From positions 2,109-66,108 of the forward strand of contig CAZMXG010000007.1 in the NCBI GenBank assembly GCA_964570175.1: a stretch of DNA of 64,000 nucleotides, in the 5' to 3' direction. Shown here piece after piece: positions 1-64,000 of the stretch. The notes below the pieces were generated by a model. The model was not told the origin of the DNA, did no database searches, and was given only the letters and a program-made list of their open reading frames with translations. How positions within the stretch are numbered: the stretch's first letter is position 1; each line of letters starts with the position of its first letter. The translations under genes and the position numbers were made by a program. This DNA is from an uncultured Heliomicrobium sp. (GTDB lineage: Bacteria; Acidobacteriota; Blastocatellia; RBC074).

Positions 1-50
1 CGCTTTTACTTTCGACATCAACCCCTTCGCCTGGCGGCCCCGCAGCCGGA

Positions 51-1448
51 ATGCCGCCGCAGCCGGAGGAAGTCCCTGAATTTACCAAGACTAATTGCAA
101 ATCCTGTGGCGCAGAAGCCAAACCATATTCACGATTTTGCGAAGCTTGCGGCAGCAATCTTGTTGGCACCAAGTCAAACACAGTGGAAACCGTGGCTTCC
201 ACTGTGTCGCAGCCAAGTCAGGCAGAATCATTGCCCGTAAACCGCAAAAAACCTGAGCACACCTACCAGCCTTCCCCGACAATCTTTGAGCCTCGCTCGC
301 TTTCCGAATCTGATAAAAAGCCTGCTGCACATGAGCCTAAAATGTCTGACGCCTTGAATCATCGCACAGACAGTCTTTCCTCATCAGAATTGCCAGACTC
401 TGGAAATTTGGTTCTGGAATCTGGCACGCCTGCGGCAACAATATCTGACTCTTCTGGAAAACTTGGAACCGCCACTCACTTACCGACTGTATCGGAAGAG
501 AATGGCTCGCAGCCAAAAACTGTGGTTACGCCTTTGCCTCCATTTGGTGGTGAATTTCGCACCAAACAATCAGGCGTTCTCGCCGAATCCCAAACGCATG
601 GCAAACGCGCCCTGTTACAAACTTCTGTATTTTTTGTGCTGGCTTTATTGCTCATTTTGTTTGTGTATTGGTGGTTTAATCGAGATTTCAAAGTTGGAAT
701 TGATGGTAATTCCTCATCGCAACCTTCTACGGCGCAGCCCGGAGCGTCATCCACTTCGAACACGAACAAGCTCACGGTTGCTACAAGCAAAAATGGGCTG
801 GAAAACATGGCATTCATTCCTGGCGGCAAGCTGGATATGGGACGCAATAATGGTGATGAGTATGAGACTCCGGTTCACGCTGTAACAGTCAATCCCTTTT
901 ATATGGATCGCACGGAAGTGACGAATGAAGAGTATCAATTGTTTGTCACAGCAACCGGACATAGGCCGCCTCCTCATTGGCGAGGCGGCAAGTTCCCCTT
1001 GAATGAAGCGAAACTTCCTGTCGTGAATGTTTCCTGGGATGATGCCAATGCTTATGCTCAATGGATTGGGAAACGATTGCCAACAGAAGAGGAATGGGAA
1101 TTTGCCGCTCGTGGATCAGACGGCAGAATTTATCCTTGGGGAAATTCCTGGAACACAGCCAATGCAAATGCGGGCAAGGAACCGGGTGGGAGCATTAGTA
1201 AGGTTGGAAGTTTCCCCAATGGAGCCAGTCAATTTGGAATCATGGATTTGTGCGGCAACGTTTGGGAATGGACCTCAAGCAGCTTGGTCAATTACGCGGA
1301 CCAAAAAGAAATTGCTCCCGGAAAAGTTATTCGAGGCGGCGCTTACGATACTCCAAGCAAGCGGGCGACAGCTACTTACAGAGGTGTATTACCATCGGAT
1401 CGGTTACGCGATAAAACAGGATTTCGTCTGGTAAAGGACGCGAAATAA
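51..1448 (+). CDS. N-terminal zinc-ribbon / single TM / C-terminal FGE-sulfatase (SUMF1-like) domain protein
   Basis: N-terminus CKSCGAEAKPYSRFCEACGSNL (CxxC...CxxC zinc ribbon). Hydrophobic helix VFFVLALLLILFVYWWF. C-terminal 250 aa has FGE/SUMF1-type motifs (MAFIPGGKLDMG..., VNVSWDDANAYAQWIGKRLPTEEEWEFAARG, RGGAY). Confidence 0.6.
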   Translation: MPPQPEEVPEFTKTNCKSCGAEAKPYSRFCEACGSNLVGTKSNTVETVASTVSQPSQAESLPVNRKKPEHTYQPSPTIFEPRSLSESDKKPAAHEPKMSDALNHRTDSLSSSELPDSGNLVLESGTPAATISDSSGKLGTATHLPTVSEENGSQPKTVVTPLPPFGGEFRTKQSGVLAESQTHGKRALLQTSVFFVLALLLILFVYWWFNRDFKVGIDGNSSSQPSTAQPGASSTSNTNKLTVATSKNGLENMAFIPGGKLDMGRNNGDEYETPVHAVTVNPFYMDRTEVTNEEYQLFVTATGHRPPPHWRGGKFPLNEAKLPVVNVSWDDANAYAQWIGKRLPTEEEWEFAARGSDGRIYPWGNSWNTANANAGKEPGGSISKVGSFPNGASQFGIMDLCGNVWEWTSSSLVNYADQKEIAPGKVIRGGAYDTPSKRATATYRGVLPSDRLRDKTGFRLVKDAK

Positions 1449-1521
1449 AAGCGATTCAACTTTCAAAACCTCACTGATTTCCGATTGATGCCCTCAGTCG
1501 GACTTTTGAAAGCGAATTATC

Positions 1522-2868
1522 ATGAACGGAGTGGGAATCTTCTATCACAAGCATCTTTCTCATTTGCTGTGTAGCATTGGACTGTTGTTGATTGCTGCCC
1601 TGGCATTTTGGCAACCGCTTTCCGCTCAGGATTCGACTGGCCGCGAGCTTCCCAAACCTACGAAGAAATCTTCCACACCTACTCCTAAGCCAACCAAAAA
1701 AGGCAACAAGCCAGCCGAGTCTAAAGTCGCAATTACTAAACCGACACCGGTTCCTGTTAGACGTCTCACCATTCTTGCGCCTCCGGGAGCTTTGATTGAA
1801 ATTGATGGCTCAACAAAAGGGTTTGCCGGGATTGATGGCAATCTTGTCGTGTTAGGAGTTGCTACTGGAAATCACCAATTAAGCGCGAGACTTACCGGTT
1901 ACGAAGATTGGAATGGACCTCTTCCTGTCGGAGCTGCTGTCACCAAATTTGAAGTTCCCATGAAGAAAAAGCCTGATCCAGGCAAGATCGCGATCATAAT
2001 CAACGAATCCGATGCATTGGTAACAGTTGATGGACTTGAAAAACTGAATCCGAAGGTTGGCCAACAGAGCTTGCTATCCGGTTTATCAACAGGAACGCAC
2101 AAGATCGTCGCCAAGAAAAAGAACTTCTATGATTGGAACGGAGAGGTTGCGGTTGAACCTGGCAAGACCAACACGGTAAAAATCGTCCTGAAACCTTTGA
2201 TTGATCCAGACATGCTGGTTATCGGAGAAGGCGTTTTTGAAATGGGCAGCGACACAGGCGATGGTGATCATCGCCCCAAGCATCAGGTTTTCGTTTCAGC
2301 GTTTGAAATTTCCAGAACTGAAATAACCAATCGGTTATACAAAAAGTTTGTTGACGAAGCGGGCCATCAGCCTCCGCAAGGATTAGGCTATGGCTGGCGC
2401 GCTAATCAATACCCTCTTGGTCATGACGACTTTCCAGTTGTTTTTGTAAGTTGGAATGACGCCGCCGCGTTTTGCAAGTGGTTGTCACAAGAAAGCGGCA
2501 GCACATATCGGTTGCCAACAGAAGCGGAGTGGGAGAAGGCGGCAAAAATACGATCAACGCCTGAAACAGCAGATCAATCCAACGAAAAATTCTTGTCGGC
2601 AGGCAGAGTTTGGGAATGGTGCTCTGATTGGTATGATCCCGGATATTACAAGCTGCGTGATCGCATCAATCCACAAGGCCCCGTCGTAGGTAAAAAAATC
2701 AAGATGATGGGCTTCGAAGGACAAACAAAATCTTTGCGTGGAGGCGGCTTTGGGAAAGGGCAAGTTTTATTGCGGGCAGCCGAACGAAATCAGTATTTTC
2801 CGGACAAAAGCCGGTTTGATATAGGCTTCCGCGTCGTGCGCGAAATCAAACAAGGAGCAAGCAAGTGA
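1522..2868 (+). CDS. Secreted PEGA-repeat + FGE-sulfatase (SUMF1-like) domain protein
   Basis: Signal peptide and Pro/Lys/Thr-rich linker. Two PEGA-like beta repeats (PPGALIEIDG..., IAIIINESDALVTVDG...). C-terminal FGE domain (GEGVFEMGSD, VVFVSWNDAAAFCKWLSQESGSTYRLPTEAEWEKAA). Stop overlaps the next gene by 4 bp. Confidence 0.6.
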   Translation: MNGVGIFYHKHLSHLLCSIGLLLIAALAFWQPLSAQDSTGRELPKPTKKSSTPTPKPTKKGNKPAESKVAITKPTPVPVRRLTILAPPGALIEIDGSTKGFAGIDGNLVVLGVATGNHQLSARLTGYEDWNGPLPVGAAVTKFEVPMKKKPDPGKIAIIINESDALVTVDGLEKLNPKVGQQSLLSGLSTGTHKIVAKKKNFYDWNGEVAVEPGKTNTVKIVLKPLIDPDMLVIGEGVFEMGSDTGDGDHRPKHQVFVSAFEISRTEITNRLYKKFVDEAGHQPPQGLGYGWRANQYPLGHDDFPVVFVSWNDAAAFCKWLSQESGSTYRLPTEAEWEKAAKIRSTPETADQSNEKFLSAGRVWEWCSDWYDPGYYKLRDRINPQGPVVGKKIKMMGFEGQTKSLRGGGFGKGQVLLRAAERNQYFPDKSRFDIGFRVVREIKQGASK

Positions 2869-3743
2869 AGAGAAAATTTTCCAGACCAATTTCCAGTCAG
2901 CTTTTGCTTTTTGCGACATTGGCAATCCTGTTTATCTCTTCATCTGCCGTGGCCCAGCAACGGCCCTTAATCACCGAAGATGTTGAGATCGTAAAGCCTG
3001 GCTCGGTCCGGTTCGAGTTCGGCTTTGATTTTTCGCAGGATAAAAACTTTACCTTGTCCGGATTGAATGGCGATCTGACCCGCTTTGGGGTCGTTTCCGC
3101 CACGTTTGGACTTGCTCCCAACGTCGAGTTTGAAACCGGCGGTGTGATCCAGAACTTTCTCAGCATTAACCGCCCGTACCGCCCGTCTGCCGTGCCATTG
3201 CAATTGAGCCAGGCGACAAATTCAACGCATGACTCTGGCGATTTTTACCTGGCCACAAAAATTAAGCTGCGACCTGAAACCAAACGACTGCCCGGTGTTG
3301 GTTTTCGCTTTGGTGCTGAGTTGCCAAACTCGAATCAATCGCGCGGAATTGGGGTGAATCAAATCAATTTTTTTGCGACAACACTGGTTGGCAAAAATTT
3401 TGGCAAACGAGTTCGCGTTGTTGGCAATCTGGGCTTGGGAATTTTGACCGCGCCGATTGATCGGTTTACGCAAAACGACGTCTTACTTTACGGCTTGGGA
3501 ATGAGTTATCTGTACAACGATCGGGTCACTTTGGTCGGGGAAGTCAACGGACGCTACAATACTCGTGGCCAAGCCCCGCTCGGCACTGAATCTGAAGGAT
3601 CTGCCAGATTGGGCGCTCGAATTCGCGCTGCCGGGTTGATCTGGGACATCGCCGGAATCAAAGGCATTCACAATAACAGTGCCCAAAGCGGAATCAGTTT
3701 TGGTGTCAGTTACGAAGCCAGTTTGTTTCAACCCGTAAAGTAG
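2865..3743 (+). CDS. Putative outer-membrane beta-barrel protein (signal peptide, alternating amphipathic strands, C-terminal aromatic)
   Basis: Signal peptide ...SSSAVAQQ. Gly/aromatic-rich alternating pattern. Ends ...GVSYEASLFQPVK. Translationally coupled to the upstream FGE protein. Confidence 0.4.
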   Translation: MKRKFSRPISSQLLLFATLAILFISSSAVAQQRPLITEDVEIVKPGSVRFEFGFDFSQDKNFTLSGLNGDLTRFGVVSATFGLAPNVEFETGGVIQNFLSINRPYRPSAVPLQLSQATNSTHDSGDFYLATKIKLRPETKRLPGVGFRFGAELPNSNQSRGIGVNQINFFATTLVGKNFGKRVRVVGNLGLGILTAPIDRFTQNDVLLYGLGMSYLYNDRVTLVGEVNGRYNTRGQAPLGTESEGSARLGARIRAAGLIWDIAGIKGIHNNSAQSGISFGVSYEASLFQPVK

Positions 3744-3952
3744 ACTGTACAGCATACGAACTTACGGCTATTATCCTTGTGCCTCGAAAGCGGCTGATTT
3801 TGTTTACCCCGTCAATCACTGAGCCGCCCTCACTACAGCCCCTAAAAAAGCACTCCCCGAAAGCCCCACGCCCCAAAAATCACTCAAGTTGGTGCCTACA
3901 GTTTCTGACTCCCGTCGTTTCGGCAAACACGCTTTAATTCCATCTGTCGTGT

Positions 3953-5212
3953 TTGGGAGCAAAGGCCATGACGCCTCTTCAACTTCTCACACGTTTTCTT
4001 GCGCCATTTTTTTCTTTGATCGCTTTGTGCGGCTTTCTGAGCTTTGGCTCAATTCAGGTTTCGGCTCAAACGACACGCATGCTAAGAGTCCAACAGTCCA
4101 TTGCTGCGCGCGGACAAAATCAGAGCGTTGTTGTCGAAATGGAAGCCGTCGGAAATGAAAATGCAGTGGGCTTCAGTTTGAATTTCGATGCCAGTCAGTT
4201 GCGGTATGTTTCGGCTTCGACTTTTGGCGGTTCGACCGGAGCGGCGATAAATATCAACACTTCAATGGTTGGTGTTGGCAAAGTGGGAATTGCGTTGGCA
4301 TTACCGGGTGGCCAGAAACTCGTCCTGGGCAAACAAGCCATCGCCATCATCACCTTTACCGTGTTGGCAACTGAAAATGTCTCAAACACATTTTTGAGTT
4401 TCGGGGATCAGCCGATTGCGCGCGAAGTCGTCGACACTTCCGCAAATGCAGTGGCAGCCAACTTTTCCGGAGCCACACTGACTTTCGCGCAACCAATGGC
4501 CGCCGTTTCAGCCGCCAGCTTCAGCAATGCCAAATTGTCCGGCGATTCGATTGCCACGGCTTTTGGCAATCGCTTGGCGACAAAAACGCAAGCCGCGACT
4601 TCTTTGCCGTTGCCGACTTCACTGGCTGGCTCCAGTTTGATCGTCAAAGACAGCCTGGGCACCGAACGCAATGCCCCACTCTTTTTCGTTTCTCCTACGC
4701 AAGTTAACTTTCTGATTCCAGTAGGCACAGCGACTGGCCCGGCAGCAATCATTGCCACAAATGGCGATGGCATTCTTTCAGTCACCAACACGGAAATCAC
4801 AACTGTCGCGCCATCGCTTTTTTCCGCCAGCGCCACTGGCCAAGGACTTGCCGTCGCCGTTGTGCAGCGAAGAAAGGCGAACGGCGCAATCAGTTACGAA
4901 GCAACTTCCCGTTTTGACTCAACCTTGGGCAAGCTGGTCGCAGTTCCAATTGATCTAAGCCAGCCGACAGATCAGGTCTTTTTGCTGCTTTATGGCACGG
5001 GAATCAAAAACCGCAGCAGTCTATCCAACGTGCTGGTCAAACTGGGCGGCACGAATGCGGAAGTACTTTTTGCCGGTGCCACAACAGAGTTTGCAGGTTT
5101 GGACCAGGTCAACATCCGCCTGCCGCAGACCTTAGCCGGTCGCGGCATGGTCAACATTGTGTTAACCGTTGACGGCCAATCGGCGAACTCGGTGGAGATC
5201 AGCATCAAGTAA
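3953..5212 (+). CDS. Secreted cohesin-like domain protein with Acidobacteria-type C-terminal domain (resembles TIGR03437 Soli_cterm)
   Basis: Signal peptide. N-terminal beta domain (VVVEMEAVGNENAVGFSLNFDASQLRYVSAS) is cohesin-like. C-terminal 220 aa (ATAFGNRLATKTQAATSLPLPTSLAGSSLIVKD...PLFFVSPTQVNFLIP...) is paralogous to the C-terminus of the 29465..30706 protein. Confidence 0.45.
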   Translation: MGAKAMTPLQLLTRFLAPFFSLIALCGFLSFGSIQVSAQTTRMLRVQQSIAARGQNQSVVVEMEAVGNENAVGFSLNFDASQLRYVSASTFGGSTGAAININTSMVGVGKVGIALALPGGQKLVLGKQAIAIITFTVLATENVSNTFLSFGDQPIAREVVDTSANAVAANFSGATLTFAQPMAAVSAASFSNAKLSGDSIATAFGNRLATKTQAATSLPLPTSLAGSSLIVKDSLGTERNAPLFFVSPTQVNFLIPVGTATGPAAIIATNGDGILSVTNTEITTVAPSLFSASATGQGLAVAVVQRRKANGAISYEATSRFDSTLGKLVAVPIDLSQPTDQVFLLLYGTGIKNRSSLSNVLVKLGGTNAEVLFAGATTEFAGLDQVNIRLPQTLAGRGMVNIVLTVDGQSANSVEISIK

Positions 5213-5392
5213 TTGATTATACGGTAGCGGAGCGTCACGTCACTCCGCAGATTAACTTGCCATCCCTGCACCTCGATAGTAGCATCGCGCCGCATCACGA
5301 ACCGGTGACGCCAAAGAAACTGATTTCAGGCTATCGAATCGTCACCAATCACTCATCGCTTTCACTCAACACAACCAAGGAGATCAAACCAG

Positions 5393-6775
5393 ATGGCGGT
5401 TAGCGTAGCTGACTCTTCCCTGCCTATTGCCGAACGCGCGCGGCGACGCATCACTTGGCGACTGATGCCTTTTTTGTTGCTGTTGTATTTTCTGGCTTAC
5501 ATTGACCGCACCAATGTCAGCATTACGGCGCTGAACATGAAAAAGTCTTTGGACGCGGGCGGACTCGGGTTCAACGACAACATCATTGGCTCAGGCGCGG
5601 GCATTTTCTTTATCGGTTACTTTTTGCTGGAAATTCCCGGCACGCTGATCGTTGAAAAGTGGAGCGCGCGAAAGTGGATCGCTCGCATCATGATTTCGTG
5701 GGGAATCATCGCCACCTGCATGGGCTTCATCGGCACCAAGTGGATGAATTTCAGCGACAATGTCACACAGTTTTATGTGCTGCGATTCATTCTGGGTATG
5801 GCTGAAGCCGGTTTCTTTCCTGGCATCGTGGTTTTTCTGACTCACTGGTTTCGCCCCGAAGACCGCGCAAAAGCCAAAGCCAATTTTATGATTGGGATTC
5901 CGATTGCCACCATGATTGGCTTCCCGTTGTCGCGATTGATTATGGATCACGTTCATTGGGCTGGGTATGAGGGTTGGCGCTGGGTTTTTATCCTGGAAGG
6001 GATTCCATCGGTCATTTTTGGAATCGTCACGATTTTCTATTTGACTGACTGGCCGCACGAAGCCAAGTGGTTGCCAGAAGACGAAAAGCAATGGATCACA
6101 AATGAATTGGAGCGCGAGCGAAAGGAAAAATCGGTTTCCGGCGAAGACAACATTTGGCAGGGGTTGAAATCCGGTCTGACGAATCCAAAAACTCTGCTGC
6201 TGGCAGTAATTTATATTTGTATTGTGACAGGGTTTTACGGCCTGACTTTTTTCCTGCCTTCGATTGCCAGAGAGTTGGTTCCCGGCACATCAAAGACAGA
6301 TCAGTTATTGAAGGATTATCTGATTCCCGCTGTCCCTTATTTGTTCGGGTTGGTGGGAATGCTGTTGAACAGCGCGCATTCTGACAAAACCGGCGAACGC
6401 CGTTGGCACACAGCCTGGCCGATTTTGTTTGGCGGGGTCGCGCTCGCTCTGAGCATTCTTTCCGGCAGCAATGTGATTTTTGCGTTCACGTTTTTATGCA
6501 TGGTCGGCGTAGGAGTTCACGCCTATCTGCCGGTTTTCTGGACTTGGCCGTCGCGATTTTTAGCGGCTTCGGCGGCGGCAGCAGCAGTTGGATTGATCAA
6601 TTCTTTCGGCAATCTTGGCGGATATTTCGGCCCGAAGGTTGTCGGCTGGCTGAGCGTTAAGACCGGCAACTATGCTTCTGGCCAATGGTTTTTGGTTGTC
6701 TGTATTTTGGTCGCCGGAGTGTTGGCGACGTTCTTGAAATTGCCGAAAAAACCTGGCGCTCAATCAGCTTCGTAA
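5393..6775 (+). CDS. MFS transporter (anion:cation symporter / hexuronate-type family)
   Basis: About 12 predicted TM helices. MFS motifs (LRFILGMAEAGFFPG; loop GERRWHTAWP). 460 aa. Confidence 0.75.
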   Translation: MAVSVADSSLPIAERARRRITWRLMPFLLLLYFLAYIDRTNVSITALNMKKSLDAGGLGFNDNIIGSGAGIFFIGYFLLEIPGTLIVEKWSARKWIARIMISWGIIATCMGFIGTKWMNFSDNVTQFYVLRFILGMAEAGFFPGIVVFLTHWFRPEDRAKAKANFMIGIPIATMIGFPLSRLIMDHVHWAGYEGWRWVFILEGIPSVIFGIVTIFYLTDWPHEAKWLPEDEKQWITNELERERKEKSVSGEDNIWQGLKSGLTNPKTLLLAVIYICIVTGFYGLTFFLPSIARELVPGTSKTDQLLKDYLIPAVPYLFGLVGMLLNSAHSDKTGERRWHTAWPILFGGVALALSILSGSNVIFAFTFLCMVGVGVHAYLPVFWTWPSRFLAASAAAAAVGLINSFGNLGGYFGPKVVGWLSVKTGNYASGQWFLVVCILVAGVLATFLKLPKKPGAQSAS

Positions 6776-7492
6776 ATCCGACTTTCGCCAGTCAGGGTGC
6801 AAGCGCAATGTCGGCTCGTCCGATTTTTCGACGACAACTTCAGGATAATCGCGGCGAATGAATGGCGATGACAACATCGTTTTTCGTTCGCCGTTTTTTC
6901 CATATAACACAGCTTGCGTTCCCAGGCTGTCACACTGCAAGGCTGATTCCCTGAATTCTTCTGGAGGACTGAGCAAGGAAACAAATTCGCCCGCCTCCAG
7001 GTGCAAAAATGTGTGCATCGCAAACATGGATTGCCGCAGCATTTCATCAACATTTCCCTGCTGGGCGGTTTCCAGTATGGACAGGTTCTGAACCTGTGCC
7101 GAAATTTTGAACAACTTCTCAGCAAGTTTTGATGCCAAAACTTCAATTTTTGCGACGATTTTCCGATCGAGAAACAACACGAACTCCAATCGTCTGGCCT
7201 TGATCGTCAATGGGCCCAAAACCAATTGCGGCACATTCATACGCTGCTCAATGCCATCGTCCGCCCTCAAACAGAAGAAACGAAACCGCACATCAAGCAC
7301 GGTTTGCTCGGTCCCTATCACCAGACATTCCGTTCGCATCTGCCAGTTTTCTGCCGCTCCGTAAGACTGTGGCGTCAGCATTCCAGAGTGCTGCCACTGA
7401 ACATCACCCGGCAAACGCCGCCCATGTTCGTATAGCAAATACCCTTCGTATAGCACCGCTTTGGAAATCTGGTCAAAAACCTGATCTAACAT
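6764..7492 (-). CDS. Hypothetical protein, divergent from the sigma-54 regulator
   Basis: 242-aa ORF with no motif I recognise. Shares a 100-bp divergent promoter region with the NtrC-like gene. Its start overlaps the MFS stop. Confidence 0.3.
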   Translation of the reverse strand: MLDQVFDQISKAVLYEGYLLYEHGRRLPGDVQWQHSGMLTPQSYGAAENWQMRTECLVIGTEQTVLDVRFRFFCLRADDGIEQRMNVPQLVLGPLTIKARRLEFVLFLDRKIVAKIEVLASKLAEKLFKISAQVQNLSILETAQQGNVDEMLRQSMFAMHTFLHLEAGEFVSLLSPPEEFRESALQCDSLGTQAVLYGKNGERKTMLSSPFIRRDYPEVVVEKSDEPTLRLHPDWRKSDLRS

Positions 7493-7596
7493 TTTACTTG
7501 TAGCCCTCGCGACAAACCCATAAAGAATTGATGATAATTGCCGATGAAAGCTATGATGGCAATGCTTTCCAATTTACCCGCTGGTTTGGAGAACTT

Positions 7597-9033
7597 ATGG
7601 TTAAAGAAAAAATTCTGATTGTTGATGACGACGTAAATATTCGATTCACCCTGCTTGAAGCGTTGCGCGGTTGGGGTTACGAAGCAATTGAAGCGGGCAC
7701 AATTGCTGCCGGGCGTGAGCTGTTTGACGCAGAATCGCCGCAAGTCGTTCTACAGGACGTCAATCTTCCCGACGGTTCGGGCATTGACGCATTGCAGGAA
7801 TATAAAAATCGCCAGCCCCAAGCCGTGGTGATTATGATCACCGGCAACGTTCAGCTTGAAGACACCATCGCGGCATTGCGCGGCGGCGCTTACGATTTCA
7901 TCAGCAAACCCGTCCGATTGAATGAACTGCAAGTCACAATTCGCAACGGCATAGAGGCCGGAAAATTGCGCAAGGAAGTCGTCAGCTTGCGGCGCGAACG
8001 CGCTCAACAATTCAGCTTTGACCAGATCATCGGACAATCGCCGGCAATGATGGAAACGATTCGGCTGGCGCGCAAAGTCGCCACCAGCGAAGCTTCGTCC
8101 GTTCTGTTGCAAGGCGCAAGTGGAACCGGCAAAGACATCATTGCCAAAGCCATACATTTTGGTTCATCCCGGGCAGATCAACCGTTTATTGCAATCAACT
8201 GCGCGGCAATTCCAGGCACCTTGCTGGAAAGCGAACTATTCGGCCACGAAAAAGGCGCATTCACGGACGCCAAGGTTCGCAAGGAAGGTTTGTTTGAGCA
8301 AGCGCAAGGCGGCACGTTGTTTCTGGATGAAATCGGAGAGCTTGAACTGGGGTTACAGGCAAAATTTTTACGGGTGCTGGAAGAAGGAAGGTTTCGCCGC
8401 GTTGGCGGATTGAAGGATTTGCCCCTGAACGTGCGTGTAATTGCAGCGTCGAATCGCGATTTGAAAACTGAAGGCGAAGCGGGCCACTTCAGAATAGATC
8501 TTTTCTACAGGCTTTCTGTCATTCAAATTGACCTGCCGCCGCTCAGCGAACGAGGCGACGATGTTTTACTGCTGGCCAATTACTACATCGCTCATTTCAA
8601 TGGACGTTTTCGGAAACAGGTGCGGGGATTGTCGCCGGAAGTGGAAGACATCTTTCGCCGATACGCCTGGCCTGGAAATGTTCGTGAACTACGCAACGTC
8701 ATTGAACGCGTGATGATTCTGGAAGATTCAGACAAGGTAACCACTGCCTGGCTTCCCCGCGATCTGATGAAAGGCAACGTTGAGAGAGCAAAAAATGAGG
8801 CCATTTCTTCTGCTGCCTTTGCGGCTCCCGTTCAGCCCGAAACGCCAAACCTCCCACACTTTATCCTTCCCGAAAAAGGAATTGAGCTGGAACAGGTAGA
8901 GCTGTCTTTTGTCAGACAGGCAATGGAACGCAGCGGCAGCAATCAAACTCGCGCGGCTGAGTTATTGGGAATCTCGCGGGATCAGCTTCGCTACCGATTG
9001 AAGAAAATCGAAGAATTCAGTTCGGCGGACTGA
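7597..9033 (+). CDS. Sigma-54-dependent response regulator (NtrC family: REC + AAA+ sigma54 activator + Fis-type HTH)
   Basis: REC domain (ILIVDDD...[12 protein letters not shown]). Walker [15 protein letters not shown] motif, [14 protein letters not shown]-terminal HTH ([21 protein letters not shown]). ATG at 7597 chosen over the upstream ORF start. Confidence 0.85.
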
Positions 9034-9034
9034 T

Positions 9035-9715
9035 TCAATTCTTGCCACTCGTTCCAAGCACAGAAAGAAAAGTCTTTACTCTGCCTGTTACATCAGGTTT
9101 GGTGAAAAAGTCGCTGATGTTGCCAAACGGATAAAGCGCCGAAATGACCGCGACACTGTCCGCTCCGGCGGCAATTACTTCAGCGGCACGTTCGACCGTG
9201 ATTCCTCCAATCGCCACCAGTGGACGATCCGTCAATGCTTTTGCCTGACGAACCAATTCCAGCCCAACAACCGGATCGGCGTTTTCCTTTGTTATGGTCT
9301 GAAAAACCGGGCCAACAGCAATGTAGTTTGCCGAAGTTTCCAGCGCCGCGTTGAACTGCTCCAACGAATGGGTAGAAACGCCGATGATTTTGTCTTCGCC
9401 CAAAATCTCACGGGCTTCTTCGACAGACAAATCTTCCTGCCCTAAATGAACGCCATCAGCTCCGGAAGTCAGCGCCACATCCACGCGGTCATTGATGATC
9501 AACCTGGCCCCAGCGGCTTGTGTTACGGCCCGACAGGTTCGTGCCGCGTCCAGCAATTCCTTGGCGCTGGCATCTTTGTCGCGCAACTGGATCAGCTCCG
9601 CTCCACCTGCCAACATCATTTGAACGATTTCTTCGTGCGTGCAATTGGATAACTGGCAATCCGTGATTGGATACAGTTTTGGGATTTGGAACATAAAAGG
9701 ATTATGTCCGATCAA
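9035..9715 (-). CDS. thiE: Thiamine-phosphate synthase
   Basis: LYPITD start, IQLRDKD, HLGQEDL, IIGVSTHS, IAVGPVFQT and IGGIT are characteristic ThiE/TMP-TENI motifs. 226 aa. Confidence 0.8.
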   Translation of the reverse strand: MIGHNPFMFQIPKLYPITDCQLSNCTHEEIVQMMLAGGAELIQLRDKDASAKELLDAARTCRAVTQAAGARLIINDRVDVALTSGADGVHLGQEDLSVEEAREILGEDKIIGVSTHSLEQFNAALETSANYIAVGPVFQTITKENADPVVGLELVRQAKALTDRPLVAIGGITVERAAEVIAAGADSVAVISALYPFGNISDFFTKPDVTGRVKTFLSVLGTSGKN

Positions 9716-9927
9716 TTCTTCTCTTCAAAGTCGGAAAGCGGCACAAATTTGCCGTTCGCCAATCGAAATGCAACGTGTATAATTTGCGCCGTTCTATGAC
9801 AGGATGCCGATGCGAGACGGAAGGTGTACTTGCTTCCGAGGCAACCCGACCTGAAACCAGCACTCCCCTTTGTTACAAACTGCAACTCACAATTGAAACC
9901 ACCTGAAACAGGTGAGGAGGAGGAATT

Positions 9928-10269
9928 ATGAAATCTCGTATTTTTGCTTCATCAGTATTATTTGCTGTGGCGCTTTTTTTGATGGCCTGCCCCAGTCAAA
10001 CCACAATCAATAAGCTAAATGGCGACCCGGAGCGGTATCGCGGCAAGGAAGTGATGATCGTTGGTACGGTCACGAACAGTTACGGTGCCGCAGGGTTCGG
10101 AGCTTACGAGCTAAGCGACGAAACTGGAAAGATATGGGTACTGACCAAACGCGGCACACCTAGTAAAGGCGCCAGAGTTGGCGCCGTTGGAAAATACATG
10201 CAGGGGGTAAACTGGGGCGGGCGTAATTTCGGCAGCTCCATTGAAGAGACTGACCGGAAAGTTCGATAA
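9928..10269 (+). CDS. Small lipoprotein (signal peptide with lipobox LMAC)
   Basis: MKSRIFASSVLFAVALFLMAC. Strong RBS GAGGAGG 6 bp upstream. 113 aa, Gly-rich beta protein. Confidence 0.4.
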   Translation: MKSRIFASSVLFAVALFLMACPSQTTINKLNGDPERYRGKEVMIVGTVTNSYGAAGFGAYELSDETGKIWVLTKRGTPSKGARVGAVGKYMQGVNWGGRNFGSSIEETDRKVR

Positions 10270-10291
10270 GCGGAAACAGTTTGAACAAAGT

Positions 10292-10340
10292 AAAAAGGGC
10301 GGCAAATGAAGATTAACCATCTCATTTGCCGCCCTTTTTA
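10292..10340. terminator. Bidirectional rho-independent terminator between convergent genes
   Basis: Perfect inverted repeat AAAAAGGGCGGCAAATGA / TCATTTGCCGCCCTTTTT flanked by A- and T-runs, between the + lipoprotein gene and the - 118-aa gene. Confidence 0.6.
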
Positions 10341-10347
10341 CTTTTGA

Positions 10348-10704
10348 TTAAGCCGCAGCGGCCACAGTCGCTTTTGGACGACCATGAATTTTAATAGTGT
10401 CGTAGTCTTCTGCTTCGACAGTAAATTCATAATTGCGGGCCGGTTGGTATTTGCCGATCATTTCGTTGAATTTCACAACCATCGGTTCGACAAAATCATG
10501 CATTAAAGCGCTTTCTTCAACGACTTTGTGCTGAACGTGGGCGACATCATCTTTGCTAATGCCCACATGATGCATCAAGCGGAGAGGCAAATCCTTTGCC
10601 TCTGAAATTCCGGTGTCAATGCAATAATCCTGGTTGCGAGCCTCTAGCTCCAAGAGCTGTTTATAGAATGTTTCATTGTTATTAAAAGCCAGGCTATTTT
10701 CCAT
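10348..10704 (-). CDS. Hypothetical protein (118 aa)
   Basis: ORF with a plausible RBS context. His-rich segment (LMHHVGISKDDVAHVQHKVV). No family recognised. Confidence 0.3.
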   Translation of the reverse strand: MENSLAFNNNETFYKQLLELEARNQDYCIDTGISEAKDLPLRLMHHVGISKDDVAHVQHKVVEESALMHDFVEPMVVKFNEMIGKYQPARNYEFTVEAEDYDTIKIHGRPKATVAAAA

Positions 10705-10912
10705 GATCTATCCTCCGTAAAACATTCAGCGCTGGTGCTGATGATTTTGATTTCGCTTTCCTTGGACAATCGTGCCAAAGAAAGCACGTTGAAGCATAAG
10801 CTTAGGTACGAAAGAACTGGAGAAAACACCGAATTAGTGCGCGGGGAAAATGAAATCTGACTTTTGCGTTGTTCGAGAAAAAAGGTAGTTCAGGCGGTTT
10901 GAAATGTCAATT

Positions 10913-11554
10913 TTATTGCACAGAACCTGGGCTGAGAGGCTTTTTTAACCTGCGTTCCGTGGTGGATGGATAATACTTGTTCAACACTCGATACCCCAAT
11001 AAGACAACCAGCGCCGTGCCAAAAGCCAAAGGCAAACTAACATCAACTTTGACCAGTTGATAATAATGCCAAACACCAGCAATCGCGGCGGGGAATACCA
11101 GTTTATGAAGCCGATTCCATTTTCGCCCTCCCAACCGCTTGACCATCTTGCTGGTTGAAGTCACCGCCAACGGAACCATCAGCACAAAGGCCAACATCCC
11201 TAAAAAGATAAAAGGCCGTTTCAGCGTGTCTTCGGCAATTGCGCGAAAGGCAAATCCTTTATCGAACCAAGTGTACGCCAGCAAATGCAGGCAGCCGTAA
11301 AAGAATGCGTACAGCCCCATCATCTTTCGAAACTGCACCATCCACGGCAATCCCAGAATCTTTCGCAAAGGCGTTACAGCCAACGTCAGCAAGAGAAAAA
11401 CCAGCGTCAGCGTGCCCGTCGTATGCAGTACAAATTCTTGCGGATTGGTTCCCAGCCGATGGTGAAAGGCGTCCCAAGCCAGCAAAGCAACCGGCACTGC
11501 TGCATTTACGAAGACTGCGGTTTTGGCGAATTTGATGTCTGGCATAATCTTCAA
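10913..11554 (-). CDS. msrQ: Protein-methionine-sulfoxide reductase heme-binding subunit MsrQ (YedZ, ferric-reductase-like TM domain)
   Basis: Six TM helices with conserved His. Overlaps msrP upstream by 4 bp. This is the typical msrPQ arrangement. Confidence 0.75.
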
Positions 11555-12519
11555 TAGTTCGCTTTCAAATCCATACCTGAATACAAACTGGCGACTTGAT
11601 CGCCATAACCATTGAACATCAGCGTATCGCGCAAGCCGAATTCGCCGATTCGGCGCTCGGTCGCCTGTGTCCAGCGCGGATGCGAAACTCCAGGATTGAC
11701 GTTCGAGTAAAAGCCATATTCGTCCGGCCCAACTTCGCTCCAGGTGGAAGTCGGCTGGTCCTTAACCAGCAAAATCTTGACGATGGATTTGATGCTTTTG
11801 AATCCGTATTTCCAGGGCACCACCAACCGCAGAGGAGCGCCATTTTGCGGCAGCAGCATTTTGCCGTAAAGCCCAGCCGCCAGCAGCGTCAGTGGATGCA
11901 TTGCTTCATCCAAGCGTAAGCCTTCGACATATGGCCAAGGCAACACGTCGCGGCTTTGATTGGGCATTCGTTCCGGATCAAACAGCGTGATGAATTTGAC
12001 GAAACCCGCTTCGCCCATCGGTTCGACTTGTTTCAGCAATTCAGCCAGCGGAAAGCCCATCCACGGAATGACCATTGACCAGGCTTCAACGCAGCGAAAG
12101 CGGTAAACGCGATCTTCCAGCGGAGCAAGCTTCAGAAGGTCATCCAGGTCAAAAGTCTTCGGCTTGTGAACCATCCCGGCGACTTCCACCGTCCAGGGTC
12201 GAGTGACAAAGTTTCGGGCGCGGCGCGCAACGTCCTGTTTGCTGGTCGAAAATTCGTAGAAGTTGTTGTAATTCGTGATGTCTGCGAAATCTGTGGCTGA
12301 CTGGCCTTCGGGAGTGAAATAGCCCCCTTTGGCTTGCAGCGTAGCGGAATCAGGTTTGCGGGCTTCTCGTCCAGGCGTGTTCAGCGTTCTATAAAGCAAT
12401 CCGGTTGCCGTAGTTGTAGCTGCCAGAACCCCCGCGCGAATGAAGTTACGGCGATTCCAATACGTTTTCTCATCCGTTATTTCGCTGCTCTTTATTTCTT
12501 CTGAATTTTTGATCAGCAT
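11551..12519 (-). CDS. msrP: Protein-methionine-sulfoxide reductase catalytic subunit MsrP (YedY, molybdopterin sulfite-oxidase family)
   Basis: Tat signal [18 protein letters not shown]. Oxidoreductase molybdopterin-binding fold motifs. 322 aa. Confidence 0.8.
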
Positions 12520-12690
12520 TTTTCTCCCTCATTTCGAACCGGCGACAGCTTCCGTCATCGCAACCACAAGATGAATATCACACTTCAGAAATTTTATTCC
12601 CGCTGCCGCCTTGAAGGCTTCTTCGTACAGCCAAGCTTCAAGCTATAATCCACGTTCGAAACTACGATCCTGTAAAGGACCACAGATTTC

Positions 12691-13515
12691 ATGCCATTGA
12701 TTGAGGAAATACTGCAACAATCGGTCGCTGCTTTGAAAGCCAGCTTTCTGGACAACAGCGAAGCATTGCCCAAAGGTTTGATCGAAGCATTGGAAAACGA
12801 CCAGCGGCAAGGTGCCCGCGTACTGGCAACAAGGCTTCGCACACGGCAGTCTGAAAACCGAGCCGAAGGCCAGCGATTGCGCCATTTGCTGAAATTTGAA
12901 TCCGAATTATGGCAGCAAGGATTTGAGCTAATCGCTGGCGTTGACGAAGCCGGAGTTGGCCCCCTGGCCGGGCCGGTTGTCGCCGGAACTGCAATCCTGC
13001 CGAAGAATTACAAACTGCGCGAACTGAACGATTCCAAGAAGCTCGATGAAACGACGCGCGATCAATTGGCGGAAAAAATCAAAACCGACTCTCTCGCCTG
13101 GGCAATTGGAATTGCGGAAGTCGAAGAAATTGACCAATTGAACATTTATCATGCCGGTTTGTTGGCGATGCGACGAGCGGTCGAAGCTTTAAGCATCAAC
13201 CCGGATTTCGTTCTGGTGGATGCGCGAAAGATTCCTGACTTGCCAATGCCACAACGCGGGATTGTGCGTGGAGATTCGCTTTCCGCCAGCATTGCGGCGG
13301 CTTCCGTTTTAGCAAAAACCGCGCGCGACGCAATGATGCTGGAATTGGACCAACAATTCCCTGGCTATGGATTGGCGGGGCACAAAGGTTATTCGACACC
13401 GGAACACTTCACGGCGCTCAAAAAACTGGGAGCTTCGCCGATTCATCGCCGCAGTTTTCGCCCTGTACGTGAAGCGCTGGGACTTGATCCGACCCAAGTT
13501 TCTTTGTTCGACTGA
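12691..13515 (+). CDS. rnhB: Ribonuclease HII (with about 80-aa N-terminal extension)
   Basis: [21 protein letters not shown] and DSKKL...VDA... active-site motifs typical of RNase HII. C-terminal KGYSTPEH. Confidence 0.8.
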
Positions 13516-13518
13516 AAT

Positions 13519-14764
13519 CATGGCAACGCCACAGTCAAAACTTGTGACGGGTTCGTTGGCCGATCCGCGCGATTCGATTGGATTCGTGCTGCGGCTGGGA
13601 CGCGCCTTGCATACGTATGGTTATCCTGCGCATCGGCTGGAAGAAGTGATGAGCCGCGCCGCCGACCGATTGCGCTTAACCGGTCAGTTTTTTTCTACAC
13701 CGACTTCAATCTTTGCGTCGTTCGGCAAACAGGAAGAGCAGCAAACTTTCCTGATGCGCGTCACCCCGGGCGAAGTCAATCTGGGCAAGCTGGCTGAACT
13801 GGATGATGTGACAACAGGCGTGTTGCGCGGAGCCGTCAGCGCGGCAGAAGGTTCAGAAAGCATTGAGTATATTCTGGCAGCGCCATCTCGATACGGCAGT
13901 GCACTGACGGTTATTGCATTTGGCATGGCGTCGGCAGCAGCCTCGCGCTTCCTGGGCGGAGGGCTGAAAGAAATCGGAATCTCGGCGCTGATCGGACTGA
14001 TGATCGGCCTTCTTTCTATCTTTGTGGGAAAGTATCCAACTTGGAGCCGGGTGTTTGAACCGGTTGCGGCGTTTACGGCCTCCGCACTGGCAGCCGCTTT
14101 GAGCTTTGGCATCGGCCCTTATGCGGTTTCAAATGCCACGCTGGCGGGATTGATAATTCTGATGCCCGGTTTGACACTGACAGCGGCAATGATCGAATTG
14201 TCTTCGCAGCATTTGTCTTCCGGCACTGCGCGGTTAAGCGGCGCGTTCGTCATCTTCATTGGAATGGGATTTGGCGTCGCGGTTGGCGACACGGTTTCTC
14301 AAGCGGTGTTTGGAAATCCGCAAATTGCTCGCGCCGTGCAATTGCCTGGCTGGACGGAATTGATCGCGTTGGTGACGATGCCGTTGGCACTGACCGTTTT
14401 GCTGAAAGCGCATTGGCGCGATGCAGTGTGGATCGTTATTGCCGGGGCTTTGGCTGTCGGCGGAGCAAAGCTCGGCGCAAGTTTTCTAGGGCCGGAGCTT
14501 GGCGTTTTTTTCGGCGCATTGACCGTGGGCATCGCCAGCAATTCGTATTCGCGCCTGCTGGATCATCCGGCGATCATCACGCAAGTCCCTGGCATTCTGC
14601 TGCTGGTTCCCGGCAGCGTGGGGTTTCGCGGACTGGCGGCATTGCTGGATAGACAGATCGTTTCCGGTGTAGACACCACATTCAAAATGATTTTGACGGC
14701 GATGGCTTTGGTGGCCGGGACGCTGATCGCCAACATCGTGGTTCCATCACGCAGGGAGCTTTGA
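13519..14764 (+). CDS. Threonine/serine exporter family protein (ThrE N- and C-domains)
   Basis: N-terminal cytoplasmic ThrE-like domain (LGRALHTYGYPAHRLEEVMSRAADRLRL) followed by about 10 TM helices. Start moved to the ATG at 13519 just after the rnhB stop. The ORF-track start at 13367 overlaps rnhB. Confidence 0.65.
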
Positions 14765-14859
14765 TAATCGAGCCAGTACCCGCGTGTTAGCAAGCGGGAG
14801 GCTTCGCGAATGACCCGTTCTTTTCAAGTATTGACCAAAATCACAAGGAGAACTTCACC

Positions 14860-15864
14860 ATGGCAAACAAAGTAAACCATCAATGGCGGTTGGCTGCTCG
14901 CCCGGAAGGGCTTTTCAAGGAAAGCGATTTTACCTGGACGGAAGAAGCCGTTCCGGAATTACAGGACGGTCAGATTCTGGTTCACAATCTGTATCTTTCG
15001 CTTGATCCGACAATGCGTGGATGGGCTTCGCGCGACACGTATCTTCCTGCTGTGCCAATCGGCGGCGTGATGCGCGGCGGAACCATCGGCGTCGTGGAAG
15101 AATCGCGCAATCCAAATTTCAAAATCGGCGATCATGTTTCCGGATTGCTCGGCTGGCAGGAATACGCTGTTAGCGACGGCAAAGGCGTTAACACGCTGCC
15201 GAACCTTCCTGGCGTCCCGCTAACGGCGCATTTCGGTTTATTTGGTCATATCGGAATGACAGCCTATTTCGGTTTGCTGGACATTGGCCAGCCGAAACCC
15301 GGCGAAACGCTGGTGGTATCGGCTGCTGCTGGCGCGGTGGGTTCGTTGGTTGGCCAGATCGGCAAAATCAAAGGTTGCCGCGTTGTAGGCATCGCCGGAG
15401 CCGACGACAAATGTAAATGGCTGGTGAATGAACTTGGGTTTGACGCCGCGATTAACTACAAAACTGAAAACGTTGCTGCAGCTTTGAAAAAGCACTGCCC
15501 GAACGGCATTGACATAGATTTTGAAAATGTCGGCGGGGAGATCATGGATGCTGTGTTGGCACAGATCAATTTGCGCGCTCGCATTGCTTTGTGCGGGTTG
15601 ATTTCCAGCTACAACGCCACGGAGCCAGTTCCGGGACCGTATAACTTCGGCAACATTTTGGTGAAACGCGCTCGTGTCGAAGGCTTCATCGTGATGGATT
15701 ATGCTCCGCGCGCGATGGAATGCATGACAGAACTGGGCAAATGGCTGATGGAAGGCAAGATCAAATATCGCCTTGACGAAGTTGATGGCCTGAAAAACGC
15801 GCCGACAGCTGTCAACCGTCTGTTTGAAGGAGCCAACATCGGAAAGTTAGTGGTCAAAATTTGA
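14860..15864 (+). CDS. NADP-dependent oxidoreductase (MDR/zinc-binding dehydrogenase family, YncB/CurA-like)
   Basis: AAGAVGSLVGQIGKIKGCRVVGIAG Rossmann motif. Family-typical N-terminus (WRLAARPEG). 334 aa. Confidence 0.75.
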   Translation: MANKVNHQWRLAARPEGLFKESDFTWTEEAVPELQDGQILVHNLYLSLDPTMRGWASRDTYLPAVPIGGVMRGGTIGVVEESRNPNFKIGDHVSGLLGWQEYAVSDGKGVNTLPNLPGVPLTAHFGLFGHIGMTAYFGLLDIGQPKPGETLVVSAAAGAVGSLVGQIGKIKGCRVVGIAGADDKCKWLVNELGFDAAINYKTENVAAALKKHCPNGIDIDFENVGGEIMDAVLAQINLRARIALCGLISSYNATEPVPGPYNFGNILVKRARVEGFIVMDYAPRAMECMTELGKWLMEGKIKYRLDEVDGLKNAPTAVNRLFEGANIGKLVVKI

Positions 15865-16649
15865 TGTTCATTGATTCGCACGCTCATCTGGACGTTCCGA
15901 ATTACGACGCCGATCGCGCGGAAGTGATTGCTCGCGCTCGCGCGGCTGGCGTCGAAATAATGCTGGAAATTGCCGGCAGCGATGTCGGCAAAGGCTCACT
16001 GGCGCCTGGGCTGCGACTGGCCGAAGAGTACGAATTCATTTATGCCGCTGTCGGATTGCATCCGCACGAAGCCAGTTTGTACGATGCACAGCTTGAAAAA
16101 ATGCTGCTGGATTGCAGCCATCATCCAAAAGTCATTGGATGGGGTGAAATCGGACTGGATTATCATTACGACAACAGTCCGCGTGACGTTCAGCGGCAAG
16201 TGTTTCATCGTCAATTGGAACTAGCTTTAGAGCGAGGATTGCCTGCCATCATTCACACCCGTGAAGCCGAAGAAGACACGATTGCCATCTTGCGCAAAGC
16301 CTGGTTCGAAAACCGCGGAGCCGAAATCGGTGGTATTATTCACTGTTTCACTAGCAGCCAGACACTGGCCGATGCGGCGCTTGAAATGGGGTTTCATATT
16401 TCGTTTTCCGGCGTGCTGACGTTCAAAACAGCAGAAGAGCTTCGCGATGTGGCCAGATCGGTGCCTATGGAACGATTGCTGATTGAAACCGATTGCCCTT
16501 TTCTGGCTCCGATTCCATATCGGGGCAAACGCAACGAACCGGCCTTTGTCGTGGAGACAGCAAAGAAGTTGGCGGAGTTAAAACAGACTTCAGTCGAAGA
16601 AATCGCCCGCGTCACCAACAGCAATTTTCAGCGGCTTTTTGGCTTATAA
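15861..16649 (+). CDS. tatD: TatD family metal-dependent hydrolase
   Basis: FIDSHAHLD N-terminus, HPHEA, IGEIGLDYHY, HTRE, ETDCPFLAP. These are canonical TatD motifs. Confidence 0.85.
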   Translation: MMFIDSHAHLDVPNYDADRAEVIARARAAGVEIMLEIAGSDVGKGSLAPGLRLAEEYEFIYAAVGLHPHEASLYDAQLEKMLLDCSHHPKVIGWGEIGLDYHYDNSPRDVQRQVFHRQLELALERGLPAIIHTREAEEDTIAILRKAWFENRGAEIGGIIHCFTSSQTLADAALEMGFHISFSGVLTFKTAEELRDVARSVPMERLLIETDCPFLAPIPYRGKRNEPAFVVETAKKLAELKQTSVEEIARVTNSNFQRLFGL

Positions 16650-16846
16650 TAAATTTTCTCTTCTTGACACGTCATTGACAATGGATTTGGCAACGGGTTA
16701 CAACTTTGTCCCTACCTTCTACAGAGTCACAGGCATGACAAGTGTAAATTCAAGTTCGCCGCAGTTGTGAAGATTTCCCGTCCGGTAATATCCGGTCTGT
16801 TTGAATATAACTGCACGCAAACGTGCTCTGACTAGGTTTGTGAATT

Positions 16847-17347
16847 ATGGCGCAGCAAAATACATTCGATATCGTTTCCCAGATTGAGCACACCGAAGTC
16901 GTCAATGCCGTCAATCAGGCGTTGAAAGAGGTGCAAACTCGTTTTGATTTTAAAGGCAGCAAAAGCAACATCGAACTGGAAGGACAGGAAGCAATCATTC
17001 TGACTTCGGATGATGATTACAAACTGAACAGTTTGAATGACATTTTGCAATCGAAATTCGTCAAACGCGGTGTGCCGTTGAAAGGACTGACGTACGGCAA
17101 GATTGAACAGGCGCTGGGCGGCACAGTGCGCCAGCGAGTCACCCTGCAACAAGGGATTCCGCAGGACAAAGCCAAAGAAATCGTCAAACACATCAAAGAC
17201 ACAAAGCTAAAAGTGCAGGCTTCCATTCAAGGCGATTTGGTCCGCGTCGCCGGGCGCGACCGCGATATTTTGCAGGAAGTCATCACAGCGTTGCGTTCGC
17301 ACGATTTTGGCATTGATATGCAGTTTACGAATTACAGATCGAACTGA
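16847..17347 (+). CDS. yajQ: YajQ family cyclic-di-GMP-binding / nucleotide-binding protein (UPF0234)
   Basis: MAQQNTFDIVSQIEHTEVVNAVNQALKEVQTRFDFKGS matches the YajQ N-terminus. Length 166 aa. Confidence 0.85.
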   Translation: MAQQNTFDIVSQIEHTEVVNAVNQALKEVQTRFDFKGSKSNIELEGQEAIILTSDDDYKLNSLNDILQSKFVKRGVPLKGLTYGKIEQALGGTVRQRVTLQQGIPQDKAKEIVKHIKDTKLKVQASIQGDLVRVAGRDRDILQEVITALRSHDFGIDMQFTNYRSN

Positions 17348-17432
17348 GGCGATGGTTGTTGGTCAGCGGTTTGACGCGGGTTGAAAGTTCAACCATCAAC
17401 CAAGAATCACCAGCTACCAACCACGCATAATT

Positions 17433-18446
17433 ATGGCAACACTTGTATCAGCATCTTCCTCGCGCGAAGCGACAACTGCCGGGCGCATCTTCAGCTTGAT
17501 CGCCCGTGAACTGGTGCGGTTCGAGGAAGAATTCGAGCGGCAAGCCCGCACCAACATTCAAATCATCGCGCATATCGGGCGTTATTTGCATCAGACCGGT
17601 GGAAAACGTGTGCGCCCTGCCCTGGTTATATTGGCAGCGAAAGTTTTCGGCGAAGAAGTTGATGATTCCGTCATCAAAATGGCCACTGTGATGGAGTTCC
17701 TTCACACGGCAACCCTGGTGCATGACGACGTAATTGACGGTGCCGATATGCGCCGGGGCCGTCGCGCAGTTTCCTCTCAGTGGGGCAACGAAACCGCTGT
17801 CTTGATGGGTGACTGGCTATACATGACGGCGTTTGAAACCGCCTTGCAGCAACGCAATCTGGATTTGCTGGACACGCTGACTGAAGCCACACGCAGAATG
17901 ACCGAAGGAGAACTGATTCAACTGACCCTGATCGGCAACACGCGAATCACGGAAGAGCAGCATCTGGAAATTGTCACGCGCAAAACTGCCTATCTGTTCA
18001 GCGCCAGTTGCAAAGTCGGAGCAATTTTACGCGGTGGAACCCCGGAACAACGTCGCGCACTTGCTGATTACGGATTGAACCTTGGCGTGGCCTTTCAGCT
18101 GGTTGACGATCTGCTGGATTTCACTTCAAACGTGGAAAAGCTGGGCAAACCGGTTTTGAGCGACTTGCGCGAAGGCAAAGTGACATTGCCCTTGATTCGT
18201 TTGTTGCGTTCGCAGCCGCAGTTTTTTCCGCAAGTCCGTGCCGCGATGGAAGAACCCTTAGGAGAAACTGCTCGCGCGCGCGAAGTGCTGGCCATATTGG
18301 CGGAATCCGGAGAATTGGAAAAAGCTCGCGACGAAGCTTATTCTTATGCTGTTCGCGCTCAGGAATCATTGAAGATATTCCCGGAGAATCAATTCCGGCG
18401 GGCGCTTTCTGAAATCGCGCAATACATCATTGAGCGCGATAACTGA
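17433..18446 (+). CDS. Polyprenyl diphosphate synthase (octaprenyl/heptaprenyl-type, IspB-like)
   Basis: First and second Asp-rich motifs LVHDDVIDGADMRRGR and FQLVDDLLDF. 337 aa. Confidence 0.85.
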   Translation: MATLVSASSSREATTAGRIFSLIARELVRFEEEFERQARTNIQIIAHIGRYLHQTGGKRVRPALVILAAKVFGEEVDDSVIKMATVMEFLHTATLVHDDVIDGADMRRGRRAVSSQWGNETAVLMGDWLYMTAFETALQQRNLDLLDTLTEATRRMTEGELIQLTLIGNTRITEEQHLEIVTRKTAYLFSASCKVGAILRGGTPEQRRALADYGLNLGVAFQLVDDLLDFTSNVEKLGKPVLSDLREGKVTLPLIRLLRSQPQFFPQVRAAMEEPLGETARAREVLAILAESGELEKARDEAYSYAVRAQESLKIFPENQFRRALSEIAQYIIERDN

Positions 18447-18536
18447 TTTCGGATTTTTGATTTTGGATTCGACCATCTTTATCGGACGCATTGAATTCCA
18501 TCCAAAACTAAAAACCCGAAATTCAAAACCTTTTTT

Positions 18537-19115
18537 ATGAATGACGCAGCATTGGCGGCGCTTCAACGGTCGCTAAGCGAATACCGTGAAGCAAAGCGGA
18601 AAATTCATCTCAAGCTGGCCGATCTGGAAATGGAATCGGCTTCATTGCGTTCCCAGCTTACAGAGCTTGACGCAATGATCGAGCGGAACGAGACGGCGTT
18701 GCTGCGCATGTTGCTTCCGGCCGACAAACAAATAGCATCAACCCGGACGCCGAACCTGCCCTTCGATTACAAAACCGCTGCTCACGCAAACTCGCACGAC
18801 TTCACAGATTTTCGTTCTTCCGTCGAATCCGATATCGAAGCCGAAGTTGCCAAACTGGAACAATCTGAAAAATCCAGTAACGTTCGTTTCACAGACTTCC
18901 GCATTCCGCAGGCAGCCACAATTGTTTTGCGCGAAGCTGATGGCCCATTGCACGTCAGCGAAATTTACCGCCGGATGGCTGCCGGAGGCTTTGAATTTCG
19001 CGGCCAGCACCAGTTGATTACGCTTGCCGTTTCTTTAAGCCGCAGCAAACGATTCCGCAAAGTCGCTCCCGGCACATTTGACCTAGTTCCTGAACAGTTG
19101 GCCGGAGCCGCTTGA
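18537..19115 (+). CDS. Coiled-coil protein with C-terminal HARE-HTH-like winged-helix domain
   Basis: N-terminal heptad-rich helix (LSEYREAKRKIHLKLADLEMESASLRSQLTELDAMIE). C-terminal IPQAATIVLREADGPLHVSEIYRRM...GTFDL resembles the HARE-HTH fold. Confidence 0.4.
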   Translation: MNDAALAALQRSLSEYREAKRKIHLKLADLEMESASLRSQLTELDAMIERNETALLRMLLPADKQIASTRTPNLPFDYKTAAHANSHDFTDFRSSVESDIEAEVAKLEQSEKSSNVRFTDFRIPQAATIVLREADGPLHVSEIYRRMAAGGFEFRGQHQLITLAVSLSRSKRFRKVAPGTFDLVPEQLAGAA

Positions 19116-19180
19116 TCCATTGCGGAATTCGGATTGCGAATTTGATCTCGCCGAATTTTCATCTTCCCTGAATTCTGTTT

Positions 19181-19792
19181 ATGGCTGACACCACAACCCG
19201 CAATTTAAATCCCGCAATTCGCAATCACGAGATTGAAGTCAAACTGCGTCTGGACAATGTTGATGCGCTGACAAAAGCAGGGTTCATTTTGGAAATCCAA
19301 ATGCCTCGCCATTTTGAAGACAACTGGCTGCTGGATACTGAAAAAAAGCTGTTGGGCGAAAAGCTGGCGGTCTTGCGCGTCCGGCAAACAGGCGAGAGCG
19401 GCGTATTAACACTTAAAGAAAAAGCTGCATCTGATGCACCGGCTTCCCAATTCAAACAACGGCTTGAAATCGAAACCACACTGGACGAGCCGGACAATGC
19501 GTTGCTGATTTTTGAGCGGCTCGGATTCCAGCCCTGGTTCCGGTATCAGAAATACCGCACTGTTTACCAAGCCACGCTTCCCAGCGGCGCTCGACTTCAC
19601 GTCATGGCAGACGAAACGCCCATCGGAAATTTTATCGAACTTGAAGGCGAGGAAGCAGCGATTGCAGAAGGAGTGAAGCTGCTTGGCATCAACCCCGCAG
19701 ATTACGTGCTGGAAAGCTATCTTGCGCTGCAAGCAGCAAACTGTGCGCAACAAGGAAAACCATTTGGAGACATGATATTTTTAGGTGAGTGA
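19181..19792 (+). CDS. CYTH domain protein (triphosphate tunnel metalloenzyme; class IV adenylate cyclase / triphosphatase family)
   Basis: EIEVKLRL at the N-terminus (ExExK motif), plus later acidic strands ([18 protein letters not shown]). 203 aa. Confidence 0.6.
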
Positions 19793-19829
19793 AGCCTGTT
19801 CCCTGTCACCCATCACCTATCACCTGAAT

Positions 19830-20816
19830 ATGAAAGCAATGATTCTGGCCGCGGGTTTCGGTACCCGATTGTGGCCACTGACAATAGGACGAACCAAACC
19901 GGCGATCCCATTTTTGAATCGGCCGCTGATCGGGTTCACGATTGATTACCTGCGCCGGTACGGATTTGAAGACATCATCATCAATTTGCATCACGAACCA
20001 GATTCTGTTCGACGCCAAATTGGCGATGGGTCGCAGTTTGGCGTGCGAATTCATTATTCGGTCGAAGAGCCGGAAATTCTGGGAACCTCCGGCGCGCTGG
20101 ATAATGTCCGCGATCAACTGAACAAGGAAACCTTCGTCGTTATCAACGGCAAGATTATTACAGACATTGATTTGACGGCGGCGCTTGAAACCCATCGGCA
20201 AAAAAATGCACTGGCAACGCTGGTTTTAAAACCTAACCCAAAATGCGAACGTTTCAGCGAAGTCAAAATCACCGAAGACGGCCGTATCCTGGAATTCGCA
20301 GGCTTCCCCAACTCCCAAATTCCGACTCCCAATCCTCCATTGATGTTTACAGGCATTCACCTGATGGAGCCGGAGATTTTTGAGTACATCCCGCGTCGCA
20401 TATTTTCCGATTCCGTCAGAGACGTTTATCCAAGAGCAATGGCTGACGGAAAAGTGATTGCCGCGCATATTGCACGCTCAGACGGTTCCTGGTTTGAATT
20501 GAGCACCTTGCAGCGCTATCTGGAAATCAGCCTGGAATTTCTTGCACGCGAAGGCCGCGATGTTGTGATGGATGAAGGTTGCCAGATTGCCGGCTCAGCA
20601 GAAATCGCGCGGTCAGTGTTATGGAAACGCGTTCGAGTAGAAAGCGGTGCCCGCTTAACCAACTGCGTGGTTGGTGATGATGTGACGATTCCCGCCGGAG
20701 CGGAATTTGACCACGCAGTCATTGTTCGCGCTGATTCTGCTGGTGAAGCCGACCGTCCTGAAAAGGCCTTGCCAGCCGAGGTTGTGGGCGAGAATCTTGT
20801 CGTGAAAATCGGCTGA
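19830..20816 (+). CDS. Sugar-1-phosphate nucleotidyltransferase, MurU-like N-terminus with C-terminal left-handed beta-helix
   Basis: [31 protein letters not shown]-transferase signature. C-terminal hexapeptide-like region. Start moved to the ATG at 19830 to avoid overlap with the CYTH gene. Confidence 0.6.
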
Positions 20817-20948
20817 TGCTACCATCCGCCATCGTTTCTGCTGGTTGTAAAGCTGGCGTTGCGGGCGTTCACCAAATTTGAATTTGTTTTTGCTGCGCCT
20901 ACCCCTTAACTAAAACAATCTGCCCGCCATCAGAACTGACCAAAACTT

Positions 20949-22055
20949 ATGACTGCTACCGAAACCAACAATATATCTGCGCCTGAAATGCTGCCGGGCG
21001 AAATGGCAAAAACAACCGGAGGCCTGAGCGAAAAGCGCGTGGTCATTTTTGCAGCGCGTCATTTCGGCTTGCCCGTTAACGACGTTCTGTTTCAACCATT
21101 AACACCGGACGCTTCGACTAGAAAGTATTACCGGATTGCCGCTACCACCCGCCCACAGGAAACGCTGATTGTCAGTCTGTATCCATCACCTTTTAACCCG
21201 CACGACAATACTTTTCTGGATGTCACCAGACTGTTTGAACAGGCCAACTTGCCCGCTCCCCAAATTATTGACGTTGCCGGAACTGAAGGCATCATTTTGC
21301 AGGAAGACCTGGGTGATGTCAGTCTGGCACAATGGCTGAATGAAGCCGCAGAGCGCGGCGACGTTGCGGGCGCTGAAAAGATGCTGCGCCGCTCAATTGA
21401 ACTGATTGCGCGAATCCAGGGTGCAACAATGCTCGCTTACACCATGAATTCCGTCGCCAGTCATTTGGCTTTTGACGAAGACAAACTGCTGTGGGAGCTA
21501 AATTATTTTTTCGATCATTTTTTCGGCAGCTATCGGCAGCATTCATTTGCCGACGAACAAGCCGAAGCGATCAAAAGTGATTTGCAGGCCATCGCGGCAG
21601 AACTTGGCTCCCGCCCTCGTGCGTTGACGCATCGCGACTACCACGCGATGAACCTTATGGTAGACGCCAACGGTGAGTTGCGGATCATTGACCACCAGGA
21701 TGCGAGAATGGGTCCAGCGACGTATGATCTGGTTCCGCTGTTGGTCGAGCGCCGCTTGCAGCCAGTGAAAGAAGACTGGGTTTTGGAGCGTCAAGACTTA
21801 TTCCTGAGCTTGCGTGAAAAGATGGGCTTGCCGAAAATCGAAACTGAAGATTTTCGATATGAATTTAACCTGATGACCATTCAGCGGCAATTGAAAGCAA
21901 TGGGCACATTTTCGTATCAAACTGCCGTCGTCGGTCGCGGTGTTGTTTATGAACAGTACATTGTTCCAGCAGCGACGACGGTGCTGCGAGCAATGGGCAA
22001 AGCAGGAATTAAGAAATACCCTGCGCTCAGAAATGCCCTGGAAAGCATGATCTGA
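20949..22055 (+). CDS. Aminoglycoside-phosphotransferase-fold sugar kinase, AmgK-like (anomeric MurNAc/GlcNAc kinase family)
   Basis: [38 protein letters not shown] carries the APH-fold catalytic loop and DxQDA motif as in AmgK. Confidence 0.6.
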
Positions 22056-22068
22056 AAATTGCAATTCA

Positions 22069-22611
22069 ATGAATCCACAAGCGGTCAAAATCAGTAAATT
22101 TCTCAGTCTCGTGTTGCGCCACGAGCCAGAAAGAATCGGCATAGCGCTCGATGCGGCTGGCTGGACTTCAGTGAATGAATTGTTGGCGGCTTGCCGCGCG
22201 CACGGAAATTCAATCTCGCTGGAACAACTTCAAGAGGTTGTTGCCGATAATGACAAGAAACGGTTTTCGTTTAGCGAGGACGGCAGTTTGATTCGTGCCA
22301 GTCAAGGGCATTCGGTCGAAGTCGAACTAGGTTACGAAACAGCAATACCGCCTGCCAAACTTTTTCATGGCACAGCAGAACGGTTTTTGGCATCAATCAA
22401 AGAACAAGGCTTACTCAAAAGACAGCGTCATCACGTGCATTTGTCCGCCGACATCGAAACGGCAACCAACGTCGGTCAGCGGCACGGCAAGCCAGCCGTT
22501 CTTCAGGTAGAATCTGAAAAAATGCAGCAAGACGGTTTTATCTTTTATCTTTCAACAAATGGAGTCTGGTTGACGGAACATGTGCCTGTTCCTTACCTGG
22601 TGTTTTTATGA
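22069..22611 (+). CDS. kptA: RNA 2'-phosphotransferase (Tpt1/KptA family)
   Basis: [26 protein letters not shown] and [16 protein letters not shown] are conserved KptA motifs. 180 aa. Stop overlaps asnS by 4 bp. Confidence 0.8.
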
Positions 22612-23921
22612 AGCAAACATATATCTCTGACATTTCAAAACATCTCGGCGAAGAGATCACGATCAAAGGCTGGCTGTACAACAAACGTTCCAGCGGAAAG
22701 CTGGGCTTTCTGGAAGTGCGCGACGGTTCCGGCATTATTCAAGGCGTCGTGTCCAAAAAAGACGTCAGCGAGCAAACCTGGGAAAGCACGGAAAAGGTGA
22801 CGCAGGAATCTTCAATCATAGTCACCGGCGTCCCGCGCGAGCATCCGAAAAAGCCGGGCGTGTATGAAATGGACCTGAAGACAGTTGAGATCGTCAACCT
22901 GACCGAAGAGTATCCAATCACGCCGAAAGAACACGGCGTCGAATTTTTGATGGATCATCGCCATTTGTGGCTGCGGTCGCGCAGACAGCACGCCATCCTG
23001 AAAGTTCGCCACACGATCATCAAATCCGTTCGCGACTTTTTTGACAACAACGGCTTCACGCTTTGCGACACGCCAATTTTCACGCCTGCGGCCTGCGAAG
23101 GCACTTCGACGTTGTTTGAAGTTGATTACTTCGATGACGAAAAAGCGTATCTGTCGCAATCCGGCCAGCTTTACAACGAAGCGACTGCGGCTGCGTTTGG
23201 CAAAGTCTATTGTTTCGGGCCCACCTTCCGCGCCGAAAAATCAAAAACCCGTCGTCATCTGACCGAATTCTGGATGGTTGAACCGGAAGTTGCCTATGCC
23301 AAGCTGGACGACGTGATGGAACTGGCGGAAAACTTCATCAGCTATATTGTCAGCCGTGTGCTGGAAACAAGGCAGGAAGAGTTGAAGGTGCTGGAACGCG
23401 ACATTTCAAAGCTGGAAGCCATCGTGCCGCCCTTCCCTCGCCTGCAATACGACGATGCGGCAAAAATGCTCCAACAGGCGCACGCCGAAGGAAAACTGGA
23501 AAACCGGTTTGAATGGGGCGGCGATCTTGGCGCGCCGGATGAAACCTATATTTCTTCGCAATACGACAAACCCGTGATGGTGCATCGTTACCCGGCAGAA
23601 GTGAAGGCCTTTTACATGGAACCTGACCCACAACGTGCTGACCTGGCTTTGTGCGTGGACGTGCTGGCGCCGGAAGGGTACGGCGAAGTCATCGGTGGTG
23701 GCGAACGTATGTCTTCACACGAATTGCTGCTGCAAAGAATTCATGAACACAAACTGCCGCCAGAAGCCTTCGACTGGTATCTGGATTTGCGAAAGTACGG
23801 CAGCGTTCCGCACGGCGGGTTCGGCATGGGAATCGAACGGTGTGTGACATGGCTCTGCGGCATTGAGCATGTGCGCGAAACCATTCCCTTCCCGCGAATG
23901 TTGTATCGGTTGAAACCATAA
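22608..23921 (+). CDS. asnS: Asparagine--tRNA ligase (class II aaRS)
   Basis: N-terminal OB anticodon-binding domain. Motif 2 [21 protein letters not shown] and motif 3 [11 protein letters not shown]. 437 aa, AsnRS-type. Confidence 0.85.
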
Positions 23922-24045
23922 AGTTTTGCCACAAAGATTTAAGCGCTGCCTTCAGGCGAATGGATTGACCCACAGAGTGTGCCTGAAGGCAGGCGTAAAC
24001 CGTATTCTTGCTCCCCTTGATCTTCCCCCAGAGGATCATTGCCCC

Positions 24046-24807
24046 ATGGCTGTAAAAAAAGAAGACTCACTATTGCTGGGTTCGCAGCAAGTTTCAAACA
24101 ACGAATCACCGGCGAATCCGGTAAGTCCCACAAAGAAAGCTGTGATCATTGATACCTGGCTCAGCCAGTTTGAGCAGCGTATCGCGCGGGATTTCCAGCG
24201 GCGCACGGGGCTGGATTACAAAACAACCATTGCCCAAATCATTGAAGCCGCTGAGCCGTTTCCCGGCATGCGCGTGCTGGATGCACCGACCGGAACGGGA
24301 ATTCTGGCCCGGCAGTTTGTGGGCAAAATTGGCCAGGATGGAAAGATTATCGGCGTTGATGAAACGCACGAAAAAGTCGAAGAAGCACGACTAGCTGCGC
24401 AATCAGCGAAAGCAAGCTCGAAAACTGAATGGCGCATGATGCCGCTTTCTCATCTCAAGTTTGATAACAACAGTTTTGATCTGGTCACGTCCGGAATGGC
24501 GTTTCATCGTTTGGACGGTGCGCGCTATTTGAAAGAGATTCATAGAGTCCTGGTTCCGGGTGGGCGACTGTTGATTGCGGATGAACTGGCGCCGAAAATC
24601 ACTCCTCACTCTTTGCTGCAATCGGTCAGGCGAAACTATTACCGTTATATTGCGCGGGATAACGCGGAAGCTGATGCGCATTTTCCTTCCAGCGAAGAAA
24701 TGACGCGAATGATGCATGAAGCTGGTTTCAGTCAGATTGTGTTTCGCGCTTTGCGCCAGCGCAGCAAATATGATCGCGTCTTCACATTGGTCAAAGCTGT
24801 AAAGTGA
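24046..24807 (+). CDS. Class I SAM-dependent methyltransferase (Methyltransf_11-like)
   Basis: VLDAPTGTGILARQFV is SAM-binding motif I, with VPGGRLLIAD downstream. ATG at 24046 preferred over the upstream ORF extension. Confidence 0.65.
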   Translation: MAVKKEDSLLLGSQQVSNNESPANPVSPTKKAVIIDTWLSQFEQRIARDFQRRTGLDYKTTIAQIIEAAEPFPGMRVLDAPTGTGILARQFVGKIGQDGKIIGVDETHEKVEEARLAAQSAKASSKTEWRMMPLSHLKFDNNSFDLVTSGMAFHRLDGARYLKEIHRVLVPGGRLLIADELAPKITPHSLLQSVRRNYYRYIARDNAEADAHFPSSEEMTRMMHEAGFSQIVFRALRQRSKYDRVFTLVKAVK

Positions 24808-24820
24808 TTGAGGTAAAAGC

Positions 24821-25738
24821 ATGAATCTGCAAAAAAAGGTAACGATTATCGGAGTGCTGATGGATTTGGGCGCTGATCGGCGAGGTGTTGATATGGGTCC
24901 TTCGGCAATTCGTGTCGCAGGCTTGAATGAGCGATTGGCAACGCTTGGTTACGAAGTCACGGACGCAGGCAATATCCTGGTTCGCAACCCTGAAATGCTG
25001 CCAATCAGCGACGGCAAAGCAAAGTATCTGCCTGAGATTGCTGCCGCTTGCCAAAAGCTTGCCGATCAAGTCGAAACTGCGCTGGAAACCGGTTCGACAC
25101 CGATTGTGTTGGGCGGCGATCATTCCATTGCTATCGGCAGTGTCGGCGGACTTTCGGCTTTTCATCATAAACAGGACAAGCGCGTTGGCGTAATTTGGTT
25201 TGACGCTCACGGTGACATGAACACTCCAGACACTTCTCCATCGGGAAACATTCACGGAATGCCCTTCGCGGCTATTTTGGGCAAAGGCGCAAAAGAATTG
25301 ACGAAAATCAGCGGCTTCGCGCCAAAAGTTTATCCCGAAGATTGTGTGCTGATCGGCGCGCGCAGCGTTGACCCCGACGAAGCCATCGCGCTGAAAGCGT
25401 CGGGCATTCGGGTTGTCACCATGCGCGAATTGGATGAACGCGGAATGAGCGCGGTAATGGATGAAGCAATGTGGCTGGCTTCGCGGAGGACTGCGGGTTT
25501 TCACGTTACGATGGATATGGATTTCGTGGATCCTGACTTCGCGCCCGGCGTTGGCACTCCGGTTCCGGGTGGCCCGACGTATCGCGAAAGCCACCTGGCA
25601 ATGGAAAAGGTCGCCGATTCGGGCAAGATGCTTTCGTTCGAGTTGACTGAAGTCAATCCGGTGCTGGATGTCTCAAACAAAACGGCTGAACTTGGCGTGC
25701 AACTAATCCTGTCGGCATTCGGCAAAAAAATTATGTGA
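24821..25738 (+). CDS. Arginase/agmatinase/formiminoglutamase (ureohydrolase) family protein, arginase-like
   Basis: Mn-binding motifs [35 protein letters not shown]. 305 aa. Confidence 0.75.
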
Positions 25739-25850
25739 TCCGGGTACGCATTGCTTCCAGCGTGCGAGACTTGGCGGTTCGTCTATTGCTTCCGAAGGCG
25801 CGATTTGCCGAGATGCGCGCTGGAAGCTGCGTGCACCCAGAGGAGACGGT

Positions 25851-26960
25851 TTGGAAAACAAGCTTAGGGTTGGAGTCATTTTCGGAGGGCGTTCGGGCGA
25901 ACACGAAGTTTCGTTGCGCTCAGCGGAATCCATCATCAACGCGCTGGACCGCGAAAAATACGAAGTTGTGCCGATTGCCATCACCAAAGCGGGCAAGTGG
26001 CTGGCTTCCAGCGAAGCAACAAACTTACTGCCCAGCGCGGTGATGACAAGCGCCGACCAGCACGTGGCCATCTTTGGTGATCCGACTGAAAAAGGCTTGG
26101 CGCGCTTCGATGGCCAAAACGAAACTGGCAAGCGCGATACACTGGACGTGATCTTTCCTGTGCTGCATGGAACGTATGGCGAAGACGGCACAATTCAGGG
26201 TTTGTTGGAAATGGCCGATGTGCCGTATGTCGGTTGCGGCGTTCTGGGCTCAGCCGCCGGAATGGACAAAGTGGTCATGAAGCGGCTGTTTCGCGAAGCC
26301 GGGTTGCCCATCGTCGAATTCGTTCACTTTCTGCGTTCACAATGGGAAGCCGATCCTCTATTGGTTGAATTGCGCGTGGCTGAAGAAATCGGATTTCCCT
26401 GCTTCGTCAAACCCGCCAACCTGGGTTCTTCGGTCGGAATTTCTAAAGCGACGGATGCCAAAAGCTTGAATGCAGCAATTGCCCTTGCCGCAAAATATGA
26501 CCGCAAAATTGTCGTTGAACGCGGCGTGGATGCGCGCGAAATTGAAGTTAGTGTTCTGGGTAACGATCAGCCACAAGCCAGCCTGCCCGGAGAAATCGTG
26601 CCGCAATCCGCCGATTTTTACGATTACCAGGCGAAATACATCAGCGCCGATGGTGCGCGATTGGAAATTCCCGCGAACCTGAGCGAAGCGCAAACAGCCG
26701 AAATTCAGCAATTGGCGGTTCGGGCATTCCAGGCGATTGACGGTTCAGGACTAGGCCGCGTAGATTTTTTCCTCGAAAAAGAAACCGGCAAGTTGCTGTT
26801 GAATGAAATTAACACCATGCCCGGTTTCACTTCGATCAGCATGTACCCAAAACTGTGGGAAGCCAGCGGACTTAATTATGGCCAGTTGATTGACCGGTTG
26901 ATTGAACTCGCCTTTGAACGTCACCGCGAAAAATCACGCAATGTGACCAGCTTCGGCTGA
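25851..26960 (+). CDS. ddl: D-alanine--D-alanine ligase
   Basis: [20 protein letters not shown]-terminus. ATP-grasp motifs ([24 protein letters not shown]). 369 aa. Confidence 0.85.
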
Positions 26961-26981
26961 GCTTTGGGGCGAGCAAGTTGG

Positions 26982-27020
26982 AAAAAGAAAAGGCGGCATT
27001 GAATGCCGCCTTTTCTTTTT
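26982..27020. terminator. Bidirectional rho-independent terminator
   Basis: AAAAGAAAAGGCGGCATTGAATGCCGCCTTTTCTTTT is a perfect hairpin flanked by A/T runs, between convergent ddl and the FecR-like gene. Confidence 0.6.
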
Positions 27021-27036
27021 GATTTCCGGTTCAAAC

Positions 27037-29118
27037 CTAGTTGCTGGGTTTGATCGGGCGTGGTGGTGGCGCTTCGCGCGAAGGTGGCGAAGATGGTTTG
27101 TCCGGCGCACGTTCGCTTCTGGATGGAGCCGATTCACGCGACGGCGGCGGCGACGAAGGCCGTTCCGGCGCGCGTTCGCTTCTGGACGGAGCCGATTCTC
27201 GCGAAGGCGGCGGCGATGAAGGCCGTTCAACCGGACGCGATGGTGGCGGATCGTACCGTCGCGGAGCTTCACTGCGCGAAGGCGGTTCGCTTTGCCGAGG
27301 CGTTTCGATGCGTGACGGACGATCCGCATCGCGGTTCACTTCGCGGTTTGGTGTCGAACGCGGCGTATCAACAGAATCGCGTGACGGATTGCTGCGCTCG
27401 CTTTCCGGCAAACTGCGCGTAGGAGCCGGAATACGGTCAACAGTTCTGTATTCGCTTTCACGCGGTTGACGGTCAGGGCGAACGATCTGCCCATCCTGAA
27501 TCCGGCTTGGCGATGCAGAATTACCGTCTGCGTTGCGAATCGGAGCGCTTCGATCCGGCGACACAGTCCCCCGACCATCACGAGATGGAAGCCCGCCGAC
27601 TTCTGCTCTGCCCGGAACACCCGTGCGATCCAATCCCGGCACCGGGCGGCGTTCAATCACAGGAGCTTCCAGCCGACGAGCAATTTCAGTTCGTTCGACT
27701 TTCAGTTCGCGCGTCGGCGCAGCCTGCACAGGTTTGAACTCTTCGCCGCGCAACATAGTCGGCGTAGAGGGATCTGCTGGCTGACCACCTCCGCGAGGCG
27801 GAGCAGGCGGCAAAATAATTTCATTTGGCGCTTTGATGTCATTTTGCGTGACGATCACTCGCCCGTTATCGAACTTGCGGCCATCCATGACGCTGACTCC
27901 GCCTGGAGCATTGTAATTATCCAGCGAACGCGCATTGATGATGGTCGTGTTGTTGACGATTGTGGTGGAACCTCGGCCGCCGTAATACCTGTCGCGCGGG
28001 CCCAATGGACACCAGCCGTACCAACCATATCGCCCGTCGCGATACCCGTCACGATAGCCCTGGTTGTAACCGCTGCCCCAGCCAAAAAACGCGACTTGAT
28101 GCGGTGCCCAGCCCCAGCCCACTGAAACGGTCGGCACCCAGCACCAACGGCTGCGATACCAGGCCCAGCGCCCGTAATGATAGGGAACCCATCCCCAAGG
28201 TTCGTACGAAACCCAGGTCCAGCCCCAGCCGGAATAGTGCCGCCAGTAACCGGCTCGGTAAGGTGCCCAGCCAACGGCTACGCTACGAGGCGACCAGACC
28301 CAACCGTAATCAGGGGATTCATACCATTCACCGTAAGCGTCCAGATCATAAACGCCAGGAACGGCCACAGGAATGTAACGCGCACTGCGGGAATTTTCGG
28401 CCCGCGAAGACAGATCATCATCGCGGCGGTCATTCCAACGATCCCAATCGTCTTTGTCATCCAGCCGTGCAATCTGGAAGTAATTGGCATCTCGCCCATC
28501 AACAACAATACGGCGGCCTTGTTTAACCGTCACTGCGCCAATATCACGGTTGTAAACTTCAGCCTGTCCGCGCCGGACGATCACTTCGGTGGTTCCGTCA
28601 TCCTGCACATTGATGCGGTAGCTGCCTTCTTTCAAAAACGTGACGGCGACAATCGGCGTATCGACTTCAAAATAGACCGGATCGTTTTTTCCCAGATCGT
28701 TCGCGTCAACAACACTGAATTGACGCCGATCCAAGCTGTCTACGCGAAACGTCGCATTTCCGACTGGCAAGGCAAATTGAATTGTTCCGTTGTTGAATTG
28801 TGAAAACCGCAGATTGGAATTGCGGTCAATGCGGATCAGATTGCGTCCGCTAATTTGAATTTCAGCTCGACCGCCTGGGCCGCTATAAATCTGGTCACGT
28901 TCATTTAGTGGCAGATTCAAAGAAGCGTCATACCAGTTTTGGCCATCGCCGGTGCGCTGATAACTGACTTCACCTTCAATCAAGCTGATGCGGGCAACAC
29001 GTACAGCCTGGTCTTGCGCGACAACCAGCGTGAACAGGGAGGTCAGGAAACCGATCAAAAGTGCCGCACGCATCAGGCGGCGGCTTGCAAGCAATTCTGA
29101 AGCAGTGGGAAAGAGCAT
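27037..29118 (-). CDS. Secreted FecR-domain-like protein with Trp/Tyr/Gly-rich central region and Pro/Ser-rich repetitive C-terminal tail
   Basis: Signal or anchor helix. N-terminal [13 protein letters not shown]...[19 protein letters not shown] is FecR-like. Central segment dense in W/Y/G ([50 protein letters not shown]). About 250-aa low-complexity P/S/R/E tail ending in two 21-aa repeats. Confidence 0.5.
27100..27230. repeat. Coding tandem repeat, 63-bp unit x2, encoding [18 protein letters not shown](E/D)(R/K)P
   Basis: Near-identical 63-nt units begin at about 27102 and 27165 on the + strand, inside the 3' end of the 27037..29118 gene. Confidence 0.7.
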
Positions 29119-29464
29119 CTTTTTCCTCCGCGCAAAATCGAGGTCTTTCGCCGAAACCTCGACAGTTTGTTTTCAATCTCTTCGGAAGATCGTTTGGGGT
29201 GAGCCGTTGTAACAGCAAGACTTATGCCTTGTTTTTGCCTTTTTGAGAAGCTGCTCTACCAATAATTTCAATCACTTCGGTGATAAGTTTATAACTGCGG
29301 GAAGGATTCTATACTAAATCGGTTAGCAGGACTGTATTTAGCTGACGGTTTCGTATAGCGCGAAACTTGAGAAAACGGTTGAACTTCAGGCTGAGCCGCG
29401 CTGATGGGAAAACTGGCCCAACCTGAAATTGAAAAATTCGCAGCAACCGGCAGATTCCCTGCCC

Positions 29465-30706
29465 TTATTTGATCGCCACGGTTACCGGATTGGCTTTTTG
29501 ATCATCCACCATCATCTGTACAGCGACTTCGCCAACACCACTTAATCGCCTGGGCAAACGCAGATTGATTTGATCCAAGCCGCTGAAGTCCGGCTGCGCG
29601 CCAACATAAACGACTTCTGCAATCAGATCGTTAATTCTGGCCTCGACCAGGGATGGATCGGCGTGCCGCAATCCCGTGCCGAATACGATCAGAAAAACTT
29701 GATCGGTTGGCGGGCCAAGATCAATTTCCGCCGGGACAAACTTGTTTTGCGCTGGATCAAAGCGCACAGCCGGTTCATAAGTTTGTGAACCATCGGCCTT
29801 GATCCGCAAAACAGCCGCAGCCGGAACCCCCTGTCCGTTGGCATTGGCTGTGAACAATCCGGGCGCAATCGTCAGAAGCTGAGTACGCTCCATTGCCACA
29901 TTTCCCAATGAATTGACGACCCTGACAGTCGCCAGTCCCGTCTCAACTCCCAAAGGAACCTGATAATTGACTTGGCCGGGAGAAACAAAAAACAGCGGCG
30001 CAAGCGATTCTCTCCCTGCCTCGTCTGTGATTCTCACCGTTGTTCCTGCCAGGGAAGTTGGCAACGGCAAGGTTTTGGCGATTTCCGTTGCCGTCGCCAG
30101 GTCATTGCCAAATGCCGTCACAATTGATTCATTGGCCAAGCCAGCACGTTGGTAATCTGCCGCGGAAACACTTGCCACAGAATTGCCGCAAACGGGCGGC
30201 GGGACTTCTTTGACCAGCCGCGATCCCCACGGACACCATTGATTGCCGGGAAGAAAGTGTCCGCCCGCTTCGTCCAGAAAGCTTTCCGTATACGCAATAC
30301 TTGCGTCGCAGACTTCAATCGCAGAAGCGAAAAATTCTATAGTTTGCGGATCCAGGTGATAACTCCACGGCGGGTTGTAACAAGCCGCTTCTTTGATGAT
30401 CTTTCCGGCGACATGCGGCATAGATTGATCTTTGCCGTTGATGATGTCGCGCGCTTTTTGGATTTTGACCGGATCGGTCAGTTTAATGGTGAACGTTTCT
30501 TTTCGCGGCTGGATGTCAATTAGGAAGTAAGCTTCTTCAGCAATGACATTCTGCCGCAAAGTTGAATTCAGTTTTGATGAGAGCACCTCTTTGCCTGACG
30601 ATGGCGCAATTACGCCCCACAACAGCGCCAGACACATCACAAACAGAGCAATGGATCGAATCTGTATTTTGAGTCTATTCATCATGTACTTCTCCTGATT
30701 CGTCAT
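29465..30706 (-). CDS. Secreted protein with Acidobacteria-type C-terminal domain (Soli_cterm-like), paralog of 3953..5212
   Basis: Signal peptide. C-terminal VTAFGNDLATATEIAKTLPLPTSLAGTTVRITDEAGRESLAPLFFVSPGQVNYQVPLG aligns with the C-terminus of the 3953..5212 protein. The N-terminal 200 aa is unrelated. Confidence 0.45.
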   Translation of the reverse strand: MTNQEKYMMNRLKIQIRSIALFVMCLALLWGVIAPSSGKEVLSSKLNSTLRQNVIAEEAYFLIDIQPRKETFTIKLTDPVKIQKARDIINGKDQSMPHVAGKIIKEAACYNPPWSYHLDPQTIEFFASAIEVCDASIAYTESFLDEAGGHFLPGNQWCPWGSRLVKEVPPPVCGNSVASVSAADYQRAGLANESIVTAFGNDLATATEIAKTLPLPTSLAGTTVRITDEAGRESLAPLFFVSPGQVNYQVPLGVETGLATVRVVNSLGNVAMERTQLLTIAPGLFTANANGQGVPAAAVLRIKADGSQTYEPAVRFDPAQNKFVPAEIDLGPPTDQVFLIVFGTGLRHADPSLVEARINDLIAEVVYVGAQPDFSGLDQINLRLPRRLSGVGEVAVQMMVDDQKANPVTVAIK

Positions 30707-30977
30707 CGAAGCAAAAGCGATGGTCAGACTCTCACTGACTACTGGGGAATGCTTATCCTTGCCTCGAATGCTTTAGCTTCACCGCTTTATTTTCGTGACC
30801 TGTAAACCCCATCAGTGCGGCTTCCGATGTTGGCAGGCGATTCCAGGCTGCTCTGCTGTGTATTTCCAAAGAGCAGTTTGAAGCCTTTCCTTCGATCTTT
30901 TGCCATCAACATCCAACACGATTGATCTTTGCCGCAAAAGTTTGATGGCCGCAACACGATGTGATTGGCGCTTATGT

Positions 30978-31922
30978 TCAATGTGTAAGCTTCCCGACAA
31001 AAGCCGTTAAATCCGCCGCAAATCGTTCTGGTTCTTCCCAGTGAGGCGCATGCCCTGTGCCGGAATAAACCAAAAGCGTTGTTCCTTTGATCGCCGTTGT
31101 CAGAACGTCTTGATCCTTCCGGGAACAAAACAAATCCTGATCGCCCCAAACAATCTGCGTCGGCAATTTGATGTGACTGAATTCCGATGAAAAATCCGTT
31201 TCCATCAATCCCGCTATCACAGAACGCCAGACACGCGCGGGAACTTTTGCACTCTCTTGCACGGCAGCATCCAGAAACCTCGCAGGGATGGGTTTATGCA
31301 AGGTGCTCTGTTGAAACTCCCGCACAAACTTGAAATCAACCGGGTCAGCCATTTTGCTGATTGTCGTATCCCACAGCTCTTTTACTCCCGCGTGGCCGTG
31401 AACCGTTTTGAACGCCCCAACCAGCAATAATCCCGATGCGCGTTCGGGATGATCCAGCACGAACCGCAGCGCAATCTGACTGCCCATCGAATGCCCGACA
31501 ATTGCCGCACGCTTCAGTTTCAGCGCGTCCATAAACGCCACCACGTCGGCTGAAAAATCGCTTGGGCGATAACCGGACGCTGGACGTTCGGAATCCCCAT
31601 GTCCACGTTGCGACAATGCGAACGCATGAATGTTTTTTGGCAAATGCGGCAGCACCAGTTCAAACGACCGCCATGAATCCGTGTATCCGTGCAGTAGGAT
31701 TACCGGAATGCCTGTCGCATCACCCTGCTCGACATATTGCAGCTTCACCCCTGTGCGAAGCGTGACGGATTTGACCGAAGGCTCCTTTCGGTCCTTGAAG
31801 GCTTTGGCTAATCGAATGCTGCCGGTTTCAGGCAACATAGGTTTCTGTTGTGCCGATACGCCAGAAACCAGCAGTAGCAAAACATAGGTAACGACAAATC
31901 TGATTTTCATAGGTTTCCTCAC
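30978..31922 (-). CDS. Secreted alpha/beta hydrolase
   Basis: Signal peptide. HGYTDSW (HGxxxS oxyanion region), nucleophile elbow GHSMGS, and a C-terminal His region. Confidence 0.7.
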   Translation of the reverse strand: MRKPMKIRFVVTYVLLLLVSGVSAQQKPMLPETGSIRLAKAFKDRKEPSVKSVTLRTGVKLQYVEQGDATGIPVILLHGYTDSWRSFELVLPHLPKNIHAFALSQRGHGDSERPASGYRPSDFSADVVAFMDALKLKRAAIVGHSMGSQIALRFVLDHPERASGLLLVGAFKTVHGHAGVKELWDTTISKMADPVDFKFVREFQQSTLHKPIPARFLDAAVQESAKVPARVWRSVIAGLMETDFSSEFSHIKLPTQIVWGDQDLFCSRKDQDVLTTAIKGTTLLVYSGTGHAPHWEEPERFAADLTAFVGKLTH

Positions 31923-32052
31923 ATACCCGTAAATTGCAGAATGCGTCCTTACTGCGTGCGGGCTTCTGCATAATCCTGTCTAACCAGATAGAAGCCGTGA
32001 TTGCTTGATCAGCAAGCACAGCTCCTGTTATTTGTGGCTCTCAAACGACCGG

Positions 32053-32619
32053 TTATGGTTTTGGCCTTGGCACTGGCCTGACCACAATCCGCTCTTTTTT
32101 CTTCAAGCCATCTTTGATGTCCTCAAAATCGGGCCGAGGTTTCGGAGTTGGAGCAGGTGCCGCTTGATTGGGCAACGGATTGAAGCTTGCCTGCTTGCGA
32201 ATCCCAATGGAAGATCGCGTTCCGTTATGAACAACCCGGACGATCAGGCTAACATCCGCCGAAACACGTGACGGGCCGCCAAACATCTTTTCGCGAGCTT
32301 CGTTCGATATGCCCAGCAAGCCAACTGAAACCGAACTGCTGTTTGGATTTGGCGTTTGCACCACTTTTCCTGTTTGCCCGTTCCCGCTCAATGAAACATT
32401 CAGTTCATACCCTTCGATTCTGGCGCCGGGTTTTAGACCCGTCAGTGACCAGCTCACCTTCAGAAAACTCGGTGGGCTTTTCGCCCCGACAACCGAAATC
32501 TCTGTCAAACTGAATTTGGTATCGAATCCCTGAGCTGATAACCCGGCGGGAAAGCTATCGGCGACCATGATTACCGCCAGCAAAACTATCGCTTTTGAAA
32601 CAAATTTCTTGTGAATCAT
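32053..32619 (-). CDS. Hypothetical secreted protein (Ig/FN3-like beta-rich, Pro/Lys-rich C-terminus)
   Basis: Start set at MIHKKFVSKAIVLLAVIMV (signal peptide). No catalytic motifs. Confidence 0.3.
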   Translation of the reverse strand: MIHKKFVSKAIVLLAVIMVADSFPAGLSAQGFDTKFSLTEISVVGAKSPPSFLKVSWSLTGLKPGARIEGYELNVSLSGNGQTGKVVQTPNPNSSSVSVGLLGISNEAREKMFGGPSRVSADVSLIVRVVHNGTRSSIGIRKQASFNPLPNQAAPAPTPKPRPDFEDIKDGLKKKERIVVRPVPRPKP

Positions 32620-32659
32620 TCTTGAATCCTCCTTCTGCCTTGTTGAATACAGCCGCCAG

Positions 32660-33754
32660 TTACTGCTTCTTCGCAATGTAATAGTTGTTGATGATGTCGT
32701 GCGGAAGCCGTTTCACTTCGACATTTGCAAATCCGGCATCTGCCAACATTTGCTGCGCCAGTTCTTCCCCCCAAGCCGCGCCCAGACCAGCGCCCCCCTG
32801 TGCCAGCGAAACCGTCATGCAGTGCAGGCAGGAAACTGTGTACGTAAACGTTCCCAGCGGATTTTCCAGGTTTTTGTGAACGTGGCTTGAACCGCCAATG
32901 TCCTGCATCAGAAACACACCGTCTTCGTTCAACGCACCGAGAATTGCTTTCAACACCTTTGCCGGATTCGCCTGATCGTGAATCGCGTCAAACGCTGTAA
33001 TCAGGTCAAACCGAAGCTTGCCGCCGATTTCCGCAACATCTTTCATTTCAAAACTGATATTGGTCAGGCACTTTTGCTCCACTTCCAGATTTGCGGCGGC
33101 GATGGCTTCTTCTGAAAAGTCGTAACCCGTGAAGCTGCTGTTAGGGAATTTCGCTGCCATTTGAATCAATGCTTTGCCGCGCCCACAACCGACATCCAGG
33201 ACTTCAATTCCGTTGCGGAGTTTTTCCGTCAACCCCGACACTAGCGGCAAAATGTGATCAAATAATCCGGAAATGACTGTTTGCGCGCTTTCTTCAGCCA
33301 TCACTTCGTGGAAGCGCGGATAGGCTGAATACGGCACGCCGCCGCCGTTGCGGAAACATTCTATGATTTGATCTTCGACGCCAGCCAGAACCGGAATGAA
33401 TTGCGACGTGACCGCCAGGTTATTCGGCGAAGCCGCGCGCGTCAGAAAGGTTGCGTGTTCGGCTGGAAGCCGATATGTCGCGGTCGCATTGTCGTATTCG
33501 ACGATTCGCCCGGTCGCCATTGCTCCCAACCATTCGCGCACGTACCGTTCCTTCAAATTGGCGGCTGCGGCAATTTCCAAGCTTGTGGCAGGCGGCAACG
33601 TGCTCATTGCATCAAACAATCCTGTGCGATGTCCGATGCTGGTCATCAACGCCAGAGCCGCGTTGTTCAGCACGCCAACCATTTGTGCGGCAAATTGTTC
33701 CGCTCTTGCTTCATTTAAAGTTGCCTTCGCAGGCAAAGTTCCTGTTTGTGACAT
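32660..33754 (-). CDS. Class I SAM-dependent methyltransferase with N-terminal winged-helix/dimerisation domain (Rv2258c-like)
   Basis: [15 protein letters not shown] is motif I. DFSEEAI and [11 protein letters not shown] are post-I motifs. A 150-aa N-terminal helical domain precedes them. RBS GGAG upstream of the ATG at 33754. Confidence 0.65.
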
Positions 33755-33838
33755 TGTTTTCTCCTTCTCAAAAAAAGCAGCACCGCACTTTTGATTTGCA
33801 GTGCTGCACGGTTGCAATTGTTTAGAAACAAGCCGTTG

Positions 33839-34270
33839 TCAGTACTGGTTGATCCGGCACTTACATTCCAAACCATCGAATCTGCCCAAGTGAACCACTT
33901 GCGTCTTGCCAGGTTTCAAATCCGAGCGCAGTCTTTTTACTGTTTCTGCGCCTGTGGTTTGATCAAAACTGATCTTCGTTCCCTTGGCGATTATCTGGTC
34001 GGACTGGTTGGTAATTGTGATCAGTTTGTTGCCCGCGCCCGTGTTGTTGACAGTGCAAACCAGATCGGCTTCTTTCGGGCTACTGGCATTTGCGGTGAAC
34101 GCACTGAAATTCAACAAGCCAGTTACAATCAACATCGCCAGAAATGATTTCGTGGCGACTCGCCAAGCTTTCACTTTGTTATTTGTCGTCATAAACTCCC
34201 TCCAAAAAATTATTTGTTTTCGTTTTGCGCCAGCGTTTGACGCGGGCCGAAACTTATTCACAAAGCGCAA
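33839..34270 (-). CDS. Small secreted hypothetical protein
   Basis: Signal peptide (KSFLAMLIVTGLLNFSAFTANA). 143 aa. Divergent from the CadC-like regulator. Confidence 0.3.
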   Translation of the reverse strand: MRFVNKFRPASNAGAKRKQIIFWREFMTTNNKVKAWRVATKSFLAMLIVTGLLNFSAFTANASSPKEADLVCTVNNTGAGNKLITITNQSDQIIAKGTKISFDQTTGAETVKRLRSDLKPGKTQVVHLGRFDGLECKCRINQY

Positions 34271-34275
34271 GGAAG

Positions 34276-34354
34276 TCTTGAAAACGGACTCAAACGATTC
34301 TCAAATCGTTCTCAAAGGGGATTTTCAAAACGACTTCAAACGATTTTCAAACTG
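34276..34354. promoter_or_regulatory. Array of direct repeats (TCAAACGATT[C/T]TCAAA / TTTTCAAAACGA-type half-sites) in the divergent intergenic region
   Basis: Sequence GAAAACGGACTCAAACGATTCTCAAATCGTTCTCAAAGGGGATTTTCAAAACGACTTCAAACGATTTTCAAACTG lies immediately upstream of the winged-helix regulator gene. Confidence 0.35.
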
Positions 34355-34357
34355 CTT

Positions 34358-36589
34358 ATGTCTTTGTCTGGCAAACACTTTTACGATTTTGACCGGTTTC
34401 GTATGGATGCGAACGAGCGCGTGCTGTTGGCCGACGGCGAGATCGTGACGCTGACGCAAAAAGCATTTGACGTGTTGATGGTTTTGGTGGAACGGCGCGG
34501 CCAGATTGTCAGCAAGGACGAACTAATGGAGTTAGTTTGGCCAGACACGTTTGTCGAAGAGGGGAATCTTGCCCAGAACATTTACACCCTTAGAAAAGTT
34601 CTGGGACAGACCAGCGACGGGCAGGATTTCATTAAAACGATTCCCAAACGAGGGTACAGGTTTGCTTTGGACGTCAGCGAACACCGTGATGTTCAGCCAG
34701 AGCTGACCTCTGAAAAGCCAACCGTTTTGAACTCGCCCTCAAAACCGCTGACAACAAATTCCGTAGTGGTTCAGTTTCCCACGGAACATCGCGGAATAGT
34801 TCATCAACCCACGCAGGAAAATTGGACCCAATCGCTAAGCCGTCACAAAATGTTGGTCGTGACGCTGGCTGTGCTTTTTGTCGGGTCGGTCGGCAGTTTG
34901 ATTTGGCTGGGAAACTCTTTTGGATGGAATCTGTTTTCGTCGAATTCCAGCACCAAACTGAATATCAGCAATTTGACGACGACTGGAAACGTCGCGTGTT
35001 CGGCGGTTTCTCCGGATGGAAAGTTTGTCGCTTATGCGCTGACCGAAACCGCTCAGCGAAGCAGTTTGTGGTTAATGCAATTGGCGACGATGAATGTTCA
35101 ACAGGTGATCGCTCCGGCCGAAATCCAATACCACGCGCTGACGTTTTCGCGCGATGGACAGTTCATTCATTACGTCGCCCGTGAAAATAATTCAACTCGC
35201 ACGCTGTTTCGAGTTTCGGTGCTTGGCGGCGCTTCAAAAAAATTGAGTGAAAATGTCCTGACCGCCATTTCGTTTTCTCCTGACGGCGAACGGCTCGCTT
35301 TCCGGCGATCATTTGACGAACGGCGCGAGGCTGTTCTTTTTGTCGCTAATGCTGACGGCAGCAATGAAAAACAGCTTGCTGCCGTCAAATATCCGAATTC
35401 GTTTGGCGATCCTGCCTGGTCGCCCGACGGAAACGTGATTGCCTGTGCCGCAGGCTATTCGGAAGGAGGCGCGAATATGGAAGTTGTCGCCGTTCGCGCA
35501 GATGACGGAGCGATCAAGCCGGCTTCGGCTCAAAGATTCCGCTGGATTGGCCAGCTTGCGTGGCTGCCGGATTCCAGCGGTTTGATGATGGTCGCCAGCC
35601 GCGATCCGGCAGAGCTTCGGCAGGTTTGGCGGCTGGATTATGCAACCGGCGAAACGCGCCGTGTGACCAATGACAACAACCATTACAACCGCTTGAGCCT
35701 TTCCGCTGACGGCAAGACGTTGGTGGTTTCGCAGCTCAAGCAGGTTACCAACATGTGGATGATCCCGCGTGAAGACGCGCAGCGTGCGAAGCAAATCACC
35801 TTCGGCGCGGGAGGCTACAGAGGCAGGCTTTCGTGGACGCCAGATGACAGAATTGTGTATGACTCCGAAGCGGCTAACGCCGCAACGATTTCCGTGATGA
35901 ATGCCGATGGCAGCCATCAGAAACAATTGCTTGGCGAACAACCCAATAAATCTTACGCTGGGCGCTCGTATGTTTCGCCAGATGGACGCTATGTTTTGTT
36001 CGCCTCCGATGTCACTGGAACACGCCACATCTGGCGCATGAACATAGATGGCAGCAATCCAGTTCAACTGACCAATGGTGATGGCGAAGACACGCCGCAT
36101 TGTTCCCAGGATTGCCGATGGGTGGTTTACACAAAACTCGAACGCAAGGGAGCAGATCGTCCCACAATTTGGCGTGTTTCCATTGATGGAGGAACGCCAT
36201 CGCAATTGACCGAAGATTTTACGATGTATCCGGCGATTTCGCCGGATGGAAAGATGATGGCTTGCGTGCGCTCAGCGCCGAACGAACCCGGACGGCTTGC
36301 CATTTACTCAGTTGAAGGCGGTGTGCCAATCAAAATTTTCCCGCGCCCGATAGATGGCACGCCGCTGATTCGCTGGACGCCCGATGGGCGATTTTTGACC
36401 TATGACGAAAATCCAATCGGTCCCGCCAAATTGTGGCTTCAATCCGTGGAGGGCGGCGAACCGAAATTGCTGACCGAATTCGTTTCGGATCGCATTTTCG
36501 GATTCGACTGGTCGCCTGATGGAAACCGATTGGCTGTCGTACGCGGCCTGTGGTCGGCCAACCTTGTCTTGATCAAAGGCTTTCAGTAA
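34358..36589 (+). CDS. CadC/OmpR-type winged-helix DNA-binding domain - TM - TolB-like beta-propeller transcriptional regulator
   Basis: N-terminal trans_reg_C-like domain (LTQKAFDVLMVLVERRGQIVSKDELMELVWPDTFVEEGNLAQNIYTLRKVL). One TM (VVTLAVLFVGSVGSLIWL). About 500 aa of repeated SPDG/WSPDG propeller blades. Confidence 0.65.
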   Translation: MSLSGKHFYDFDRFRMDANERVLLADGEIVTLTQKAFDVLMVLVERRGQIVSKDELMELVWPDTFVEEGNLAQNIYTLRKVLGQTSDGQDFIKTIPKRGYRFALDVSEHRDVQPELTSEKPTVLNSPSKPLTTNSVVVQFPTEHRGIVHQPTQENWTQSLSRHKMLVVTLAVLFVGSVGSLIWLGNSFGWNLFSSNSSTKLNISNLTTTGNVACSAVSPDGKFVAYALTETAQRSSLWLMQLATMNVQQVIAPAEIQYHALTFSRDGQFIHYVARENNSTRTLFRVSVLGGASKKLSENVLTAISFSPDGERLAFRRSFDERREAVLFVANADGSNEKQLAAVKYPNSFGDPAWSPDGNVIACAAGYSEGGANMEVVAVRADDGAIKPASAQRFRWIGQLAWLPDSSGLMMVASRDPAELRQVWRLDYATGETRRVTNDNNHYNRLSLSADGKTLVVSQLKQVTNMWMIPREDAQRAKQITFGAGGYRGRLSWTPDDRIVYDSEAANAATISVMNADGSHQKQLLGEQPNKSYAGRSYVSPDGRYVLFASDVTGTRHIWRMNIDGSNPVQLTNGDGEDTPHCSQDCRWVVYTKLERKGADRPTIWRVSIDGGTPSQLTEDFTMYPAISPDGKMMACVRSAPNEPGRLAIYSVEGGVPIKIFPRPIDGTPLIRWTPDGRFLTYDENPIGPAKLWLQSVEGGEPKLLTEFVSDRIFGFDWSPDGNRLAVVRGLWSANLVLIKGFQ

Positions 36590-36598
36590 CACTTTCTT

Positions 36599-37885
36599 TT
36601 AGGGACCAACCATCATCACGCCTTGCCCGTCGCTGAAAATTCCTGCGATGCAGCCGGTCATCAGCGTCGCCAGCGTCGCTGCCAGCAAGGCGCGAAACCC
36701 TAAAGCCGCCAGATCGTCTCGACGCGATGGAGCCAGTGCCGCAGTTCCTCCCACAAAAATCGCAATCGAAGCCACGTGCGTGAATCCGCACAAAGCGTAG
36801 GTCAAAATCACGACCGTGCGCGGATCGGCCAATTGGCCGCTGGCAACCATTTGCGACAAATCTTGATAGGAAACGACTTCAGTCAACAGCACGCGTTCGC
36901 CCAGCAAGCGGCCTGCTTCGGCAATGTCCGGGCGCGAAATTCCCAGCAAAGCCGCCAACGGATAAAACACCCAGCCAAGAATTTTGACGATGGAAAGCGG
37001 TTCTGAAAGCCCCAGCCAATGGCTCGGCCATCCAATGAATTTGTCCAGCAGCGCGACCATTCCCAAGCCCGCGACTAACAGCGCAGCAATTCCGGCGGCC
37101 AATTTCATGCCGTCCATCGAACCTTCAATAATGGCGCTCATCAGATTGCGGGCGTGCGGAACCTCTTCTTCTTTGGGAATGCTGGTGGCGGTTTCAGGCG
37201 TTTCTGTTTCCGGCAATAGTAACTTGGCCATGACGATTGCCGCCGGAATGGCAATGATCGAAGCCGACATCAAATGTCCGGCAATCTGCGGAAATTTGTC
37301 GCCCAGCATGATCACGTACAGCCCCAACGTGGTCGAAGCTGCCGTTCCCATTCCTGTGGCCAGCACTGTCAGCAATTCCGAGCGCGTCATTTTTTCCAGG
37401 TAAGGTCTGACCACAAGTGCCGATTCAACGCCGACAAAGATATTGGCTGCGCTGGAAAGCGATTCCGCGCCGCTAACGCCCATTGTGCGATGAAACAGTT
37501 TGGCGAACAGCCGCACGATGAATTGCAAAACGCCGAAATGGTAAAGAGCCGCCGCAAAGGCTGAAAAGAAGATGGCAATCGGCAATGCCTGAAACGCCAG
37601 AATAAAACCAAGCGGTCTTCCCTCCTGCGTTTTGCCTGTGGAAAGCGGACCCAGCAAGAAATCCGACCCGGCTTTTGACGCGTCCAGCAAGGCCATGACA
37701 CCGTCGTTCAACCATAAAAATGCCTGCCTTGATCCCGGCAATCGAAACACCAGCGCACCGATCAAAAGCTGCAAGCCCATTCCCCAGGCAATGGTTCGCC
37801 AGTTCACGTTGCGACGGTTGGCAGAAAACAACCAGGCGATGGCGGCGAAAACAAAAAAACCCGCCAGCGAGATCAGATGATTCAT
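36599..37885 (-). CDS. Concentrative nucleoside transporter (NupC/CNT family)
   Basis: 428 aa polytopic membrane protein. N-terminal and C-terminal CNT-like segments ([16 protein letters not shown]...; [21 protein letters not shown]). Confidence 0.65.
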
Positions 37886-37913
37886 CAGGTGTCCTCACTG
37901 AATTGTTATTGAG

Positions 37914-38765
37914 TTGTTTCGGATGATTTCTTGCCTGTTGCAGTCCGTTATGGGAAGCTACGACTTCCCAGACTGCTGCAAACAAAACCACAATCGAGAG
38001 GCAAAAAGCGCTGTGATTCTAAAAGTCTTCGCCGATAAAAGCCAACTTGGCCAAGCCGCCGCCGCACAAGCCGTATTCTCCATCAATCAAGCCATTGCCG
38101 AACGTGGGCAAGCGCGCATCATTGCCGCGACGGGGATGTCGCAATTTGAATTTTTGCAGGCATTGATTGCGACGTCCGGCATTGATTGGTCAAAAGTTGA
38201 AATGTTTCATCTGGATGAATACGTCAATCTTTCAATCACGCACCCGGCCAGTTTTCGCAAATACTTGCTGGAACGATTTATAGAACCTGCTGGCCTGACA
38301 AACTTTCACTTGCTGAATGGTGAAAGAGACCCCAAAGAAGTTTGCCAGGTGATCGGCGGAATGATTTCCGAAGCGCCAATTGACGTTGCGTTTGTCGGCA
38401 TTGGTGAAAATGGCCACCTGGCGTTCAACGATCCGCCTGCCGATTTTGACACTGAAGCTCCTTATATTGTCGTCAACCTGGATGAAGCCTGCCGACGGCA
38501 ACAAGTTGGCGAAGGCTGGTTTGCCGATCTGGACGAGGTTCCCAAACAGGCAATTTCGATGTCCGTTCGTCAAATTCTAAAAGCCGAAGAAATCATCTGC
38601 ATCGCTCCCGATGCCCGCAAAGCCGAAGCGATTCGCAACTGTTTCGAGCGCGAAGTTTCGCCGATGTATCCGGCTTCAGCGTTGCGCACACATTTGAACA
38701 CCACGATTTACATGGACAAGGAATCATCTGCTCTTTTATCCAATGTTATAAAAACTGACAGGTAA
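37914..38765 (+). CDS. Glucosamine-6-phosphate deaminase / 6-phosphogluconolactonase family protein (NagB-like)
   Basis: MFHLDEYV and [17 protein letters not shown] motifs. The true start is probably an internal codon near VILKVF. The ORF-track start is used here. Confidence 0.65.
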
Positions 38766-38770
38766 TCGAA

Positions 38771-39511
38771 ATGGGAACATGGGGAGTCGCTTTATTTTCA
38801 GACGATCTTGCAGCCGACGTTCGCAGCGATTTTCGTGAGTTGGTCGCTGAAAGTAATTCCGCTTCTAAAGCTACAAAGGCTTTGTCTGCGGAATATAAGG
38901 AGTCGCTTGCTGATCCGAATGAATCATCTGTCTTTTGGCTTGCTCTGGCCGCGACGCAATGGGAGTTGGGCGTTTTAGAGTTGAAGGTTAAATCCAAAGC
39001 GTTGCGCATAATTAACGATGGCACAGAGCTTGGACGGTGGGCAGAAGATAAAAAGCTGATGCAACAGCGGGCCGCAGTGTTGATAGAACTCAAAGAGAAA
39101 CTTTCATCTCCTCAGCCTGCTCCGAAAAAACTCCGCCGAGTAAGAAAGGCAGCAAGTAAACACGAAATAGGTGAGATATTATCCTATCAGCTAAAGTCCG
39201 GGCGCTTGGCCTTGTTCCGTGTGATTGGTCACCACACAGATAAAGGTGGACGATTCGATATTTGTGAATTGCTCGACTGGGTTGGAAACGACCTACCCAG
39301 CGTTGAACAAATGTCAAAGATAGGGATCAGGAGGGAAGCCAATAAGCGAGCCATTTCTCAGTTTGTGCTTGGTGAACCGCAAGGAAAAGGGAAAGACAGG
39401 CTCGTAGATTTAAACTTGAAGACGGCACCGACCCAGACTCCGGAAAGGTACACAGCCTTTCCCTGGCGATTTCTTGACCAGTTGTTGGATAACATTTTTG
39501 AGATGGATTGA
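38771..39511 (+). CDS. DUF4259-like protein
   Basis: N-terminus MGTWGVALFSDDLAADVRSDFREL resembles the MGxWGxGxFDND-AAD start of DUF4259 proteins. Confidence 0.45.
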   Translation: MGTWGVALFSDDLAADVRSDFRELVAESNSASKATKALSAEYKESLADPNESSVFWLALAATQWELGVLELKVKSKALRIINDGTELGRWAEDKKLMQQRAAVLIELKEKLSSPQPAPKKLRRVRKAASKHEIGEILSYQLKSGRLALFRVIGHHTDKGGRFDICELLDWVGNDLPSVEQMSKIGIRREANKRAISQFVLGEPQGKGKDRLVDLNLKTAPTQTPERYTAFPWRFLDQLLDNIFEMD

Positions 39512-39521
39512 GTGAAAAACT

Positions 39522-40526
39522 ATGAAAAGATTTGCCTGTTGTTTCCTGTTTTTATGCATCAGCATTTTTGCTGAAGATCTCCTTCAATTGTCTCAAGCTG
39601 AACAGAGCCAAACGACCATCAAAGTCGGCATCATCGGCACGGACACTTCGCACGTTCCGGCGTTCACGAAACTGCTGAATGATCCCAAAGAGCCCGGCTA
39701 TATTCCCGGCGCTCGTGTCGTTGCAGCGTTCAAAGGCGGCAGCGCGGATGTCGAATCCAGCCACACGCGCGTTGAACGCTTCGCCACGGAAATTCGCGAT
39801 AAATACGGTGTTGAGATTGTCGCTTCCATCGAAGAATTGCTGACCAAAGTGGATGCCGTATTACTGGAAAGCGTGGATGGCCGTCCGCATCTGGCGCAGG
39901 CTCGCCCGGTGCTGAAAGCCAAAAAACGAGTCTTTATTGATAAACCGTTCGCGGCCAGTTATGCCGATGCGAAGGAAATTGTCCGGTTGTCGCGCGAAAG
40001 CAATACTCCGTTTTTCAGTTCCTCCAGCCTGCGGTACGCGGCAGACATTGTTGCGCTGAAAAGCAAACCGGAGCTTGGCGGCATTGTCGGCGCAATGTCA
40101 TTCGGCCCTTCGCCAACCGAAGCCCATCATCCGGATTTGTTCTGGTACGGCATTCACGGCGTCGAAACTTTGTTTACGTTGATGGGCGCGGGCTGTGAAT
40201 CCGTCGCGCGAACCAATACCGCTGGAACCGATGTGGTCACCGGCAAATGGAAAGATGGCCGTATTGGCACGTTTCGCGGCATCCGCGATGGCAAACAGGA
40301 TTACGGCGCTTTCGCGTTTGGAATGAAGGCCAACGCCGGAACTACGCCGCCGATGAAGGTGGATTACCGTGACTTGCTGGTCGAAATCATGAAGTTTTTC
40401 CAGACTGGCGTGGCTCCGATTCAGCCCGAAGAAACGCTGGAGATCATGGCCTTTATGGAAGCTGCCGATTTGAGCAAAGCTCGCGGCGGCGCAACCGTAA
40501 TGCTGTCGGAAGTTCGTGGCAAGTAG
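39522..40526 (+). CDS. Gfo/Idh/MocA family oxidoreductase (secreted)
   Basis: Signal peptide. [20 protein letters not shown] is the Rossmann N-terminus typical of the family. Confidence 0.7.
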
Positions 40527-40625
40527 CACGCATGGACTTTTGCCGCAGATAAACGCAGATGCTCGCAGATCAGCGTTTATCTGCGTTGATCCGCGGCTGA
40601 AATTCTTGAATGCAGGAAATTTCTG

Positions 40626-42170
40626 TTATCGCCGCTTCCACGCAAACCATTTTTTGATAATCCGGCTGACCGTTGGTGATAACCGAGTGCGGTTATAAAC
40701 ATCGCCGATGCGACGCAGCACTTCGGCCTGCGTGGGGTAAGGATGAATGGTTGAGGAAAGCGCGCTGAGTCTCAGCCCGTGTGTGATGGCCAGCGTTAAT
40801 TCGCTGATCATTTCTCCTGCATGCCGAGCGACAATCGTTCCGCCCAGAATCTTTCCTGACTTTCGGTCGTAATGAACGCGCGCAAAACCTTCGGTTTCCC
40901 CGTCCAAAATCGCCCGGTCGTTGTCGTCAAACTGTTCTGTGATTGTCGCGACATCGAACCCAGCCGTGCAAGCGTCAGCCTCATAAAATCCCACGTGAGC
41001 AACTTCAGGATCAGTGTACGTCACCCAGGGTATCACCAATTGGCTGGCTCTCGCCCTGCCAAAAAACAGCGCATTGCGTAGTACAGTTCTGGCCGTCGCA
41101 TCTGCGGCGTGCGTGAATTTGAACCGCGAACAGACATCGCCAGCAGCGTAAATTTTCGGATTCGTCGTTCGCAAAAAATCGTCAACCGTCACGCCTTCTT
41201 TCGAGTATTCCACACCCGCCGCTTCCAGGTTCAATCTTTCCACATTCGGCACCCGGCCAGCGGCTGACAAAATCAAATCGCAAATGGCTTCGCGCTGAGT
41301 CCCGGCTTGCTCGTACACGACAACTTTCTCTTCACTGCGAACTTCGACGCGAACGATCTTCACCCGGTTTTCGATTCTCATTCCTTCGCTGACCAACTGG
41401 CGATGAATCAACTCGACTGCATCGCGGTCTTCGCGCGGCAGAACGTGCTCAACATCATTCAGCAAGGTCACAGAACAACCAAACCGCTGAAAGGCCTGCG
41501 CCAGTTCGCAGCCAATCGGGCCACCGCCGATGACAACCATCCGGTGCGGCAGTTCCGTAATCGTGAAGATATTTTCGTTCGTGTAATAGCCGGTTTCTTT
41601 CAATCCCGGAATTGGCAATTCGGCGGGCCGTCCGCCTGTCGCAATCACGGCGCGATCAAATTCCAGCCGTTGCCCATCAACTTCGATTTCCGACGGGCTG
41701 ACAAAGCGCGCATCTCCAAGGAAAACTTCGACGTTGTATTTTTCCTTCATACGCACGGCTGCGTCATTGAAGCTGATTTGCGAACGAAGCTTGCGCATCC
41801 GCTCCATTGCGGCAGCAAAATCAATTTGCGGTTCGCCGGAAAGTTCTACGCCAAATTCGCGCGCCAGCCGCAGATCGTAAACCGCACGCGCCGCGCGAAG
41901 GACGGCTTTCGACGGAACGCAGCCCGTCACCAGACAATCTCCGCCCATCAACGCGCGTTCGATGATGGCGGCTTTTGCGCCAAGTCCTCCCGCGCCGCCT
42001 GCGCTGACCAGTCCGGCTGCGCCCGCACCAATCGCCACCAGATTGTATTTTCCGTTCAGAGTTGGATTGATGTGATTCGGCGGATGACAGTTTTCGATCA
42101 TCAACCGGTCGTGAGGATCGCCGCCCAAAGTGACATGGCCGATCGCGTCATCCTCAATCAGAGTTTTCAT
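40626..42170 (-). CDS. Class I pyridine nucleotide-disulfide oxidoreductase (dihydrolipoyl dehydrogenase / mercuric-reductase-like flavoprotein)
   Basis: FAD motif VAIGAGAAGL. Redox-active disulfide GGDCLVTGCVPSK. NAD motif and dimerisation domain present. No N-terminal HMA domain or C-terminal Cys pair, so not a canonical MerA. Confidence 0.75.
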   Translation of the reverse strand: MKTLIEDDAIGHVTLGGDPHDRLMIENCHPPNHINPTLNGKYNLVAIGAGAAGLVSAGGAGGLGAKAAIIERALMGGDCLVTGCVPSKAVLRAARAVYDLRLAREFGVELSGEPQIDFAAAMERMRKLRSQISFNDAAVRMKEKYNVEVFLGDARFVSPSEIEVDGQRLEFDRAVIATGGRPAELPIPGLKETGYYTNENIFTITELPHRMVVIGGGPIGCELAQAFQRFGCSVTLLNDVEHVLPREDRDAVELIHRQLVSEGMRIENRVKIVRVEVRSEEKVVVYEQAGTQREAICDLILSAAGRVPNVERLNLEAAGVEYSKEGVTVDDFLRTTNPKIYAAGDVCSRFKFTHAADATARTVLRNALFFGRARASQLVIPWVTYTDPEVAHVGFYEADACTAGFDVATITEQFDDNDRAILDGETEGFARVHYDRKSGKILGGTIVARHAGEMISELTLAITHGLRLSALSSTIHPYPTQAEVLRRIGDVYNRTRLSPTVSRIIKKWFAWKRR

Positions 42171-42194
42171 CGTGTTGAATCCTCGTAAATTCTG

Positions 42195-42911
42195 TCAAAG
42201 GGTTTTATGTTCCGCTAAGACTTTGACGCTTTCCTGCTCGGCCTGCGCCAGGGCTTTTCTGGCAATTAGCGTCACCAGGATGACAACAGCAATAGTCGCC
42301 AGCAGACCGACAATGCGCAGCACAAGTTCCCAAATTCCCACACCGCCTGAGCTTGCGCTCAAAGCATCACGCGCCGTCGCGCCGATGTACACATACAGAA
42401 ACGTGCCCGGCAACATGCCGATCAAATTCGCCAGCACGTAAGAACCGGTCCGCACCGTCGTCAATCCAAGCAGGTAATTCAGCAGCGTAAACGGGAACAC
42501 CGGGCTGAGCCGGACCAGCAGGACCATTTTGAACCCTTCGCGGCCAATGGCGCGATCAAGCGCGGAAAACTTTGGATTGCCCGCTGCCCACAATGCGACA
42601 CGTTCACGCAGAAAAGTTCGTGTCAGCCAGAAGGCACCCAGCGCGCCCAGATTCGCGCCAATCACGACAACCGCCAGCGCTTTCCAAAAGCTGAAAATGC
42701 CTGCGGCTCCGATTGTCAGCACGCTGCCAGGGATCAACAGCAAAGTCGTCGCGACATACAGCAACACATAGCAAACCGGAGCAAACACGCCGAACTCTTT
42801 GATCGAATTTTGCAGTTCGGTCAGCCAAATGCCGACAGGCAAAAAGCGCAGCAGGATTCCGAGTGCGACAACCAACAATACTACCAGCAGCCACAGCTTC
42901 TTATTTTTCAT
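42195..42911 (-). CDS. DedA / SNARE-associated (TVP38/TMEM64) family membrane protein
   Basis: 238 aa with 5-6 TM helices. Tightly linked, with a 24-bp gap, downstream of the flavoprotein. Confidence 0.75.
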   Translation of the reverse strand: MKNKKLWLLVVLLVVALGILLRFLPVGIWLTELQNSIKEFGVFAPVCYVLLYVATTLLLIPGSVLTIGAAGIFSFWKALAVVVIGANLGALGAFWLTRTFLRERVALWAAGNPKFSALDRAIGREGFKMVLLVRLSPVFPFTLLNYLLGLTTVRTGSYVLANLIGMLPGTFLYVYIGATARDALSASSGGVGIWELVLRIVGLLATIAVVILVTLIARKALAQAEQESVKVLAEHKTL

Positions 42912-42915
42912 GGCT

Positions 42916-43809
42916 TCACCTTTCAGCCAGATTTACCAATGTCGCGCCAAGAATACGTTTCTGCCTTCGTTCCTGAACAAATGCCACTGCTTTCAAATTT
43001 CCGCGTTTCCAATCTTTGCCGAGCATGACTGTCGTTTCTGTCTCGAACGGTTTGGTCGAACTGTGGACGCTTCCCAGCGAACGCAACTCACGAACAACTG
43101 CCGTGTGGTTTAACTTCCGCCCGGTATTTTCTCCACGCACAACCTGGGAGGAAAGATTGGTTTCGGTGATGGCCACCAAGACCTCTGCAATGTCGCCAGT
43201 ACTCAGCTTCGGTAATTTTGCTACGCTGACTTTCAATTTGACGGTCGAAGGAGTTTCCGCTTGCGCAGAATCAATCGCCACTTCGGCTTTGGGAATTTTT
43301 GCCAGACGTGCAATTGCCGTCCGGGCTTTTTCGGAATTGCTGCCAATAAATTCCGCCTGCCCATCCACGACCATTTGCGGCGTGTAAACGCCGTCGTTGT
43401 TGAACACGCTGGCATAGGCACCTTGCCGCGCGCTGAATGCTTCCGACGAAAACGGATCGGACCAGCCTATGTAATTCCAGTAATCAACATGCTCGCTCAG
43501 CGCGATGATTTCCACACCGGCAATCGGTTGTGTATTTTCCAATTCCGCCAGAACCTTATCGGCGGGCGGGCAGCTTGAACAACCTTCCGAAGTGAACAGC
43601 TCAACAATGACTGGCAAGCGTTTGCCTTCAACAGAAGGCACCTCAACTTCCAAAATCTCCGCTTCCGCGTTTGCGACGGAAGACGCTGATGACCAGTGAA
43701 TTGAACTCCGAAACAATTTCGCTCCAGCCAGCAAGGCAATCAGCAGAAACAACCCCGCAGCAATCGCAATTTTCATGTACGGACTCCCTGTTGATGTAGG
43801 TTGAAACAT
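42916..43809 (-). CDS. DUF1223-like secreted thioredoxin-fold protein
   Basis: Signal peptide. FTSEGCSSCPPAD motif characteristic of DUF1223. Confidence 0.55.
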   Translation of the reverse strand: MFQPTSTGSPYMKIAIAAGLFLLIALLAGAKLFRSSIHWSSASSVANAEAEILEVEVPSVEGKRLPVIVELFTSEGCSSCPPADKVLAELENTQPIAGVEIIALSEHVDYWNYIGWSDPFSSEAFSARQGAYASVFNNDGVYTPQMVVDGQAEFIGSNSEKARTAIARLAKIPKAEVAIDSAQAETPSTVKLKVSVAKLPKLSTGDIAEVLVAITETNLSSQVVRGENTGRKLNHTAVVRELRSLGSVHSSTKPFETETTVMLGKDWKRGNLKAVAFVQERRQKRILGATLVNLAER

Positions 43810-43896
43810 GTCGGGCAGGTTACGCTGTCATTCGTTTGACGTCTGTATGACAACACTCATATGTTGCCTCCACCCGCTTGGATAACGCAGCCGGAG

Positions 43897-46070
43897 CTAT
43901 AAATATTCCCGATCTTCATAACACCAGCCCCATTCTTCACCGGGTACCAAAGATTTGATCAGCGGATGAGCCATCCGCTGATGGTGTGCAGTGGCGTGTT
44001 TATTTTTTGATGAATCGCAACAGCCGACGTGACCGCAGGTCAGGCACAATCGCAAATGCACCCAGGTGTCGCCTGAAATCAGGCATTCTTCACAGCCCCG
44101 CGCGCCGGGCACTACCGGGCGGATTTGGTCAAGGTGGGAACAAACGCTTTCTGAAACGGTTGGGGTGAACCTAACAGTCGTTTCGGTATCCACCGTAAAG
44201 CTGACGTTCTGTGGTTGCGGCAGGGAATTCCCTTCGTCGGACTTTTCTTTTCTCACCGGCATGGAGCATTGCGCCATCTTGTCCAAATGAACCTGGCAAA
44301 CGACGGGCGGTGTTTCGCCTTCTGCCGGTTGATGCAGCAAAGCGGCATATCCGCCGCTGCGAATCACTTTTTCGTTGGCTTCGATTTGTTCTGTCGGGAT
44401 TTCGTAATGCTCCATGACTTCCGTGAAAATGCGGGTGATGCTTTCCATCTCTTCGGCAATCGCACTATCCACACCGGCTTCAATCAGCGGACGCGCATCG
44501 CTGATGTAGCGCGTTCGAACGACGATCCGCATTTCCGGATTTAGCGTTTTAGCGACAGCCACAACACGATGCGTCATCGCCGGGTCGTCATCGGCAATCA
44601 CCATCATCCGTGCTCGCTCAACTCCGGCGTGTTCCAGAATGTTCCGTTTGCTATAATCGCCGCGCAACACGTTCAAGCCCGCCGCTTCGGCTTCGTTCGC
44701 GCCCCCTGGACTAAGCGTCGTGATAATGTAAGGAATGCCCGACCCGCTCAAGACGTGAACCAATCTGCGCGCCGCTTGCCCGTACCCTGCCACAATCACG
44801 TGATCATCTAAGTCCAGGAGTGGTTCTGGCAGCACGGTAGCTTCCATTCCGGCGATGATTCTGGCTGTGGTTTTCTTTTGAATCTTTCCCGCCAGCCGCG
44901 AACCGATCTGCATCAGAAACGGCGTCACAACCATCAGCACCACCGTTCCCGCGATAAACGCCTGCGAACCGGCAGCGTCCATCCCCGCAGGCGTCAACCC
45001 CACTTCACGCCCGGCACGTTCCAGCACAAAGGAAAATTCGCCAATTTGCGCCAGCATCAGCGCTGAAGCCGCCGTCACCGGCAATTTGTAGCCAAGCGCT
45101 CGCACGCTCAAACCTGTTGTTATGATCTTGATCAACAACGTCGCCGCAATGACTGCCAACGCCAATGGCAGATTCATTACCAGAAAGCGCAAATCCAACA
45201 GAATGCCGACCGAAACGAAAAAGATCGCGCTGAACAAAATCTGCAACGGCATGATTTCGCCCAAGGCGTGATGGCTGAACCGGCTTTCGCTGACCAGCAA
45301 CCCGGCAAGAAATGCGCCCAGCGATAGGCTGACTCCGGCCAAACTGGTCAAGTAAGCCGTGCCGAAACAAATGGCGATGACCGTCAACAGAAACAATTCC
45401 GGTGAACAGGTTTCGGCGACTTTTTCCAAAATCTTCGGCATCAGTTTGCGCGCAAAAAACAGCACCAGAAAAATGATGGCCAGCGCTTTGCCTAATGCCC
45501 AGACGATTCCAAGCGCCGAACCTCCTGTACCGCTGAGCATCGGAACCAGCAAGACCATGACGATGATCGCCAGGTCTTGGAAAATCAGCAGCCCCAGTCC
45601 AACCTGTCCCTGTTCGCTATTTGTTTCGCCCCGGTCGCCCAGCACTTTCAGGACGATGGCCGTGGAACTGAGTGCCACCAGAAAGCCTGTGAACAGCCCT
45701 GCGCGCCAATTGACCCCAAACAGTGTCAACAGCCCCATTGTCGCCAGCGAAGCCAGCACCACCTGAAGCCCGCCGCCGACAAAGATCAGACGCTTGATGC
45801 TGGCCAGTTTTTCCAGGCTGAATTCAATACCGATGGTGAACAGCAGCAAAATGACGCCGATTTCGGCGGCGTTATCTACCAGTTCACGATTACTGACCAA
45901 CCCCAACGCGTGGGGCCCGATCAACACACCAGCCAATAGAAAGCCGACAATCGGCACCAGCCGCAACCGAAAACTGATGTACGCGATGACTGCACCCGCA
46001 ACCATCAGGGCAACGGCATCTGTCAGGTAAGCCGGAACCGTTCCGGCTGCAAAGATTGTCGGCAAGCTCA
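43897..46070 (-). CDS. CPA2-family cation:proton antiporter (Kef-type) fused to TrkA-N/TrkA-C and a C-terminal UBP-type zinc finger
   Basis: 12-TM Na+/H+-exchanger domain. Rossmann TrkA-N (HVIVAGYGQAARRLVHVL). C-terminal zf-UBP-like CxxC...CxxCGHVGCC...H...H segment (GCEECLISGDTWVHLRLCLTCGHVGCCDSSKNKHATAHHQRMAHP). Start set at the MSLPTI ATG at 46070. Confidence 0.7.
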
Positions 46071-46324
46071 TCGTCAAAAATTTTTCCTTTGTTGAATGCG
46101 TTTGTCGTGACCGCATTCGATCATGCCTTAGCTTTCCCACGCTCGGCAACGAAGAACTCTGCCACTTCTATTGAAACACCGGCACCAACTTACGCCACAG
46201 TCCGCGCATAATCTGTACGGCAACAGACTCACCCTTTCTTGGTTTCTGATCACTGCGGACTTAAACTGCCAACGCCTCTTTGGTTCGTCAAAACCTTTCT
46301 ATTAACCATTCAGAGGGTATTTCG

Positions 46325-46819
46325 ATGTTCTATTTTTTGTGCATCCTGATGCTGTTGATGCAACAGCCTGCAAACGATGCTGCCAACTTTCAATCTGATA
46401 AAAATCCTGCTGATCTGATCGTGCTTTCCCATAGCTGGAAAATGATTCGGGAAGAAAGCCGTCCGTCAACCGCTTGGGATGAATTTGGAAATGCCCAACA
46501 CCCCGCTGCGCTATCGCCGGATTCTTATCGTTACAAATACGACGTAAAAGTCCGGAACATCGGCGCAAAAGCGATCAAGGCAGTTCAATGGCGGTATGTC
46601 TTCACTACCCGAACCGGCCAATCGTCGTTTGAAGTCTTTAGTAAAGAGAGAGTCTTACCCGGACAAAGTAAAAAACTCGGGCTTGGTCAGGTGAATCCAC
46701 CTGGGCCGCCGCGTTCCGTCAATCAAGTTGGAAAGCCTGTTCCCATAAAGGACCTCATGGAACACGTTGTGATTTTATGCATCGAATATACCGACGGGTC
46801 GGTTTGGAAAAGATTATAA
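46325..46819 (+). CDS. Small secreted hypothetical protein
   Basis: MFYFLCILMLLMQQPA signal. 164 aa. No recognised domain. Confidence 0.3.
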   Translation: MFYFLCILMLLMQQPANDAANFQSDKNPADLIVLSHSWKMIREESRPSTAWDEFGNAQHPAALSPDSYRYKYDVKVRNIGAKAIKAVQWRYVFTTRTGQSSFEVFSKERVLPGQSKKLGLGQVNPPGPPRSVNQVGKPVPIKDLMEHVVILCIEYTDGSVWKRL

Positions 46820-46822
46820 AGT

Positions 46823-47392
46823 TTAGCTGATCCGTCCGGCTCCTAAGACAATCGCGCTGTAAGCAACCGCGACATCTGCCCCTCGGTTCGCATACGAATG
46901 TTTTTGATCGCCGCGAAACACCACAACATCGCCTGGCGACAATGAATACTTTTCGCCGGACACGACCAGTTCCACGTGGCCGGATTCGCAAGCCAGATAT
47001 TCCCGTGTTCCCATTCGATGCGGAACGCCAGTCATTTGCGCGCCCGGCGGCAATTCCATGCGGTCAAGTTCCATCCCTTGCAAATAATCCGGCAGCAGTT
47101 TGCGGATCAGCACGCCTCCGCGCCGTTGTTTGGGGATGGTGTCGGCCGGATGGAGTTTCGCCTGCGCTTTCGGCGGACTGATCAATTCTTCGACAGGAAC
47201 CTGGAGTGCAGCGGCGACTTTGGCCAGCACGGACACCGTTGGGTTCGCCGTGCCTGATTCCAGATTCGACCACGTGGGCCGCGGCACTCCCGACAACCGA
47301 GAAAGCTGTTCCTGTGACAGATTCCGGCTTTGCCGCAACTGTTTGATGTTTTGCGCAATGTAACCCGCCAGCTTGTCTTCCATACCAGCCAA
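46823..47392 (-). CDS. XRE-family HTH transcriptional regulator with C-terminal cupin domain
   Basis: HTH LSQEQLSRLSGVPRPTWSNLESG. C-terminal cupin beta-barrel (GHVELVVSGEKYSLSPGDVVVF). Confidence 0.7.
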   Translation of the reverse strand: MAGMEDKLAGYIAQNIKQLRQSRNLSQEQLSRLSGVPRPTWSNLESGTANPTVSVLAKVAAALQVPVEELISPPKAQAKLHPADTIPKQRRGGVLIRKLLPDYLQGMELDRMELPPGAQMTGVPHRMGTREYLACESGHVELVVSGEKYSLSPGDVVVFRGDQKHSYANRGADVAVAYSAIVLGAGRIS

Positions 47393-47478
47393 TTAGCATT
47401 CCGATAATATATTGTCAATTTCGTCGGCATATCAGCAAAGCGCCTTTATGATCCCGCGCAGAAAAGGAGGAATTTGCA

Positions 47479-48240
47479 ATGTCAGAGTTGAATGGAAAAT
47501 CAGTGTTGATTACCGGCGGAAGCCGAGGGCTGGGAAAATCGCTGGCGCTGAAGCTGGCGGCGAAAGGCGCAAAAGTGGCCGTCGTTGCTCGGCAAAAAGT
47601 GGAACTTGACGAAGTTGTGGGAGAGATCAAATGGAACGGCGGCACGGCATTCGGCATTGTGGCCGACGTCGGAGACAAGGAAAGCATTTATCCGATTGTC
47701 GGTCAGGCGGCGGCGCTGGCCGGGCCGGTGGACATTCTGATCAACAACGCCAGCACGCTGGGGCCTGTGCCGCTGCGGCTGATTCCCGATACGGATTGCG
47801 AAGATTTTGAACGTGCGCTCGGGGTCAACACGATCGGCCCGTTTCGGCTGATGAAGGCGGTCGCAGGGCCGATGATCCTGCGGCAAGCTGGTCTGGTCAT
47901 CAACATTTCTTCGGACGCGGCGGTCGAAGCCTATCCGGCATGGGGCGTGTACGGCGCTTCCAAAGCCGCGCTGGACCATCTGACGCGGATTGCGGCGGCA
48001 GAGCTTGGTAGCGCGGGCGTTCGTTTCTTGAGCGTTGATCCGGGAGAGATGGATACGCGCATGCATGCCGACGCCATGCCGGAAACTGATCCCGCAACTT
48101 TGCAATCCCCCGAAGCTGTCGCAGATCAAATCGTATTGATGATTGAACATGCAGATGAAATTGAAAACGGATCACGGATGGTTGCCACCAACTGGTGGGA
48201 AAGGAGGCGTTATGAAAGCAGCACAGGCTCCCAGAACTGA
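47479..48240 (+). CDS. SDR-family short-chain dehydrogenase/reductase
   Basis: ITGGSRGLGKSLALKLAAKGAKV (TGxxxGxG). NNAS. YGASKAAL catalytic YxxxK. Confidence 0.8.
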   Translation: MSELNGKSVLITGGSRGLGKSLALKLAAKGAKVAVVARQKVELDEVVGEIKWNGGTAFGIVADVGDKESIYPIVGQAAALAGPVDILINNASTLGPVPLRLIPDTDCEDFERALGVNTIGPFRLMKAVAGPMILRQAGLVINISSDAAVEAYPAWGVYGASKAALDHLTRIAAAELGSAGVRFLSVDPGEMDTRMHADAMPETDPATLQSPEAVADQIVLMIEHADEIENGSRMVATNWWERRRYESSTGSQN

Positions 48241-49210
48241 AAAGAAGAACGTAAAACTGCTGGTTGTTGAAGCAGGCGAAATACAGGATGGATTGATGAA
48301 ATGCCTGCCCGATCATTTGCGCGCAGGCGATTTGCTGGTGGTCAACGACGCAGCAACCTTGCCCGCTTCGCTGCACGGACGGAATGAAAACGACCAACCA
48401 GTGGAAATTCGTCTGGCGTCGCAATTGAATGACCGAAGCTGGCAGGCGGTGGTTTTTGGCGAAGGAGATTGGCGCACGCCCACAGAACACAGGCCTACTC
48501 CGCCGCGCGTCAAGCCAGGCGAAGAGATTGCCTTTGCCGGTGATTTCAGCGCCATCGTCCTGAAGGAAAACAAACTGTCCGGCAGGTTGCTCGATCTGGA
48601 ATTCAATCGTTCTGGCGAAGATCTGTGGCAAGGCATATATCGGTACGGTAAACCGGTTCAGTACTCTTACATGACAGACGAACTGAATTTATGGTCGGTG
48701 CAAAACGTTTACGGCAGCCGGCCTTGGGCTGTGGAAATGCCCAGCGCTGGCCATGCGCTGGACTGGCAGTTGCTGCTGAAGCTGAAAGAAAAAGGGATTC
48801 AAATCGCTACGCTGACGCACGGCGCGGGCTTATCCGCCACAGGCGATGAGCAGATTGATCAGGCCTTACCACTGGCCGAACGGTTCGAGATTCCGGCGGC
48901 GACGATGGCAACTGTTCTGAGAACCAAAGCTAGCGGCGGACGAGTTGTCGCGGTGGGAACTTCTGTGGTCCGTGCCTTGGAAAGCGCGTCGCTTGGTTTG
49001 AGTGGTGTTACGACCTTGAAAATTGGCCCGGAGCATCAACTTCAGTTTGTGGACGGATTGCTGACCGGCACGCACGATGTGACGGAAAGCCATTACCAAT
49101 TGCTGCAAGCGTTTTTGCCGGAAAGTTTGCTCACCCGCATCAGCCAGCATTTGGAACAGCACCATTACCTGACGCATGAATTCGGTGATGCGTGTTTGAT
49201 TCTTGGCTGA
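48212..49210 (+). CDS. QueA-like protein (S-adenosylmethionine:tRNA ribosyltransferase-isomerase family, divergent)
   Basis: GDLLVVNDAATLPASLHG (compare QueA GDLLVFNNTRVIPARL). LTHGAGLS (QueA TLHVGAGTF). VAVGTSVVRALES (QueA VAVGTTSVRSLE). The conserved YQTVYA block is not seen. Confidence 0.55.
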   Translation: MKAAQAPRTEKKNVKLLVVEAGEIQDGLMKCLPDHLRAGDLLVVNDAATLPASLHGRNENDQPVEIRLASQLNDRSWQAVVFGEGDWRTPTEHRPTPPRVKPGEEIAFAGDFSAIVLKENKLSGRLLDLEFNRSGEDLWQGIYRYGKPVQYSYMTDELNLWSVQNVYGSRPWAVEMPSAGHALDWQLLLKLKEKGIQIATLTHGAGLSATGDEQIDQALPLAERFEIPAATMATVLRTKASGGRVVAVGTSVVRALESASLGLSGVTTLKIGPEHQLQFVDGLLTGTHDVTESHYQLLQAFLPESLLTRISQHLEQHHYLTHEFGDACLILG

Positions 49211-49319
49211 CACAGAAAAACTTCACTCGGGAATTCGCACTTTTCCCTGCTGAGAAGCGCGAATCTTGCCATTCGCCTTGCACTCGCGTTACAACTCGAA
49301 TCCGAAGGGTACGCGAACA

Positions 49320-50501
49320 ATGGGCACAAGCTGGAATAATCTTTTTCTCCGCACCCGCAACGGCTATTGGTTTGCTGTTGCGGGCATTGCGTTGGTCACA
49401 GCAGCACTTGCTCCTTTCCACAACCGCTTCAGTTCAACAACTGTGGCGTTGGCGTTGTTGATTGTTGTTTTGTTTGCCGCGACCGGATGGGGAAGCCGAC
49501 CGGCTGCACTGGCGGCGATTTTGGGCGCGGCGTGCTTTAATTTCTTTTTCCTGCCACCGGTTCACACCTTCACCATTGCCGCCCCGCAAAACTGGACAGC
49601 GCTGGCAGCATTCCTGATTACAGCCGTCACTGCCGGACAGCTTTCGGCCCGTGCCAAACGCCGCGCTGAAGAAGCAGAAGCGGGCAAAGTGGAAATTGAA
49701 CGGCTTTACCGCGAATATCAGATCGCCGAAGAGCAAGCCAAACAAGCCGAAATTTTTCGTCAAAGCGAGCAGCTAAAATCTGCGCTGCTGGATGCTGTGA
49801 CACATGATCTGCGCACGCCGCTGACTTCTATCAAAGCATCCGTGACAACCTTGATCGCCGAAGAAAGTAGCGACGATCCCGTCAAGCTGGATCACGAAAG
49901 CCGTTTTGAGCTGCTGGAAATCATCAACGAAGAAGCCGACCGGTTAAATCGCTTTGTTGAACACATGGTGGATTTGGCAAAGCTGGAAGCAGGGGAATTG
50001 CAACTTCGCCGGCGATGGGGTTCGGTGGAAGAAATCATTGCCGCAGCCAGGGAACGCGCCAGCGCGTTAACCGCCAAACATCACGTTGAAGTTTTTGTTG
50101 AAACAGAACTGCCGTCAGTTCGTGTGGATGCGACGCTGCTGGCCGAAGTGTTGTATTCGCTGATTGACAACGCCGCAAAGTATTCTCCCATTGGTTCGAC
50201 GATTAAAATTGCCGCCAATCAAGCTGAAGGCGAGATGATTACCATTTCGGTTGAAGATCAAGGTTCTGGCGTTCCGGCCGAACTACGCCAACGGATCTTC
50301 GATAAATTCTTTCGTGTGACCAATGACAGCGCGCAACATCCAAGCGGTTTGGGAATGGGGTTGGCTATCGCTCGTGGAATTGTTGAAGCGCACGGCGGAT
50401 ATATCTGGATCGAAAGCGGCGCCAACGATCGCGGCACGCGGGTGAAACTGAGAATCCCAATTGGCGACGAAGACGCTGAAGGAGCCAACAGGCATGAGTG
50501 A
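49320..50501 (+). CDS. Sensor histidine kinase, KdpD C-terminal type (4-TM DUF4118 + HisKA + HATPase_c; no KdpD N-terminal/Usp domains)
   Basis: DUF4118-like TM block (NGYWFAVAGIALV...FNFFFLPPVHTF). H-box AVTHDLRTPLTSI. N/G boxes. ATG at 49320. Confidence 0.75.
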   Translation: MGTSWNNLFLRTRNGYWFAVAGIALVTAALAPFHNRFSSTTVALALLIVVLFAATGWGSRPAALAAILGAACFNFFFLPPVHTFTIAAPQNWTALAAFLITAVTAGQLSARAKRRAEEAEAGKVEIERLYREYQIAEEQAKQAEIFRQSEQLKSALLDAVTHDLRTPLTSIKASVTTLIAEESSDDPVKLDHESRFELLEIINEEADRLNRFVEHMVDLAKLEAGELQLRRRWGSVEEIIAAARERASALTAKHHVEVFVETELPSVRVDATLLAEVLYSLIDNAAKYSPIGSTIKIAANQAEGEMITISVEDQGSGVPAELRQRIFDKFFRVTNDSAQHPSGLGMGLAIARGIVEAHGGYIWIESGANDRGTRVKLRIPIGDEDAEGANRHE

Positions 50502-51189
50502 CGCGCAACGCATTCTGGTTGTAGACGACGAAACGCAGATTGTCCGCGTGTTGCGCCGAGGTTTGTCTGCGCGCGGTTATGAAGTCCAAACCGCCAGCAA
50601 CGGGGAAGAAGCGTTGGATGTTTTTTCGCAATGGCCAGCCGATCTGGTCATCACCGATCTTTCCATGCCGCAAATGGCCGGGCTGGAGCTTTGCCGCCGT
50701 CTGCGCAAATTGTCCCCTGTGCCAATCATTGTGCTTTCGGTTAAGGGAGAAGAACGAACCAAGGTTGAAGCGCTGGATTCCGGCGCTGACGATTACATCA
50801 CCAAGCCGTTTGGCATGGACGAACTGCTGGCGCGAATTCGCGCAGCGTTGCGGCGAACTACGGCTTCGACTTCACGCGAAATGACCGAGATCGAACTTGG
50901 CGATTTTCACGTTGACCTGGAAGCCAGAAGCGTCACCGTGCGAAACAATGGCGTGCATCTGACGCCCAAAGAATACGAATTGCTGGTTTACCTGATTCGT
51001 CATGCTGGCAAAGTCTTGACTCACCGCATTTTGCTCGGGGCGATTTGGGGCGGCGACTACACCGAACAAACTGAATATCTGCGTGTTTTTATTGGCCAGC
51101 TTCGCAAAAAGATCGAACCGGATCCGGCAAACCCTCGCTATATTTTGACTGAGCCTTGGATCGGCTATCGGTTTAGTCCCGATTCCTAA
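50494..51189 (+). CDS. OmpR/KdpE-family response regulator
   Basis: REC domain (ILVVDDE...DLVITDLSMP). C-terminal trans_reg_C wHTH (LTPKEYELLVYLIRHAGKVLTHRILL). Overlaps the HK stop by 8 bp. Confidence 0.85.
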   Translation: MSDAQRILVVDDETQIVRVLRRGLSARGYEVQTASNGEEALDVFSQWPADLVITDLSMPQMAGLELCRRLRKLSPVPIIVLSVKGEERTKVEALDSGADDYITKPFGMDELLARIRAALRRTTASTSREMTEIELGDFHVDLEARSVTVRNNGVHLTPKEYELLVYLIRHAGKVLTHRILLGAIWGGDYTEQTEYLRVFIGQLRKKIEPDPANPRYILTEPWIGYRFSPDS

Positions 51190-51316
51190 ATCTTGGAACG
51201 TAGCTTTGATTCCGAGGTGCCTTTTGTCCTCAACATTTTTTCCGCAAATTTTGGAAGTTTTTGAGCGCGCCGAGCGAATACCTCATGTCAGCCGACCGGC
51301 GGACGCTACAAAAACG

Positions 51317-51940
51317 ATGAGCAACGGAACGACATTCAGCGACCATGACTTGTTGCGGCGGATGATGGCTGGCGACGAAGAAGCGTTTACCGCGCTTTAT
51401 CGGCGGCATCAGGCCAACATTTATCGTTTCGCGTTGCTGATGAGCGGTTCGGCGACAGTTGCCGACGATGTGACGCAGGAAGTCTTTCTGGCTTTGATGG
51501 GCGGCGGCCAGCGTTACGATTCGGATCGTGGCCCGCTGACGGCCTTTCTGTATGGAATTGCCCGCAACCAGGTGTTGCGATCCCGTCGCCGTGAACGCGC
51601 TTGTGATCCTTTGGAAGAAGAAACAGAAGAGGCCGAGGCCGGTATCGTTCGAAGTTTGATTTCACAAGACGACCCGCTGGCTGAGATCGTGCGCGGCGAA
51701 ATCATCAGCGCTGTTCGCCAAGCAGTTTTAACGCTGCCCGCGCGTTACCGCGAAACCGTCGTGCTGTGCGACTTTCAGGAATTAAGTTACGCAGAAGCCG
51801 CTCTGGCGCTTAATTGCGCGGTTGGCACCGTGAGTTCGCGTTTGAACCGCGCGCGCGCAATGTTGGCTGAACGCTTGCGAGCGATGAATTCAGTGGACGC
51901 CAACGCGTTTGAAACTGCACCTGTGAGGTGTTTGGTATGA
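51317..51940 (+). CDS. ECF-subfamily RNA polymerase sigma-70 factor
   Basis: Region 2 (FTALYRRHQANIYRFALLMSGSATVADDVTQEVFL). Region 4 (YRETVVLCDFQELSYAEAALALNCAVGTVSSRLNRAR). Confidence 0.8.
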   Translation: MSNGTTFSDHDLLRRMMAGDEEAFTALYRRHQANIYRFALLMSGSATVADDVTQEVFLALMGGGQRYDSDRGPLTAFLYGIARNQVLRSRRRERACDPLEEETEEAEAGIVRSLISQDDPLAEIVRGEIISAVRQAVLTLPARYRETVVLCDFQELSYAEAALALNCAVGTVSSRLNRARAMLAERLRAMNSVDANAFETAPVRCLV

Positions 51941-52728
51941 ACTGTCAGGATTTCGAAATCACCATTTTGGGAATGGCGCGATCTCAACTGTTGGATGCCT
52001 CGGCTCGCCGCCAGACGCTTGCTCATATCGCGGAGTGTGCCGCCTGCGCTGACCGGCTTGCCGAACAACAGGCGCTGACGGCTGCCGTGAACGCTACGGC
52101 GAAAAACCTTCGGTATGAAGAAGCATCGGCGCATGTTGAACAATCTTTGCGGGCAGCTTTCCGGAAACAGTCAAAAGTTCCTACAGTGTTTCGCAGCACG
52201 CCGATTCGCACACAGCAATCGTCGAAACGGATTTTCGCCACTGTAGCAGCAATTGTTTTACTGATTTTCCTAGCCAGCTTGATTCGGCAATGGAGTACCG
52301 GCGGCTCAAACCAAAAATTGGCGGAAGCGCAACCCACGCCAACTACGCCTTCAAAGAATGATCTAAGTCAGAAATATCCGCCCACCCCGTCAGAGCAGAA
52401 ATTTGTCCGCCACGTTGGCAGTGAGCGACGCCACGTCCGACGACCTTTTCCCAAAGCGACAACCGAGTTGGAAGAAGCCATCACGGGATTTATCGCTTTA
52501 AGTAATGAAAGCCAGCTTGTCCCTTTGGAAAGCGGCCAGGTGCTGCGCGTTGAGCTTCCGACTTCGACGCTGATTTCCATGGGGCTGCCGATTACTGCGG
52601 AAGACGTTAGCAAACCGATCCTGGCAGATTTGCTGGTTGGCCAAGACGGAATGGCGCGCGCCATCCGCTTTGTTCGACCGATCGAAACCAATGAAACCGG
52701 CTCGTCTCAACAATTCAATAACAAGTGA
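51937..52728 (+). CDS. Anti-sigma factor (zf-HC2-type N-terminus, single TM)
   Basis: MNCQDFE...HIAECAACADRL is a Cys/His zinc motif typical of ECF anti-sigmas. TM helix IFATVAAIVLLIFLASLI. ATGA overlap with the sigma gene. Confidence 0.6.
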   Translation: MNCQDFEITILGMARSQLLDASARRQTLAHIAECAACADRLAEQQALTAAVNATAKNLRYEEASAHVEQSLRAAFRKQSKVPTVFRSTPIRTQQSSKRIFATVAAIVLLIFLASLIRQWSTGGSNQKLAEAQPTPTTPSKNDLSQKYPPTPSEQKFVRHVGSERRHVRRPFPKATTELEEAITGFIALSNESQLVPLESGQVLRVELPTSTLISMGLPITAEDVSKPILADLLVGQDGMARAIRFVRPIETNETGSSQQFNNK

Positions 52729-52746
52729 TTAGAAAAGGAGTTTTCA

Positions 52747-53691
52747 ATGAAAAAAACTAGATTTGCAATTGCCATCTTGTTTCTCTTTTCCATCTGCGGC
52801 GTGGCCGCTTTCGCCCAGGAAACCGATCAGGAAAAAGCCATCGCCGCCAAAAAAATTGCAGTAGAAAAAGCTATCGCCCAAGGCCAAGTTGCGGAAGTGG
52901 AAGGAAGAATCAAAGCAGAATTGGTTACAGTGCTGGGAGCCAAAATCGGTTTTGAAACCAAGCTGGTCAAAGGCGCGCCGTATTCGGCGGTGGCTGTTTC
53001 CGAAACTGTTCAAACGCTGGGAGATGGCAACCGGATACGGCAAACCACCAGTACCACAATTTACCGCGACAGCACCGGGCGCACCCGGCGCGAAGTCACG
53101 CAGAAAGACGGCACCACGCAATCCATCGCCATTACCGATCCCGCAACAGGCGTTAGCTATTCGCTGAACCCGCGCAATCGAACCGCGACCAAATCGGAAT
53201 TTGGCGTAATGGTGAAAAAGTTTGATTTAGTGCGCGATGAAGAAAAGATGAGGGCAGAGCTTGAAAGAAAGAGAGCCGTGGAATTGCAAGCGATGTCCAG
53301 CGCCAATCTTCCCAGCAAGAAACAAGCCCAAACAGAATCCCTGGGACGGCAGACCATTGAAGGCGTGGAAGCCGAAGGCACGCGCACGACACTGACCATT
53401 CCTGCCGGACAGATCGGGAATGACTTGCCCATCAATGTCGTTTCGGAGCAATGGTATTCGCCGGAACTGCAACAGTTGATTATGACCAAACATAACGATC
53501 CGCGCGTTGGCGAAACCACTTACCGTTTGACCAATATCAACCGGTCAGAACCTGACCGCTCTTTGTTTGAAGTGCCTGGCGATTACACCATTCGCACGCA
53601 AGCCGAGCTGCAGAAAGTCGAACTTGATAGAAAGGCCGAACTCGAAAACAAAATACGTATCAAAGAAAGCAAACCCGAAGAGCAAAAATAA
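52747..53691 (+). CDS. Secreted hypothetical protein, Lys/Glu-rich, downstream of the ECF sigma/anti-sigma pair
   Basis: Signal peptide (AIAILFLFSICGVAAFAQ). Coiled-coil-like charged segments. No known domain. Confidence 0.35.
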   Translation: MKKTRFAIAILFLFSICGVAAFAQETDQEKAIAAKKIAVEKAIAQGQVAEVEGRIKAELVTVLGAKIGFETKLVKGAPYSAVAVSETVQTLGDGNRIRQTTSTTIYRDSTGRTRREVTQKDGTTQSIAITDPATGVSYSLNPRNRTATKSEFGVMVKKFDLVRDEEKMRAELERKRAVELQAMSSANLPSKKQAQTESLGRQTIEGVEAEGTRTTLTIPAGQIGNDLPINVVSEQWYSPELQQLIMTKHNDPRVGETTYRLTNINRSEPDRSLFEVPGDYTIRTQAELQKVELDRKAELENKIRIKESKPEEQK

Positions 53692-53700
53692 CCTTAAAAA

Positions 53701-53730
53701 CTGGGCGGAACTGGAGCCGGTTCCGCCCAG
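53701..53730. terminator. Stem-loop (possible terminator) after the secreted-protein gene
   Basis: CTGGGCGGAAC-TGGAGCCG-GTTCCGCCCAG is a perfect 11-bp inverted repeat. No strong T-tract. Confidence 0.4.
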
Positions 53731-53937
53731 ACATTTGCCCAATCAGATTTCGCGCTCAGCTTCAACAGCCTCTGGATCGCCTACCTGCTGCACATTCCTA
53801 TTGATCATTCTCGCCGCTTTCACAGCAATCAGTTTCACCGAGCCAATTGACACCACGTGACGGGCAGCTACCATGCTCATCGTTCCTGCCAATTCCGGCA
53901 GGCGTTTTTTATAAAACCTTATTTCCTATAAAACTTT

Positions 53938-55551
53938 ATGAACGTACTTCTTGCCCTTCTTTTTTTGCAGGCTCCACCGCCAGAAAGCGTGGACAGACTG
54001 CTGGATCCGATTCTGCGTCACGGTCGAGACAACATCAGCTATCTGGCTTCGATGGATGGTTTCGATTGGACGATCGTTATCATGTATTTCACCATCCTGG
54101 CGCTGCTGGCTATTTTGGGCGCTTACCGCATCCGAATGGTGTATCAGTTCTGGCGTTACCGAAACATCAAACCACACCCCAAACGCCAATTTGCCGAAAA
54201 CGAATTGCCGCACATTACGGTTCAGCTTCCGCTGTTCAACGAACTGTACGTCGTCGAACGCCTGGTGGAATCCGTCGTCAAACTGGATTACCCGCGCCAC
54301 TTGCTGGAAATCCAGGTGCTGGACGATTCGACGGATGAAACTGTCGGCATTGCGGCGGAAGTCGTCGAACGATTCAAACAACAAGGCTTCGACATTGTCC
54401 ACATTCATCGAACCGACCGAACCGGCTTCAAAGCAGGCGCACTAGACAAAGGCATGAAAGTCGCCAAAGGGAAATTGATGGCGATTTTTGACGCCGACTT
54501 TACGCCCAGGCCCGACACTTTGAGGAAGATGGTGGATTTTTTCAGCGACGAAAAAGTCGGCATGGTGCAAATGCGCTGGGGGCACATCAATGCGAATTAC
54601 TCTTTGCTGACACGCATTCAGGAAGTGTTGCTGGATGGCCATTTCGTTGTGGAACAAACTTCGCGCAATCGCACCGGCGCGTTTTTCAACTTTAACGGAA
54701 CCGCCGGAATGTGGCGACGTGAAGCCATTGATTACAGCGGCGGCTGGCAACACGACACGTTGACCGAAGACACCGACCTGAGTTTTCGCGCTCAATTGAT
54801 GGGCTGGAAGTTTGTGTATCTGCTGGATGAAGAAGTTCCGGCGGAATTGCCTGTCGAAATGAATGCGTTCAAGGCGCAGCAGCGTCGCTGGGCAAAGGGC
54901 TTGGTGCAGGTCGGCCTGAAGCTGATGCCGCGCATCTGGCATCATCCGGACCTGACCTGGCAGCAAAAGGTGGAACTTTTTTTCCGCTTGTTTGGTAACT
55001 GCGCCGCGATGTTGATGATCGTACTGAGCGTTTTGCACATTCCGGTTTTAATCGTTCGGTTCAATCAGGGAATGTTCCAGATGCTGCTGTTCGATACACC
55101 ACTGATGATTTTTGCCACGTTTTCGGTCGTCAGCTTTTACGGCACGGCCATCCGGTATCGGTATCCAAACGAAAAATGGCGGCTGTGGCTGATTCCCATG
55201 GCAATGGCAATGGGCATCGGGCTGGTTTTTTCGAATACACGCGCTGTGTTGGAAGCCTTGTTCGGTGTTGAATCCAGCTTTGTCCGCACGCCGAAATACA
55301 ACGTCGAATCGAGCAAGGACAACTGGCTGCAAGTGGCCAAGAAGTACAAACGCAAAGGCGGATTGCTGCCGTTCATTGAATTGGCTTTTGCGCTGTATTT
55401 TGTTGGCGCTGTTTATTACGCAATCCGTTCGAACATTTATGCGACAATTCCGTTTCTCATGATCTTCCTGTTGGGTTACGGGTACATGGCAATGATGTCG
55501 TTGTTTCAAGGACGGGTGCGAAAACTGCTTAACGCGTTTCGTCGCAGTTAA
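53938..55551 (+). CDS. Family 2 glycosyltransferase, processive CESA-like membrane synthase
   Basis: GT-A motifs (VLDDSTDET; FDADF; TEDTDLSFR). QRRWAKG is the QxxRW motif. N-terminal TMs and 4 C-terminal TMs. Confidence 0.75.
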   Translation: MNVLLALLFLQAPPPESVDRLLDPILRHGRDNISYLASMDGFDWTIVIMYFTILALLAILGAYRIRMVYQFWRYRNIKPHPKRQFAENELPHITVQLPLFNELYVVERLVESVVKLDYPRHLLEIQVLDDSTDETVGIAAEVVERFKQQGFDIVHIHRTDRTGFKAGALDKGMKVAKGKLMAIFDADFTPRPDTLRKMVDFFSDEKVGMVQMRWGHINANYSLLTRIQEVLLDGHFVVEQTSRNRTGAFFNFNGTAGMWRREAIDYSGGWQHDTLTEDTDLSFRAQLMGWKFVYLLDEEVPAELPVEMNAFKAQQRRWAKGLVQVGLKLMPRIWHHPDLTWQQKVELFFRLFGNCAAMLMIVLSVLHIPVLIVRFNQGMFQMLLFDTPLMIFATFSVVSFYGTAIRYRYPNEKWRLWLIPMAMAMGIGLVFSNTRAVLEALFGVESSFVRTPKYNVESSKDNWLQVAKKYKRKGGLLPFIELAFALYFVGAVYYAIRSNIYATIPFLMIFLLGYGYMAMMSLFQGRVRKLLNAFRRS

Positions 55552-55585
55552 CCCATCAAGCGGAATTCAGTTTGTGGAGTAAGTT

Positions 55586-56173
55586 ATGTTCTGTCCGAAA
55601 TGCGGGTCGAACCAGGGTGATGGCAAAAAGTTTTGCACAGTTTGCGGAACCAACTTGCTCATCGTTTCGCAGGCTTTGACAGGACAACTTGCTCCGCCGC
55701 AACCTGCATTTCACCATTTGCCACCCGCTGCCATCTTCAATAGGGAAATGGAGCGCCAGAAAGAAATGCGCTCCGGAATTACGATGGCGGTGCTAGGCGG
55801 CAGCTATCTTGTTTATCAAATCATCAATTTTATTTTTTCCGCGCCCTTTAATGGCTGGCGTTCCCCATTTGGCTTTGGCAGCTTCATTGCATTCATTGTT
55901 TGCGCAGTTGGCATTTCCAAAATTATTAGCGCGCGAGTGATTGCCGATGCGCCCTCAACGACATCCGGCTTATCCAGCGCGATGTATCCGGCGACGGAAC
56001 CCGGTCAATCACCGCTTCCATCTCCGAGCGTGTCGGCTCAGGCAGCCCTGCCCAAACCGGTTTTTTCTGCTGCCCCTCCGATGCATCCGTCTGCTCCACA
56101 TACCAATGAGCTTGATCCCGTTCAAACAACAGTAAGCGTGACGGAAGAAGAAACGAAACACTTGGGTCGCTAA
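55586..56173 (+). CDS. Zinc-ribbon membrane protein (paralog 1)
   Basis: [24 protein letters not shown] zinc ribbon. Two predicted TM helices. Pro/Ser-rich C-terminus. Confidence 0.5.
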
Positions 56174-56189
56174 ATCCAACACCAGTTCG

Positions 56190-56807
56190 GTGAAAAGGAG
56201 AACTATGTTTTGCCCAAATTGTGGAACGGAAACCCGCGAAGCGATCAAGTTTTGTAAAAAGTGCGGGACGAATTTAAAGCGGGTGCAAGGCGTGATGAGC
56301 AAAGGCGGGGCCGGGTCCAGCGCCAACCAGTCAGCCGACTGGAACCAGTGGTGGATCGAAGAGCATCAGGAAAAGCGAGAACAAAACAAGAAGAAACTGC
56401 CCGAAGAAAAACGGCTGGAAGAAATTAAAACCGGTGTCATTACCGCCAGTGTCGGCCTGGCAATATCTATTTTCCTGAATCTTTTTTTCGAAGCCATCGC
56501 CAATGCTTCAGGCGGCCCTGAAGCAATCATCCTGCAACGCATCTGGGCAGTCGGATTGATCCCGCTTTTCATTGGGCTGGCCTTTGTTTTCAATGGCCTG
56601 TTCATCAGCAAACGCATTGTTGAATTGAAAAAGCAGCATCAAGATAATATGCCGCAACCGATGTTTGCGCCGGTTCCCAATACTTCGCCGGTTGCGCAAT
56701 TGAACGAAGCGGATCAACCCCAGCTTGCTGATTACAGCATTACCGAACCGACAACGACCAGGCTGCGCGAGCCCGTGCCCGTTTCATCGCCACGCGACAC
56801 GAACTGA
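56190..56807 (+). CDS. Zinc-ribbon membrane protein (paralog 2)
   Basis: MFCPNCGTETREAIKFCKKCGTNL. Charged linker. Two TM helices. Confidence 0.5.
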   Translation: MKRRTMFCPNCGTETREAIKFCKKCGTNLKRVQGVMSKGGAGSSANQSADWNQWWIEEHQEKREQNKKKLPEEKRLEEIKTGVITASVGLAISIFLNLFFEAIANASGGPEAIILQRIWAVGLIPLFIGLAFVFNGLFISKRIVELKKQHQDNMPQPMFAPVPNTSPVAQLNEADQPQLADYSITEPTTTRLREPVPVSSPRDTN

Positions 56808-56854
56808 TAAAGTTGTAAAACTGAAATCATAGAATCCCCAGGAGGACACTGTTA

Positions 56855-57352
56855 ATGTTTTGCACCCGATGTGGTACTCAAAACCCCGATGATGCAGGTT
56901 TTTGCCGCAACTGTTCCAGTCCGCTGACGCGCCCTGTTAGCCACTCAGGGCAACAGACTGCTCCGCAATCGAACCAACCAACATCAGGCTCTTATGCCAA
57001 TCCATCTTCATCGCAATCCCCCTATCCGGGTTATCAGGGACCGCCTGTGTACCAAAGTTCATATGCCAATCAACCGATAACGCAACAAAGCGGTGCCAGC
57101 GGACGCGCAATCGCCTCCATGGTTTTAAGTATTCTTGGCTTGGTGATGTGCGGTTTCTTGACCAGTATTCCAGCGATGATTTTGGGCAAGATGGAACTGA
57201 ACGACATCAAATTGGGCAAAGCTCCCAAAGCGGGTGAAACACTGGCCAAAATTGGATTTTATGTTGGAATCGCCGGAACCGTAATTTCTTGTCTCGCTGG
57301 TATTGCGGGCGCTGCCTTGTGGATTATCGGCGCGGCCAATTCATTCAATTGA
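56855..57352 (+). CDS. Zinc-ribbon protein with C-terminal DUF4190-like two-TM domain (paralog 3)
   Basis: MFCTRCGTQNPDDAGFCRNCSSPL. Q/S/P/Y-rich linker. IASMVLSILGLVMCGFLTSIPAMILGKMELNDIKLGKAPKAGETLAKIGFYVGIAG is DUF4190-like. Confidence 0.55.
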   Translation: MFCTRCGTQNPDDAGFCRNCSSPLTRPVSHSGQQTAPQSNQPTSGSYANPSSSQSPYPGYQGPPVYQSSYANQPITQQSGASGRAIASMVLSILGLVMCGFLTSIPAMILGKMELNDIKLGKAPKAGETLAKIGFYVGIAGTVISCLAGIAGAALWIIGAANSFN

Positions 57353-57462
57353 AAACAAACCAGGAAAAGTTAAATCACGTAGTTGTCGCAACCGGCGAGT
57401 CACCTTCTGATCGTGACTCGCCGGTTGCGTTTTCGCGCAATGACCAAATCACGTATCTGGCG

Positions 57463-57855
57463 ATGACTGCGGTGGCTGGTTTCACATTGATCCTCGCCAG
57501 AATGCTTACTCCAGCGAGTGCTGGTTACGGAACTCATGAACAATTGGGTTTGCCACCTTGCCTGTTTTTCAAACTGACTGGCCTGCCTTGCCCAAACTGT
57601 GGATTGACAACCAGCTTTGCTCATTCGGCCAGATTTCATTTTTACCAGGCCTTCATCGCACAGCCCTTCGGCCTAATTGCTTTTTGCCTGACAGTTGCAA
57701 GCATTCCATCCTTCGTTTTTCTGATCCGGCGACGAATTTCATGGGCTGAATTCATCCGCGCCAAAGGCTTCGATCACCTGATTTACACTCTGATCGCAGT
57801 GTACTTGTTGGGCTGGATTTATAAGATTGCCGTGATCAAATTGACCGGAAACTGA
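57463..57855 (+). CDS. DUF2752-like membrane protein
   Basis: [13 protein letters not shown] (CPxCG motif) within a 4-TM protein. Start uncertain. The ORF-track start at 57289 overlaps the upstream gene. Confidence 0.5.
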
Positions 57856-57940
57856 AAGGCTAGAAACTTCGTCTTTCCTCTTCTACAATCCGCAACCGTT
57901 ACACGGACTTCACCAAGTACAACCCGGAGAAAACCCAATC

Positions 57941-59626
57941 ATGAAAACGGCTGCATTGCTGTTTTGCTTTTTGCTGCTGACACCCAATATCGCTATGCCA
58001 AAAACTCAAGACAACTTGCCAAAATCTCGCGCTGAACTGACCAACTACGAAGAAACCAGCCGCTACGAAGACGTCATGCGATTTATCGCCGATCTTCAAA
58101 AAATGACCGACAAGATACGCGTTGAATCCTTCGGTAAAACCGAAGAAGGCCGCGAACTGCCGCTGATGATTTTTGCCAATCCGCCGATTTCTCAACCACG
58201 CGAAGCGCGCGCCAGTGGCAAACCTGTCGTTTTCATTCAAGCAAACATTCACGCCGGGGAAGTGGAAGGGAAGGAAGCGATGCTGCATTTGTCGCGGCGC
58301 ATTGTTGCCGGCGATCTGAAACCCTTGTTGGACAAACTGGTGATTCTGGTTGCGCCAATTTACAACGCAGACGGCAACGAAAAAATCAGCGTCAATAACC
58401 GCACAGCTCAGAACGGGCCCATCGGCGGAGTCGGCACGCGCGAAAACGCCAAAGCCATGGATTTGAACCGAGATTACATGAAGCTGGAATCGCCTGAAGC
58501 CAACGCGCTGGTTGGTTTGATGAATCGCTGGGACCCGCATCTGACCGTTGATCTGCACACAACAAACGGCTCCTATCACGGTTATCATCTGACGTACGCA
58601 CCAACGCTGAATCCCAATGCTGATGCTAGGCTGATTGCCTTCGGTCGAAACAAAATGCTTCCGGCTATCACGCGCACGCTGCTGGTGAAGCACAAATTCC
58701 GCACTTACTTTTACGGCAACTTCGCAACCAAAGAGCGCATAAACCGCGAAGTGAATACTTTCGAGATGCAGCGCGAAGGCCGTGCGGCTCAACCCGCTGA
58801 CAAACCCGAAACCAAAATCTGGCGCACGTTCGATCACAAACCAATGTTCGGCAATAACTATGTTGGGTTGCGCAACCGGCTGACGATTCTTTCCGAAGCC
58901 TACAGCTATCTGGATTTCAAAGGCCGCATCGCCGTTACCGAAGCCTTTGTCGAAGAAATTTTCAAATACTCTGCGCTGCACGCCGCCGAAATCACTTCAC
59001 TGATCAACCGAGTGGATGCCGATGCTTTTCGCGGCAAGCTCCCGGCAAAAGGCGTAGCCTTTGAAATCAAACCACTGGACAAACCCGTCAGTATCCTGGT
59101 CGGCGAAGTGAAGAAGGTCAAAAATCCAAAGAACGGCAAAGATATGACCGTGATGATCGAAGACAAATTCACGCCGACGCCAATGCCGGATTATGGAGTG
59201 TTCGCTGCTACGAAAAGCAACGAAGTTCCACGAGCCTATATTTTCAAAAACGAAACCGGCTTGAAAACTATAATCGCAAAGCTGCAAGCGCACGGCATTG
59301 CCATTGAAGAGTTGACCGAGTCGCTCGACACCGAAGGTGAAAGCTTCGTCATTGATTCGGTCAACAAAGCTGCTCGCGCCTTCCAAGGCCACGCCGAAGT
59401 TAAACTCAAAGGCCACACTCAAAAAGAAACTGTCAATTTCCCTGCCGGTTCAATTCTGGTTCGCACAACCCAGCCACTAGCATCGCTGATTTTTTACCTG
59501 CTGGAAGCTGAAAGCGACGATGGATTTGTGCGTTGGAATTTTCTGGATTCGTATTTGGAAAAAGGGAAGCCCTATCCGATTTACAAACTAACAGGCGAGA
59601 TAAAAGCAGCAAGCAAATTACGCTGA
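57941..59626 (+). CDS. Secreted M14-family zinc carboxypeptidase
   Basis: Signal peptide. [10 protein letters not shown] (HxxE zinc site). Downstream His/Glu positions and overall 560-aa architecture. Confidence 0.7.
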
Positions 59627-59809
59627 GCTTGTAAGTGCCCTTGGAAAACGAAAAACACGAAAGAGCAAGCAGGACCATCTCTGGTCGCGCTGTTACTTTT
59701 CGCGCTTTCGGTTGCAGCTTCGTGGCCTAATAACTTGCGGTACCAGGCTGAGTAGTCCTCACCTGAAGGCAAAGCCGCTTGGCACAAAGAATAATCTCCA
59801 GATGAAAAG

Positions 59810-60409
59810 CTATCTGACTGGTTCACCGAGAACGTAGCCATTAACCATCACGGTAGGCTCTTTGCCAAGCTGAATAATGCATGTGTTGGAGAAACCTTCC
59901 TTGTTTTCATTCTTTGGCGTCCAAGTAATTTCCAGAGCCTCTACCGCCTTGCCAACTGCAACCGTAGTCGTCGTTTGCCCGATGCGAATCTTGTCCGAAC
60001 CCGTGCCGAGCTTATCCCCCGCCTTCTGATCAATCATTACTGCATTGCCTGCCACCTTGGATTCCGTCTCTCCAGAAGGCAGCCGATTCAACGTCACCGG
60101 CTTTATCGTAACCGTGTACTGCTTCATCTCCGCGGCAATCAGCACCTCAACCTGCGCTGTCGAATCATCTAGCCGCTGCGCGACGATGGCTACGGCATAA
60201 TGCGGCGTCAATGCTCCCAGCGCGTAATTCCGCAACGTCTCATCGCGCCATTTGGTGTAGGCAACTAATGGCGTTGTAGATATTGGCGTTATCTGTGTGC
60301 CGTTGCTCTGCTCCGCCAGAGCACCTGGGGTTGCGGCTGGTTCTTGCACTTGCGCTGATGCAGCGATAGTCGCCAATACAAACAAACTACTCAATATTAT
60401 GTTAACCAT
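59810..60409 (-). CDS. Secreted hypothetical protein
   Basis: Start set at MVNIILSSLFVLATIAASAQ (signal peptide). Beta-rich. AT-richer than the window average. Confidence 0.3.
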   Translation of the reverse strand: MVNIILSSLFVLATIAASAQVQEPAATPGALAEQSNGTQITPISTTPLVAYTKWRDETLRNYALGALTPHYAVAIVAQRLDDSTAQVEVLIAAEMKQYTVTIKPVTLNRLPSGETESKVAGNAVMIDQKAGDKLGTGSDKIRIGQTTTTVAVGKAVEALEITWTPKNENKEGFSNTCIIQLGKEPTVMVNGYVLGEPVR

Positions 60410-60476
60410 TGTTGTGTTACCTCGTGATAATATGGCTATCCTTGCTATAGGGAATTGGCTTGATTTATAGCAGTTT

Positions 60477-60806
60477 TTAGCAGTCGACAGGTTTGAGTTG
60501 AGTAAAAAAACCGTCTTTCCATAAGTAATCAACAGATGCTTTTATGTTTTCCATTGTTACTTTAGGGATAACTATAAGACCTGGCTCCGCAAAACAAGGG
60601 ATACCGCGCTTACTGTCATAGCTTAAGTCTTGCTCTAGCCTTGTAGGATCAATAAAGAAGATAGAGTATTGATTTCCATCCTCCAATCTCACTTTAATAG
60701 GCCCAACCCATCCTTTCACAACCATTTCGTCTTGTGCTCTTTTATCGAATCCTTTAGGAAACTCAAATTCTGGGTATTGCGTTATTTTTTGTAATGGCAT
60801 ATTCAC
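60477..60806 (-). CDS. Putative immunity protein for the upstream RHS toxin tip
   Basis: 109-aa ORF starting 9 bp after the RHS stop on the same strand. AT-rich like the toxin tip. No recognised domain. Confidence 0.4.
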   Translation of the reverse strand: MNMPLQKITQYPEFEFPKGFDKRAQDEMVVKGWVGPIKVRLEDGNQYSIFFIDPTRLEQDLSYDSKRGIPCFAEPGLIVIPKVTMENIKASVDYLWKDGFFTQLKPVDC

Positions 60807-60815
60807 CTTGCTTTA

Positions 60816-63800
60816 TCAAAATGGAATCAGCTTAATCAAGCTCAATAGGTCTATAAATCTTTCTAAAGTCATAGGAGATTGAGGGCCAATTTCATAATGG
60901 CCCGGAGAACCTTTCGGAAAAATCTCTAACTCAGGAGAAACTGTATTGAGGTCAATTTTATATGGCCCCCCATATTTAATAATATTTGGGTCATTTGGAT
61001 TCTGATTAACTGACATTCCTTTTCCTGGTTGAACCATCCCATTTTTAACTTTTATATCAATGCCAGGACGAGGACTATTTAGCTCCGGCCCACCTCGATA
61101 TAACGGAGGGCCATTATATTTACATTGATTATGCACCAGCACACTCAGTGTTGATACATAGTAAGTATGTGCTTCTGCCACCTCGAAGTTGTAGACTTTG
61201 AACTCACCACTTCGTCGCTTTATCGAGTCAACTTTGGCGACTGTTGTGTTCTTTGTCAGTAATTGTGAGCCCTGCTCCAATTGCCCAGCAGCGACCCATC
61301 CTTTTCCTATCACCCAAAATGGATGTTCTGGCGTTGCAGTAATGGTTTCTTTGCCAATGCGAATGTCTACAACTTCTGTAGCTGTTCGCTCAAAGACCTG
61401 CACCACCTTTTGTACACGGACAACAGATCCATTTTCTCCTTGTTCAGGATCAGAGGACAAGACTTTATCTCCGACTTTGATGTCTTCGATGCTTTTCTCG
61501 CCATCTGGTGTCTGCACTTTTGTGCCGGCGACAAAACAGTAATTGGCAGGATATCTACTACCAAACCTGCCGCCCAGAAATCCTCCTAACAATCCTCCTA
61601 GCAACCCAGCTCGTTCTATCTCGCACATTTGGTTCCAGCGTCTCAATGCTCTTGCCAACTGCACCACACCAACTACTGCTAGCGTTACGCCGATAACTGG
61701 AATTGCGACGGGAAACAGAGGCGCAAGTTCAATCATCATTAACGACATTCCGCCTGCAACATAAGCGCTTTCCGCCGCGCTTCTCCCAAATTCTCCCCAT
61801 TCCTCTCTTCCCCAACCCTGCAATCCTATGGGGTCAAACAGGTTCGTTGGGCTGTTGTAAACATAGGAGTACAGATTGGTATCTCGGCCAGCCAATCCAA
61901 TCGGGTCTTCGCTTAGGAATCGCCCTTGCTGAGGATCGTACCAGCGCGCACGATAATGCATCAGCCCAGTAGCAACATCTCGCTCTCGCCCTGTGAAGCC
62001 ATAACGTGTTCTTACACTTCCAGCGCTTGCGCCAAAAGCATCATATTGCTGTAGGGATTCAACCAGGCCCCCAGCAGCATTCGTCAATCCGAGCGTGCTT
62101 CCCAGGTGATCTTGCAAGAAGTACATCGTTCCCCAGGTTGAATCACTCTGCCTTAACTTGTCGTCAATGCTGGCCCCGTTCAGGTAATCAACTGCGCTCC
62201 CGTTAGAGCGGTCAATTACTGTTTCCAATCCATCGTACTGATAAGTCGTTGTCGTTCCATTGACCGAACTGCTAATGCGTCTTCCGGTTGCGTCATATCC
62301 ATAATCGGCGGTTTGTCCGTTGGGTAATGTTGCGCGAGTCAGTCTGCCACGAGCATCCCATTGATAGCCGGTTGTGCCTGAAGCATCTATTTTGGATGTC
62401 GTTTGCCCTTCCTGATTGAAGCTGTAATTAGCTGCTCCGAATTGCCCAATTCGATTGGCGGCATCTGCCGAGGTTGCTGTCTTGCTCTGAGGAGTTGCCA
62501 GCGCAGAAGCCAATGACGTGACTTTGTTGATTTCATTGTCCAAGTTGAATTCATACTGCAAGTCTTCCAACGTTGTGCTAGCGTTTGTATGAGTCAATCG
62601 CTTCAATCGGCTGACTTCATCATATAGGAATGCAGTGGTGACGTTATTCGGTCTTTGCAAGCTGGTTCGTCGGGAAAGCGTGTCGTAACCGTAGGTGAAG
62701 GTTTCACTTCCTTGCGAGATCGTCTGTAATCTTCCAAATGTGTCATAGCCATACGCCACGGGCAGTCGGTCTGCTGCCGTCATGGAATTCCGCTGATTGG
62801 CGTTGTTATAGCTGTAACTGACGACTCCAAGTGGGGTTGTTTCTGATGTTAGCCGGTTCGCGTTGTCGTATTGCCAGGTAATCGCACCATTCGCATCGCC
62901 GATGCTTGTGGGGCGGCCTGCCGTGTCATATTGATAAGTTACGGTGGCATCAGCATAAGTGACCGTGACAGGGCGATTGATATTGTCATAACTGACCGTT
63001 GTTCGCCGCCCCATGCGATCAGTCCTGGCAATGACGTTGCCCACAGGGTCATATTCCGCTGTCACCTTTCGCCCCAAGGGATCACTTCGGCTTGTCAGCC
63101 TGAATAACTCATCGTAGCCAAACGTCAAAGTGTTGTTGCGCTGATCTTTCAGCGAAATCACGTTTCCTCGATGGTCATAGATAAGGTTGATGATATTGCC
63201 CAACCCATCAGTGATCGTCTGCTGTTGGCCGCGAGCATCATAGCTATACCGCATTGTTCGCCCCGAAGCCGCAATCACTTTTACTAATTGATCTGCGGCA
63301 TCGTATTCCCACTTATAGGGTTTATCGTTGGATTCATTCAGTGGGCGTTTGCCAGTTACTAGATGATTCTTCGCATCATAAGTGAAAGTCCAGGTCTTCA
63401 GATTCGCATCGGTTACGCTCAGCCGGTTGTCGTTCTCATCATAGGTATAGCTGTAAGTTGGATTTCCTGTCTCATTAACCGGATCATTAACGGGCTTCCT
63501 TACATTCAAGACTCTATCCAGATTGTCATAACGCATTCTAGTCTGTCGTCCGAGCGGATCGGTTACCAACAAGAGATTACCAGCTAGGTCGTACTGAAAT
63601 GTTGTTGAATGATTGAGCGCATCGGTATGCGAAATGATGTAGCCATTCACATCGTATCCATACGATGTCGCATGGTTGAGCCCATCAGTAATGGCGGCCA
63701 GTCGCCCCAAGCTATCATAAGCATAAGCCGTCGTCTGGTTCAGCGCATTGGTGACGCTGACTAGGTTGCCTTTGGGCGTGATAGTGTTTGACGATACCGT

Positions 63801-64000
63801 GTCGTAACCGTAGCTGGTTACTTTGTTGCGCTTGTCGGTGTAACTGGTGACCTGACTGAGCACCGGATCGTAGCTGCTGGCCGGGCTGAAGGAGCGGTAC
63901 TGCCAGCTTTCGGTTTGACCCAACCGGTCTTTCACCGTCAGGACGTTGCCGCGATTGTCGTAAGTCTTTTCGGTTTCCGGACAACCGCAAGGCCCCGTAC
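60816..64000 (-). CDS. RHS / YD-repeat polymorphic toxin (partial; N-terminus beyond window end) with Hint domain and C-terminal toxin tip
   Basis: Dozens of YD repeats (YDxxGRL, TYQYDxxGN...). RHS core terminal motif DPIGLAGRDTNLYSYVYNSPTNLFDPIGL. Hydrophobic linker. Hint module CFVAGTKVQTPDG...VLVHNQ. About 105-aa tip. The listed start at 63935 is a GTG and the reading frame stays open to 63990 (KTYDNRGNVLTV...), so the gene continues upstream of the window. Confidence 0.85.
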   Translation of the reverse strand, partial: TGPCGCPETEKTYDNRGNVLTVKDRLGQTESWQYRSFSPASSYDPVLSQVTSYTDKRNKVTSYGYDTVSSNTITPKGNLVSVTNALNQTTAYAYDSLGRLAAITDGLNHATSYGYDVNGYIISHTDALNHSTTFQYDLAGNLLLVTDPLGRQTRMRYDNLDRVLNVRKPVNDPVNETGNPTYSYTYDENDNRLSVTDANLKTWTFTYDAKNHLVTGKRPLNESNDKPYKWEYDAADQLVKVIAASGRTMRYSYDARGQQQTITDGLGNIINLIYDHRGNVISLKDQRNNTLTFGYDELFRLTSRSDPLGRKVTAEYDPVGNVIARTDRMGRRTTVSYDNINRPVTVTYADATVTYQYDTAGRPTSIGDANGAITWQYDNANRLTSETTPLGVVSYSYNNANQRNSMTAADRLPVAYGYDTFGRLQTISQGSETFTYGYDTLSRRTSLQRPNNVTTAFLYDEVSRLKRLTHTNASTTLEDLQYEFNLDNEINKVTSLASALATPQSKTATSADAANRIGQFGAANYSFNQEGQTTSKIDASGTTGYQWDARGRLTRATLPNGQTADYGYDATGRRISSSVNGTTTTYQYDGLETVIDRSNGSAVDYLNGASIDDKLRQSDSTWGTMYFLQDHLGSTLGLTNAAGGLVESLQQYDAFGASAGSVRTRYGFTGRERDVATGLMHYRARWYDPQQGRFLSEDPIGLAGRDTNLYSYVYNSPTNLFDPIGLQGWGREEWGEFGRSAAESAYVAGGMSLMMIELAPLFPVAIPVIGVTLAVVGVVQLARALRRWNQMCEIERAGLLGGLLGGFLGGRFGSRYPANYCFVAGTKVQTPDGEKSIEDIKVGDKVLSSDPEQGENGSVVRVQKVVQVFERTATEVVDIRIGKETITATPEHPFWVIGKGWVAAGQLEQGSQLLTKNTTVAKVDSIKRRSGEFKVYNFEVAEAHTYYVSTLSVLVHNQCKYNGPPLYRGGPELNSPRPGIDIKVKNGMVQPGKGMSVNQNPNDPNIIKYGGPYKIDLNTVSPELEIFPKGSPGHYEIGPQSPMTLERFIDLLSLIKLIPF

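Follow-up and report, generated by a model that had tools for sequence, protein, structure and literature searches.

The gene at positions 43897–46071 on the minus strand of the window (the whole 64,000-nucleotide stretch of DNA analysed here) is predicted to encode a Kef/YbaL-like CPA2 K+/H+ exchanger that keeps the K+-coordinating residues of KefC. After its KTN domain the protein carries a bacterial-type zf-UBP finger, a predicted three-zinc treble-clef module. The finger may act as a cytoplasmic redox- or thiol-sensing input that gates K+ efflux, a reading of the sequence and gene context that is plausible but is given somewhat less than an even chance. The combination of CPA2 exchanger and zf-UBP forms a coherent, widespread orthologous family, of which the window gene is one ordinary member, already public under a generic name.

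The gene is a single uninterrupted open reading frame, with its ATG at 46071–46069 and its stop codon at 43897–43899. The start in the initial annotation, at 46070, is off by one. In-frame alternative starts lie upstream at 46116 (ATG) and 46149 (TTG), and an identical 724-amino acid protein is present in public data (P0121). The features of the gene are:

43897–46071, minus strand: whole gene, 724-amino acid CPA2 (Kef-like) cation/proton antiporter with TrkA_N and a C-terminal bacterial-type zf-UBP (ORF, Pfam)
44926–45993, minus strand: Na_H_Exchanger membrane domain, residues 27–382 (Pfam 7.7e-50; KefC 8BXG E 1.4e-58)
45574–45579, minus strand: ‘QD’ ion-binding motif, Q165-D166, equivalent to KefC Q155-D156 (translation, KefC alignment, invariant in the family alignment)
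44458–44799, minus strand: TrkA_N (KTN/RCK) Rossmann domain, residues 425–538 (Pfam PF02254, 7.9e-20)
44143–44349, minus strand: linker, residues 575–643, at the TrkA_C position of most relatives (family alignment; no PF02080 match)
43900–44142, minus strand: bacterial-type zf-UBP domain, residues 644–724 (Pfam 1.6e-11; PDB 2IDA 2.9e-29)
44014–44025, minus strand: invariant G683-C684-C685-D686 motif, in place of the C-G-R-Y clamp for the ubiquitin tail in HDAC6-type fingers (translation; alignments to HDAC6, USP49 and USP16; conservation)

Three features mark a CPA2 protein as Kef-type, a PF00999 membrane domain homologous to that of KefC, the ‘QD’ motif with its accompanying TM5 and TM11 residues, and a C-terminally fused KTN/RCK (TrkA_N) domain, and all are found here. 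The alignment to KefC (8BXG) covers residues 18–546 (E 1.4e-58), and it assigns the membrane core a 13-TM fold in place of the 12 segments first annotated. The TIGR00932 CPA2 score, 213.7 bits, falls just under the cut-off of 238.3, and the glycine motif of the TrkA_N domain reads G-Y-G-Q-A-A. In KefC the ‘QD’ motif, a Ser/Thr site in TM5 and a lysine in TM11 have ion-binding roles (PMC11150392). The K+ site is kept: S135, T137, Q165, D166, and K315 correspond to KefC S125, T127, Q155, D156, and K307 and are invariant in the family.

The regulatory site has fared differently from the ion site. Kef systems act as valves for K+ efflux under electrophile stress, and KefC binds glutathione through R409, Q412, R416, R498, and R516, with F441 as the switch residue (PMC11150392). 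Here R409 is replaced by Q432, Q412 by R435, R416 by H439, and R516 by A539, leaving only R498 (as R521), and the switch F441 has become A464. The alignment thus indicates that the glutathione site of KefC is not conserved, and the set of binding residues that marks the glutathione-gated KefB/KefC equivalogs is missing. By homology to KefC, the C-terminus of the antiporter, and with it the finger, is predicted to be cytoplasmic.

Between the Rossmann domain and the finger, the protein departs from most of its relatives. TrkA domains had been proposed in the plural; TrkA_N was detected, and TrkA_C (PF02080), present in most relatives, has no Pfam match in the window protein. In the family alignment its place is taken by the linker, with a deletion of about 70–80 amino acids relative to family members having TrkA_C, and this deletion is common to the window protein and its closest clade. 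The window protein consequently falls outside the octameric-ring type of RCK protein, which pairs TrkA_N with TrkA_C. The linker ends in a conserved ‘VDTExxV.F.P’ lead-in to the finger.

The finger itself is securely placed. The PF02148 search that the initial annotation had called for gave a match at residues 660–723 (E 1.6e-11; 44.7 bits, gathering cut-off 22.7), and the C-terminal 81 amino acids match the solved bacterial zf-UBP of PDB 2IDA far beyond chance (E 2.9e-29). The Cys/His pattern quoted at the outset is present exactly: C660..C663, W670.H672, C676..C679-G-H-V-G-C684-C685, H692, H696-H697, and H702. Across 119 stand-alone and 120 fused homologues, every position of the pattern but H697 shows little or no variation. 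Twelve predicted zinc ligands (C644, H646, C660, C663, C676, C679, C684, H692, H696, H702, C717, and D720) are 89–100% conserved. AlphaFold2 modelled the 81-amino acid domain poorly (pLDDT 57.9 from a 26-sequence alignment); Foldseek with this poor model ranked 2IDA and HDAC6 fingers first, at a TM of ~0.49 or less, and the model was left out of any reading of pocket geometry.

Beyond the zinc ligands, W670, H672, R674, H681, C685, D686, and S688 are also invariant or near-invariant, and several of them are predicted to line the pocket that in eukaryotic fingers receives the ubiquitin tail. C685 is conserved at 100%, R674 and S688 at 99%, D686 at 95%, H672 at 90%, and H681 at 82%. The aromatic walls of the pocket are retained in W670 (100%), W716 (89–97%), and Y718 (Y/F); these are presumably the equivalents of HDAC6 W1143, W1182, and Y1184, a numbering that agrees with a primer sequence given in PMC12000391. 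The finger matches those of HDAC6, USP16, USP20, USP33, and USP49. In HDAC6, R1155 and Y1156 are essential for binding of RLRGG (PMC12000391). The G-R-Y clamp that follows a zinc-ligand cysteine in HDAC6 aligns in both possible registers to the invariant C685-D686-x-S688, so that the clamp positions fall on D686/S687 in one register and on S687/S688 in the other. None of about 390 family members has Arg/Tyr there, and the Arg-Tyr clamp typical of ZnF-UBPs that bind ubiquitin or diglycine tails is accordingly absent.

The fusion is not rare. The architecture first noted, a Kef-like CPA2 exchanger with TrkA_N and a C-terminal zf-UBP, was borne out by Pfam, and PF00999, PF02254, and PF02148 are common to all 120 best full-length relatives. 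The fusion occurs in three phyla (Acidobacteriota, Chloroflexota, and Planctomycetota). NCBI names the fusion proteins only “cation:proton antiporter”. The bacterial finger family as a whole spans at least 598 species; most of its members are stand-alone proteins of 85–110 amino acids, and the finger is ~70% identical across phyla. Other fusions join the finger to TerC (twice), MFS, LtrA, LPG_synthase_TM, a PNPOx-like flavin domain, and a diadenylate cyclase.

The surroundings of the finger were surveyed at 80 zf-UBP loci (±6 kb each). A REC/cNMP–TrxR-like flavoprotein gene adjoins the finger gene in 19 of the 80 genomes, one of these loci being a CPA2 fusion (L009), and a bona fide trxB lies directly upstream in seven, all of them Terriglobia. 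At 13 loci the finger is paired with DUF5996, a family in which no redox fold can be recognised. The thioredoxin gene found next after the antiporter in orthologue P0129 adds to the redox associations. Re-reduction of a finger disulfide by the long TrxR-like partner was considered and rejected: this commonest flavoprotein partner lacks a CxxC and therefore is not a disulfide reductase able simply to re-reduce the finger. No recurrent family of small GG-ended ORFs, and no recurrent E1-like or JAB-like neighbour family, was found near the 80 loci.

The three downstream neighbours of the window gene had been proposed to form a redox/ion-homeostasis cluster with it. These genes and an upstream one are:

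42916–43809, minus strand: DUF1223 protein, first downstream gene (Pfam 3.1e-61)
42195–42911, minus strand: DedA/VTT-domain membrane protein, second downstream gene (Pfam 1.5e-25)
40626–42170, minus strand: class-I pyridine-nucleotide-disulfide oxidoreductase with dimerisation domain, third downstream gene (Pfam; NCBIfam)
46823–47392, minus strand: HTH_3 and cupin regulator, upstream gene (Pfam)

The DUF1223 gene follows the antiporter on the same strand after 87 nt; its product, which begins with a hydrophobic segment and contains the motif C-S-S-C, appears to be extracytoplasmic. The third downstream gene scores 721 bits with NCBIfam NF004991 (cut-off 620), and within the close clade the upstream regulator shares synteny with the antiporter. 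The DUF1223–DedA–Pyr_redox_2 set is kept only in relatives of at least 93% identity; DedA–Pyr_redox_2 persists at 84%, other genes take the place of the neighbour set at 82%, and relatives at 78% or below lack it. A conserved functional unit of these genes with the antiporter is rejected on this synteny, and the neighbouring “redox cluster” is genus-level synteny only. Partial support for the proposal comes independently from the recurrent link, across the finger family, to TrxR-like flavoproteins. Promoter and terminator consensus scans gave sites no more numerous than in shuffled sequence, and within the window no tRNA or Rfam match was found, nor any further gene for a zf-UBP, TrxR-like or DUF5996 protein.

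Taken together, these observations may fit best with a finger that serves as sensory input, taking over from glutathione gating. The ubiquitin-tail pocket would have been remodelled, with its aromatic walls kept, the clamp exchanged for an invariant, non-structural Cys685-Asp686-x-Ser688, and His672-Leu-Arg674 inserted. A cysteine-rich zinc module of this kind may report the redox, thiol or electrophile state of the cytoplasm, and would be triggered when the pocket cysteine or the zinc-thiolate sites are oxidised or alkylated or lose metal. The effect would be relayed to the KTN dimer and free the transporter, giving K+ efflux with H+ influx, the classical Kef protective response. Where it stands alone, the module might act with the REC/cNMP–TrxR-like flavoprotein or with DUF5996.

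Loss of the glutathione site with retention of the K+ site supports a redox- or thiol-sensing finger, as does the near-invariance of C685, R674, S688, and D686. Behaviour as a sensor module is supported because other membrane transporters, a flavin domain and a diadenylate cyclase also carry the finger, and the redox link because of the TrxR-like flavoprotein, trxB and thioredoxin neighbours. Other observations weaken the proposal. The commonest flavoprotein partner lacks a CxxC, the DUF5996 pairings bring in no redox fold, and the neighbours seen in the window accompany the gene in close relatives only; the trxB link, confined to Terriglobia, could be lineage synteny. Zinc fingers, moreover, are often purely structural or serve protein–protein contacts.

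A metal sensor is an unlikely alternative to the redox-sensing finger. H672, H681, C685, and D686 would form a fourth, exchangeable site where the ubiquitin-tail pocket had been, and its occupancy by Zn2+ or another thiophilic metal would gate the transporter; sixteen potential ligands are conserved where three HDAC6-type zinc sites need twelve. TerC is a metal exporter, and the finger is fused to TerC-family proteins, with a TerC gene also next after the antiporter in orthologue P0145. However, H672 and H681 are conserved less than expected of a dedicated site, and a K+/H+ exchanger is no obvious output under metal stress.

The inversion of charge in the pocket, from Arg to Asp, raises the rather improbable prospect of a docking site for a cation. 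In place of a C-terminal carboxylate the pocket would accept an amine or ammonium group and couple this signal to K+ homeostasis; the group could belong to a polyamine, a compatible solute, the N-terminus of a protein or the side chain of Lys or Arg. The walls W670, W716, and Y718 have been kept, with Asp or Ser standing where an Arg would bind the carboxylate, and the ~70% identity across phyla points to a ligand or a partner-binding surface that has been conserved. The role of c-di-AMP in osmotic and K+ control is established, and the finger is found joined to proteins from two arms of that control, a K+ exchanger and a diadenylate cyclase. Yet the proposal comes purely from residue chemistry, the context offers no candidate ligand, and the flavoprotein and DUF5996 neighbourhoods are left unexplained.

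Treble-clef fingers in many cases are structural or serve for constitutive contacts between proteins, and the finger could in principle be a zinc-stapled cap or an oligomerisation or docking element for the KTN domain that senses nothing. The fused proteins do end exactly at the conserved ‘ETYL’ terminus of the domain. Such a passive role is nevertheless improbable: a cap is not expected to be ~70% identical across phyla, to keep invariant pocket residues that are not ligands, or to be encoded in most cases by a gene of its own that has conserved partners. The gating first suggested, by a peptide or ubiquitin-like protein ending in diglycine, is very improbable, since the true homology to ubiquitin-binding ZnF-UBPs (Pfam; HDAC6, USP16, and USP49 matches) and the kept aromatic residues are set against a clamp replaced by C-D-x-S in every family member and GG-ended, E1-like, and JAB-like families that do not recur near the 80 loci.

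A broader form of the sensing proposal is possible, if on the doubtful side. The bacterial zf-UBP would be a phylum-spanning sensory module, with an invariant reactive Cys-Asp pair in what later became the ubiquitin-tail pocket, receiving a redox, electrophile or small-cation signal and directly controlling K+ homeostasis. Under the same tentative reading, it would control Kef-like K+/H+ exchange in the window protein and the synthesis of c-di-AMP in the sister fusion, and its stand-alone form would have the REC–TrxR-like flavoprotein and DUF5996 as dedicated partners.

Kef-type exchangers are the textbook case of ligand-gated K+ efflux that protects bacteria against electrophiles, and to our knowledge the gating chemistry understood so far is only the binding of glutathione and AMP to the KTN domain. 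The key comparative paper is reportedly that of Burroughs, Iyer and Aravind from 2011. In the literature searched, no functional study of bacterial zf-UBP, PF02148, DUF5996, RPA1320 or 2IDA was found; the finger family is listed in a 2008 survey of mini-proteins (PMC2602986), and a 2014 paper used 2IDA only in a structural overlay (PMC3988567). Working out the ligand of the finger would explain regulation of K+ efflux in many soil bacteria (Acidobacteriota and Chloroflexota), give a function to a large orphan protein family, and reveal the role of the ZnF-UBP fold before its recruitment to ubiquitin recognition in eukaryotes. If the broader sensory reading is true, the finger would define a new class of sensors that gate transporters, and the fold would have had an antecedent function in prokaryotes.

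Among the known systems close to the protein are KefC, KefB, and YbaL of E. coli, which likewise have a CPA2 core, the K+ site and a C-terminal KTN Rossmann domain. The H-A-L part of the KefC regulatory loop is also retained. In contrast, the AMP-contacting D429/H430 of KefC are T452/L453, NCBIfam scores lie far under the KefC, KefB, and YbaL equivalog cut-offs (KefC 289 against 752), no partner gene of KefF/KefG type was found near the window antiporter, and the zf-UBP is an extra C-terminal domain. The c-di-AMP-regulated CpaA and KhtTU are also CPA2 K+/H+ exchangers under RCK-domain control. TrkA_C (RCK_C) is the domain type that binds c-di-AMP in these systems; most family members keep it, whereas the window protein has lost it.

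The finger shares its Pfam family with the eukaryotic ZnF-UBPs of HDAC6, USP5, USP16, and USP49 and the non-binding USP20 and USP33, and its three-zinc-site pattern agrees with HDAC6 (C-x-H, two CxxC, C, three H, C). It differs in having C-D-x-S where HDAC6 has the tail clamp, four inserted residues (H-L-R-L) following the pocket Trp, and Asp rather than Cys as the last ligand of site 1; its host, moreover, is without a ubiquitin system, and a GG-ended partner is absent from the gene context. The stand-alone bacterial fingers, such as Rhodopseudomonas palustris RPA1320 (PDB 2IDA), resemble the finger closely, with 60–75% identity over the C-terminal 81 amino acids and agreement at the invariant residues, including G-C-C-D and W-x-H-L-R. 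The fused versions differ from them in having a conserved ‘IDTE..V.F.P’ lead-in and in ending at ‘ETYL’, and the finger described here is tethered to a transporter.

The antiporter lies in a single open reading frame whose likeliest start codon, ATG at 46071-46069 with AAAGGAA ahead of it, gives a 724-aa product. The initial annotation had set the gene at 43897-46070, one base short at the upper end. The product is 100% identical to a protein already in public assemblies (P0121; locus L001).

43897-46149, minus strand: antiporter reading frame, outermost extent
Residues 27-382: Na_H_Exchanger (Pfam, E 7.7e-50, above threshold)
Residues 425-538: TrkA_N (Pfam, E 7.9e-20, above threshold)
Residues 660-723: zf-UBP (Pfam PF02148, E 1.6e-11; 44.7 bits versus a gathering score of 22.7)

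This layout upholds the exchanger and the C-terminal zf-UBP domain proposed initially, and the Cys/His pattern quoted for the latter is present residue for residue. Of the plural TrkA domains, however, only TrkA_N is found, and alignment of the membrane part to KefC predicts a 13-TM rather than a 12-TM fold, with a cytoplasmic C-terminus. The last 81 residues match PDB 2IDA (E 2.9e-29), the NMR structure of Rhodopseudomonas palustris RPA1320 released in 2006 by a structural-genomics centre; the fingers of HDAC6, USP16, USP20, USP33, and USP49 are weaker matches.

Alignment to E. coli KefC (8BXG) covers antiporter residues 18-546 (E 1.4e-58). The KefC residues for K+ coordination, the glutathione site, the F441 switch, and the AMP contacts are known from cryo-EM (PMC11150392). 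The K+ residues S125/T127, the “QD” motif Q155-D156, and K307 are kept as S135/T137, Q165-D166, and K315, all invariant in the antiporter family. In contrast, the glutathione site retains only R498 (R521 in the antiporter), with R409, Q412, R416, and R516 replaced by Q432, R435, H439, and A539. The F441 switch is A464, and AMP contacts D429 and H430 are T452 and L453. Scores against the NCBIfam KefC, YbaL, and KefB models are well under the equivalog cut-offs. Because the K+ site is kept while the glutathione site and equivalog scores are not, the antiporter appears to work as a Kef-type K+/H+ exchanger and not as a glutathione-gated KefB/KefC. By alignment, the protein has lost the glutathione site and, together with the clade closest to it (719-745 aa), also TrkA_C, a domain kept by most of the family (family alignment A1). 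A 69-residue linker remains at the TrkA_C site (44143-44349, minus strand).

Conservation of the finger (residues 644-724) is unusually high. It shares 65-75% identity with free-standing proteins of unrelated phyla, and 239 homologues show no variation at about 27 of its 81 positions, bearing out conservation of the Cys/His residues in orthologues; most of these positions are still at least 89% conserved in 149 more divergent representatives. When the alignments are combined with the HDAC6 ligand sets, 12 conserved ligands probably correspond to the three zinc sites known from fingers of the HDAC6 type.

C644, H646, C717, D720: predicted zinc site 1
C660, C663, C684, H692: predicted zinc site 2
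C676, C679, H696, H702: predicted zinc site 3

Alignment shows the protein to be built as a Kef-like K+/H+ exchanger to which a cytoplasmic KTN (TrkA_N Rossmann) domain and a bacterial-type, predicted three-zinc finger are joined.

When one genome per species is scanned by pattern, at least 598 species prove to carry the bacterial-type finger; they span Acidobacteriota, Chloroflexota, Actinomycetota, Cyanobacteria, Planctomycetota, Nitrospirota, Spirochaetia, Myxococcota, Verrucomicrobiota, Proteobacteria, and Methanosarcinales. Exhaustive searching of 1.84 billion cluster representatives with HMMER yields 2638 clusters at E <= 1e-3. As to how often the fusion occurs, a question raised by the initial annotation, the CPA2-zf-UBP fusion is common. 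PF00999, PF02254, and PF02148 coincide in all 120 of the 120 best full-length homologues (57-100% identity), most of which additionally carry PF02080 (TrkA_C). These proteins (780-820 aa) come chiefly from Blastocatellia/Pyrinomonadaceae and are named just “cation:proton antiporter” by NCBI. Among the 80 best finger loci, six hold the CPA2-TrkA_N(-TrkA_C)-zf-UBP fusion (Acidobacteriota 3, Chloroflexota 2, Phycisphaerae 1) and about 67 a stand-alone finger gene of 84-160 aa.

Reading frames within 3 kb of the 67 stand-alone genes were clustered, and recurrent clusters were annotated and mapped back by tblastn. At 19 of the 80 loci there is an adjoining 550-640-aa protein that joins a receiver (or cNMP-binding) domain at its N-terminus to a flavoprotein body resembling thioredoxin reductase (L079:2643-4532, L014:6318-7955, L009:2206-3900, and 16 further loci, in several phyla). 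This partner lacks the CxxC disulfide, with T-E-A-x-x-C where C-A-T-C-D is expected, and resembles the ferredoxin-reductase branch more than a disulfide reductase. Bona fide trxB is immediately upstream of the finger gene at 7 Terriglobia loci. DUF5996 occurs at 13 loci, mostly on the same strand and 30-70 nt downstream of the finger gene, with zero overlap with the flavoprotein loci. CPA2 fusions can have either partner beside them: at L009 the TrxR-like gene and the antiporter diverge, and at L041 DUF5996 is immediately 3' of the antiporter.

Fusion partners were counted in 41 longer cluster representatives containing the finger: TrkA_N in 16 (Na_H_Exchanger detectable in 8 of those), TerC in 2, and MFS, LtrA, LPG_synthase_TM, PNPOx_N, and diadenylate cyclase in 1 each. 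The cyclase fusion is also present in a Blastocatellaceae genome (L051) and is a second link of the finger to K+/c-di-AMP homeostasis. In that MAG (L051:1348-2340, plus strand), zf-UBP at residues 21-81 is N-terminal of a DacZ-like DAC at 169-293. With such varied partners, the finger behaves as a cytoplasmic input module that is portable between proteins. It is found chiefly on membrane transporters, and in two cases on machinery of K+ homeostasis.

We tentatively propose, at somewhat less than an even chance, that the finger takes over the sensor role from glutathione gating. The cysteine in its pocket and its zinc-thiolate sites would signal the redox, thiol, or electrophile state to the KTN dimer, and the resulting change in the dimer would produce K+ efflux and cytoplasmic acidification. 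The foremost rival is an exchangeable fourth metal site in the finger; C685 is 100% conserved and surplus to the three predicted zinc sites. Next is a pocket of inverted charge, which would bind a cationic group. The walls of the ubiquitin-tail pocket keep their aromatic residues (W670, W716, Y718), and the H672-L-R674-L inserted behind the pocket Trp is near-invariant in the bacterial finger. After the zinc-ligand Cys, HDAC6 and USP49 have G-R-Y and USP16 has G-R-N, whereas the bacterial family has C685-D686-x-S688; in either register, the clamp Arg becomes Asp or Ser and the Tyr becomes Ser. The finger as a passive structural cap ranks third; such a cap would not be expected to keep invariant pocket residues and conserved partners. 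Weakest is binding of a diglycine tail; the initial annotation had suggested that such a peptide, or zinc, gates the antiporter. HDAC6 requires R1155 and Y1156 to bind the RLRGG tail, and the R1155A/Y1156A double mutant is non-binding (PMC12000391). With this clamp missing, only 24 of 3655 small reading frames around 80 loci GG-ended and forming no family, and no recurrent E1/JAB-like family within 3 kb of stand-alone finger genes, the diglycine reading is not supported.

The adjacent genes had been proposed as a putative redox/ion-homeostasis cluster.

42916-43809, minus strand: DUF1223 protein, hydrophobic at its N-terminus and containing C-S-S-C
46280-46819, plus strand: 179-aa reading frame with a hydrophobic N-terminus, flanked by the HTH-cupin regulator and the antiporter

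The genes do stand in order on the minus strand (antiporter, DUF1223, DedA, class-I disulfide flavoprotein; gaps 87, 4, and 24 nt), identically in relatives with 100% and 93% antiporter identity, but the synteny decays. DUF1223 is missing at 84%, a thioredoxin and an MgtC-like gene replace the three downstream genes at 82%, and relatives at 78% or less share zero neighbours, with TerC, EgtB/EgtD, or an HbpS-like gene in place. The cluster is genus-level synteny, not a conserved functional unit. The hydrophobic N-terminus and C-S-S-C motif make the DUF1223 protein probably extracytoplasmic, and suggest an exported thioredoxin-fold protein unable to contact the cytoplasmic finger. The DedA/VTT membrane protein and class-I pyridine-nucleotide-disulfide oxidoreductase (40626-42911, minus strand; NF004991, 721 bits) remain paired in the 93% and 84% relatives.

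Distant orthologues have varied neighbours (L006:10482-12672; L089:5584-5979; L004:10502-11272), including genes that resemble those of ergothioneine synthesis (Methyltransf_33 with DinB_2/FGE-sulfatase), an HbpS-like gene ending 22 nt before one, and TerC, also a finger fusion partner, downstream of another. Thiol-related genes recur beside antiporter orthologues only anecdotally. The 179-aa frame has zero Pfam matches, as does a 164-aa gene at its position in the 93% relative (L087). The 82% relative has an insertion between regulator and antiporter (L002:5878-7663) that encodes both an ApaLI-like restriction enzyme and a methyltransferase of N6/N4 type. The 64-kb window (1-64000) contains no tRNA genes or Rfam families at gathering threshold.

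Public databases already contain both the CPA2-zf-UBP architecture and the family of bacterial fingers; the window antiporter is no surprise at the level of sequence records. A 2008 survey lists the family (PMC2602986); a functional study of it was not found in the literature searched. The family offers a testable lead to a gating mechanism and to a pre-ubiquitin role of the ZnF-UBP fold. Compared with known systems, the antiporter is best seen as an exchanger of Kef type that carries an uncharacterised regulatory module, and the window copy as one ordinary representative of a large family.

Follow-up and report, generated by a model that had tools for sequence, protein, structure and literature searches.

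Organization of the locus

The acidobacterial locus, contained in a 64-kb stretch of DNA that was analysed as a whole (the window), is one copy of a widespread three-gene cassette consisting of a sensor-repressor, a short-chain dehydrogenase/reductase (SDR) and a diverged relative of QueA, an enzyme of tRNA queuosine synthesis. The following features were recognized:

46823..47383, minus strand: XRE-HTH plus cupin transcriptional regulator, 186 aa from ATG 47383; Pfam HTH_3 and Cupin_2
47402..47417, no strand: candidate operator, palindrome CGATAATATATTGTCA, the local version of the conserved TGCCAAT-N2-ATTGGCA
47422..47437, no strand: possible weaker second operator half-repeat, TCGGCATATCAGCAAA region, inferred by visual reading only
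47424..47452, plus strand: promoter-like site for the SDR/QueA-like operon, TCGGCA-17-TATGAT, a weak match in a consensus scan
47479..48240, plus strand: classical SDR, 253 aa, probably NADP(H)-dependent; adh_short and sequence motifs
48201..48207, plus strand: Shine-Dalgarno AAGGAGG of the QueA-like gene, within the 3' end of the SDR gene and 4 nt before ATG 48212
48212..49210, plus strand: QueA-family paralog, 332 aa, predicted SAM-dependent ribosyl-transferase/isomerase-type enzyme; PF02547

The divergent arrangement of an SDR-QueA-like pair and an HTH-cupin regulator, described in the initial annotation, is borne out by the HTH_3 and Cupin_2 gene on the opposite strand. About 90 nt separate this gene from the two-gene operon, and the spacer holds a phylogenetically conserved palindrome. 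The mechanical ORF of the regulator extends to TTG 47392, and ATG 47383 is preferred as the likely start, matching the homologues.

The QueA-like gene overlaps the stop of the SDR gene (48240) by 29 nt, in agreement with the overlap noticed earlier, which implies translational coupling of the two genes. The ORF described as encoding 333 aa was also found, with the correction that its start is most likely ATG 48212, giving 332 aa, and not the GTG one codon before; the 332-aa product is identical to a database protein (P0001). An N-terminal extension from TTG 48143 was considered and rejected, as its spacing to the AAxxP motif is wrong, the homologues begin at the ATG, a strong Shine-Dalgarno sequence precedes ATG 48212 and the region corresponds to the SDR C-terminus in another frame. 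With this extension the protein would regain a 'WLPP' similar to the LP motif of canonical QueA, and the Geobacillus QueA aligns into the extended part.

The SDR belongs to the classical type (adh_short in Pfam, E 3e-49), having TGGSRGLG at residue 12 (TGxxxGxG), NNAS at 89 (NNAG/S), the Ser-Tyr-Lys residues in S144...Y157GASK, and PGEMDT at 188. The presence of Arg38 after strand beta-2 suggests that it is probably NADP(H)-preferring. The protein stays below the cut-off of every NCBIfam equivalog and subfamily model, and it shares 54% identity with the SDR paired with the QueA-like gene of Rhizobium etli.

Family assignment and fold of the QueA-like protein

QueA catalyses one of the most unusual reactions of S-adenosylmethionine (SAM), in which the ribose of SAM is used as a building block, and to our knowledge this chemistry is so far known from one tRNA-modifying step only. 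The QueA-like protein matches PF02547 (Pfam) with 184 bits and E 5e-54 over profile positions 13-322, and the QueA structures 1VKY, 1YY3 and 1WDI align to it with E 1e-24 to 1e-26. Its AF2 model is fully ordered (pLDDT 96.7), and a fold search with this model returned the same three QueA structures only (E 1e-21 to 1e-24). The PDB contains no QueA structure bound to SAM or tRNA. The blocks by which the protein had been aligned to QueA, GDLLVVND, HGAGLS, VAVGTSVVRALES and the C-terminal FGDACLIL, are all present.

The NCBIfam equivalog models for QueA are not reached, with 145.5 bits against a cut-off of 324 for NF001140 and 121.2 against 267.45 for TIGR00113, and the PGAP names given to relatives of the protein are generic, lacking 'QueA'. 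Databases label all proteins of the subfamily 'S-adenosylmethionine:tRNA ribosyltransferase-isomerase'; such a tRNA-enzyme label would inflate the predictions of queuosine capacity for soil genomes and metagenomes.

A separate clade with its own residue pattern

The subfamily of the QueA-like protein forms a separate clade in 97 of 100 neighbor-joining bootstrap replicates and does not group with canonical QueAs, so that the phylogeny proposed as a check in the initial annotation places the protein in a distinct and well-populated paralog clade. The mean identity amounts to 26% between the two groups, compared with 43% inside the subfamily and 41% for canonical QueAs among themselves. Against the QueA-like protein, canonical QueAs of six phyla reach 78-145 bits with 24-32% identity, and across phyla they share 37-46% identity with a Sinorhizobium canonical QueA. 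Among clusters formed at 50% identity, the best 150 of the subfamily have scores of 213-429 bits, and E<=1e-30 is reached by 387; the paralog clade is thus large and conserved, comprising no fewer than 150 such clusters and perhaps about 390. Two genes of the QueA family that are closer to the canonical type (PF02547, 242-245 bits), one on a Sinorhizobium medicae plasmid and one in Nonomuraea, have no SDR partner and lie outside the clade.

The residues of 68 subfamily members were compared with those of canonical QueAs sampled from six phyla. The subfamily keeps the 15 residues that are invariant family-wide (D40, N45, G146, Q164, P177, A179, G206, E223, G249, T250, R254, E257, H288, G325 and D326). 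It lacks the N-terminal FxFxLP, the GLHF and the NFHLP motifs of canonical QueA; from the canonical set FxFxLP..R..SRLL, GLHF(T), T(N)FHLP and YRFFS(F/Y)GD, only the GD of the last motif remains. About 20 positions invariant in canonical QueAs of the six phyla are lost in the QueA-like protein, and the canonical invariants not conserved in the subfamily include F8, L10, R23, D161, G174, H184, F185, T256, T280, I284, P286, N299, F300, P303, Y324 and F334 (E. coli numbering). The absence of some QueA hallmark residues, pointed out earlier for the single protein, is therefore systematic across the subfamily, and the retention of all canonical residues, to which the equation with plain QueA had been tied, is not seen, many of the residues invariant in the canonical sample being changed. 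Conserved basic positions of canonical QueAs are lost as well (R23, R62, K99, K102, K244 and R333, E. coli numbering). Overall charge and pI fail to separate the subfamily from canonical QueAs, and judging the loss of tRNA binding by bulk charge or pI was dropped as not discriminating.

The subfamily has its own invariants: R67, a GxGDWRTPT..R94 insertion placed in the beta-barrel domain, R125, Q150, Y151, E175, H203, D216, H294, H322 and E323. These bear on the extremely improbable reading that the QueA-like protein is inactive and serves the SDR as a non-enzymatic partner, for example as a sensor of SAM or another ligand or as a scaffold. The loss of many canonical invariant residues would fit such a role, and the tight coupling to the SDR and the gene fusions described below would also suit a regulatory subunit. 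However, the members of the clade, about 43% identical to one another, strictly retain the 15 polar and glycine positions that are invariant family-wide, and more than 10 further polar residues do not vary among them, as is typical where purifying selection acts on an active site; the fully ordered model, with its pLDDT of 96.7, also speaks against an inactive protein. Judging from the shared fold and the 15 invariant residues, the QueA-like protein probably activates SAM as QueA does.

Conserved gene order among relatives

The genetic context was surveyed in 93 related loci. In all 70 loci where this could be judged, the SDR gene immediately precedes the QueA-like gene, with a modal overlap of 4 nt, and the two are fused twice (L002, 602 aa; P0251, 637 aa). 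The XRE-cupin gene is divergent from the pair in 60 of 61 testable loci. L057 is the sole locus without a divergent XRE-cupin gene, and L044 has its XRE-cupin gene 2.8 kb away; the intervening ORFs at L057 and L044 have no Pfam match. The flanks of the cassette vary between loci, and clustering of the ORFs within 4 kb of the triad revealed no other conserved neighbor, every family being confined to at most 6 of about 90 loci; the same clustering linked no transporter or further enzyme to the cassette. Neither tgt nor a second QueA homologue came to light when the 64-kb window was examined together with 794 kb of DNA around related loci, read as 10-kb flanks.

Canonical queA has a different setting in Rhizobiaceae, adjoining tgt in the order ppi-ppi-queA-tgt (three loci inspected). 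A search with a Sinorhizobium canonical QueA, whose best 120 matches are from Rhizobiaceae only and do not include R. etli, indicates that all Rhizobiaceae genomes among the matches listed encode canonical queA. The context of the window, with its SDR coupling, divergent XRE-cupin gene and conserved palindrome, is hence indeed atypical of a housekeeping queA, as had been suggested from the single locus.

These data make it very improbable that the gene is a housekeeping QueA, namely a fast-evolving but functional tRNA preQ1(34) ribosyltransferase-isomerase beside which an SDR gene lies by chance. Such a reading could draw on the clear family membership, the QueA fold, the 15 retained family-wide invariants and the fact that the 64-kb window holds no other QueA homologue. 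Against it stand scores of less than half of both curated equivalog cut-offs, the loss of about 20 canonical invariant positions and the separate clade. Moreover, the same subfamily occurs on Rhizobium plasmids and chromids, while the Rhizobiaceae genomes among the matches listed encode canonical queA, and a dedicated sensor-regulator, an obligatory SDR coupling and occasional fusion are unexpected for a constitutive tRNA-modification gene.

Less improbable, but still poorly favored, is a stress-controlled pair that installs a different, SDR-processed hypermodification on tRNA, another RNA or DNA, with a 7-deazaguanine or some other base bearing an amine as a possible target. A tRNA base is the substrate of the sole chemistry known for the QueA fold, pathways of 7-deazaguanine have repeatedly been recruited from tRNA to DNA (PMC5699537), and the three new invariant arginines R67, R94 and R125 could bind phosphates. 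Nevertheless, the cassette is accompanied in none of the 93 loci by a Tgt/DpdA-like transglycosylase, a nuclease or a gene for making preQ0/preQ1, PADLOC gives no defence-system match for either enzyme, the basic positions of canonical QueAs listed above are lost, and SoxR and cupin sensors usually govern small-molecule metabolism. In the same PADLOC analysis the regulator had generic HTH matches only, and an anti-phage defence reading of the cassette was rejected for want of PADLOC support.

Regulator and intergenic sites

The regulator has the layout of a PuuR-like repressor, with an N-terminal HTH_3 domain (Pfam, E 3e-15), a C-terminal Cupin_2 domain (Pfam, E 8e-12), a divergent orientation and a palindrome with a predicted operator role. 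The PuuR model itself gives a weak full-length similarity (E 1e-9, 38 bits), and since its equivalog cut-off of 211 is not reached, the regulator is not PuuR. Invariant residues of the cupin domain are H122, E128, C132, E133, H162 and N166.

Of 64 homologous intergenic regions, each about 100 nt long, 37 contain the palindrome core CAAY-N2-RTTG, against a background of 0.009 per 100 nt in 625 kb of locus DNA. In the window, the candidate operator overlaps a predicted minus-strand -10 element. The second site, about two helical turns downstream of the first palindrome, overlaps the predicted plus-strand -35 element, and by visual reading a TGnCAA..TTGnCA-like site recurs at the same spacing in many related intergenic regions. 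The promoter call is indicative only, being a weak match from a consensus scan that gave 3 sites where 1.8 were expected.

The Rhizobium version under predicted SoxR control

The SDR/QueA-like pair was found on 32 Rhizobium plasmids or chromids. A soxR gene is divergent from the pair in all six replicons inspected, and a strict SoxR-box pattern, centred on TTCAAGTTAACTTGAA, lies within the promoter spacer in four of the six; TTCAAGTTAACTTGAA is flanked by TTGACT on one side and the -10 region on the other. In the SoxR of R. etli p42f, the CX2CXCX5C cluster motif is represented by CIGCGCLSIDRC. The Rhizobium pair is predicted to be a direct target of SoxR. The two features of a SoxR regulon, the cluster motif and the 18-bp box dyad in the spacer, were found for the Rhizobium orthologues only, and no soxR is present at the acidobacterial locus. 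This regulator swap, SoxR in Rhizobium against XRE-cupin elsewhere, may reflect different physiological roles. We know of no QueA-family enzyme reported in any described SoxR regulon. The SoxR targets of non-enteric bacteria comprise a few transporters and small-molecule-modifying enzymes (PMC4146615).

Proposed function of the cassette

It is proposed here that the locus is a self-contained inducible cassette for a SAM-dependent small-molecule pathway and not for housekeeping tRNA modification, a reading that we consider somewhat better than evenly placed. In it, the QueA relative has probably taken on a new role, using SAM on a target other than tRNA; the small-molecule substrate is inferred from the genetic context and the residue changes. 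The regulator would bind the palindrome and repress both promoters, and would leave the DNA once its cupin domain perceives either a small molecule or a signal of redox or electrophile type. SAM would be activated by the QueA-like enzyme in the manner of QueA, through deprotonation at C5', opening of the ribose ring and release of adenine and methionine, and the ribose-derived C5 unit would be moved or rearranged onto a small non-tRNA acceptor. The SDR, probably NADP(H)-dependent and in this proposal physically associated with the QueA-like enzyme, would reduce or oxidise the acceptor or a carbonyl intermediate.

The predicted SoxR control of the orthologous pair in Rhizobium points to the modification or neutralization of redox-active or electrophilic small molecules of the soil as the likeliest role. 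A more specific version, advanced tentatively and with somewhat less than an even chance of being right, is that the QueA paralog and the SDR transfer the SAM ribosyl moiety to a free small molecule, or carbocyclise it there, as an inducible pathway of soil bacteria (Acidobacteriota, Myxococcota, Planctomycetota and Rhizobium) that is triggered by redox-active or electrophilic compounds via XRE-cupin or SoxR regulators.

An alternative that is unlikely, yet deserves weight, is a biosynthetic pair that combines SAM with water, ammonia or a common metabolite to make a ribose-derived cyclopentanoid or acyclic signal or protectant, with the regulator sensing a condition and not the substrate. QueA chemistry naturally gives an epoxy-cyclopentanediol from SAM (PMC9092360), and the SDR could trap an aldehyde or ketone intermediate. 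Two enzymes without a transporter or other conserved neighbor would fit ubiquitous intracellular substrates, and their 1:1 coupling and fusions suggest channelling of an unstable intermediate. On the other hand, a divergent repressor that has a ligand-binding domain more commonly responds to the substrate of its own operon, non-enteric SoxR regulons mostly handle exogenous or endogenous redox-active compounds, and no known natural product of this kind is tied to the host taxa.

Returning to the proposed inducible cassette, ribosyl transfer to a free small molecule would, if true, be the first use of QueA chemistry outside tRNA. The existence of a large and conserved paralog clade that is always accompanied by a dehydrogenase and a sensor-regulator implies a second, unexplored use of this chemistry. 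The version in Rhizobium is open to genetic study, and the dependence on SoxR predicted for it offers an inducer hypothesis, redox-cycling compounds, for finding the substrate. A literature search found nothing on the QueA-paralog subfamily, including biochemical or genetic data for any member; the matches for 'QueA homolog' concerned neighbors of the streptococcal arc operon, a correlation with pH preference and a canonical queA that adjoins a pathogenicity island of Pseudomonas.

Comparison with known systems

The SDR shares TGxxxGxG, NNAS, Ser-Tyr-Lys and PGxxxT with the classical SDR ketoreductases, the closest solved being the uncharacterised 4Z0T, SiaM (3WOH) and FabG-type enzymes, but it forms an orthologous group of its own that travels only with the QueA paralog and keeps 54% identity between Acidobacteriota and Rhizobium. 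The regulator has the two-domain architecture of PuuR-type repressors, with similarity to the uncharacterised HTH_3/cupin regulator 1Y9Q (E 4e-12), and like them is divergent, probably autoregulated and located beside its predicted enzyme targets; it differs from PuuR in the TGCCAAT-N2-ATTGGCA candidate operator, the invariant cupin Cys and a possible H/E/H metal site.

The Rhizobium pair shares with the SoxR regulons of non-enteric bacteria (Pseudomonas aeruginosa, Streptomyces coelicolor and Stenotrophomonas) the SoxR-box dyad inside an overlong spacer, whereas the window and most relatives have the XRE-cupin regulator instead of SoxR. Oxidoreductases, monooxygenases and pumps that handle redox-active small molecules make up the known direct targets of SoxR (PMC4146615).

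Compared with QueA (EC 2.4.99.17), which turns preQ1-tRNA and SAM into epoxyqueuosine-tRNA, adenine and methionine, the QueA-like protein has the same PF02547 domain, two-domain fold and length, and the two have the 15 invariant residues in common, including E223, R254, E257, H288 and D326. They differ in that the paralog is about 26% identical to QueA, scores under half of both equivalog cut-offs and carries an invariant Arg, His, Glu and Tyr set of its own, and in that it was never found beside tgt and is always paired with an SDR and a sensor-regulator.

Genes of the locus

Genes in the window were called by ORF listing and domain scans, and the features of the locus are as follows:

46823-47392, minus strand: XRE-HTH/cupin regulator (HTH_3, E 3e-15; Cupin_2, E 8e-12)
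47402-47417: palindrome, candidate operator, CGATAATATATTGTCA
47479-48240, plus strand: classical short-chain dehydrogenase, SDR (adh_short, E 3e-49)
from ATG 48212 (best start), plus strand: QueA-family gene, 332 aa, identical to the database protein P0001

The regulator likely starts at ATG 47383, which gives 186 aa, as in its homologues. The SDR has the motifs TGGSRGLG, NNAS, Ser-Tyr-Lys and PGxxxT, with AAGGAGG located 8 nt 5' of its ATG, and because of Arg38 after strand beta-2 it would be expected to prefer NADP(H). Another AAGGAGG, at 48201-48207, precedes the ATG of the QueA-like gene, whose first 29 nt overlap the end of the SDR gene; this overlap and the divergent HTH-cupin gene described in the initial annotation were thus confirmed. 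The top database matches of the QueA-like protein are from MAGs labelled Blastocatellia or Acidobacteriota. In frame and 5' of its ATG, 48143-48211 (plus strand) codes for ...HGWLPPTGG..., a stretch into which the Geobacillus QueA aligns; it may be a vestigial canonical N-terminal LP motif, now under the SDR C-terminus, or a coincidence.

The surroundings include a 179-aa ORF (46280-46819, plus strand) converging on the regulator gene with 3 nt between the stop codons, which had no Pfam, NCBIfam or PADLOC match and was not seen beside the three genes in other loci. A 750-aa KefB-like cation/proton antiporter (43897-46149, minus strand; Na_H_Exchanger and TrkA_N) ends in a zf-UBP zinc-finger domain, which is rarely joined to transporters in bacteria, and upstream of it lies a run of redox and membrane genes (40626-43809, minus strand) for a 514-aa pyridine-nucleotide-disulphide oxidoreductase, a protein with a DedA/VTT domain and a DUF1223 protein. 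Downstream of the QueA-like gene, a 56-nt gap without a predicted terminator leads into four genes (49266-52728, plus strand): a DUF4118-HisKA-HATPase kinase, which resembles the C-terminal part of KdpD and has no Kdp sensor portion, an OmpR-type response regulator (41-nt overlap with the kinase), an ECF sigma factor and its neighbour, an anti-sigma factor. Their synteny was found only in L001, a 93%-identical locus, so these four genes are not part of the cassette.

Family membership and phylogeny

The QueA-like protein clearly belongs to the QueA family, with 184 bits against PF02547 and matches to the sequences of PDB 1VKY, 1YY3 and 1WDI (E 1e-24 to 1e-26); these three QueA entries were also the only PDB matches of its AlphaFold model (pLDDT 96.7). 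Nevertheless, it fails the curated tests for QueA proper, scoring 145.5 bits against a cut-off of 324 for NF001140 and 121.2 bits against 267.45 for TIGR00113. Among 1.84 billion representatives, a HMMER scan picked out 5682 QueA-family clusters (387 at E<=1e-30), the best 150 of which have 213-429 bits and 38-60% identity (71% in a few fragments). For annotated canonical QueAs of Bacillota, Pseudomonadota, Spirochaetota, Bacteroidota and Fusobacteriota, the values against the window protein are no higher than 78-145 bits and 24-32% identity, and a canonical QueA of Sinorhizobium has 37-46% identity to those of other phyla. In a joint alignment, mean identity was 41% among canonical QueAs, 43% within the SDR-linked subfamily and 26% between the groups, and 97 of 100 bootstrap replicates of a neighbour-joining tree recovered the subfamily as a clade of its own. 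The proposal of a divergent QueA paralog, for which a phylogeny had been suggested as a check, is supported by the separate clade, the low between-group identity and the sub-cut-off equivalog scores.

Of the canonical QueAs, the one nearest to the window protein, at 32% identity and 145 bits, is encoded by a full-length gene annotated as canonical queA on the small conjugative plasmid pGeo12a (58.8 kb) of Geobacillus thermodenitrificans. Two more non-standard QueA-family genes (PF02547, 242-245 bits) lie outside the SDR-linked clade, one between SnoaL-like and radical-SAM/SPASM genes on a Sinorhizobium medicae plasmid (locus L102, 3911-4936) and the other adjoining a GAF histidine kinase in the actinomycete Nonomuraea gerenzanensis (locus L103, ~4870-5867).

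Residues kept, lost and gained

When 68 members of the subfamily were compared with eight canonical QueAs drawn from six phyla, 15 positions proved invariant in both groups (D40, N45, G146, Q164, P177, A179, G206, E223, G249, T250, R254, E257, H288, G325 and D326, window numbering), which suggests that the core of the active site is probably intact; that the protein is an inactive partner is most improbable. The lack of hallmark residues noted initially proved systematic across the subfamily. The canonical invariants lost include, in E. coli numbering, the N-terminal F8 and L10, R23, D161, G174, H184/F185 (GLHF), T256, T280/I284/P286, N299/F300/P303 (NFHLP), Y324 and F334; FxFxLP is absent because the protein begins at the next motif, AAxxP. 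Conserved basic positions are also lost (R62, K99, K102, K244 and R333), and stress-regulated modification of nucleic acid by the cassette is considered unlikely. Since the PDB holds no QueA structure with SAM or tRNA, a role of the lost residues in binding tRNA or preQ1 is inferential. Subfamily-specific (near-)invariants are D46, T49, R67, R125, P148, Q150, Y151, E175, S178, H203, S208, D216, P220, S293, H294, H322 and E323, in addition to an insertion in the beta-barrel domain, the GxGDWRTPT..R94 loop. Judged from the alignment, this pattern would be the signature of an enzyme that keeps the catalytic core and binds a different partner.

Conserved gene order and regulatory DNA

Gene order was compared in 93 loci, 7 from GTDB genomes, 80 from metagenomes (subfamily profile search) and 6 from exact protein look-ups. 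An orthologous SDR lies directly upstream of the QueA-like gene in all 70 loci whose upstream DNA reaches 760 nt or more, with a modal distance from SDR stop to QueA-like start of -4 nt (ATGA overlap), and the XRE-cupin gene is divergent from the SDR in 60 of the 61 loci with at least 1.5 kb upstream, usually at 60-110 nt. Two loci depart from the triad: L057 (1-3140) lacks the divergent XRE-cupin gene 5' of its SDR, and in L044 (2500-5250) that gene is 2.8 kb away; the intervening ORFs of both had no Pfam match. SDR and QueA-like sequences form one 602-aa ORF in L002 (3904-5712), and adh_short precedes Queuosine_synth in the 637-aa protein P0251, which could be natural fusions or one-base assembly errors in overlapping genes. 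The triad is kept at identities of the QueA-like protein as low as 46%, and the MAGs that carry it bear the names Blastocatellia, Acidobacteriota, Planctomycetota, Myxococcota and Polyangiaceae. Outside it, no gene family recurred in more than six loci and the flanks vary, which indicates a self-contained unit of a regulator and two coupled enzymes. PADLOC did not support a defence role.

Alignment of 64 regulator-SDR intergenic regions (~100 nt each) revealed the conserved palindrome TGCCAAT-N2-ATTGGCA, with the strict core CAAY-N2-RTTG in 37 of them, against a background of 0.009 per 100 nt in all 625 kb of locus DNA. In the window, CGATAATATATTGTCA overlaps the predicted minus-strand -10 element, and a weaker repeat two helical turns away overlaps the predicted plus-strand -35 element, a layout that would fit an autoregulated repressor controlling both promoters. 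In the regulator's cupin domain, H122, E128, H162 and N166 are invariant and make up a partial cupin metal site; C132 is invariant too. The spacers of three loci (L015, L020 and L007) contain palindromic repeat elements of ~70-80 nt, e.g. AGTGGGCAGTGGTTAGTGGTTAGTGGGCAGTG ... and its complement, between operator and SDR ribosome-binding site, which look like REP or MITE-type elements.

The Rhizobium version and proposed function

When 72,556 plasmids were searched in translation, 32 Rhizobium plasmids or chromids proved to carry a subfamily member (40-43% identity), which PGAP names only 'S-adenosylmethionine:tRNA ribosyltransferase-isomerase'. The SDR (54% identity to that of the window) is again upstream, with a 4-nt overlap, and the divergent gene is soxR, the order soxR-SDR-QueA-like being present in all six replicons inspected. 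The intergenic region has TTCAAGTTAACTTGAA, flanked by a -35 element (TTGACT) and the -10 region; by likeness to the E. coli soxS promoter, we take this sequence to be a SoxR box in an overlong promoter spacer.

Here it is proposed that the SDR and QueA-like pair forms an inducible small-molecule pathway, as suggested by the distinct paralog clade with an intact family core and altered periphery, the obligatory SDR coupling with occasional apparent fusion, and the dedicated sensor-regulator with an operator-like palindrome, exchanged for SoxR in another phylum. As in QueA catalysis, SAM would donate a ribosyl (C5) group, adenine and methionine would be released, and the SDR would draw on NADP(H) to convert either the acceptor or a carbonyl intermediate. 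This agrees with the initial suggestion of a repurposed SAM ribosyl-transfer enzyme acting on a small molecule. The possible trigger would be redox-active or electrophilic compounds, to judge by the link to SoxR and by the invariant Cys and metal site in the cupin domain of the sensor. In non-enteric bacteria, the few direct targets of SoxR are transporters and small-molecule-modifying enzymes (PMC4146615). Biosynthesis of a SAM-derived metabolite, rather than detoxification, is a less probable purpose of such a pathway.

No experimental paper on any subfamily member was found in the literature. The locus belongs to a large family of QueA paralogs, uncharacterised and mis-annotated, in which the SDR partner and a sensor-regulator are fixed companions, and it may bring to light a second use for SAM chemistry of the QueA type.

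The window and 794 kb of DNA flanking the paralogs contained no tgt and no second QueA homologue, and canonical QueA is annotated throughout Rhizobiaceae among the matches listed; that the QueA-like protein is the sole housekeeping QueA is regarded as highly unlikely. The context had been called atypical for a housekeeping queA, which agrees with the comparison to three Rhizobiaceae chromosomes: there the canonical queA adjoins tgt in a ppi-ppi-queA-tgt array, whereas the Rhizobium paralog loci inspected have soxR-SDR-QueA-like instead.

Follow-up and report, generated by a model that had tools for sequence, protein, structure and literature searches.

An operon-like block conserved in Blastocatellia, with a predicted GT2 synthase, four putative small inner-membrane proteins and an M14 carboxypeptidase

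The window, by which the whole 64-kb stretch of DNA analysed is meant, carries a set of genes that, judged from sequence and gene order, is an operon-like block of Blastocatellia (Acidobacteriota), comprising a GT2 synthase, four small predicted inner-membrane proteins (hereafter A, B, C and D) and a putatively secreted M14 carboxypeptidase. The promoter match, the genes and the stem-loop described below for this block of the window lie on the + strand. The GT2 (53938..55551; 537 aa) was assigned by Pfam, NCBIfam and alignment to the membrane-embedded processive type (BcsA/PgaC-like) without a PilZ domain. It matches the Pfam families Glyco_tranf_2_3, Glycos_transf_2 and Glyco_trans_2_3, and its hydrophobic segments were placed by hydropathy at residues 39-69, 345-401 and 474-524. 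In the alignment with BcsA (5ej1), the D, DxD, TED and QxxRW motifs are retained as DDS, FDADF, TEDTD and QQRRW, respectively, and on this reading the protein carries all the motifs of a BcsA-type processive synthase. The best NCBIfam match is PgaC_IcaA, yet at 118.8 bits against a cut-off of 422.3, and CelA scores 106 bits against 699.1, so that both equivalogs are missed. The conserved block ends with a gene (57941..59626) for a 561-aa zinc carboxypeptidase, with a partial Peptidase_M14 domain match over residues 47-182 (71 bits, cut-off 21.6) and an N-terminal hydrophobic signal-like segment at residues 1-19.

Genes A, B, C and D were confirmed as four co-directional open reading frames. 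Gene A begins 34 nt past the end of the GT2, and the position directly downstream of a GT2 synthase, claimed in an earlier note on this DNA, is thereby borne out; A and B are separated by 31 nt and B and C by 47 nt, while C and D overlap by 4 nt (TTGA). Shine-Dalgarno sequences are found upstream of A, B and C each, and none was found when one was looked for before D. A sigma-70-like promoter match (TTGACA-16-TACCAT, 53847..53874), agreeing with the consensus at 10/12 positions in a consensus scan, sits in the 246-nt gap 5' of the GT2; it weakly indicates a possible start of the operon nearby, the count of sigma-70-like sites in the region being not above that in shuffled sequence. The GT2, A, B, C, D and M14 proteins gave no match to the PADLOC models for anti-phage defence, and a reading of the block as a defence system was dropped on that account.

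Gene A (55586..56173; 195 aa, MFCPKCGS...), as delineated by its open reading frame, Pfam and hydropathy, encodes a Cys4 zinc ribbon (nt 55592-55645; Pfam Zn_Ribbon_1), a linker, a two-helix hairpin and a Pro-rich tail, in which a motif of 10 residues (nt 56135-56164) was recognised by homologue alignment. Gene B (56205..56807; 200 aa, MFCPNCGT...), characterised by Pfam, alignment and an AlphaFold model, encodes a zinc ribbon (nt 56211-56264), charged helices, a DUF6249-like hairpin and a disordered tail bearing the motif SITEPTTTRL (nt 56736-56765). The open reading frame of B opens at 56190, but the ATG at 56205, with AAGGAG just upstream, yields the 200-aa form seen in all the orthologues. 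In the AlphaFold model of B, the zinc ribbon is followed by a pair of cytoplasmic helices and then by two long TM helices, and the tail beyond them is disordered; docking of the tail motif in cis onto the ribbon was considered and rejected on account of this disorder (pLDDT <50).

Gene C (56855..57352; 165 aa, MFCTRCGT...), supported by its open reading frame, Pfam and homologues, encodes a zinc ribbon (nt 56861-56914) joined by a low-complexity linker rich in P, Q, Y and G to a DUF4190 hairpin (nt 57107-57295). The zinc-ribbon N-termini described in the earlier note all score above the Zn_Ribbon_1 (PF13240) cut-off of 25 bits (A 25.7, B 27.9 and C 33.3), and the two-helix membrane hairpin proposed to follow the linker is seen in hydropathy as two hydrophobic segments in each of the three proteins. 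The ribbon Cys, whose lack of conservation that note had named as a refutation, are kept in 116/117 homologues of A, 119/120 of B and 83/84 of C, and their pattern (CxxC-x10-CxxC) always spans 18 residues. The description of the three genes as paralogous holds in part: A and B can be aligned over their full length, with ribbon, hairpin and tail motif common to both, and may be taken on this alignment as true paralogues belonging to a large family, whereas C shares the ribbon only.

The A/B family is likely related to DUF6249 (PF19762). The cut-off of 33 bits is missed by B (26 bits), and A has no match; a distant family member (P0379) passes it at 33.7 bits, and weak precomputed DUF6249 matches are carried by many orthologues. 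A total of 201 homologues of A were found in Blastocatellia and other acidobacterial MAGs, full-length down to 43% identity, and the family amounts to 816 representative clusters (E <= 1e-10), among which multi-ribbon repeat proteins that match the ribbon only are also counted. The tail motif, S-V-T-E-x-T-T-x-x-L, is invariant together with the ribbon among the aligned full-length members. Nothing on this motif, and nothing functional on DUF6249, was found in the literature searched. Elsewhere, A/B-type proteins are found singly or in tandem pairs. The neighbourhoods of a distant A/B subfamily hold no GT2, C, D, kinase or FHA domain; the recurrent neighbours there (a MoaD-like protein, a cupin, a methyltransferase and an epimerase) are lineage-specific and were dropped as a clue to partners.

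The DUF4190-like nature of the third hairpin, also suggested earlier, was confirmed, with C matching DUF4190 (PF13828) over residues 85-147 at 48 bits against a cut-off of 35. The same family is matched by 16/21 C homologues from two classes, and the architecture is retained in Terriglobia. CD225 (PF04505) is matched weakly by 6/21 homologues (best E 0.003), and the C protein of the window has no such match at E <= 1. A Cys in the first hairpin helix is invariant among the C homologues (C99 in the window, 'CCGP' in Terriglobia). The literature searched holds essentially nothing functional on DUF4190, and the same is true of DUF2752, the family of D.

Gene D (57349..57855; 168 aa) was defined by Pfam, orthologue alignment and its overlap with C. 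The open reading frame as listed spans 57289-57855, and the most likely start is the TTG at 57349, because conserved residues precede the first in-frame ATG (57463) and the NTGA stop/start overlap of C and D is conserved, being common to 29 loci; a start at the TTG at 57289 or at that ATG was rejected on the same grounds. The gene caller skipped D on identical metagenome contigs, and a tblastn search of plasmids for D gave no match. D passes the DUF2752 (PF10825) cut-off (43.3 bits against 27) and carries an H-x7-C-x9-C-P-x-C-G cluster (nt 57535-57603) that is invariant in 83/83 homologues, with the CPxC at the N-terminus of a helix. The C-x9-CPxCG core is that of the DUF2752 family, and its acidobacterial members have, upstream of the Pfam model, an additional N-terminal helix and the invariant His of 'GTH'; they may thus possess a His-Cys3 metal site. 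A later His ('FAH') was rejected as the fourth metal ligand, since it is not conserved in Terriglobia and the upstream 'GTH' His is invariant. Hydropathy and the structural model give three clear hydrophobic helices together with interfacial helices that bear the Cys motif. The earlier description of D as a 4-TM, CPxCG, DUF2752-like protein therefore stands for the family and the motif, and the number of TM helices is not fixed at four. Comparison of the D model with solved structures, DsbB and VKOR included, returned no similar fold. Profile searches thus agree with the earlier domain calls for the zinc ribbon, DUF4190, DUF2752 and the GT2.

A perfect 17-bp stem with a 9-nt loop (57387..57429; z = -3.9) lies in the poorly conserved 5' part of the D coding sequence. 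It is present as one copy in the window and conserved in the two closest relatives only. It was rejected as a terminator between C and D, given its place inside the coding sequence, its tail of four T and this narrow conservation.

The conservation of the block was examined in 83 non-redundant loci anchored on D. The order GT2-A-B-C-D-M14 is complete in 31/83 of these and partial in about 20 more, with differing flanks; four contexts anchored on A (including the contig of the window itself) and four anchored on B show the order GT2, (A), B, C, D, M14, with A or C uncalled in some and variable flanking genes. This strong synteny in related genomes backs the earlier suggestion of a dedicated small-membrane-protein module, and neither of the two refuting observations named in the earlier note (lost synteny, unconserved ribbon Cys) was made. 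C and D are adjacent wherever both ends of the locus are readable, with the exception of L076, where no C-type open reading frame was detected upstream of D; every one of these loci is acidobacterial. The pair is kept across two acidobacterial classes (Blastocatellia-type and Terriglobia), and the claim that DUF4190 and DUF2752 are widely paired was examined within Acidobacteriota. In seven relatives, a protein with a zinc ribbon and TM2 joins or replaces C directly upstream of DUF2752.

The GT2, A/B and M14 accompany C-D in the Blastocatellia-type loci only. There the GT2 is directly upstream in about 42 of about 50 loci, as well as in 8/8 of the contexts anchored on A or B, and M14 is downstream of D in about 40 of about 50. 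The gap between the GT2 and A measures 3-35 nt in many genomes, which implies co-transcription. Terriglobia have C-D without the GT2 or A/B nearby, and at least four loci (L025, L029, L031 and L058) have (A)/B-C-D(-M14) among unrelated neighbours with no GT2 within 5 kb. The GT2 is on the opposite strand in one locus, and an extra gene lies between it and A in several. As judged from these neighbourhoods, the link to the GT2 is frequent and not obligatory.

Among the known systems, the block is like PgaC-PgaD and IcaA-IcaD, in which the operon places a small two-TM inner-membrane protein after a processive GT2. The activity of PgaC depends on the small membrane protein PgaD, and the synthase and PgaD form a complex (PMC8461298). 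The likeness of A/B to PgaD/IcaD consists of size, two TM helices and position after the GT2 only; neither family is among the Pfam matches of A-D at E <= 0.1, and PgaD lacks both the zinc ribbon and the conserved tail motif carried by A/B. Where the PNAG system of E. coli has PgaA/PgaB-type genes for export or deacetylation, the block has none, and no export or modification gene (porin, deacetylase) that would mark a polysaccharide pathway was found in the cluster. The role in polysaccharide sensing or assembly envisaged in the earlier note is a putative one, deduced from gene position.

The CD225/dispanin proteins (IFITM3, PRRT2) resemble C through its DUF4190 hairpin and the weak CD225 matches of its homologues. 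By eye, C and IFITM3 also look alike in three respects: the first hydrophobic segment holds one Cys or a Cys-Cys pair, a charged loop is conserved, and the second helix opens with 'AK..(Y)LNI'. C differs from the dispanins in its N-terminal zinc ribbon, its P/Q/Y-rich linker and its DUF2752 neighbour, and we know of no membrane-fusion role for the bacterial dispanin relatives. In eukaryotes, CD225 proteins regulate membrane fusion and trafficking (PMC11730294), and bacterial relatives of IFITMs have been documented (PMC4488726). The DUF6249 proteins of Bacteroidota are like the hairpin of B through its sub-threshold match, and what is said of their members in Bacteroides and Porphyromonas is limited to their position beside sigma-factor or ABC-efflux genes. 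In Staphylococcus aureus TcaA, as in A, B and C, a Cys4 zinc ribbon at the N-terminus precedes a membrane anchor; B has a faint NCBIfam match to TcaA (E 0.038), and the likeness does not reach beyond the ribbon. TcaA combines a single TM helix with a large outside domain, whereas the proteins of the window have a hairpin and no outside domain.

The explanation tentatively favoured here, which we think somewhat likelier to fail than to hold, is drawn by analogy: the small proteins would constitute an inner-membrane platform serving the GT2, as PgaD serves PgaC. In its favour are the close spacing and synteny of the genes, the overlap and adjacency of C and D, the exchange of C for zinc-ribbon/TM2 proteins, the shared layout of A and B with their invariant ribbon and tail motif, the invariant cluster of D, and the BcsA motifs and PgaC_IcaA match of the GT2. 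C and D would be made in fixed proportion as an old, obligate membrane pair, and DUF2752 would be the hub for zinc-ribbon-headed hairpin proteins, its partner being DUF4190, TM2 or DUF6249-like. In Blastocatellia this platform would be joined to the synthase, its members being accessory or regulatory subunits for stabilising, placing or gating the GT2 in the manner of the two-TM PgaD/IcaD for PgaC/IcaA. On the assumption of a cytoplasmic N-terminal ribbon, the hairpin would bring the tail back to the same side, and ribbon and tail motif alike would serve for docking in the cytoplasm. Several observations weigh against this platform: the absence of PgaD/IcaD similarity in A/B and of export or modification genes in the cluster, the distant A/B subfamily without GT2, C or D nearby, the GT2 on the opposite strand and the intervening genes, and a shared descent that may partly explain synteny within one class. 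The four loci without a GT2 within 5 kb and the Terriglobia pairs without GT2 or A/B also count against it, and they speak for a reading in which the C-D core, with A/B added in Blastocatellia, is a self-contained membrane module unrelated to the synthase, the GT2 and M14 being inherited neighbours. By analogy with the dispanins, such a module might act in membrane organisation or remodelling. The persistence of C-D in two classes, the solo or tandem occurrence of A/B-type proteins elsewhere and the weak CD225 matches among the C homologues fit this reading, which we hold to be about as likely as the platform and likewise short of probable; the recurrence of the GT2 directly upstream despite differing flanks, and the co-transcription implied by its short distance from A, argue against it and are what the platform would explain.

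The invariance of the tail motif as a short linear motif within a disordered tail would also suit a reading in which A and B transduce signals from the envelope or membrane, the hairpin sensing the membrane while ribbon and tail bind a cytoplasmic partner. FHA domains prefer pT-x-x-L/I, and the T and L of the motif are invariant at +3 spacing, as fits an FHA ligand (T-x-x-L); the partner could be an FHA-domain protein, after phosphorylation of the Thr, or a component linked to a sigma factor, in keeping with the sigma-factor genes reported beside DUF6249 proteins in Bacteroides. This is rather unlikely, as no conserved kinase, FHA or sigma/anti-sigma gene stands beside the block or the distant family members, conservation in relatives does not extend to the ECF sigma/anti-sigma pair located upstream in the window, and the motif is absent from the literature searched. 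A further reading, which we hold to be very improbable, centres on D as an enzyme or chaperone acting on Cys, with the rest of the block secondary; given a periplasmic CPxC, D could work as a thiol-disulfide oxidoreductase of the membrane, or else as a zinc-dependent modifier of the Cys of a partner hairpin. The invariant CPxC at a helix N-terminus, the invariant third Cys and His and the Cys retained in the first hairpin helix of C would suit such a function, and the positive-inside rule permits a periplasmic Cys cluster. Against it, a 4-TM topology with the cluster on the cytoplasmic side fits just as well, CPxCG is well known as a metal-binding knuckle and has three zinc ribbons encoded next door, and D has no structural likeness to DsbB, VKOR or any solved fold. 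A bolder reading, also improbable in our estimate, would make DUF2752 a zinc-dependent (His-Cys3) membrane hub or enzyme that recognises zinc-ribbon hairpins (DUF4190/CD225, TM2 and DUF6249-like) and either assembles them or modifies the Cys of the dispanin-type partner, yielding a membrane-organising machine that in Blastocatellia controls a glycan synthase.

All the small proteins of the block belong to families with a Pfam number but no assigned function, and the A/B family comprises hundreds of sequence clusters with an invariant tail motif absent from the literature searched. The block therefore offers a testable setting for these DUF families, with a fixed pair (C-D), a likely hub (DUF2752) that takes interchangeable zinc-ribbon hairpin partners and a candidate client (the GT2). 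Were the synthase link to prove true, the small proteins would be a new kind of small accessory subunit for bacterial glycan synthases; if C-D works like eukaryotic CD225, it would open the bacterial side of the dispanin superfamily; and the hub-machine reading, if true, would assign a first function to the dispanin relatives of bacteria and, in the same step, to three DUF families. Should neither link hold, a well-defined conserved cluster in an under-studied soil phylum would still have been described.

The earlier note had also seen the same zinc-ribbon/TM architecture at the head of the first gene of the window (51-1448). This gene encodes a zinc ribbon, at 20.7 bits and thus below the cut-off of 25, and an FGE-sulfatase domain; the resemblance extends to the ribbon and a TM segment but not to the hairpin, the TM segment being single. 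Across the six frames of the 64-kb window, CxxC-x8-20-CxxC strings occur five times in open reading frames of at least 100 aa, and four of the five, a concentration taken to exceed chance, head A, B, C and this first gene.

The gene for a processive-type glycosyltransferase (GT2; window positions 53938-55551, + strand, 537 aa) is followed on the same strand by four genes for small membrane proteins, designated here as A, B, C and D, and by a gene for an M14 carboxypeptidase. A (55586-56173, 195 aa) begins 34 nt after GT2, followed by B (56205-56807, 200 aa), C (56855-57352, 165 aa), D (57349-57855, 168 aa; most likely start TTG 57349) and, 85 nt after D, the carboxypeptidase gene M14 (57941-59626, 561 aa). 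The ORF of B opens at GTG 56190, with the start at ATG 56205, which is preceded by AAGGAG and where all orthologues show the MFCP start. Shine-Dalgarno sequences are present upstream of A, B and C each, and none was found for D. Pfam searches placed Zn_Ribbon_1 above the cut-off in A, B and C, DUF4190 in C (48 bits), as had been supposed for the third hairpin, DUF2752 in D (43.3 bits) and a sub-threshold DUF6249 in B (26 vs 33 bits). All four proteins belong to named families without assigned function; in the literature searched, no paper was found for DUF2752, nothing but an irrelevant mention for DUF4190 and only neighbourhood mentions for DUF6249, in B. fragilis beside a sigma factor and in P. 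gingivalis beside an ABC efflux system. The gene cluster is genuine, not a product of chance, and conserved; it combines known families of uncharacterised function in a new way.

Window ORFs of 100 aa or longer contain only five CxxC-x8-20-CxxC strings, of which four stand at the head of A, B, C and the first gene (51-1448). The latter, to which the earlier note had ascribed the same architecture, shares the zinc-ribbon head (20.7 bits, below the cut-off), but behind it come a long linker, a lone TM segment and a domain of the FGE-sulfatase (formylglycine-generating enzyme-like) type, with weaker matches to EgtB/SenA-type and GldK-type families.

A and B align end to end with 25% identity and, in the alignment with their orthologues, have in common the ribbon, a hairpin containing Gly and a motif at the C-terminus, whereas the similarity of C to them is confined to the first ~26-40 residues, that is, the ribbon. 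The description of three paralogous proteins thus holds for A and B, with C sharing the ribbon only. The near-identical N-termini pointed out earlier carry 'MFCPxCG...FCxxCG', the general signature of this ribbon type, and are therefore by themselves no evidence for recent duplication. The zinc-ribbon Cys residues are conserved among the orthologues. At E <= 1e-3, 201 homologues of A and 315 of B were identified, the named ones all being Blastocatellia or other Acidobacteriota MAGs. An A+B profile searched against 1.84 billion representatives gave 9200 matching proteins at E <= 1e-3, of which 816 also reached E <= 1e-10; both counts take in multi-ribbon repeat proteins matching the ribbon alone. 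Many of the matches listed are full-length (about 165-250 aa), with the ribbon, a two-helix hairpin weakly similar to DUF6249 and S-V-T-E-x-T-T-x-x-L near the C-terminus. In 31 distant members, chosen because they bear this tail motif, its S, T, E, T, T and L do not vary; among orthologues it occurs in 111/117 for A and 111/120 for B. No mention of it was found in the literature searched. In the AlphaFold model of B, the ribbon is followed by a pair of cytoplasmic helices, a pair of long TM helices and a tail that is disordered; with the ribbon assumed to be cytoplasmic, the hairpin would bring the chain back to that side and the tail motif would be a cytoplasmic short linear motif. In soil metagenomes, members of a distant A/B subfamily are often found two in a row (contigs L092, L112, L115, L116, L122, L145, L153 and L161), like A and B in the window, which suggests that the family works as heterodimers.

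Blastocatellia and Terriglobia, a second acidobacterial class, have the same plan of C, in which a zinc ribbon and a low-complexity P/Q/Y/G linker precede the DUF4190 hairpin; in Terriglobia the linker consists of PPPPGAYPPP repeats. DUF4190 was matched by 16/21 C homologues, and 6/21 also matched CD225, the family of interferon-induced TM proteins (best E 0.003). On this ground C is a possible bacterial relative of the dispanin superfamily. Bacterial IFITM relatives are on record (PMC4488726), and eukaryotic members of the superfamily are regulators of membrane fusion and trafficking (PMC11730294).

For D, the first in-frame ATG (57463) was ruled out as the start by orthologue-conserved residues, 'FS.NDQ..Y', lying 5' of it. 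TTG 57349 overlaps the stop TGA of C as TTGA, and this NTGA geometry was found in 29 loci (TTGA 13, ATGA 12 and GTGA 4). The upstream conserved residues and the overlap, together with the missing Shine-Dalgarno sequence, place D most probably at 57349-57855 and indicate that its translation is most likely coupled to that of C. On two metagenome contigs identical to the window (L001, L002) D was uncalled by the gene caller, presumably through the TTG start overlapping the upstream stop and the want of a Shine-Dalgarno sequence, and the exact protein is consequently absent from the protein collection. A perfect 17 bp inverted repeat with a 9-nt loop lies at 57387-57429, 38 nt into the D coding sequence; the 113 nt around it have a folding energy of -41 kcal/mol (z = -3.9). 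Single in the window, it recurs slightly changed in the two closest relatives (L009, L010), and is absent farther off. It could serve to damp or uncouple the expression of D, or mark the 3' end of a transcript.

The D homologues examined (83/83) all carry the string G-T-H-x-x-L-G-L-P-x-C-x9-C-P-x-C-G-x-T-T unchanged, which points to a probable His-Cys3 metal site, the conserved His of which sits upstream of the Pfam DUF2752 model. The CPxCG-knuckle DNA in 55586-57617 forms a five-copy direct-repeat family of 60-71% identity, comprising both knuckles of A, the first of B, the first of C and CPNCG of D; the Cys motif of D thus looks knuckle-like at the DNA level too. The DUF2752 likeness of D stands; of the four TM segments proposed, three are clear by hydropathy. 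In the AlphaFold model (pLDDT 80.5) the Cys motif is on short helices, followed by an amphipathic helix (82-104) which may or may not span the membrane; structure comparison found no solved structure similar to this model.

A- and B-anchored look-ups, unbiased as to D and GT2, gave the order GT2, (A), B, C, D, M14 in 8/8 loci, with A or C uncalled in some. The flanks vary: upstream lie genes of abhydrolase, beta-lactamase-fold or anti-sigma type, and downstream those for PTPS, an amidohydrolase or a methyltransferase. In a D-anchored scan (one genome per GTDB species), the best 80 of 412 confirmed relatives, all Acidobacteriota, and three relatives fetched earlier gave 83 non-redundant loci, in which six-frame ORFs were scored against HMMs built from orthologues. 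The genes proved syntenic in relatives, the complete block being found in 31/83 loci. Partial forms were GT2-A-B-C-D (5/83), GT2-B-C-D-M14, A-B-C-D-M14 and B-C-D-M14 (3/83 each), C-D-M14 (2/83) and six single-locus patterns (6/83; GA-CD-, GAB-D-, G--CDM, -ABCD-, ----DM and ----D-, with G for GT2, M for M14 and a dash for any gene not detected in the sequence that was read). C-D only was found in 30/83 loci, almost all labelled Terriglobia (Acidobacteriaceae, Terracidiphilus). A/B, GT2 and M14 were seen adjoining C-D only in Blastocatellia-type loci, and C-D forms the old core. Several block-bearing contigs (L009, L010, L012, L018, L036, L062 and others) are titled 'uncultured Heliomicrobium sp.' or 'Heliobacteriaceae', which, from their gene content, looks like mislabelled MAG taxonomy.

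All Terriglobia loci that were examined (23/23) have the gene for a zinc-ribbon-containing Peptidase_M48 protein after C-D. This protein (L070:7384-9303 and 22 other loci), directly 3' of C-D, is ~640 aa long with zinc ribbons and Pro-rich stretches, and in L070 carries REMGH in place of the expected HExxH; the peptidase 3' of D thus differs, M14 in Blastocatellia versus M48 in Terriglobia. In seven Blastocatellia relatives, zinc-ribbon+TM2-domain proteins (~165 aa) adjoin DUF2752, being extra in five (L023, L027, L087, L030, L172) and replacing the DUF4190 protein in two (L031, L062). TM2 is a third hairpin family with the same head, and zinc-ribbon hairpins from three Pfam families cluster around DUF2752.

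When aligned with BcsA (5ej1), GT2 retains the set of motifs that marks processive beta-glycan synthases (DDS, FDADF, TED and QQRRW), and hydrophobic segments flank the catalytic domain on both sides; no PilZ domain was found in GT2. The best NCBIfam matches, PgaC_IcaA (118.8 bits) and CelA (106 bits), are both far below the equivalog cut-offs, so no sugar is assigned. What the analysis shows is the order and spacing of the genes, a coupled junction between C and D, conservation of the metal-ligand residues and a synteny in layers. The most likely working, proposed tentatively, is as follows: C and D would form a fixed-ratio membrane pair, DUF2752 would be a hub for zinc-ribbon-headed hairpins and, in Blastocatellia, this platform and the A/B pair would serve GT2 in the role of small subunits, accessory or regulatory. 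A functional precedent is PgaC, which is inactive without PgaD, a small inner-membrane protein (PMC8461298); A and B are not homologues of PgaD/IcaD.

About equally likely, the small proteins may constitute an independent membrane module with GT2 merely a frequent neighbour. No GT2 was found in at least 5 kb upstream of four Blastocatellia-type loci, where the neighbours are unrelated, and no GT2, C, D or M14 near the loci of the distant A/B subfamily. The interpretation given in the earlier note is borne out in part: the zinc-ribbon small-membrane-protein module is real, with C-D as its core, and its link with the synthase, strong in one class, is not an obligatory one. That the A/B tail motif has a signalling role seems unlikely; its T-x-x-L spacing would, by our own inference, suit an FHA-domain ligand, and no kinase or FHA gene is present among the conserved neighbours. 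For D, a cysteine-directed enzymatic role is highly improbable. Comparison of the block with known defence systems gave no match.

Just 5' of the block (49266-52728) lie genes for a DUF4118 histidine kinase, an OmpR-type response regulator, an ECF sigma factor and an anti-sigma-like protein, an arrangement not conserved in relatives. A 1039-aa ORF (60816-63935, - strand) combines 13 RHS repeats with a PT-HINT (pretoxin Hint) domain and is, as judged from its domains, a polymorphic toxin gene; two ORFs of 109 and 240 aa downstream of it on the same strand had no family match. A 750-aa Na+/H+ exchanger (43897-46149, - strand) contains, besides TrkA_N, a zf-UBP zinc finger at its C-terminus (44.7 bits); this finger is known chiefly from the ubiquitin hydrolases of eukaryotes.

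Follow-up and report, generated by a model that had tools for sequence, protein, structure and literature searches.

The AT-rich island near the end of the window (the whole 64,000-nucleotide stretch of DNA analysed here) is probably the variable terminal part of a polymorphic-toxin locus of the RHS type, in which a resident shell, linker and HINT domain are followed by an exchangeable toxin–immunity cassette. The shell, linker, pretoxin HINT domain (PT-HINT), toxin tip, immunity open reading frame and downstream gene all lie on the minus strand, and their positions are collected in Table 1.

Table 1. Features of the RHS locus, from the shell to the gene beyond the AT-rich island.
Feature	Position	Strand	Remarks
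RHS/YD-repeat shell	61821..64000	-	Partial, reading frame open to the window end; closed by the Rhs-associated core and the second DPIGL
Linker downstream of the canonical RHS cleavage motif	61539..61820	-	Hydrophobic stretch of ~40 residues and Gly-rich GLLGGLLGGFLGG segment
Pretoxin HINT domain	61128..61538	-	Cys1 (CFVAGT, at 61538) to C-terminal VLVHN (ends 61128)
Putative toxin tip	60819..61127	-	103 aa (QCKYNGPPLYRGG...HYEIGP..PM...); stop codon 60816-60818
Putative cognate immunity gene	60480..60800	-	107 aa; ATG 60800; stop codon 60477-60479
AT-rich spacer between immunity gene and next gene	60404..60476	-	73 bp; lower end of island
Downstream gene	59813..60403	-	197 aa; signal-peptide-like N-terminus; conserved

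The shell reading frame is open to base 63998, and the N-terminus of the protein lies beyond base 64000; in the full-length relative L003 (below) no N-terminal domain was recognised. The shell matches Pfam RHS_repeat (249.7 bits, 16 stretches), TIGR01643 YD repeat (205 bits, 10 stretches) and TIGR03696 Rhs_assc_core (79.7 bits, amino acids 652-726) and contains two DPIGL motifs (the first at 61907-61893 and the second at 61835-61821), so that, as in other RHS/YD polymorphic toxins, multiple YD/RHS repeats are followed by an Rhs core that ends in DPxGL and demarcates a variable C-terminus. The linker has one or two predicted membrane helices, with Kyte-Doolittle 19-residue means of up to 2.2. 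The next domain matches Pfam PT-HINT (PF07591) with 82.9 bits, well above the curated cut-off of 27.7, and TIGR01445 intein_Nterm with 28.8 bits; it has Cys at position 1 and His-Asn at its C-terminus, and by analogy with its family it is predicted to be a self-cleaving module that releases the tip. The putative immunity gene starts 15 nt past the toxin stop codon and its product is acidic; a GTG at 60806 was considered as an alternative start and rejected, as there is no record of that open reading frame and the recorded start is the ATG. The downstream gene (GC 0.525) had no family match in NCBIfam and PADLOC scans. Its orthologue follows the cassette in L003 (55% amino acid identity) and in L001; as a resident flank it delimits the variable slot and lies outside the cassette.

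The sequence-only reading had described positions 60410-61300 as AT-rich relative to the rest of the window, and a sliding-window analysis bears this out: GC is 0.397 there against a window mean of 0.515 (SD over all 891-bp windows 0.030), and only 0.23% of 891-bp windows reach a value as low. The single lowest 891-bp window in the whole 64 kb is at 60375-61265 (38.2% GC versus 51.5 ± 3.0%; z for the island about -4.5), and the second-lowest that does not overlap it, at 10234-11124, has a GC of 0.437. Two AT-rich strings quoted in the same reading occur once each, at 60460-60488 and 60842-60870. Its description of the upstream RHS region as not AT-rich also holds, as the shell (GC 0.504, GC3 0.535) and the downstream gene (GC3 0.569) resemble the 54 background open reading frames (GC3 0.554 ± 0.047, minimum 0.442). 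Codon usage sets the tip and immunity gene apart from these flanks: their GC3 values are 0.275 and 0.336, respectively, and none of 5000 length-matched bootstrap samples was equally low (z = -5.2). The AT shift is thus mainly synonymous, and base composition and codon usage are both atypical relative to the host, as in horizontally acquired islets. The HINT domain has an intermediate, mildly AT-shifted composition (GC 0.459, GC3 0.413).

Where exactly does the island begin and end? Its lower edge lies at about 60375-60410, in agreement with the ~60410 first proposed, and takes in the spacer plus ~10 codons at the start of the following gene; the island therefore spans the toxin tip, the immunity gene and what had been called a leader, which is the AT-rich spacer. 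The upper edge lies at about 61060-61180. The maximum-likelihood low-GC segment (60375-61060), the GC3 breakpoint (61178) and a break in identity to L003 (61105-61125) all cluster there. On this side the island thus stops, near 61125-61180, where the HINT domain ends, at the HN|QC junction (61128/61127). The original upper boundary of ~61300 and its equation with the start of a Hint/tip module have to be abandoned, since 61300 falls in the middle of the HINT domain, which starts at 61538, and the break sits at the other end of that domain. The locus has two nested junctions, DPIGL and HN|QC, and the sequence comparisons support a graft point after the HINT domain, not at its start.

The break in conservation is seen most directly in L003, a relative of the same locus that shares the shell, linker, HINT domain and downstream gene with the window. 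Protein identity between the two is 79-82% in the shell, linker and HINT domain (79% in the linker and in the HINT domain) and 40% in the tip; nucleotide identity is 76-83% through the shell and HINT domain and 51-63% from about 61105, and precisely where the HINT domain meets the tip dN jumps from 0.11 to 0.54. Because dS is near saturation throughout (0.9-1.6 in the shell), it can neither distinguish replacement from fast evolution in situ nor date the cassette relative to the shell. pS is 0.96 in the first 70 immunity codons and 0.53-0.65 in the shell. The slot occupied by the spacer in the window holds an extra SUFU-family gene (an orphan immunity gene) in L003. The two immunity proteins are about 57-61% identical and are each other's closest relatives, and the last third of the gene is 74% identical at the DNA level, which fits common descent of the cassette, at least in part. 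Composition and conservation both break at HN|QC, which points to this junction as the site at which toxin–immunity cassettes pass from one carrier to another.

The toxin and immunity pair is also found without a HINT domain on at least two other, unrelated RHS carriers (L004/L005/L076 and L077), that is, on at least three unrelated carriers in total. The window tip scores 81 bits against tips of the L004/L005/L076/L077 type and 61 bits, at rank 33, against the L003 tip. Conversely, the nearest genomic shells (L008-L010, in Acidobacteria/Blastocatellia MAGs) are 61-64% identical in amino acid sequence, and all of their similarity to the window ends after DPxG, with unrelated tips beyond. The distribution is thus patchy: one module recurs in several contexts, and a given context can hold different modules. 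The idea that a tip/immunity cassette was exchanged on a native RHS shell is accordingly supported by four independent lines of sequence comparison, namely composition, L003, the other carriers and the nearest shells. A GC drop at this position is common: when 44 further PT-HINT loci were compared, the tip had a lower GC than the preceding 1.5 kb at 36 of them (mean -5.2 points, Wilcoxon p = 2e-6), the 400 bp that follow had a lower GC at 40 (-6.3 points), and the HINT domain was slightly lower than its upstream sequence at 32. Toxin GC3 lies 0.14-0.24 below carrier GC3 in all six loci that have this toxin family.

The tip is modelled as a compact Tse2-like domain with an ADP-ribosyltransferase (ART)-superfamily fold, and is a putative toxin. 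It scores 25.2 bits against Pfam PF18648 (ADPRTs_Tse2), just under the cut-off of 26.6; three close tips all match that profile weakly, and the tip-family relatives P0009, P0011, P0015 and P0019 exceed the cut-off with 27.7-30.8 bits. A tip-family profile matches Tse2 in the PDB, and the tip has the ART-superfamily core of the Tse2 fold. The domain (~95 aa) is modelled very confidently, is widespread and has an invariant R...G-x-S...H pattern (R11, G13, G37 and H77 are invariant in the family alignment, and S39 is nearly so). It is C-terminal in all 270 family representatives, which include RHS, PT-HINT, PT-TG and DUF6861 proteins and short open reading frames, and many of the domains are directly preceded by ...VHN. 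A word-index protein search with the tip gave no match, whereas an exhaustive HMMER search did find relatives; the closest match anywhere is 52% identical, a metagenome scan with a three-sequence alignment gave six loci, and a PADLOC scan of the tip gave none. Homologues of the immunity protein, a family with a handful of known members, were found exclusively next to toxins of this sub-family, immediately behind them and on three types of carrier, and in a divergent toxin branch (GHWEI) the next open reading frame is unrelated to it. The immunity protein has no relative in Pfam, NCBIfam, PADLOC or the PDB, no sequence relationship to Tsi2 and no significant PDB fold match. We consider it unlikely, though conceivable, that the cassette defines a clade of minimal, compact (~95-aa) Tse2-like toxins paired with an immunity family that had not been described before.

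Could the low GC simply follow from the amino acid composition of a small protein pair rich in Lys, Asn, Ile, Phe and Tyr? GC1 and GC2 of the tip (0.49 and 0.38) and immunity gene (0.50 and 0.33) are indeed somewhat below background (0.58 and 0.43), but the largest deficit is at third positions, and the bootstrap result above refutes amino acid composition as the sole cause, so that the probability of this explanation is close to negligible. It is also improbable that everything past DPIGL (linker, HINT domain, tip and immunity gene) was exchanged as one unit at the classical RHS breakpoint, with the HINT domain further ameliorated. Such an exchange would agree with a HINT GC3 below that of every background open reading frame, with the divergence of the L008-L010 shells exactly after DPxG and with the slightly low GC of the HINT domain in most PT-HINT loci, but the linker has a host-like GC3 of 0.567, the linker and HINT domain are as conserved as the shell relative to L003, with the break at HN|QC, and the pair occurs elsewhere without a HINT domain. 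Exchange past DPIGL is best seen as an older, outer layer that is compatible with exchange of the cassette at HN|QC.

A further alternative, which we regard as unlikely, is that nothing was transferred: tip and immunity gene alike would be ancestral at this locus and would have diverged in place in an arms race (hence the high dN), and the AT-richness would reflect selection or relaxed codon selection, for example for low or slow translation or for binding by a silencing protein. The depressed toxin GC3 in all six family loci and the low tip GC in most of the 44 PT-HINT loci, whatever the host GC, are in its favour, since a property of the toxin genes themselves could then produce the AT shift; so are the mutual-best relationship of the two immunity proteins, with the well-conserved 3' third of their genes, and the lack of mobility signatures (the island is accompanied neither by a mobility gene or tRNA nor by direct repeats at its flanks or an orphan tip, and the window has no paralogue and no further or orphan copy of the tip or immunity gene). 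Divergence in place does not, however, account for the same pair on unrelated carriers without a HINT domain, for a tip that scores closer to foreign tips than to that of the orthologous L003 locus, for the variable content of the slot among relatives, for the nearest shells with unrelated tips or for the elevated pS at the start of the immunity gene. The third-position AT shift of toxin codons in hosts of 40-70% GC is possibly due to selection (silencing, or slow translation that guards against self-intoxication) and not to transfer history, and such selection could add to the low GC3 of an exchanged cassette as well.

If the locus is a resident carrier with an exchangeable cassette, we infer the following mechanism, all steps of which are taken from knowledge of the families: The shell would encapsulate the C-terminal region and cut it off at DPIGL, and the HINT domain would cleave after its terminal Asn (VLVHN|QC) and free the toxin, which like Tse2 would arrest growth from within the cytoplasm of a neighbouring cell, probably by NAD-dependent ADP-ribosylation or a related transfer. 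In the producer, the immunity protein would bind and block the toxin. Homologous recombination within the conserved HINT domain or flank is the presumed route of exchange. The cassette keeps its AT-rich, non-host third-codon composition, either because it is passed on between genomes before amelioration can catch up or because AT-rich codons are maintained in toxin genes. Neither a scan for promoters and terminators nor a repeat search nor Rfam gave a meaningful hit in the island or its surroundings, and the spacer has no minus-strand promoter- or terminator-like site; a 20-nt inverted pair (75%) on either side of the immunity gene was judged to be chance in AT-rich DNA. The sequence is identical in two other, independent run assemblies, which rules out an assembly artefact.

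The phenomenon is a classical one: loci of this sort usually have such a compositional signature, and neither the element nor the system is of a new type. A published account (PMC11083783), which cites earlier work, describes classical Rhs elements as composites of a GC-rich core, an AT-rich extension and an AT-rich downstream open reading frame (dsORF), and displacement of Rhs tips by recombination has been reported (PMC2935791). As in the Rhs elements of E. coli and other Enterobacteriaceae, a conserved YD-repeat shell here ends in ...DPxGL; beyond it come a variable C-terminal tip that is AT-rich and a small downstream gene that matches the tip in composition, and tips are probably exchanged between conserved cores. 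The present locus differs in that the break is about 230 codons beyond DPxGL, past a hydrophobic linker and PT-HINT, the shell has no elevated GC compared with its genome, the downstream part of the window is free of dissociated (orphan) tips, and the host is probably an acidobacteriote (Acidobacteriota) and not a member of the Enterobacteriaceae. The locus does not differ in any essential way from PT-HINT polymorphic toxins (PF07591): in these too the toxin directly follows a HINT domain that has Cys1 and ends in HN, and homologous HINT domains precede varied toxins in 44 or more loci of many phyla. Published accounts (PMC6099711, PMC10281587) describe Tse2 as a toxin that is NAD-dependent and ADP-ribosyltransferase-like and brings about quiescence. 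Tse2/Tsi2 of Pseudomonas aeruginosa (PDB 5AKO) shares the motifs G-x-S and HY-x-I-x-P-x-x-PM with the tip family and, like the putative pair here, is a small antibacterial toxin that acts in the cytoplasm and is encoded next to its immunity gene. Tse2 is, however, a free-standing, Hcp-dependent T6SS substrate, whereas the tip is a 103-aa minimal domain fused to RHS and HINT.

The locus adds a quantified case in which the C-terminus of a HINT domain is both a probable DNA-level exchange point and a compositional boundary. It clarifies annotation: HN|QC, and neither DPIGL nor a point in the middle of the HINT domain, separates the resident gene from the exchangeable module. The GC drop after PT-HINT is a common signature that could serve to delimit toxin cassettes automatically. 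An unannotated immunity family is flagged, and the tip is assigned to a Tse2-like fold. To our knowledge the cellular target of Tse2 is not firmly established, and the small, widespread and confidently modelled tip domain could therefore be a tractable system; if the assignment is true, this minimal domain could reveal what the Tse2 family modifies.

The compositional island in the RHS toxin locus is genuine and is the strongest in the 64-kb window. The interval 60410-61300, which the sequence-only reading had described as more AT-rich than the rest of the window, has a GC content of 39.7% against a window mean of 51.5% (SD 3.0 points over all 891-bp windows), and just 0.23% of windows of that length are as GC-poor; the single lowest 891-bp window in the 64 kb (60375-61265, 38.2%) overlaps it. 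The second-lowest stretch without overlap (10234-11124, 43.7%) is distant from the island, and a two-state likelihood fit delimits a low-GC segment at 60375-61060 (36% GC vs 50% surrounding). The two AT-rich strings quoted in that reading each occur once, at 60460-60488 and 60842-60870; a 20-nt inverted pair (60462-60481/60840-60859, 75% complementary) that overlaps both and flanks the immunity gene is probably due to chance in AT-rich DNA. The highest-GC kilobase of the window (27001-28000, 0.60) lies within a minus-strand ORF, 27037-29118. Scans in and around the island for a mobility gene, tRNA, flanking repeat or terminator, and a search of the window for an orphan copy, found none.

All relevant genes of the locus are on the minus strand. 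The RHS ORF runs open to the edge of the window, which leaves its N-terminus outside; it has 16 RHS/YD repeat matches, and its Rhs-associated core domain (TIGR03696) finishes at the later of two DPIGL motifs, 61835-61821. The hydrophobic stretch of the linker that follows forms one or two predicted membrane helices. Hydrophobic or Gly-rich segments also open the RHS tips after DPxG in three related Acidobacteria/Pyrinomonadaceae loci (L007, L009 and L010), and a conserved module for membrane entry may lie here. The gene convergent with the RHS operon, 57941-59626 (+), codes for an M14 zinc carboxypeptidase with a signal peptide (PF00246, 71 bits) and shows no apparent link to the toxin locus. 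For the RHS locus itself, toxic and immunity activity, cleavage by HINT and the route of export are all inferred.

Features of the RHS locus and their third-codon GC (GC3)
Feature	Coordinates	Strand	Description	GC3
Shell				0.535
Linker	61820-61539	-	94 residues; ~40-residue hydrophobic stretch and Gly-rich GLLGGLLGGFLGG segment, between RHS cleavage motif and HINT	0.567
Pretoxin-HINT	61538-61128	-	Cys1 (CFVAGT) at 61538 to VLVHN ending 61128; 82.9 bits	0.413
Toxin tip	61127-60819	-	103 residues	0.275
Immunity ORF (putative)	60800-60480	-	107 aa; begins 15 nt past toxin stop; ATG is the start on record	0.336
Spacer			73 bp, between immunity ORF and 197-aa gene	
Downstream gene	60403-59813	-	197 aa; signal-peptide-like start	0.569
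54 background ORFs				0.554 ± 0.047 (minimum 0.442)

The tip and immunity codons together have a GC3 z of -5.2, and 0 of 5000 samples in a length-matched bootstrap were as low; the AT shift is therefore synonymous, and a side-effect of amino-acid composition is excluded as the cause of the low GC. Within the RHS ORF the GC3 breakpoint falls at ~61178, and the upper edge is therefore the HINT end and tip start, rather than the start of the Hint/tip module (HINT begins at 61538) or ~61300 as had been proposed; the proposed lower edge agrees with the fit (60375-60410, the fitted segment beginning at 60375). The first 90 visible RHS codons, 63728-63998 (-), have a GC3 of 0.744 vs 0.49 in the remaining shell, so that composition also breaks at a second point, within the shell.

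The payload of the locus is a compact Tse2-like domain, a predicted toxin. The tip scores 25.2 bits against Pfam ADPRTs_Tse2, which is near the threshold (cut-off 26.6), and a 35-sequence profile of the tip family matches Tse2 (PDB 5AKO) at E = 0.009. According to reviews, Tse2 is an NAD-dependent ADP-ribosyltransferase-like toxin; it induces quiescence, and Tsi2 neutralises it (PMC6099711, PMC10281587). Exhaustive HMMER searching of 1.84 billion representatives gave 270 relatives (E ≤ 1e-3), of which the best shares 52% identity; among the best 150 of these the domain is always C-terminal, in proteins of 65 to 2062 aa, and many relatives have "...VHN" directly upstream of it. Of ten relatives sampled for Pfam domains, four score above the Pfam Tse2 cut-off, and the carriers in this sample include RHS, PT-HINT, PT-TG and DUF6861 proteins. 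R11 (YRGG), G13, G37 and H77 (HYE) are invariant in the family and S39 is nearly so, and the AlphaFold2 model of the tip (33 input sequences) has a pLDDT of 96.1.

The 107-aa ORF matched nothing in Pfam, NCBIfam or PADLOC, and a search of 5.8 billion clusters found only three with homologues; each homologue found sits directly 3' of a toxin from the sub-family of the window's tip. It is acidic (pI 5.1) and the tip basic (pI 8.75). From its position and co-variation we infer that it is the putative immunity partner. In two other loci (L078/L079) the toxin belongs to a divergent branch, with GHWEI instead of GHYEI, and the ORF behind it (~102 aa, MENKINKVAV...) is unrelated to the window's immunity family; the immunity family may therefore differ from one toxin sub-branch to another.

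Is the cassette of tip and immunity gene separable from its carrier? The same-locus relative L003, a 6.1-kb metagenome contig, matches the window part for part, from shell, linker and HINT to tip and immunity gene, and shares its downstream gene. Nucleotide identity between the two is 76-83% from shell through HINT, 51-63% from ~61105 across the first two-thirds of the immunity gene, and then returns to 74%; protein identity is 0.82, 0.79 and 0.79 in shell, linker and HINT, and 0.40 and 0.57 in tip and immunity protein, with dN jumping from 0.11 to 0.54 going into the tip. The toxin–immunity pair is also present on at least two other RHS carriers (L004/L005/L076; L077), without HINT and with unrelated pre-toxin linkers, and the window tip scores 81 bits against their tips and 61 bits (rank 33rd) against that of L003. 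In the genome collection the nearest shells (61-64% aa) belong to Acidobacteria, Blastocatellia and Pyrinomonadaceae MAGs; their similarity stops immediately past DPxG, and their tips are unrelated. These three comparisons therefore indicate two nested exchange points, the classical DPxGL and an inner HN|QC, the latter being the one that separates the window from its closest known relative. They support the earlier proposal of an exchanged tip/immunity cassette on a native RHS shell, with the graft point moved to the HINT end. No donor lineage was identified for the cassette (best tip relative 52% identical).

Two variants of neighbouring content were seen. In L003 an additional SUFU-family gene (5159-5716; PF05076, 72 bits; GC 0.42), absent from the window, follows the immunity gene and precedes the conserved flank; it appears to be an orphan immunity gene in the same variable slot. 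L006/L075 (same contig, 1-1121) is a variant of the L004 locus in which the carrier ORF ends early (...GGFCSK*) and only an 86-aa ORF beginning MQARPNIDV is left of the toxin, with the immunity gene still intact. The cassette there is decaying or orphaned.

The window and L003 immunity proteins are mutual best relatives, so some of the cassette may be ancestral and evolving fast. The dS between the two is near saturation, so it cannot date the cassette. Nor is the low GC peculiar to this locus. Of 44 further PT-HINT loci, drawn from many phyla, 36 have a post-HINT tip with less GC than the 1.5 kb upstream of it (mean -5.2 points, p = 2e-6), and 40 show such a deficit in the 400 bp after the tip (-6.3 points), while HINT itself is only slightly poorer (-1.7 points); at -12.6 points, the window lies towards the large extreme of that range. 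In six loci with the window's toxin family, toxin GC3 is 0.14-0.24 under that of the carrier. The AT shift is consistent from host to host, which leaves room for selection on toxin codons.

According to a passage in PMC11083783 that cites earlier work, the classical picture of Rhs elements combines a conserved core with an extension and a downstream ORF that are both AT-rich, and displacement of Rhs tips via recombination is established (PMC2935791). The locus is a typical RHS polymorphic-toxin locus, of a kind already known; what it adds is a member in which a Tse2-like payload is accompanied by an unannotated partner with a predicted immunity role.
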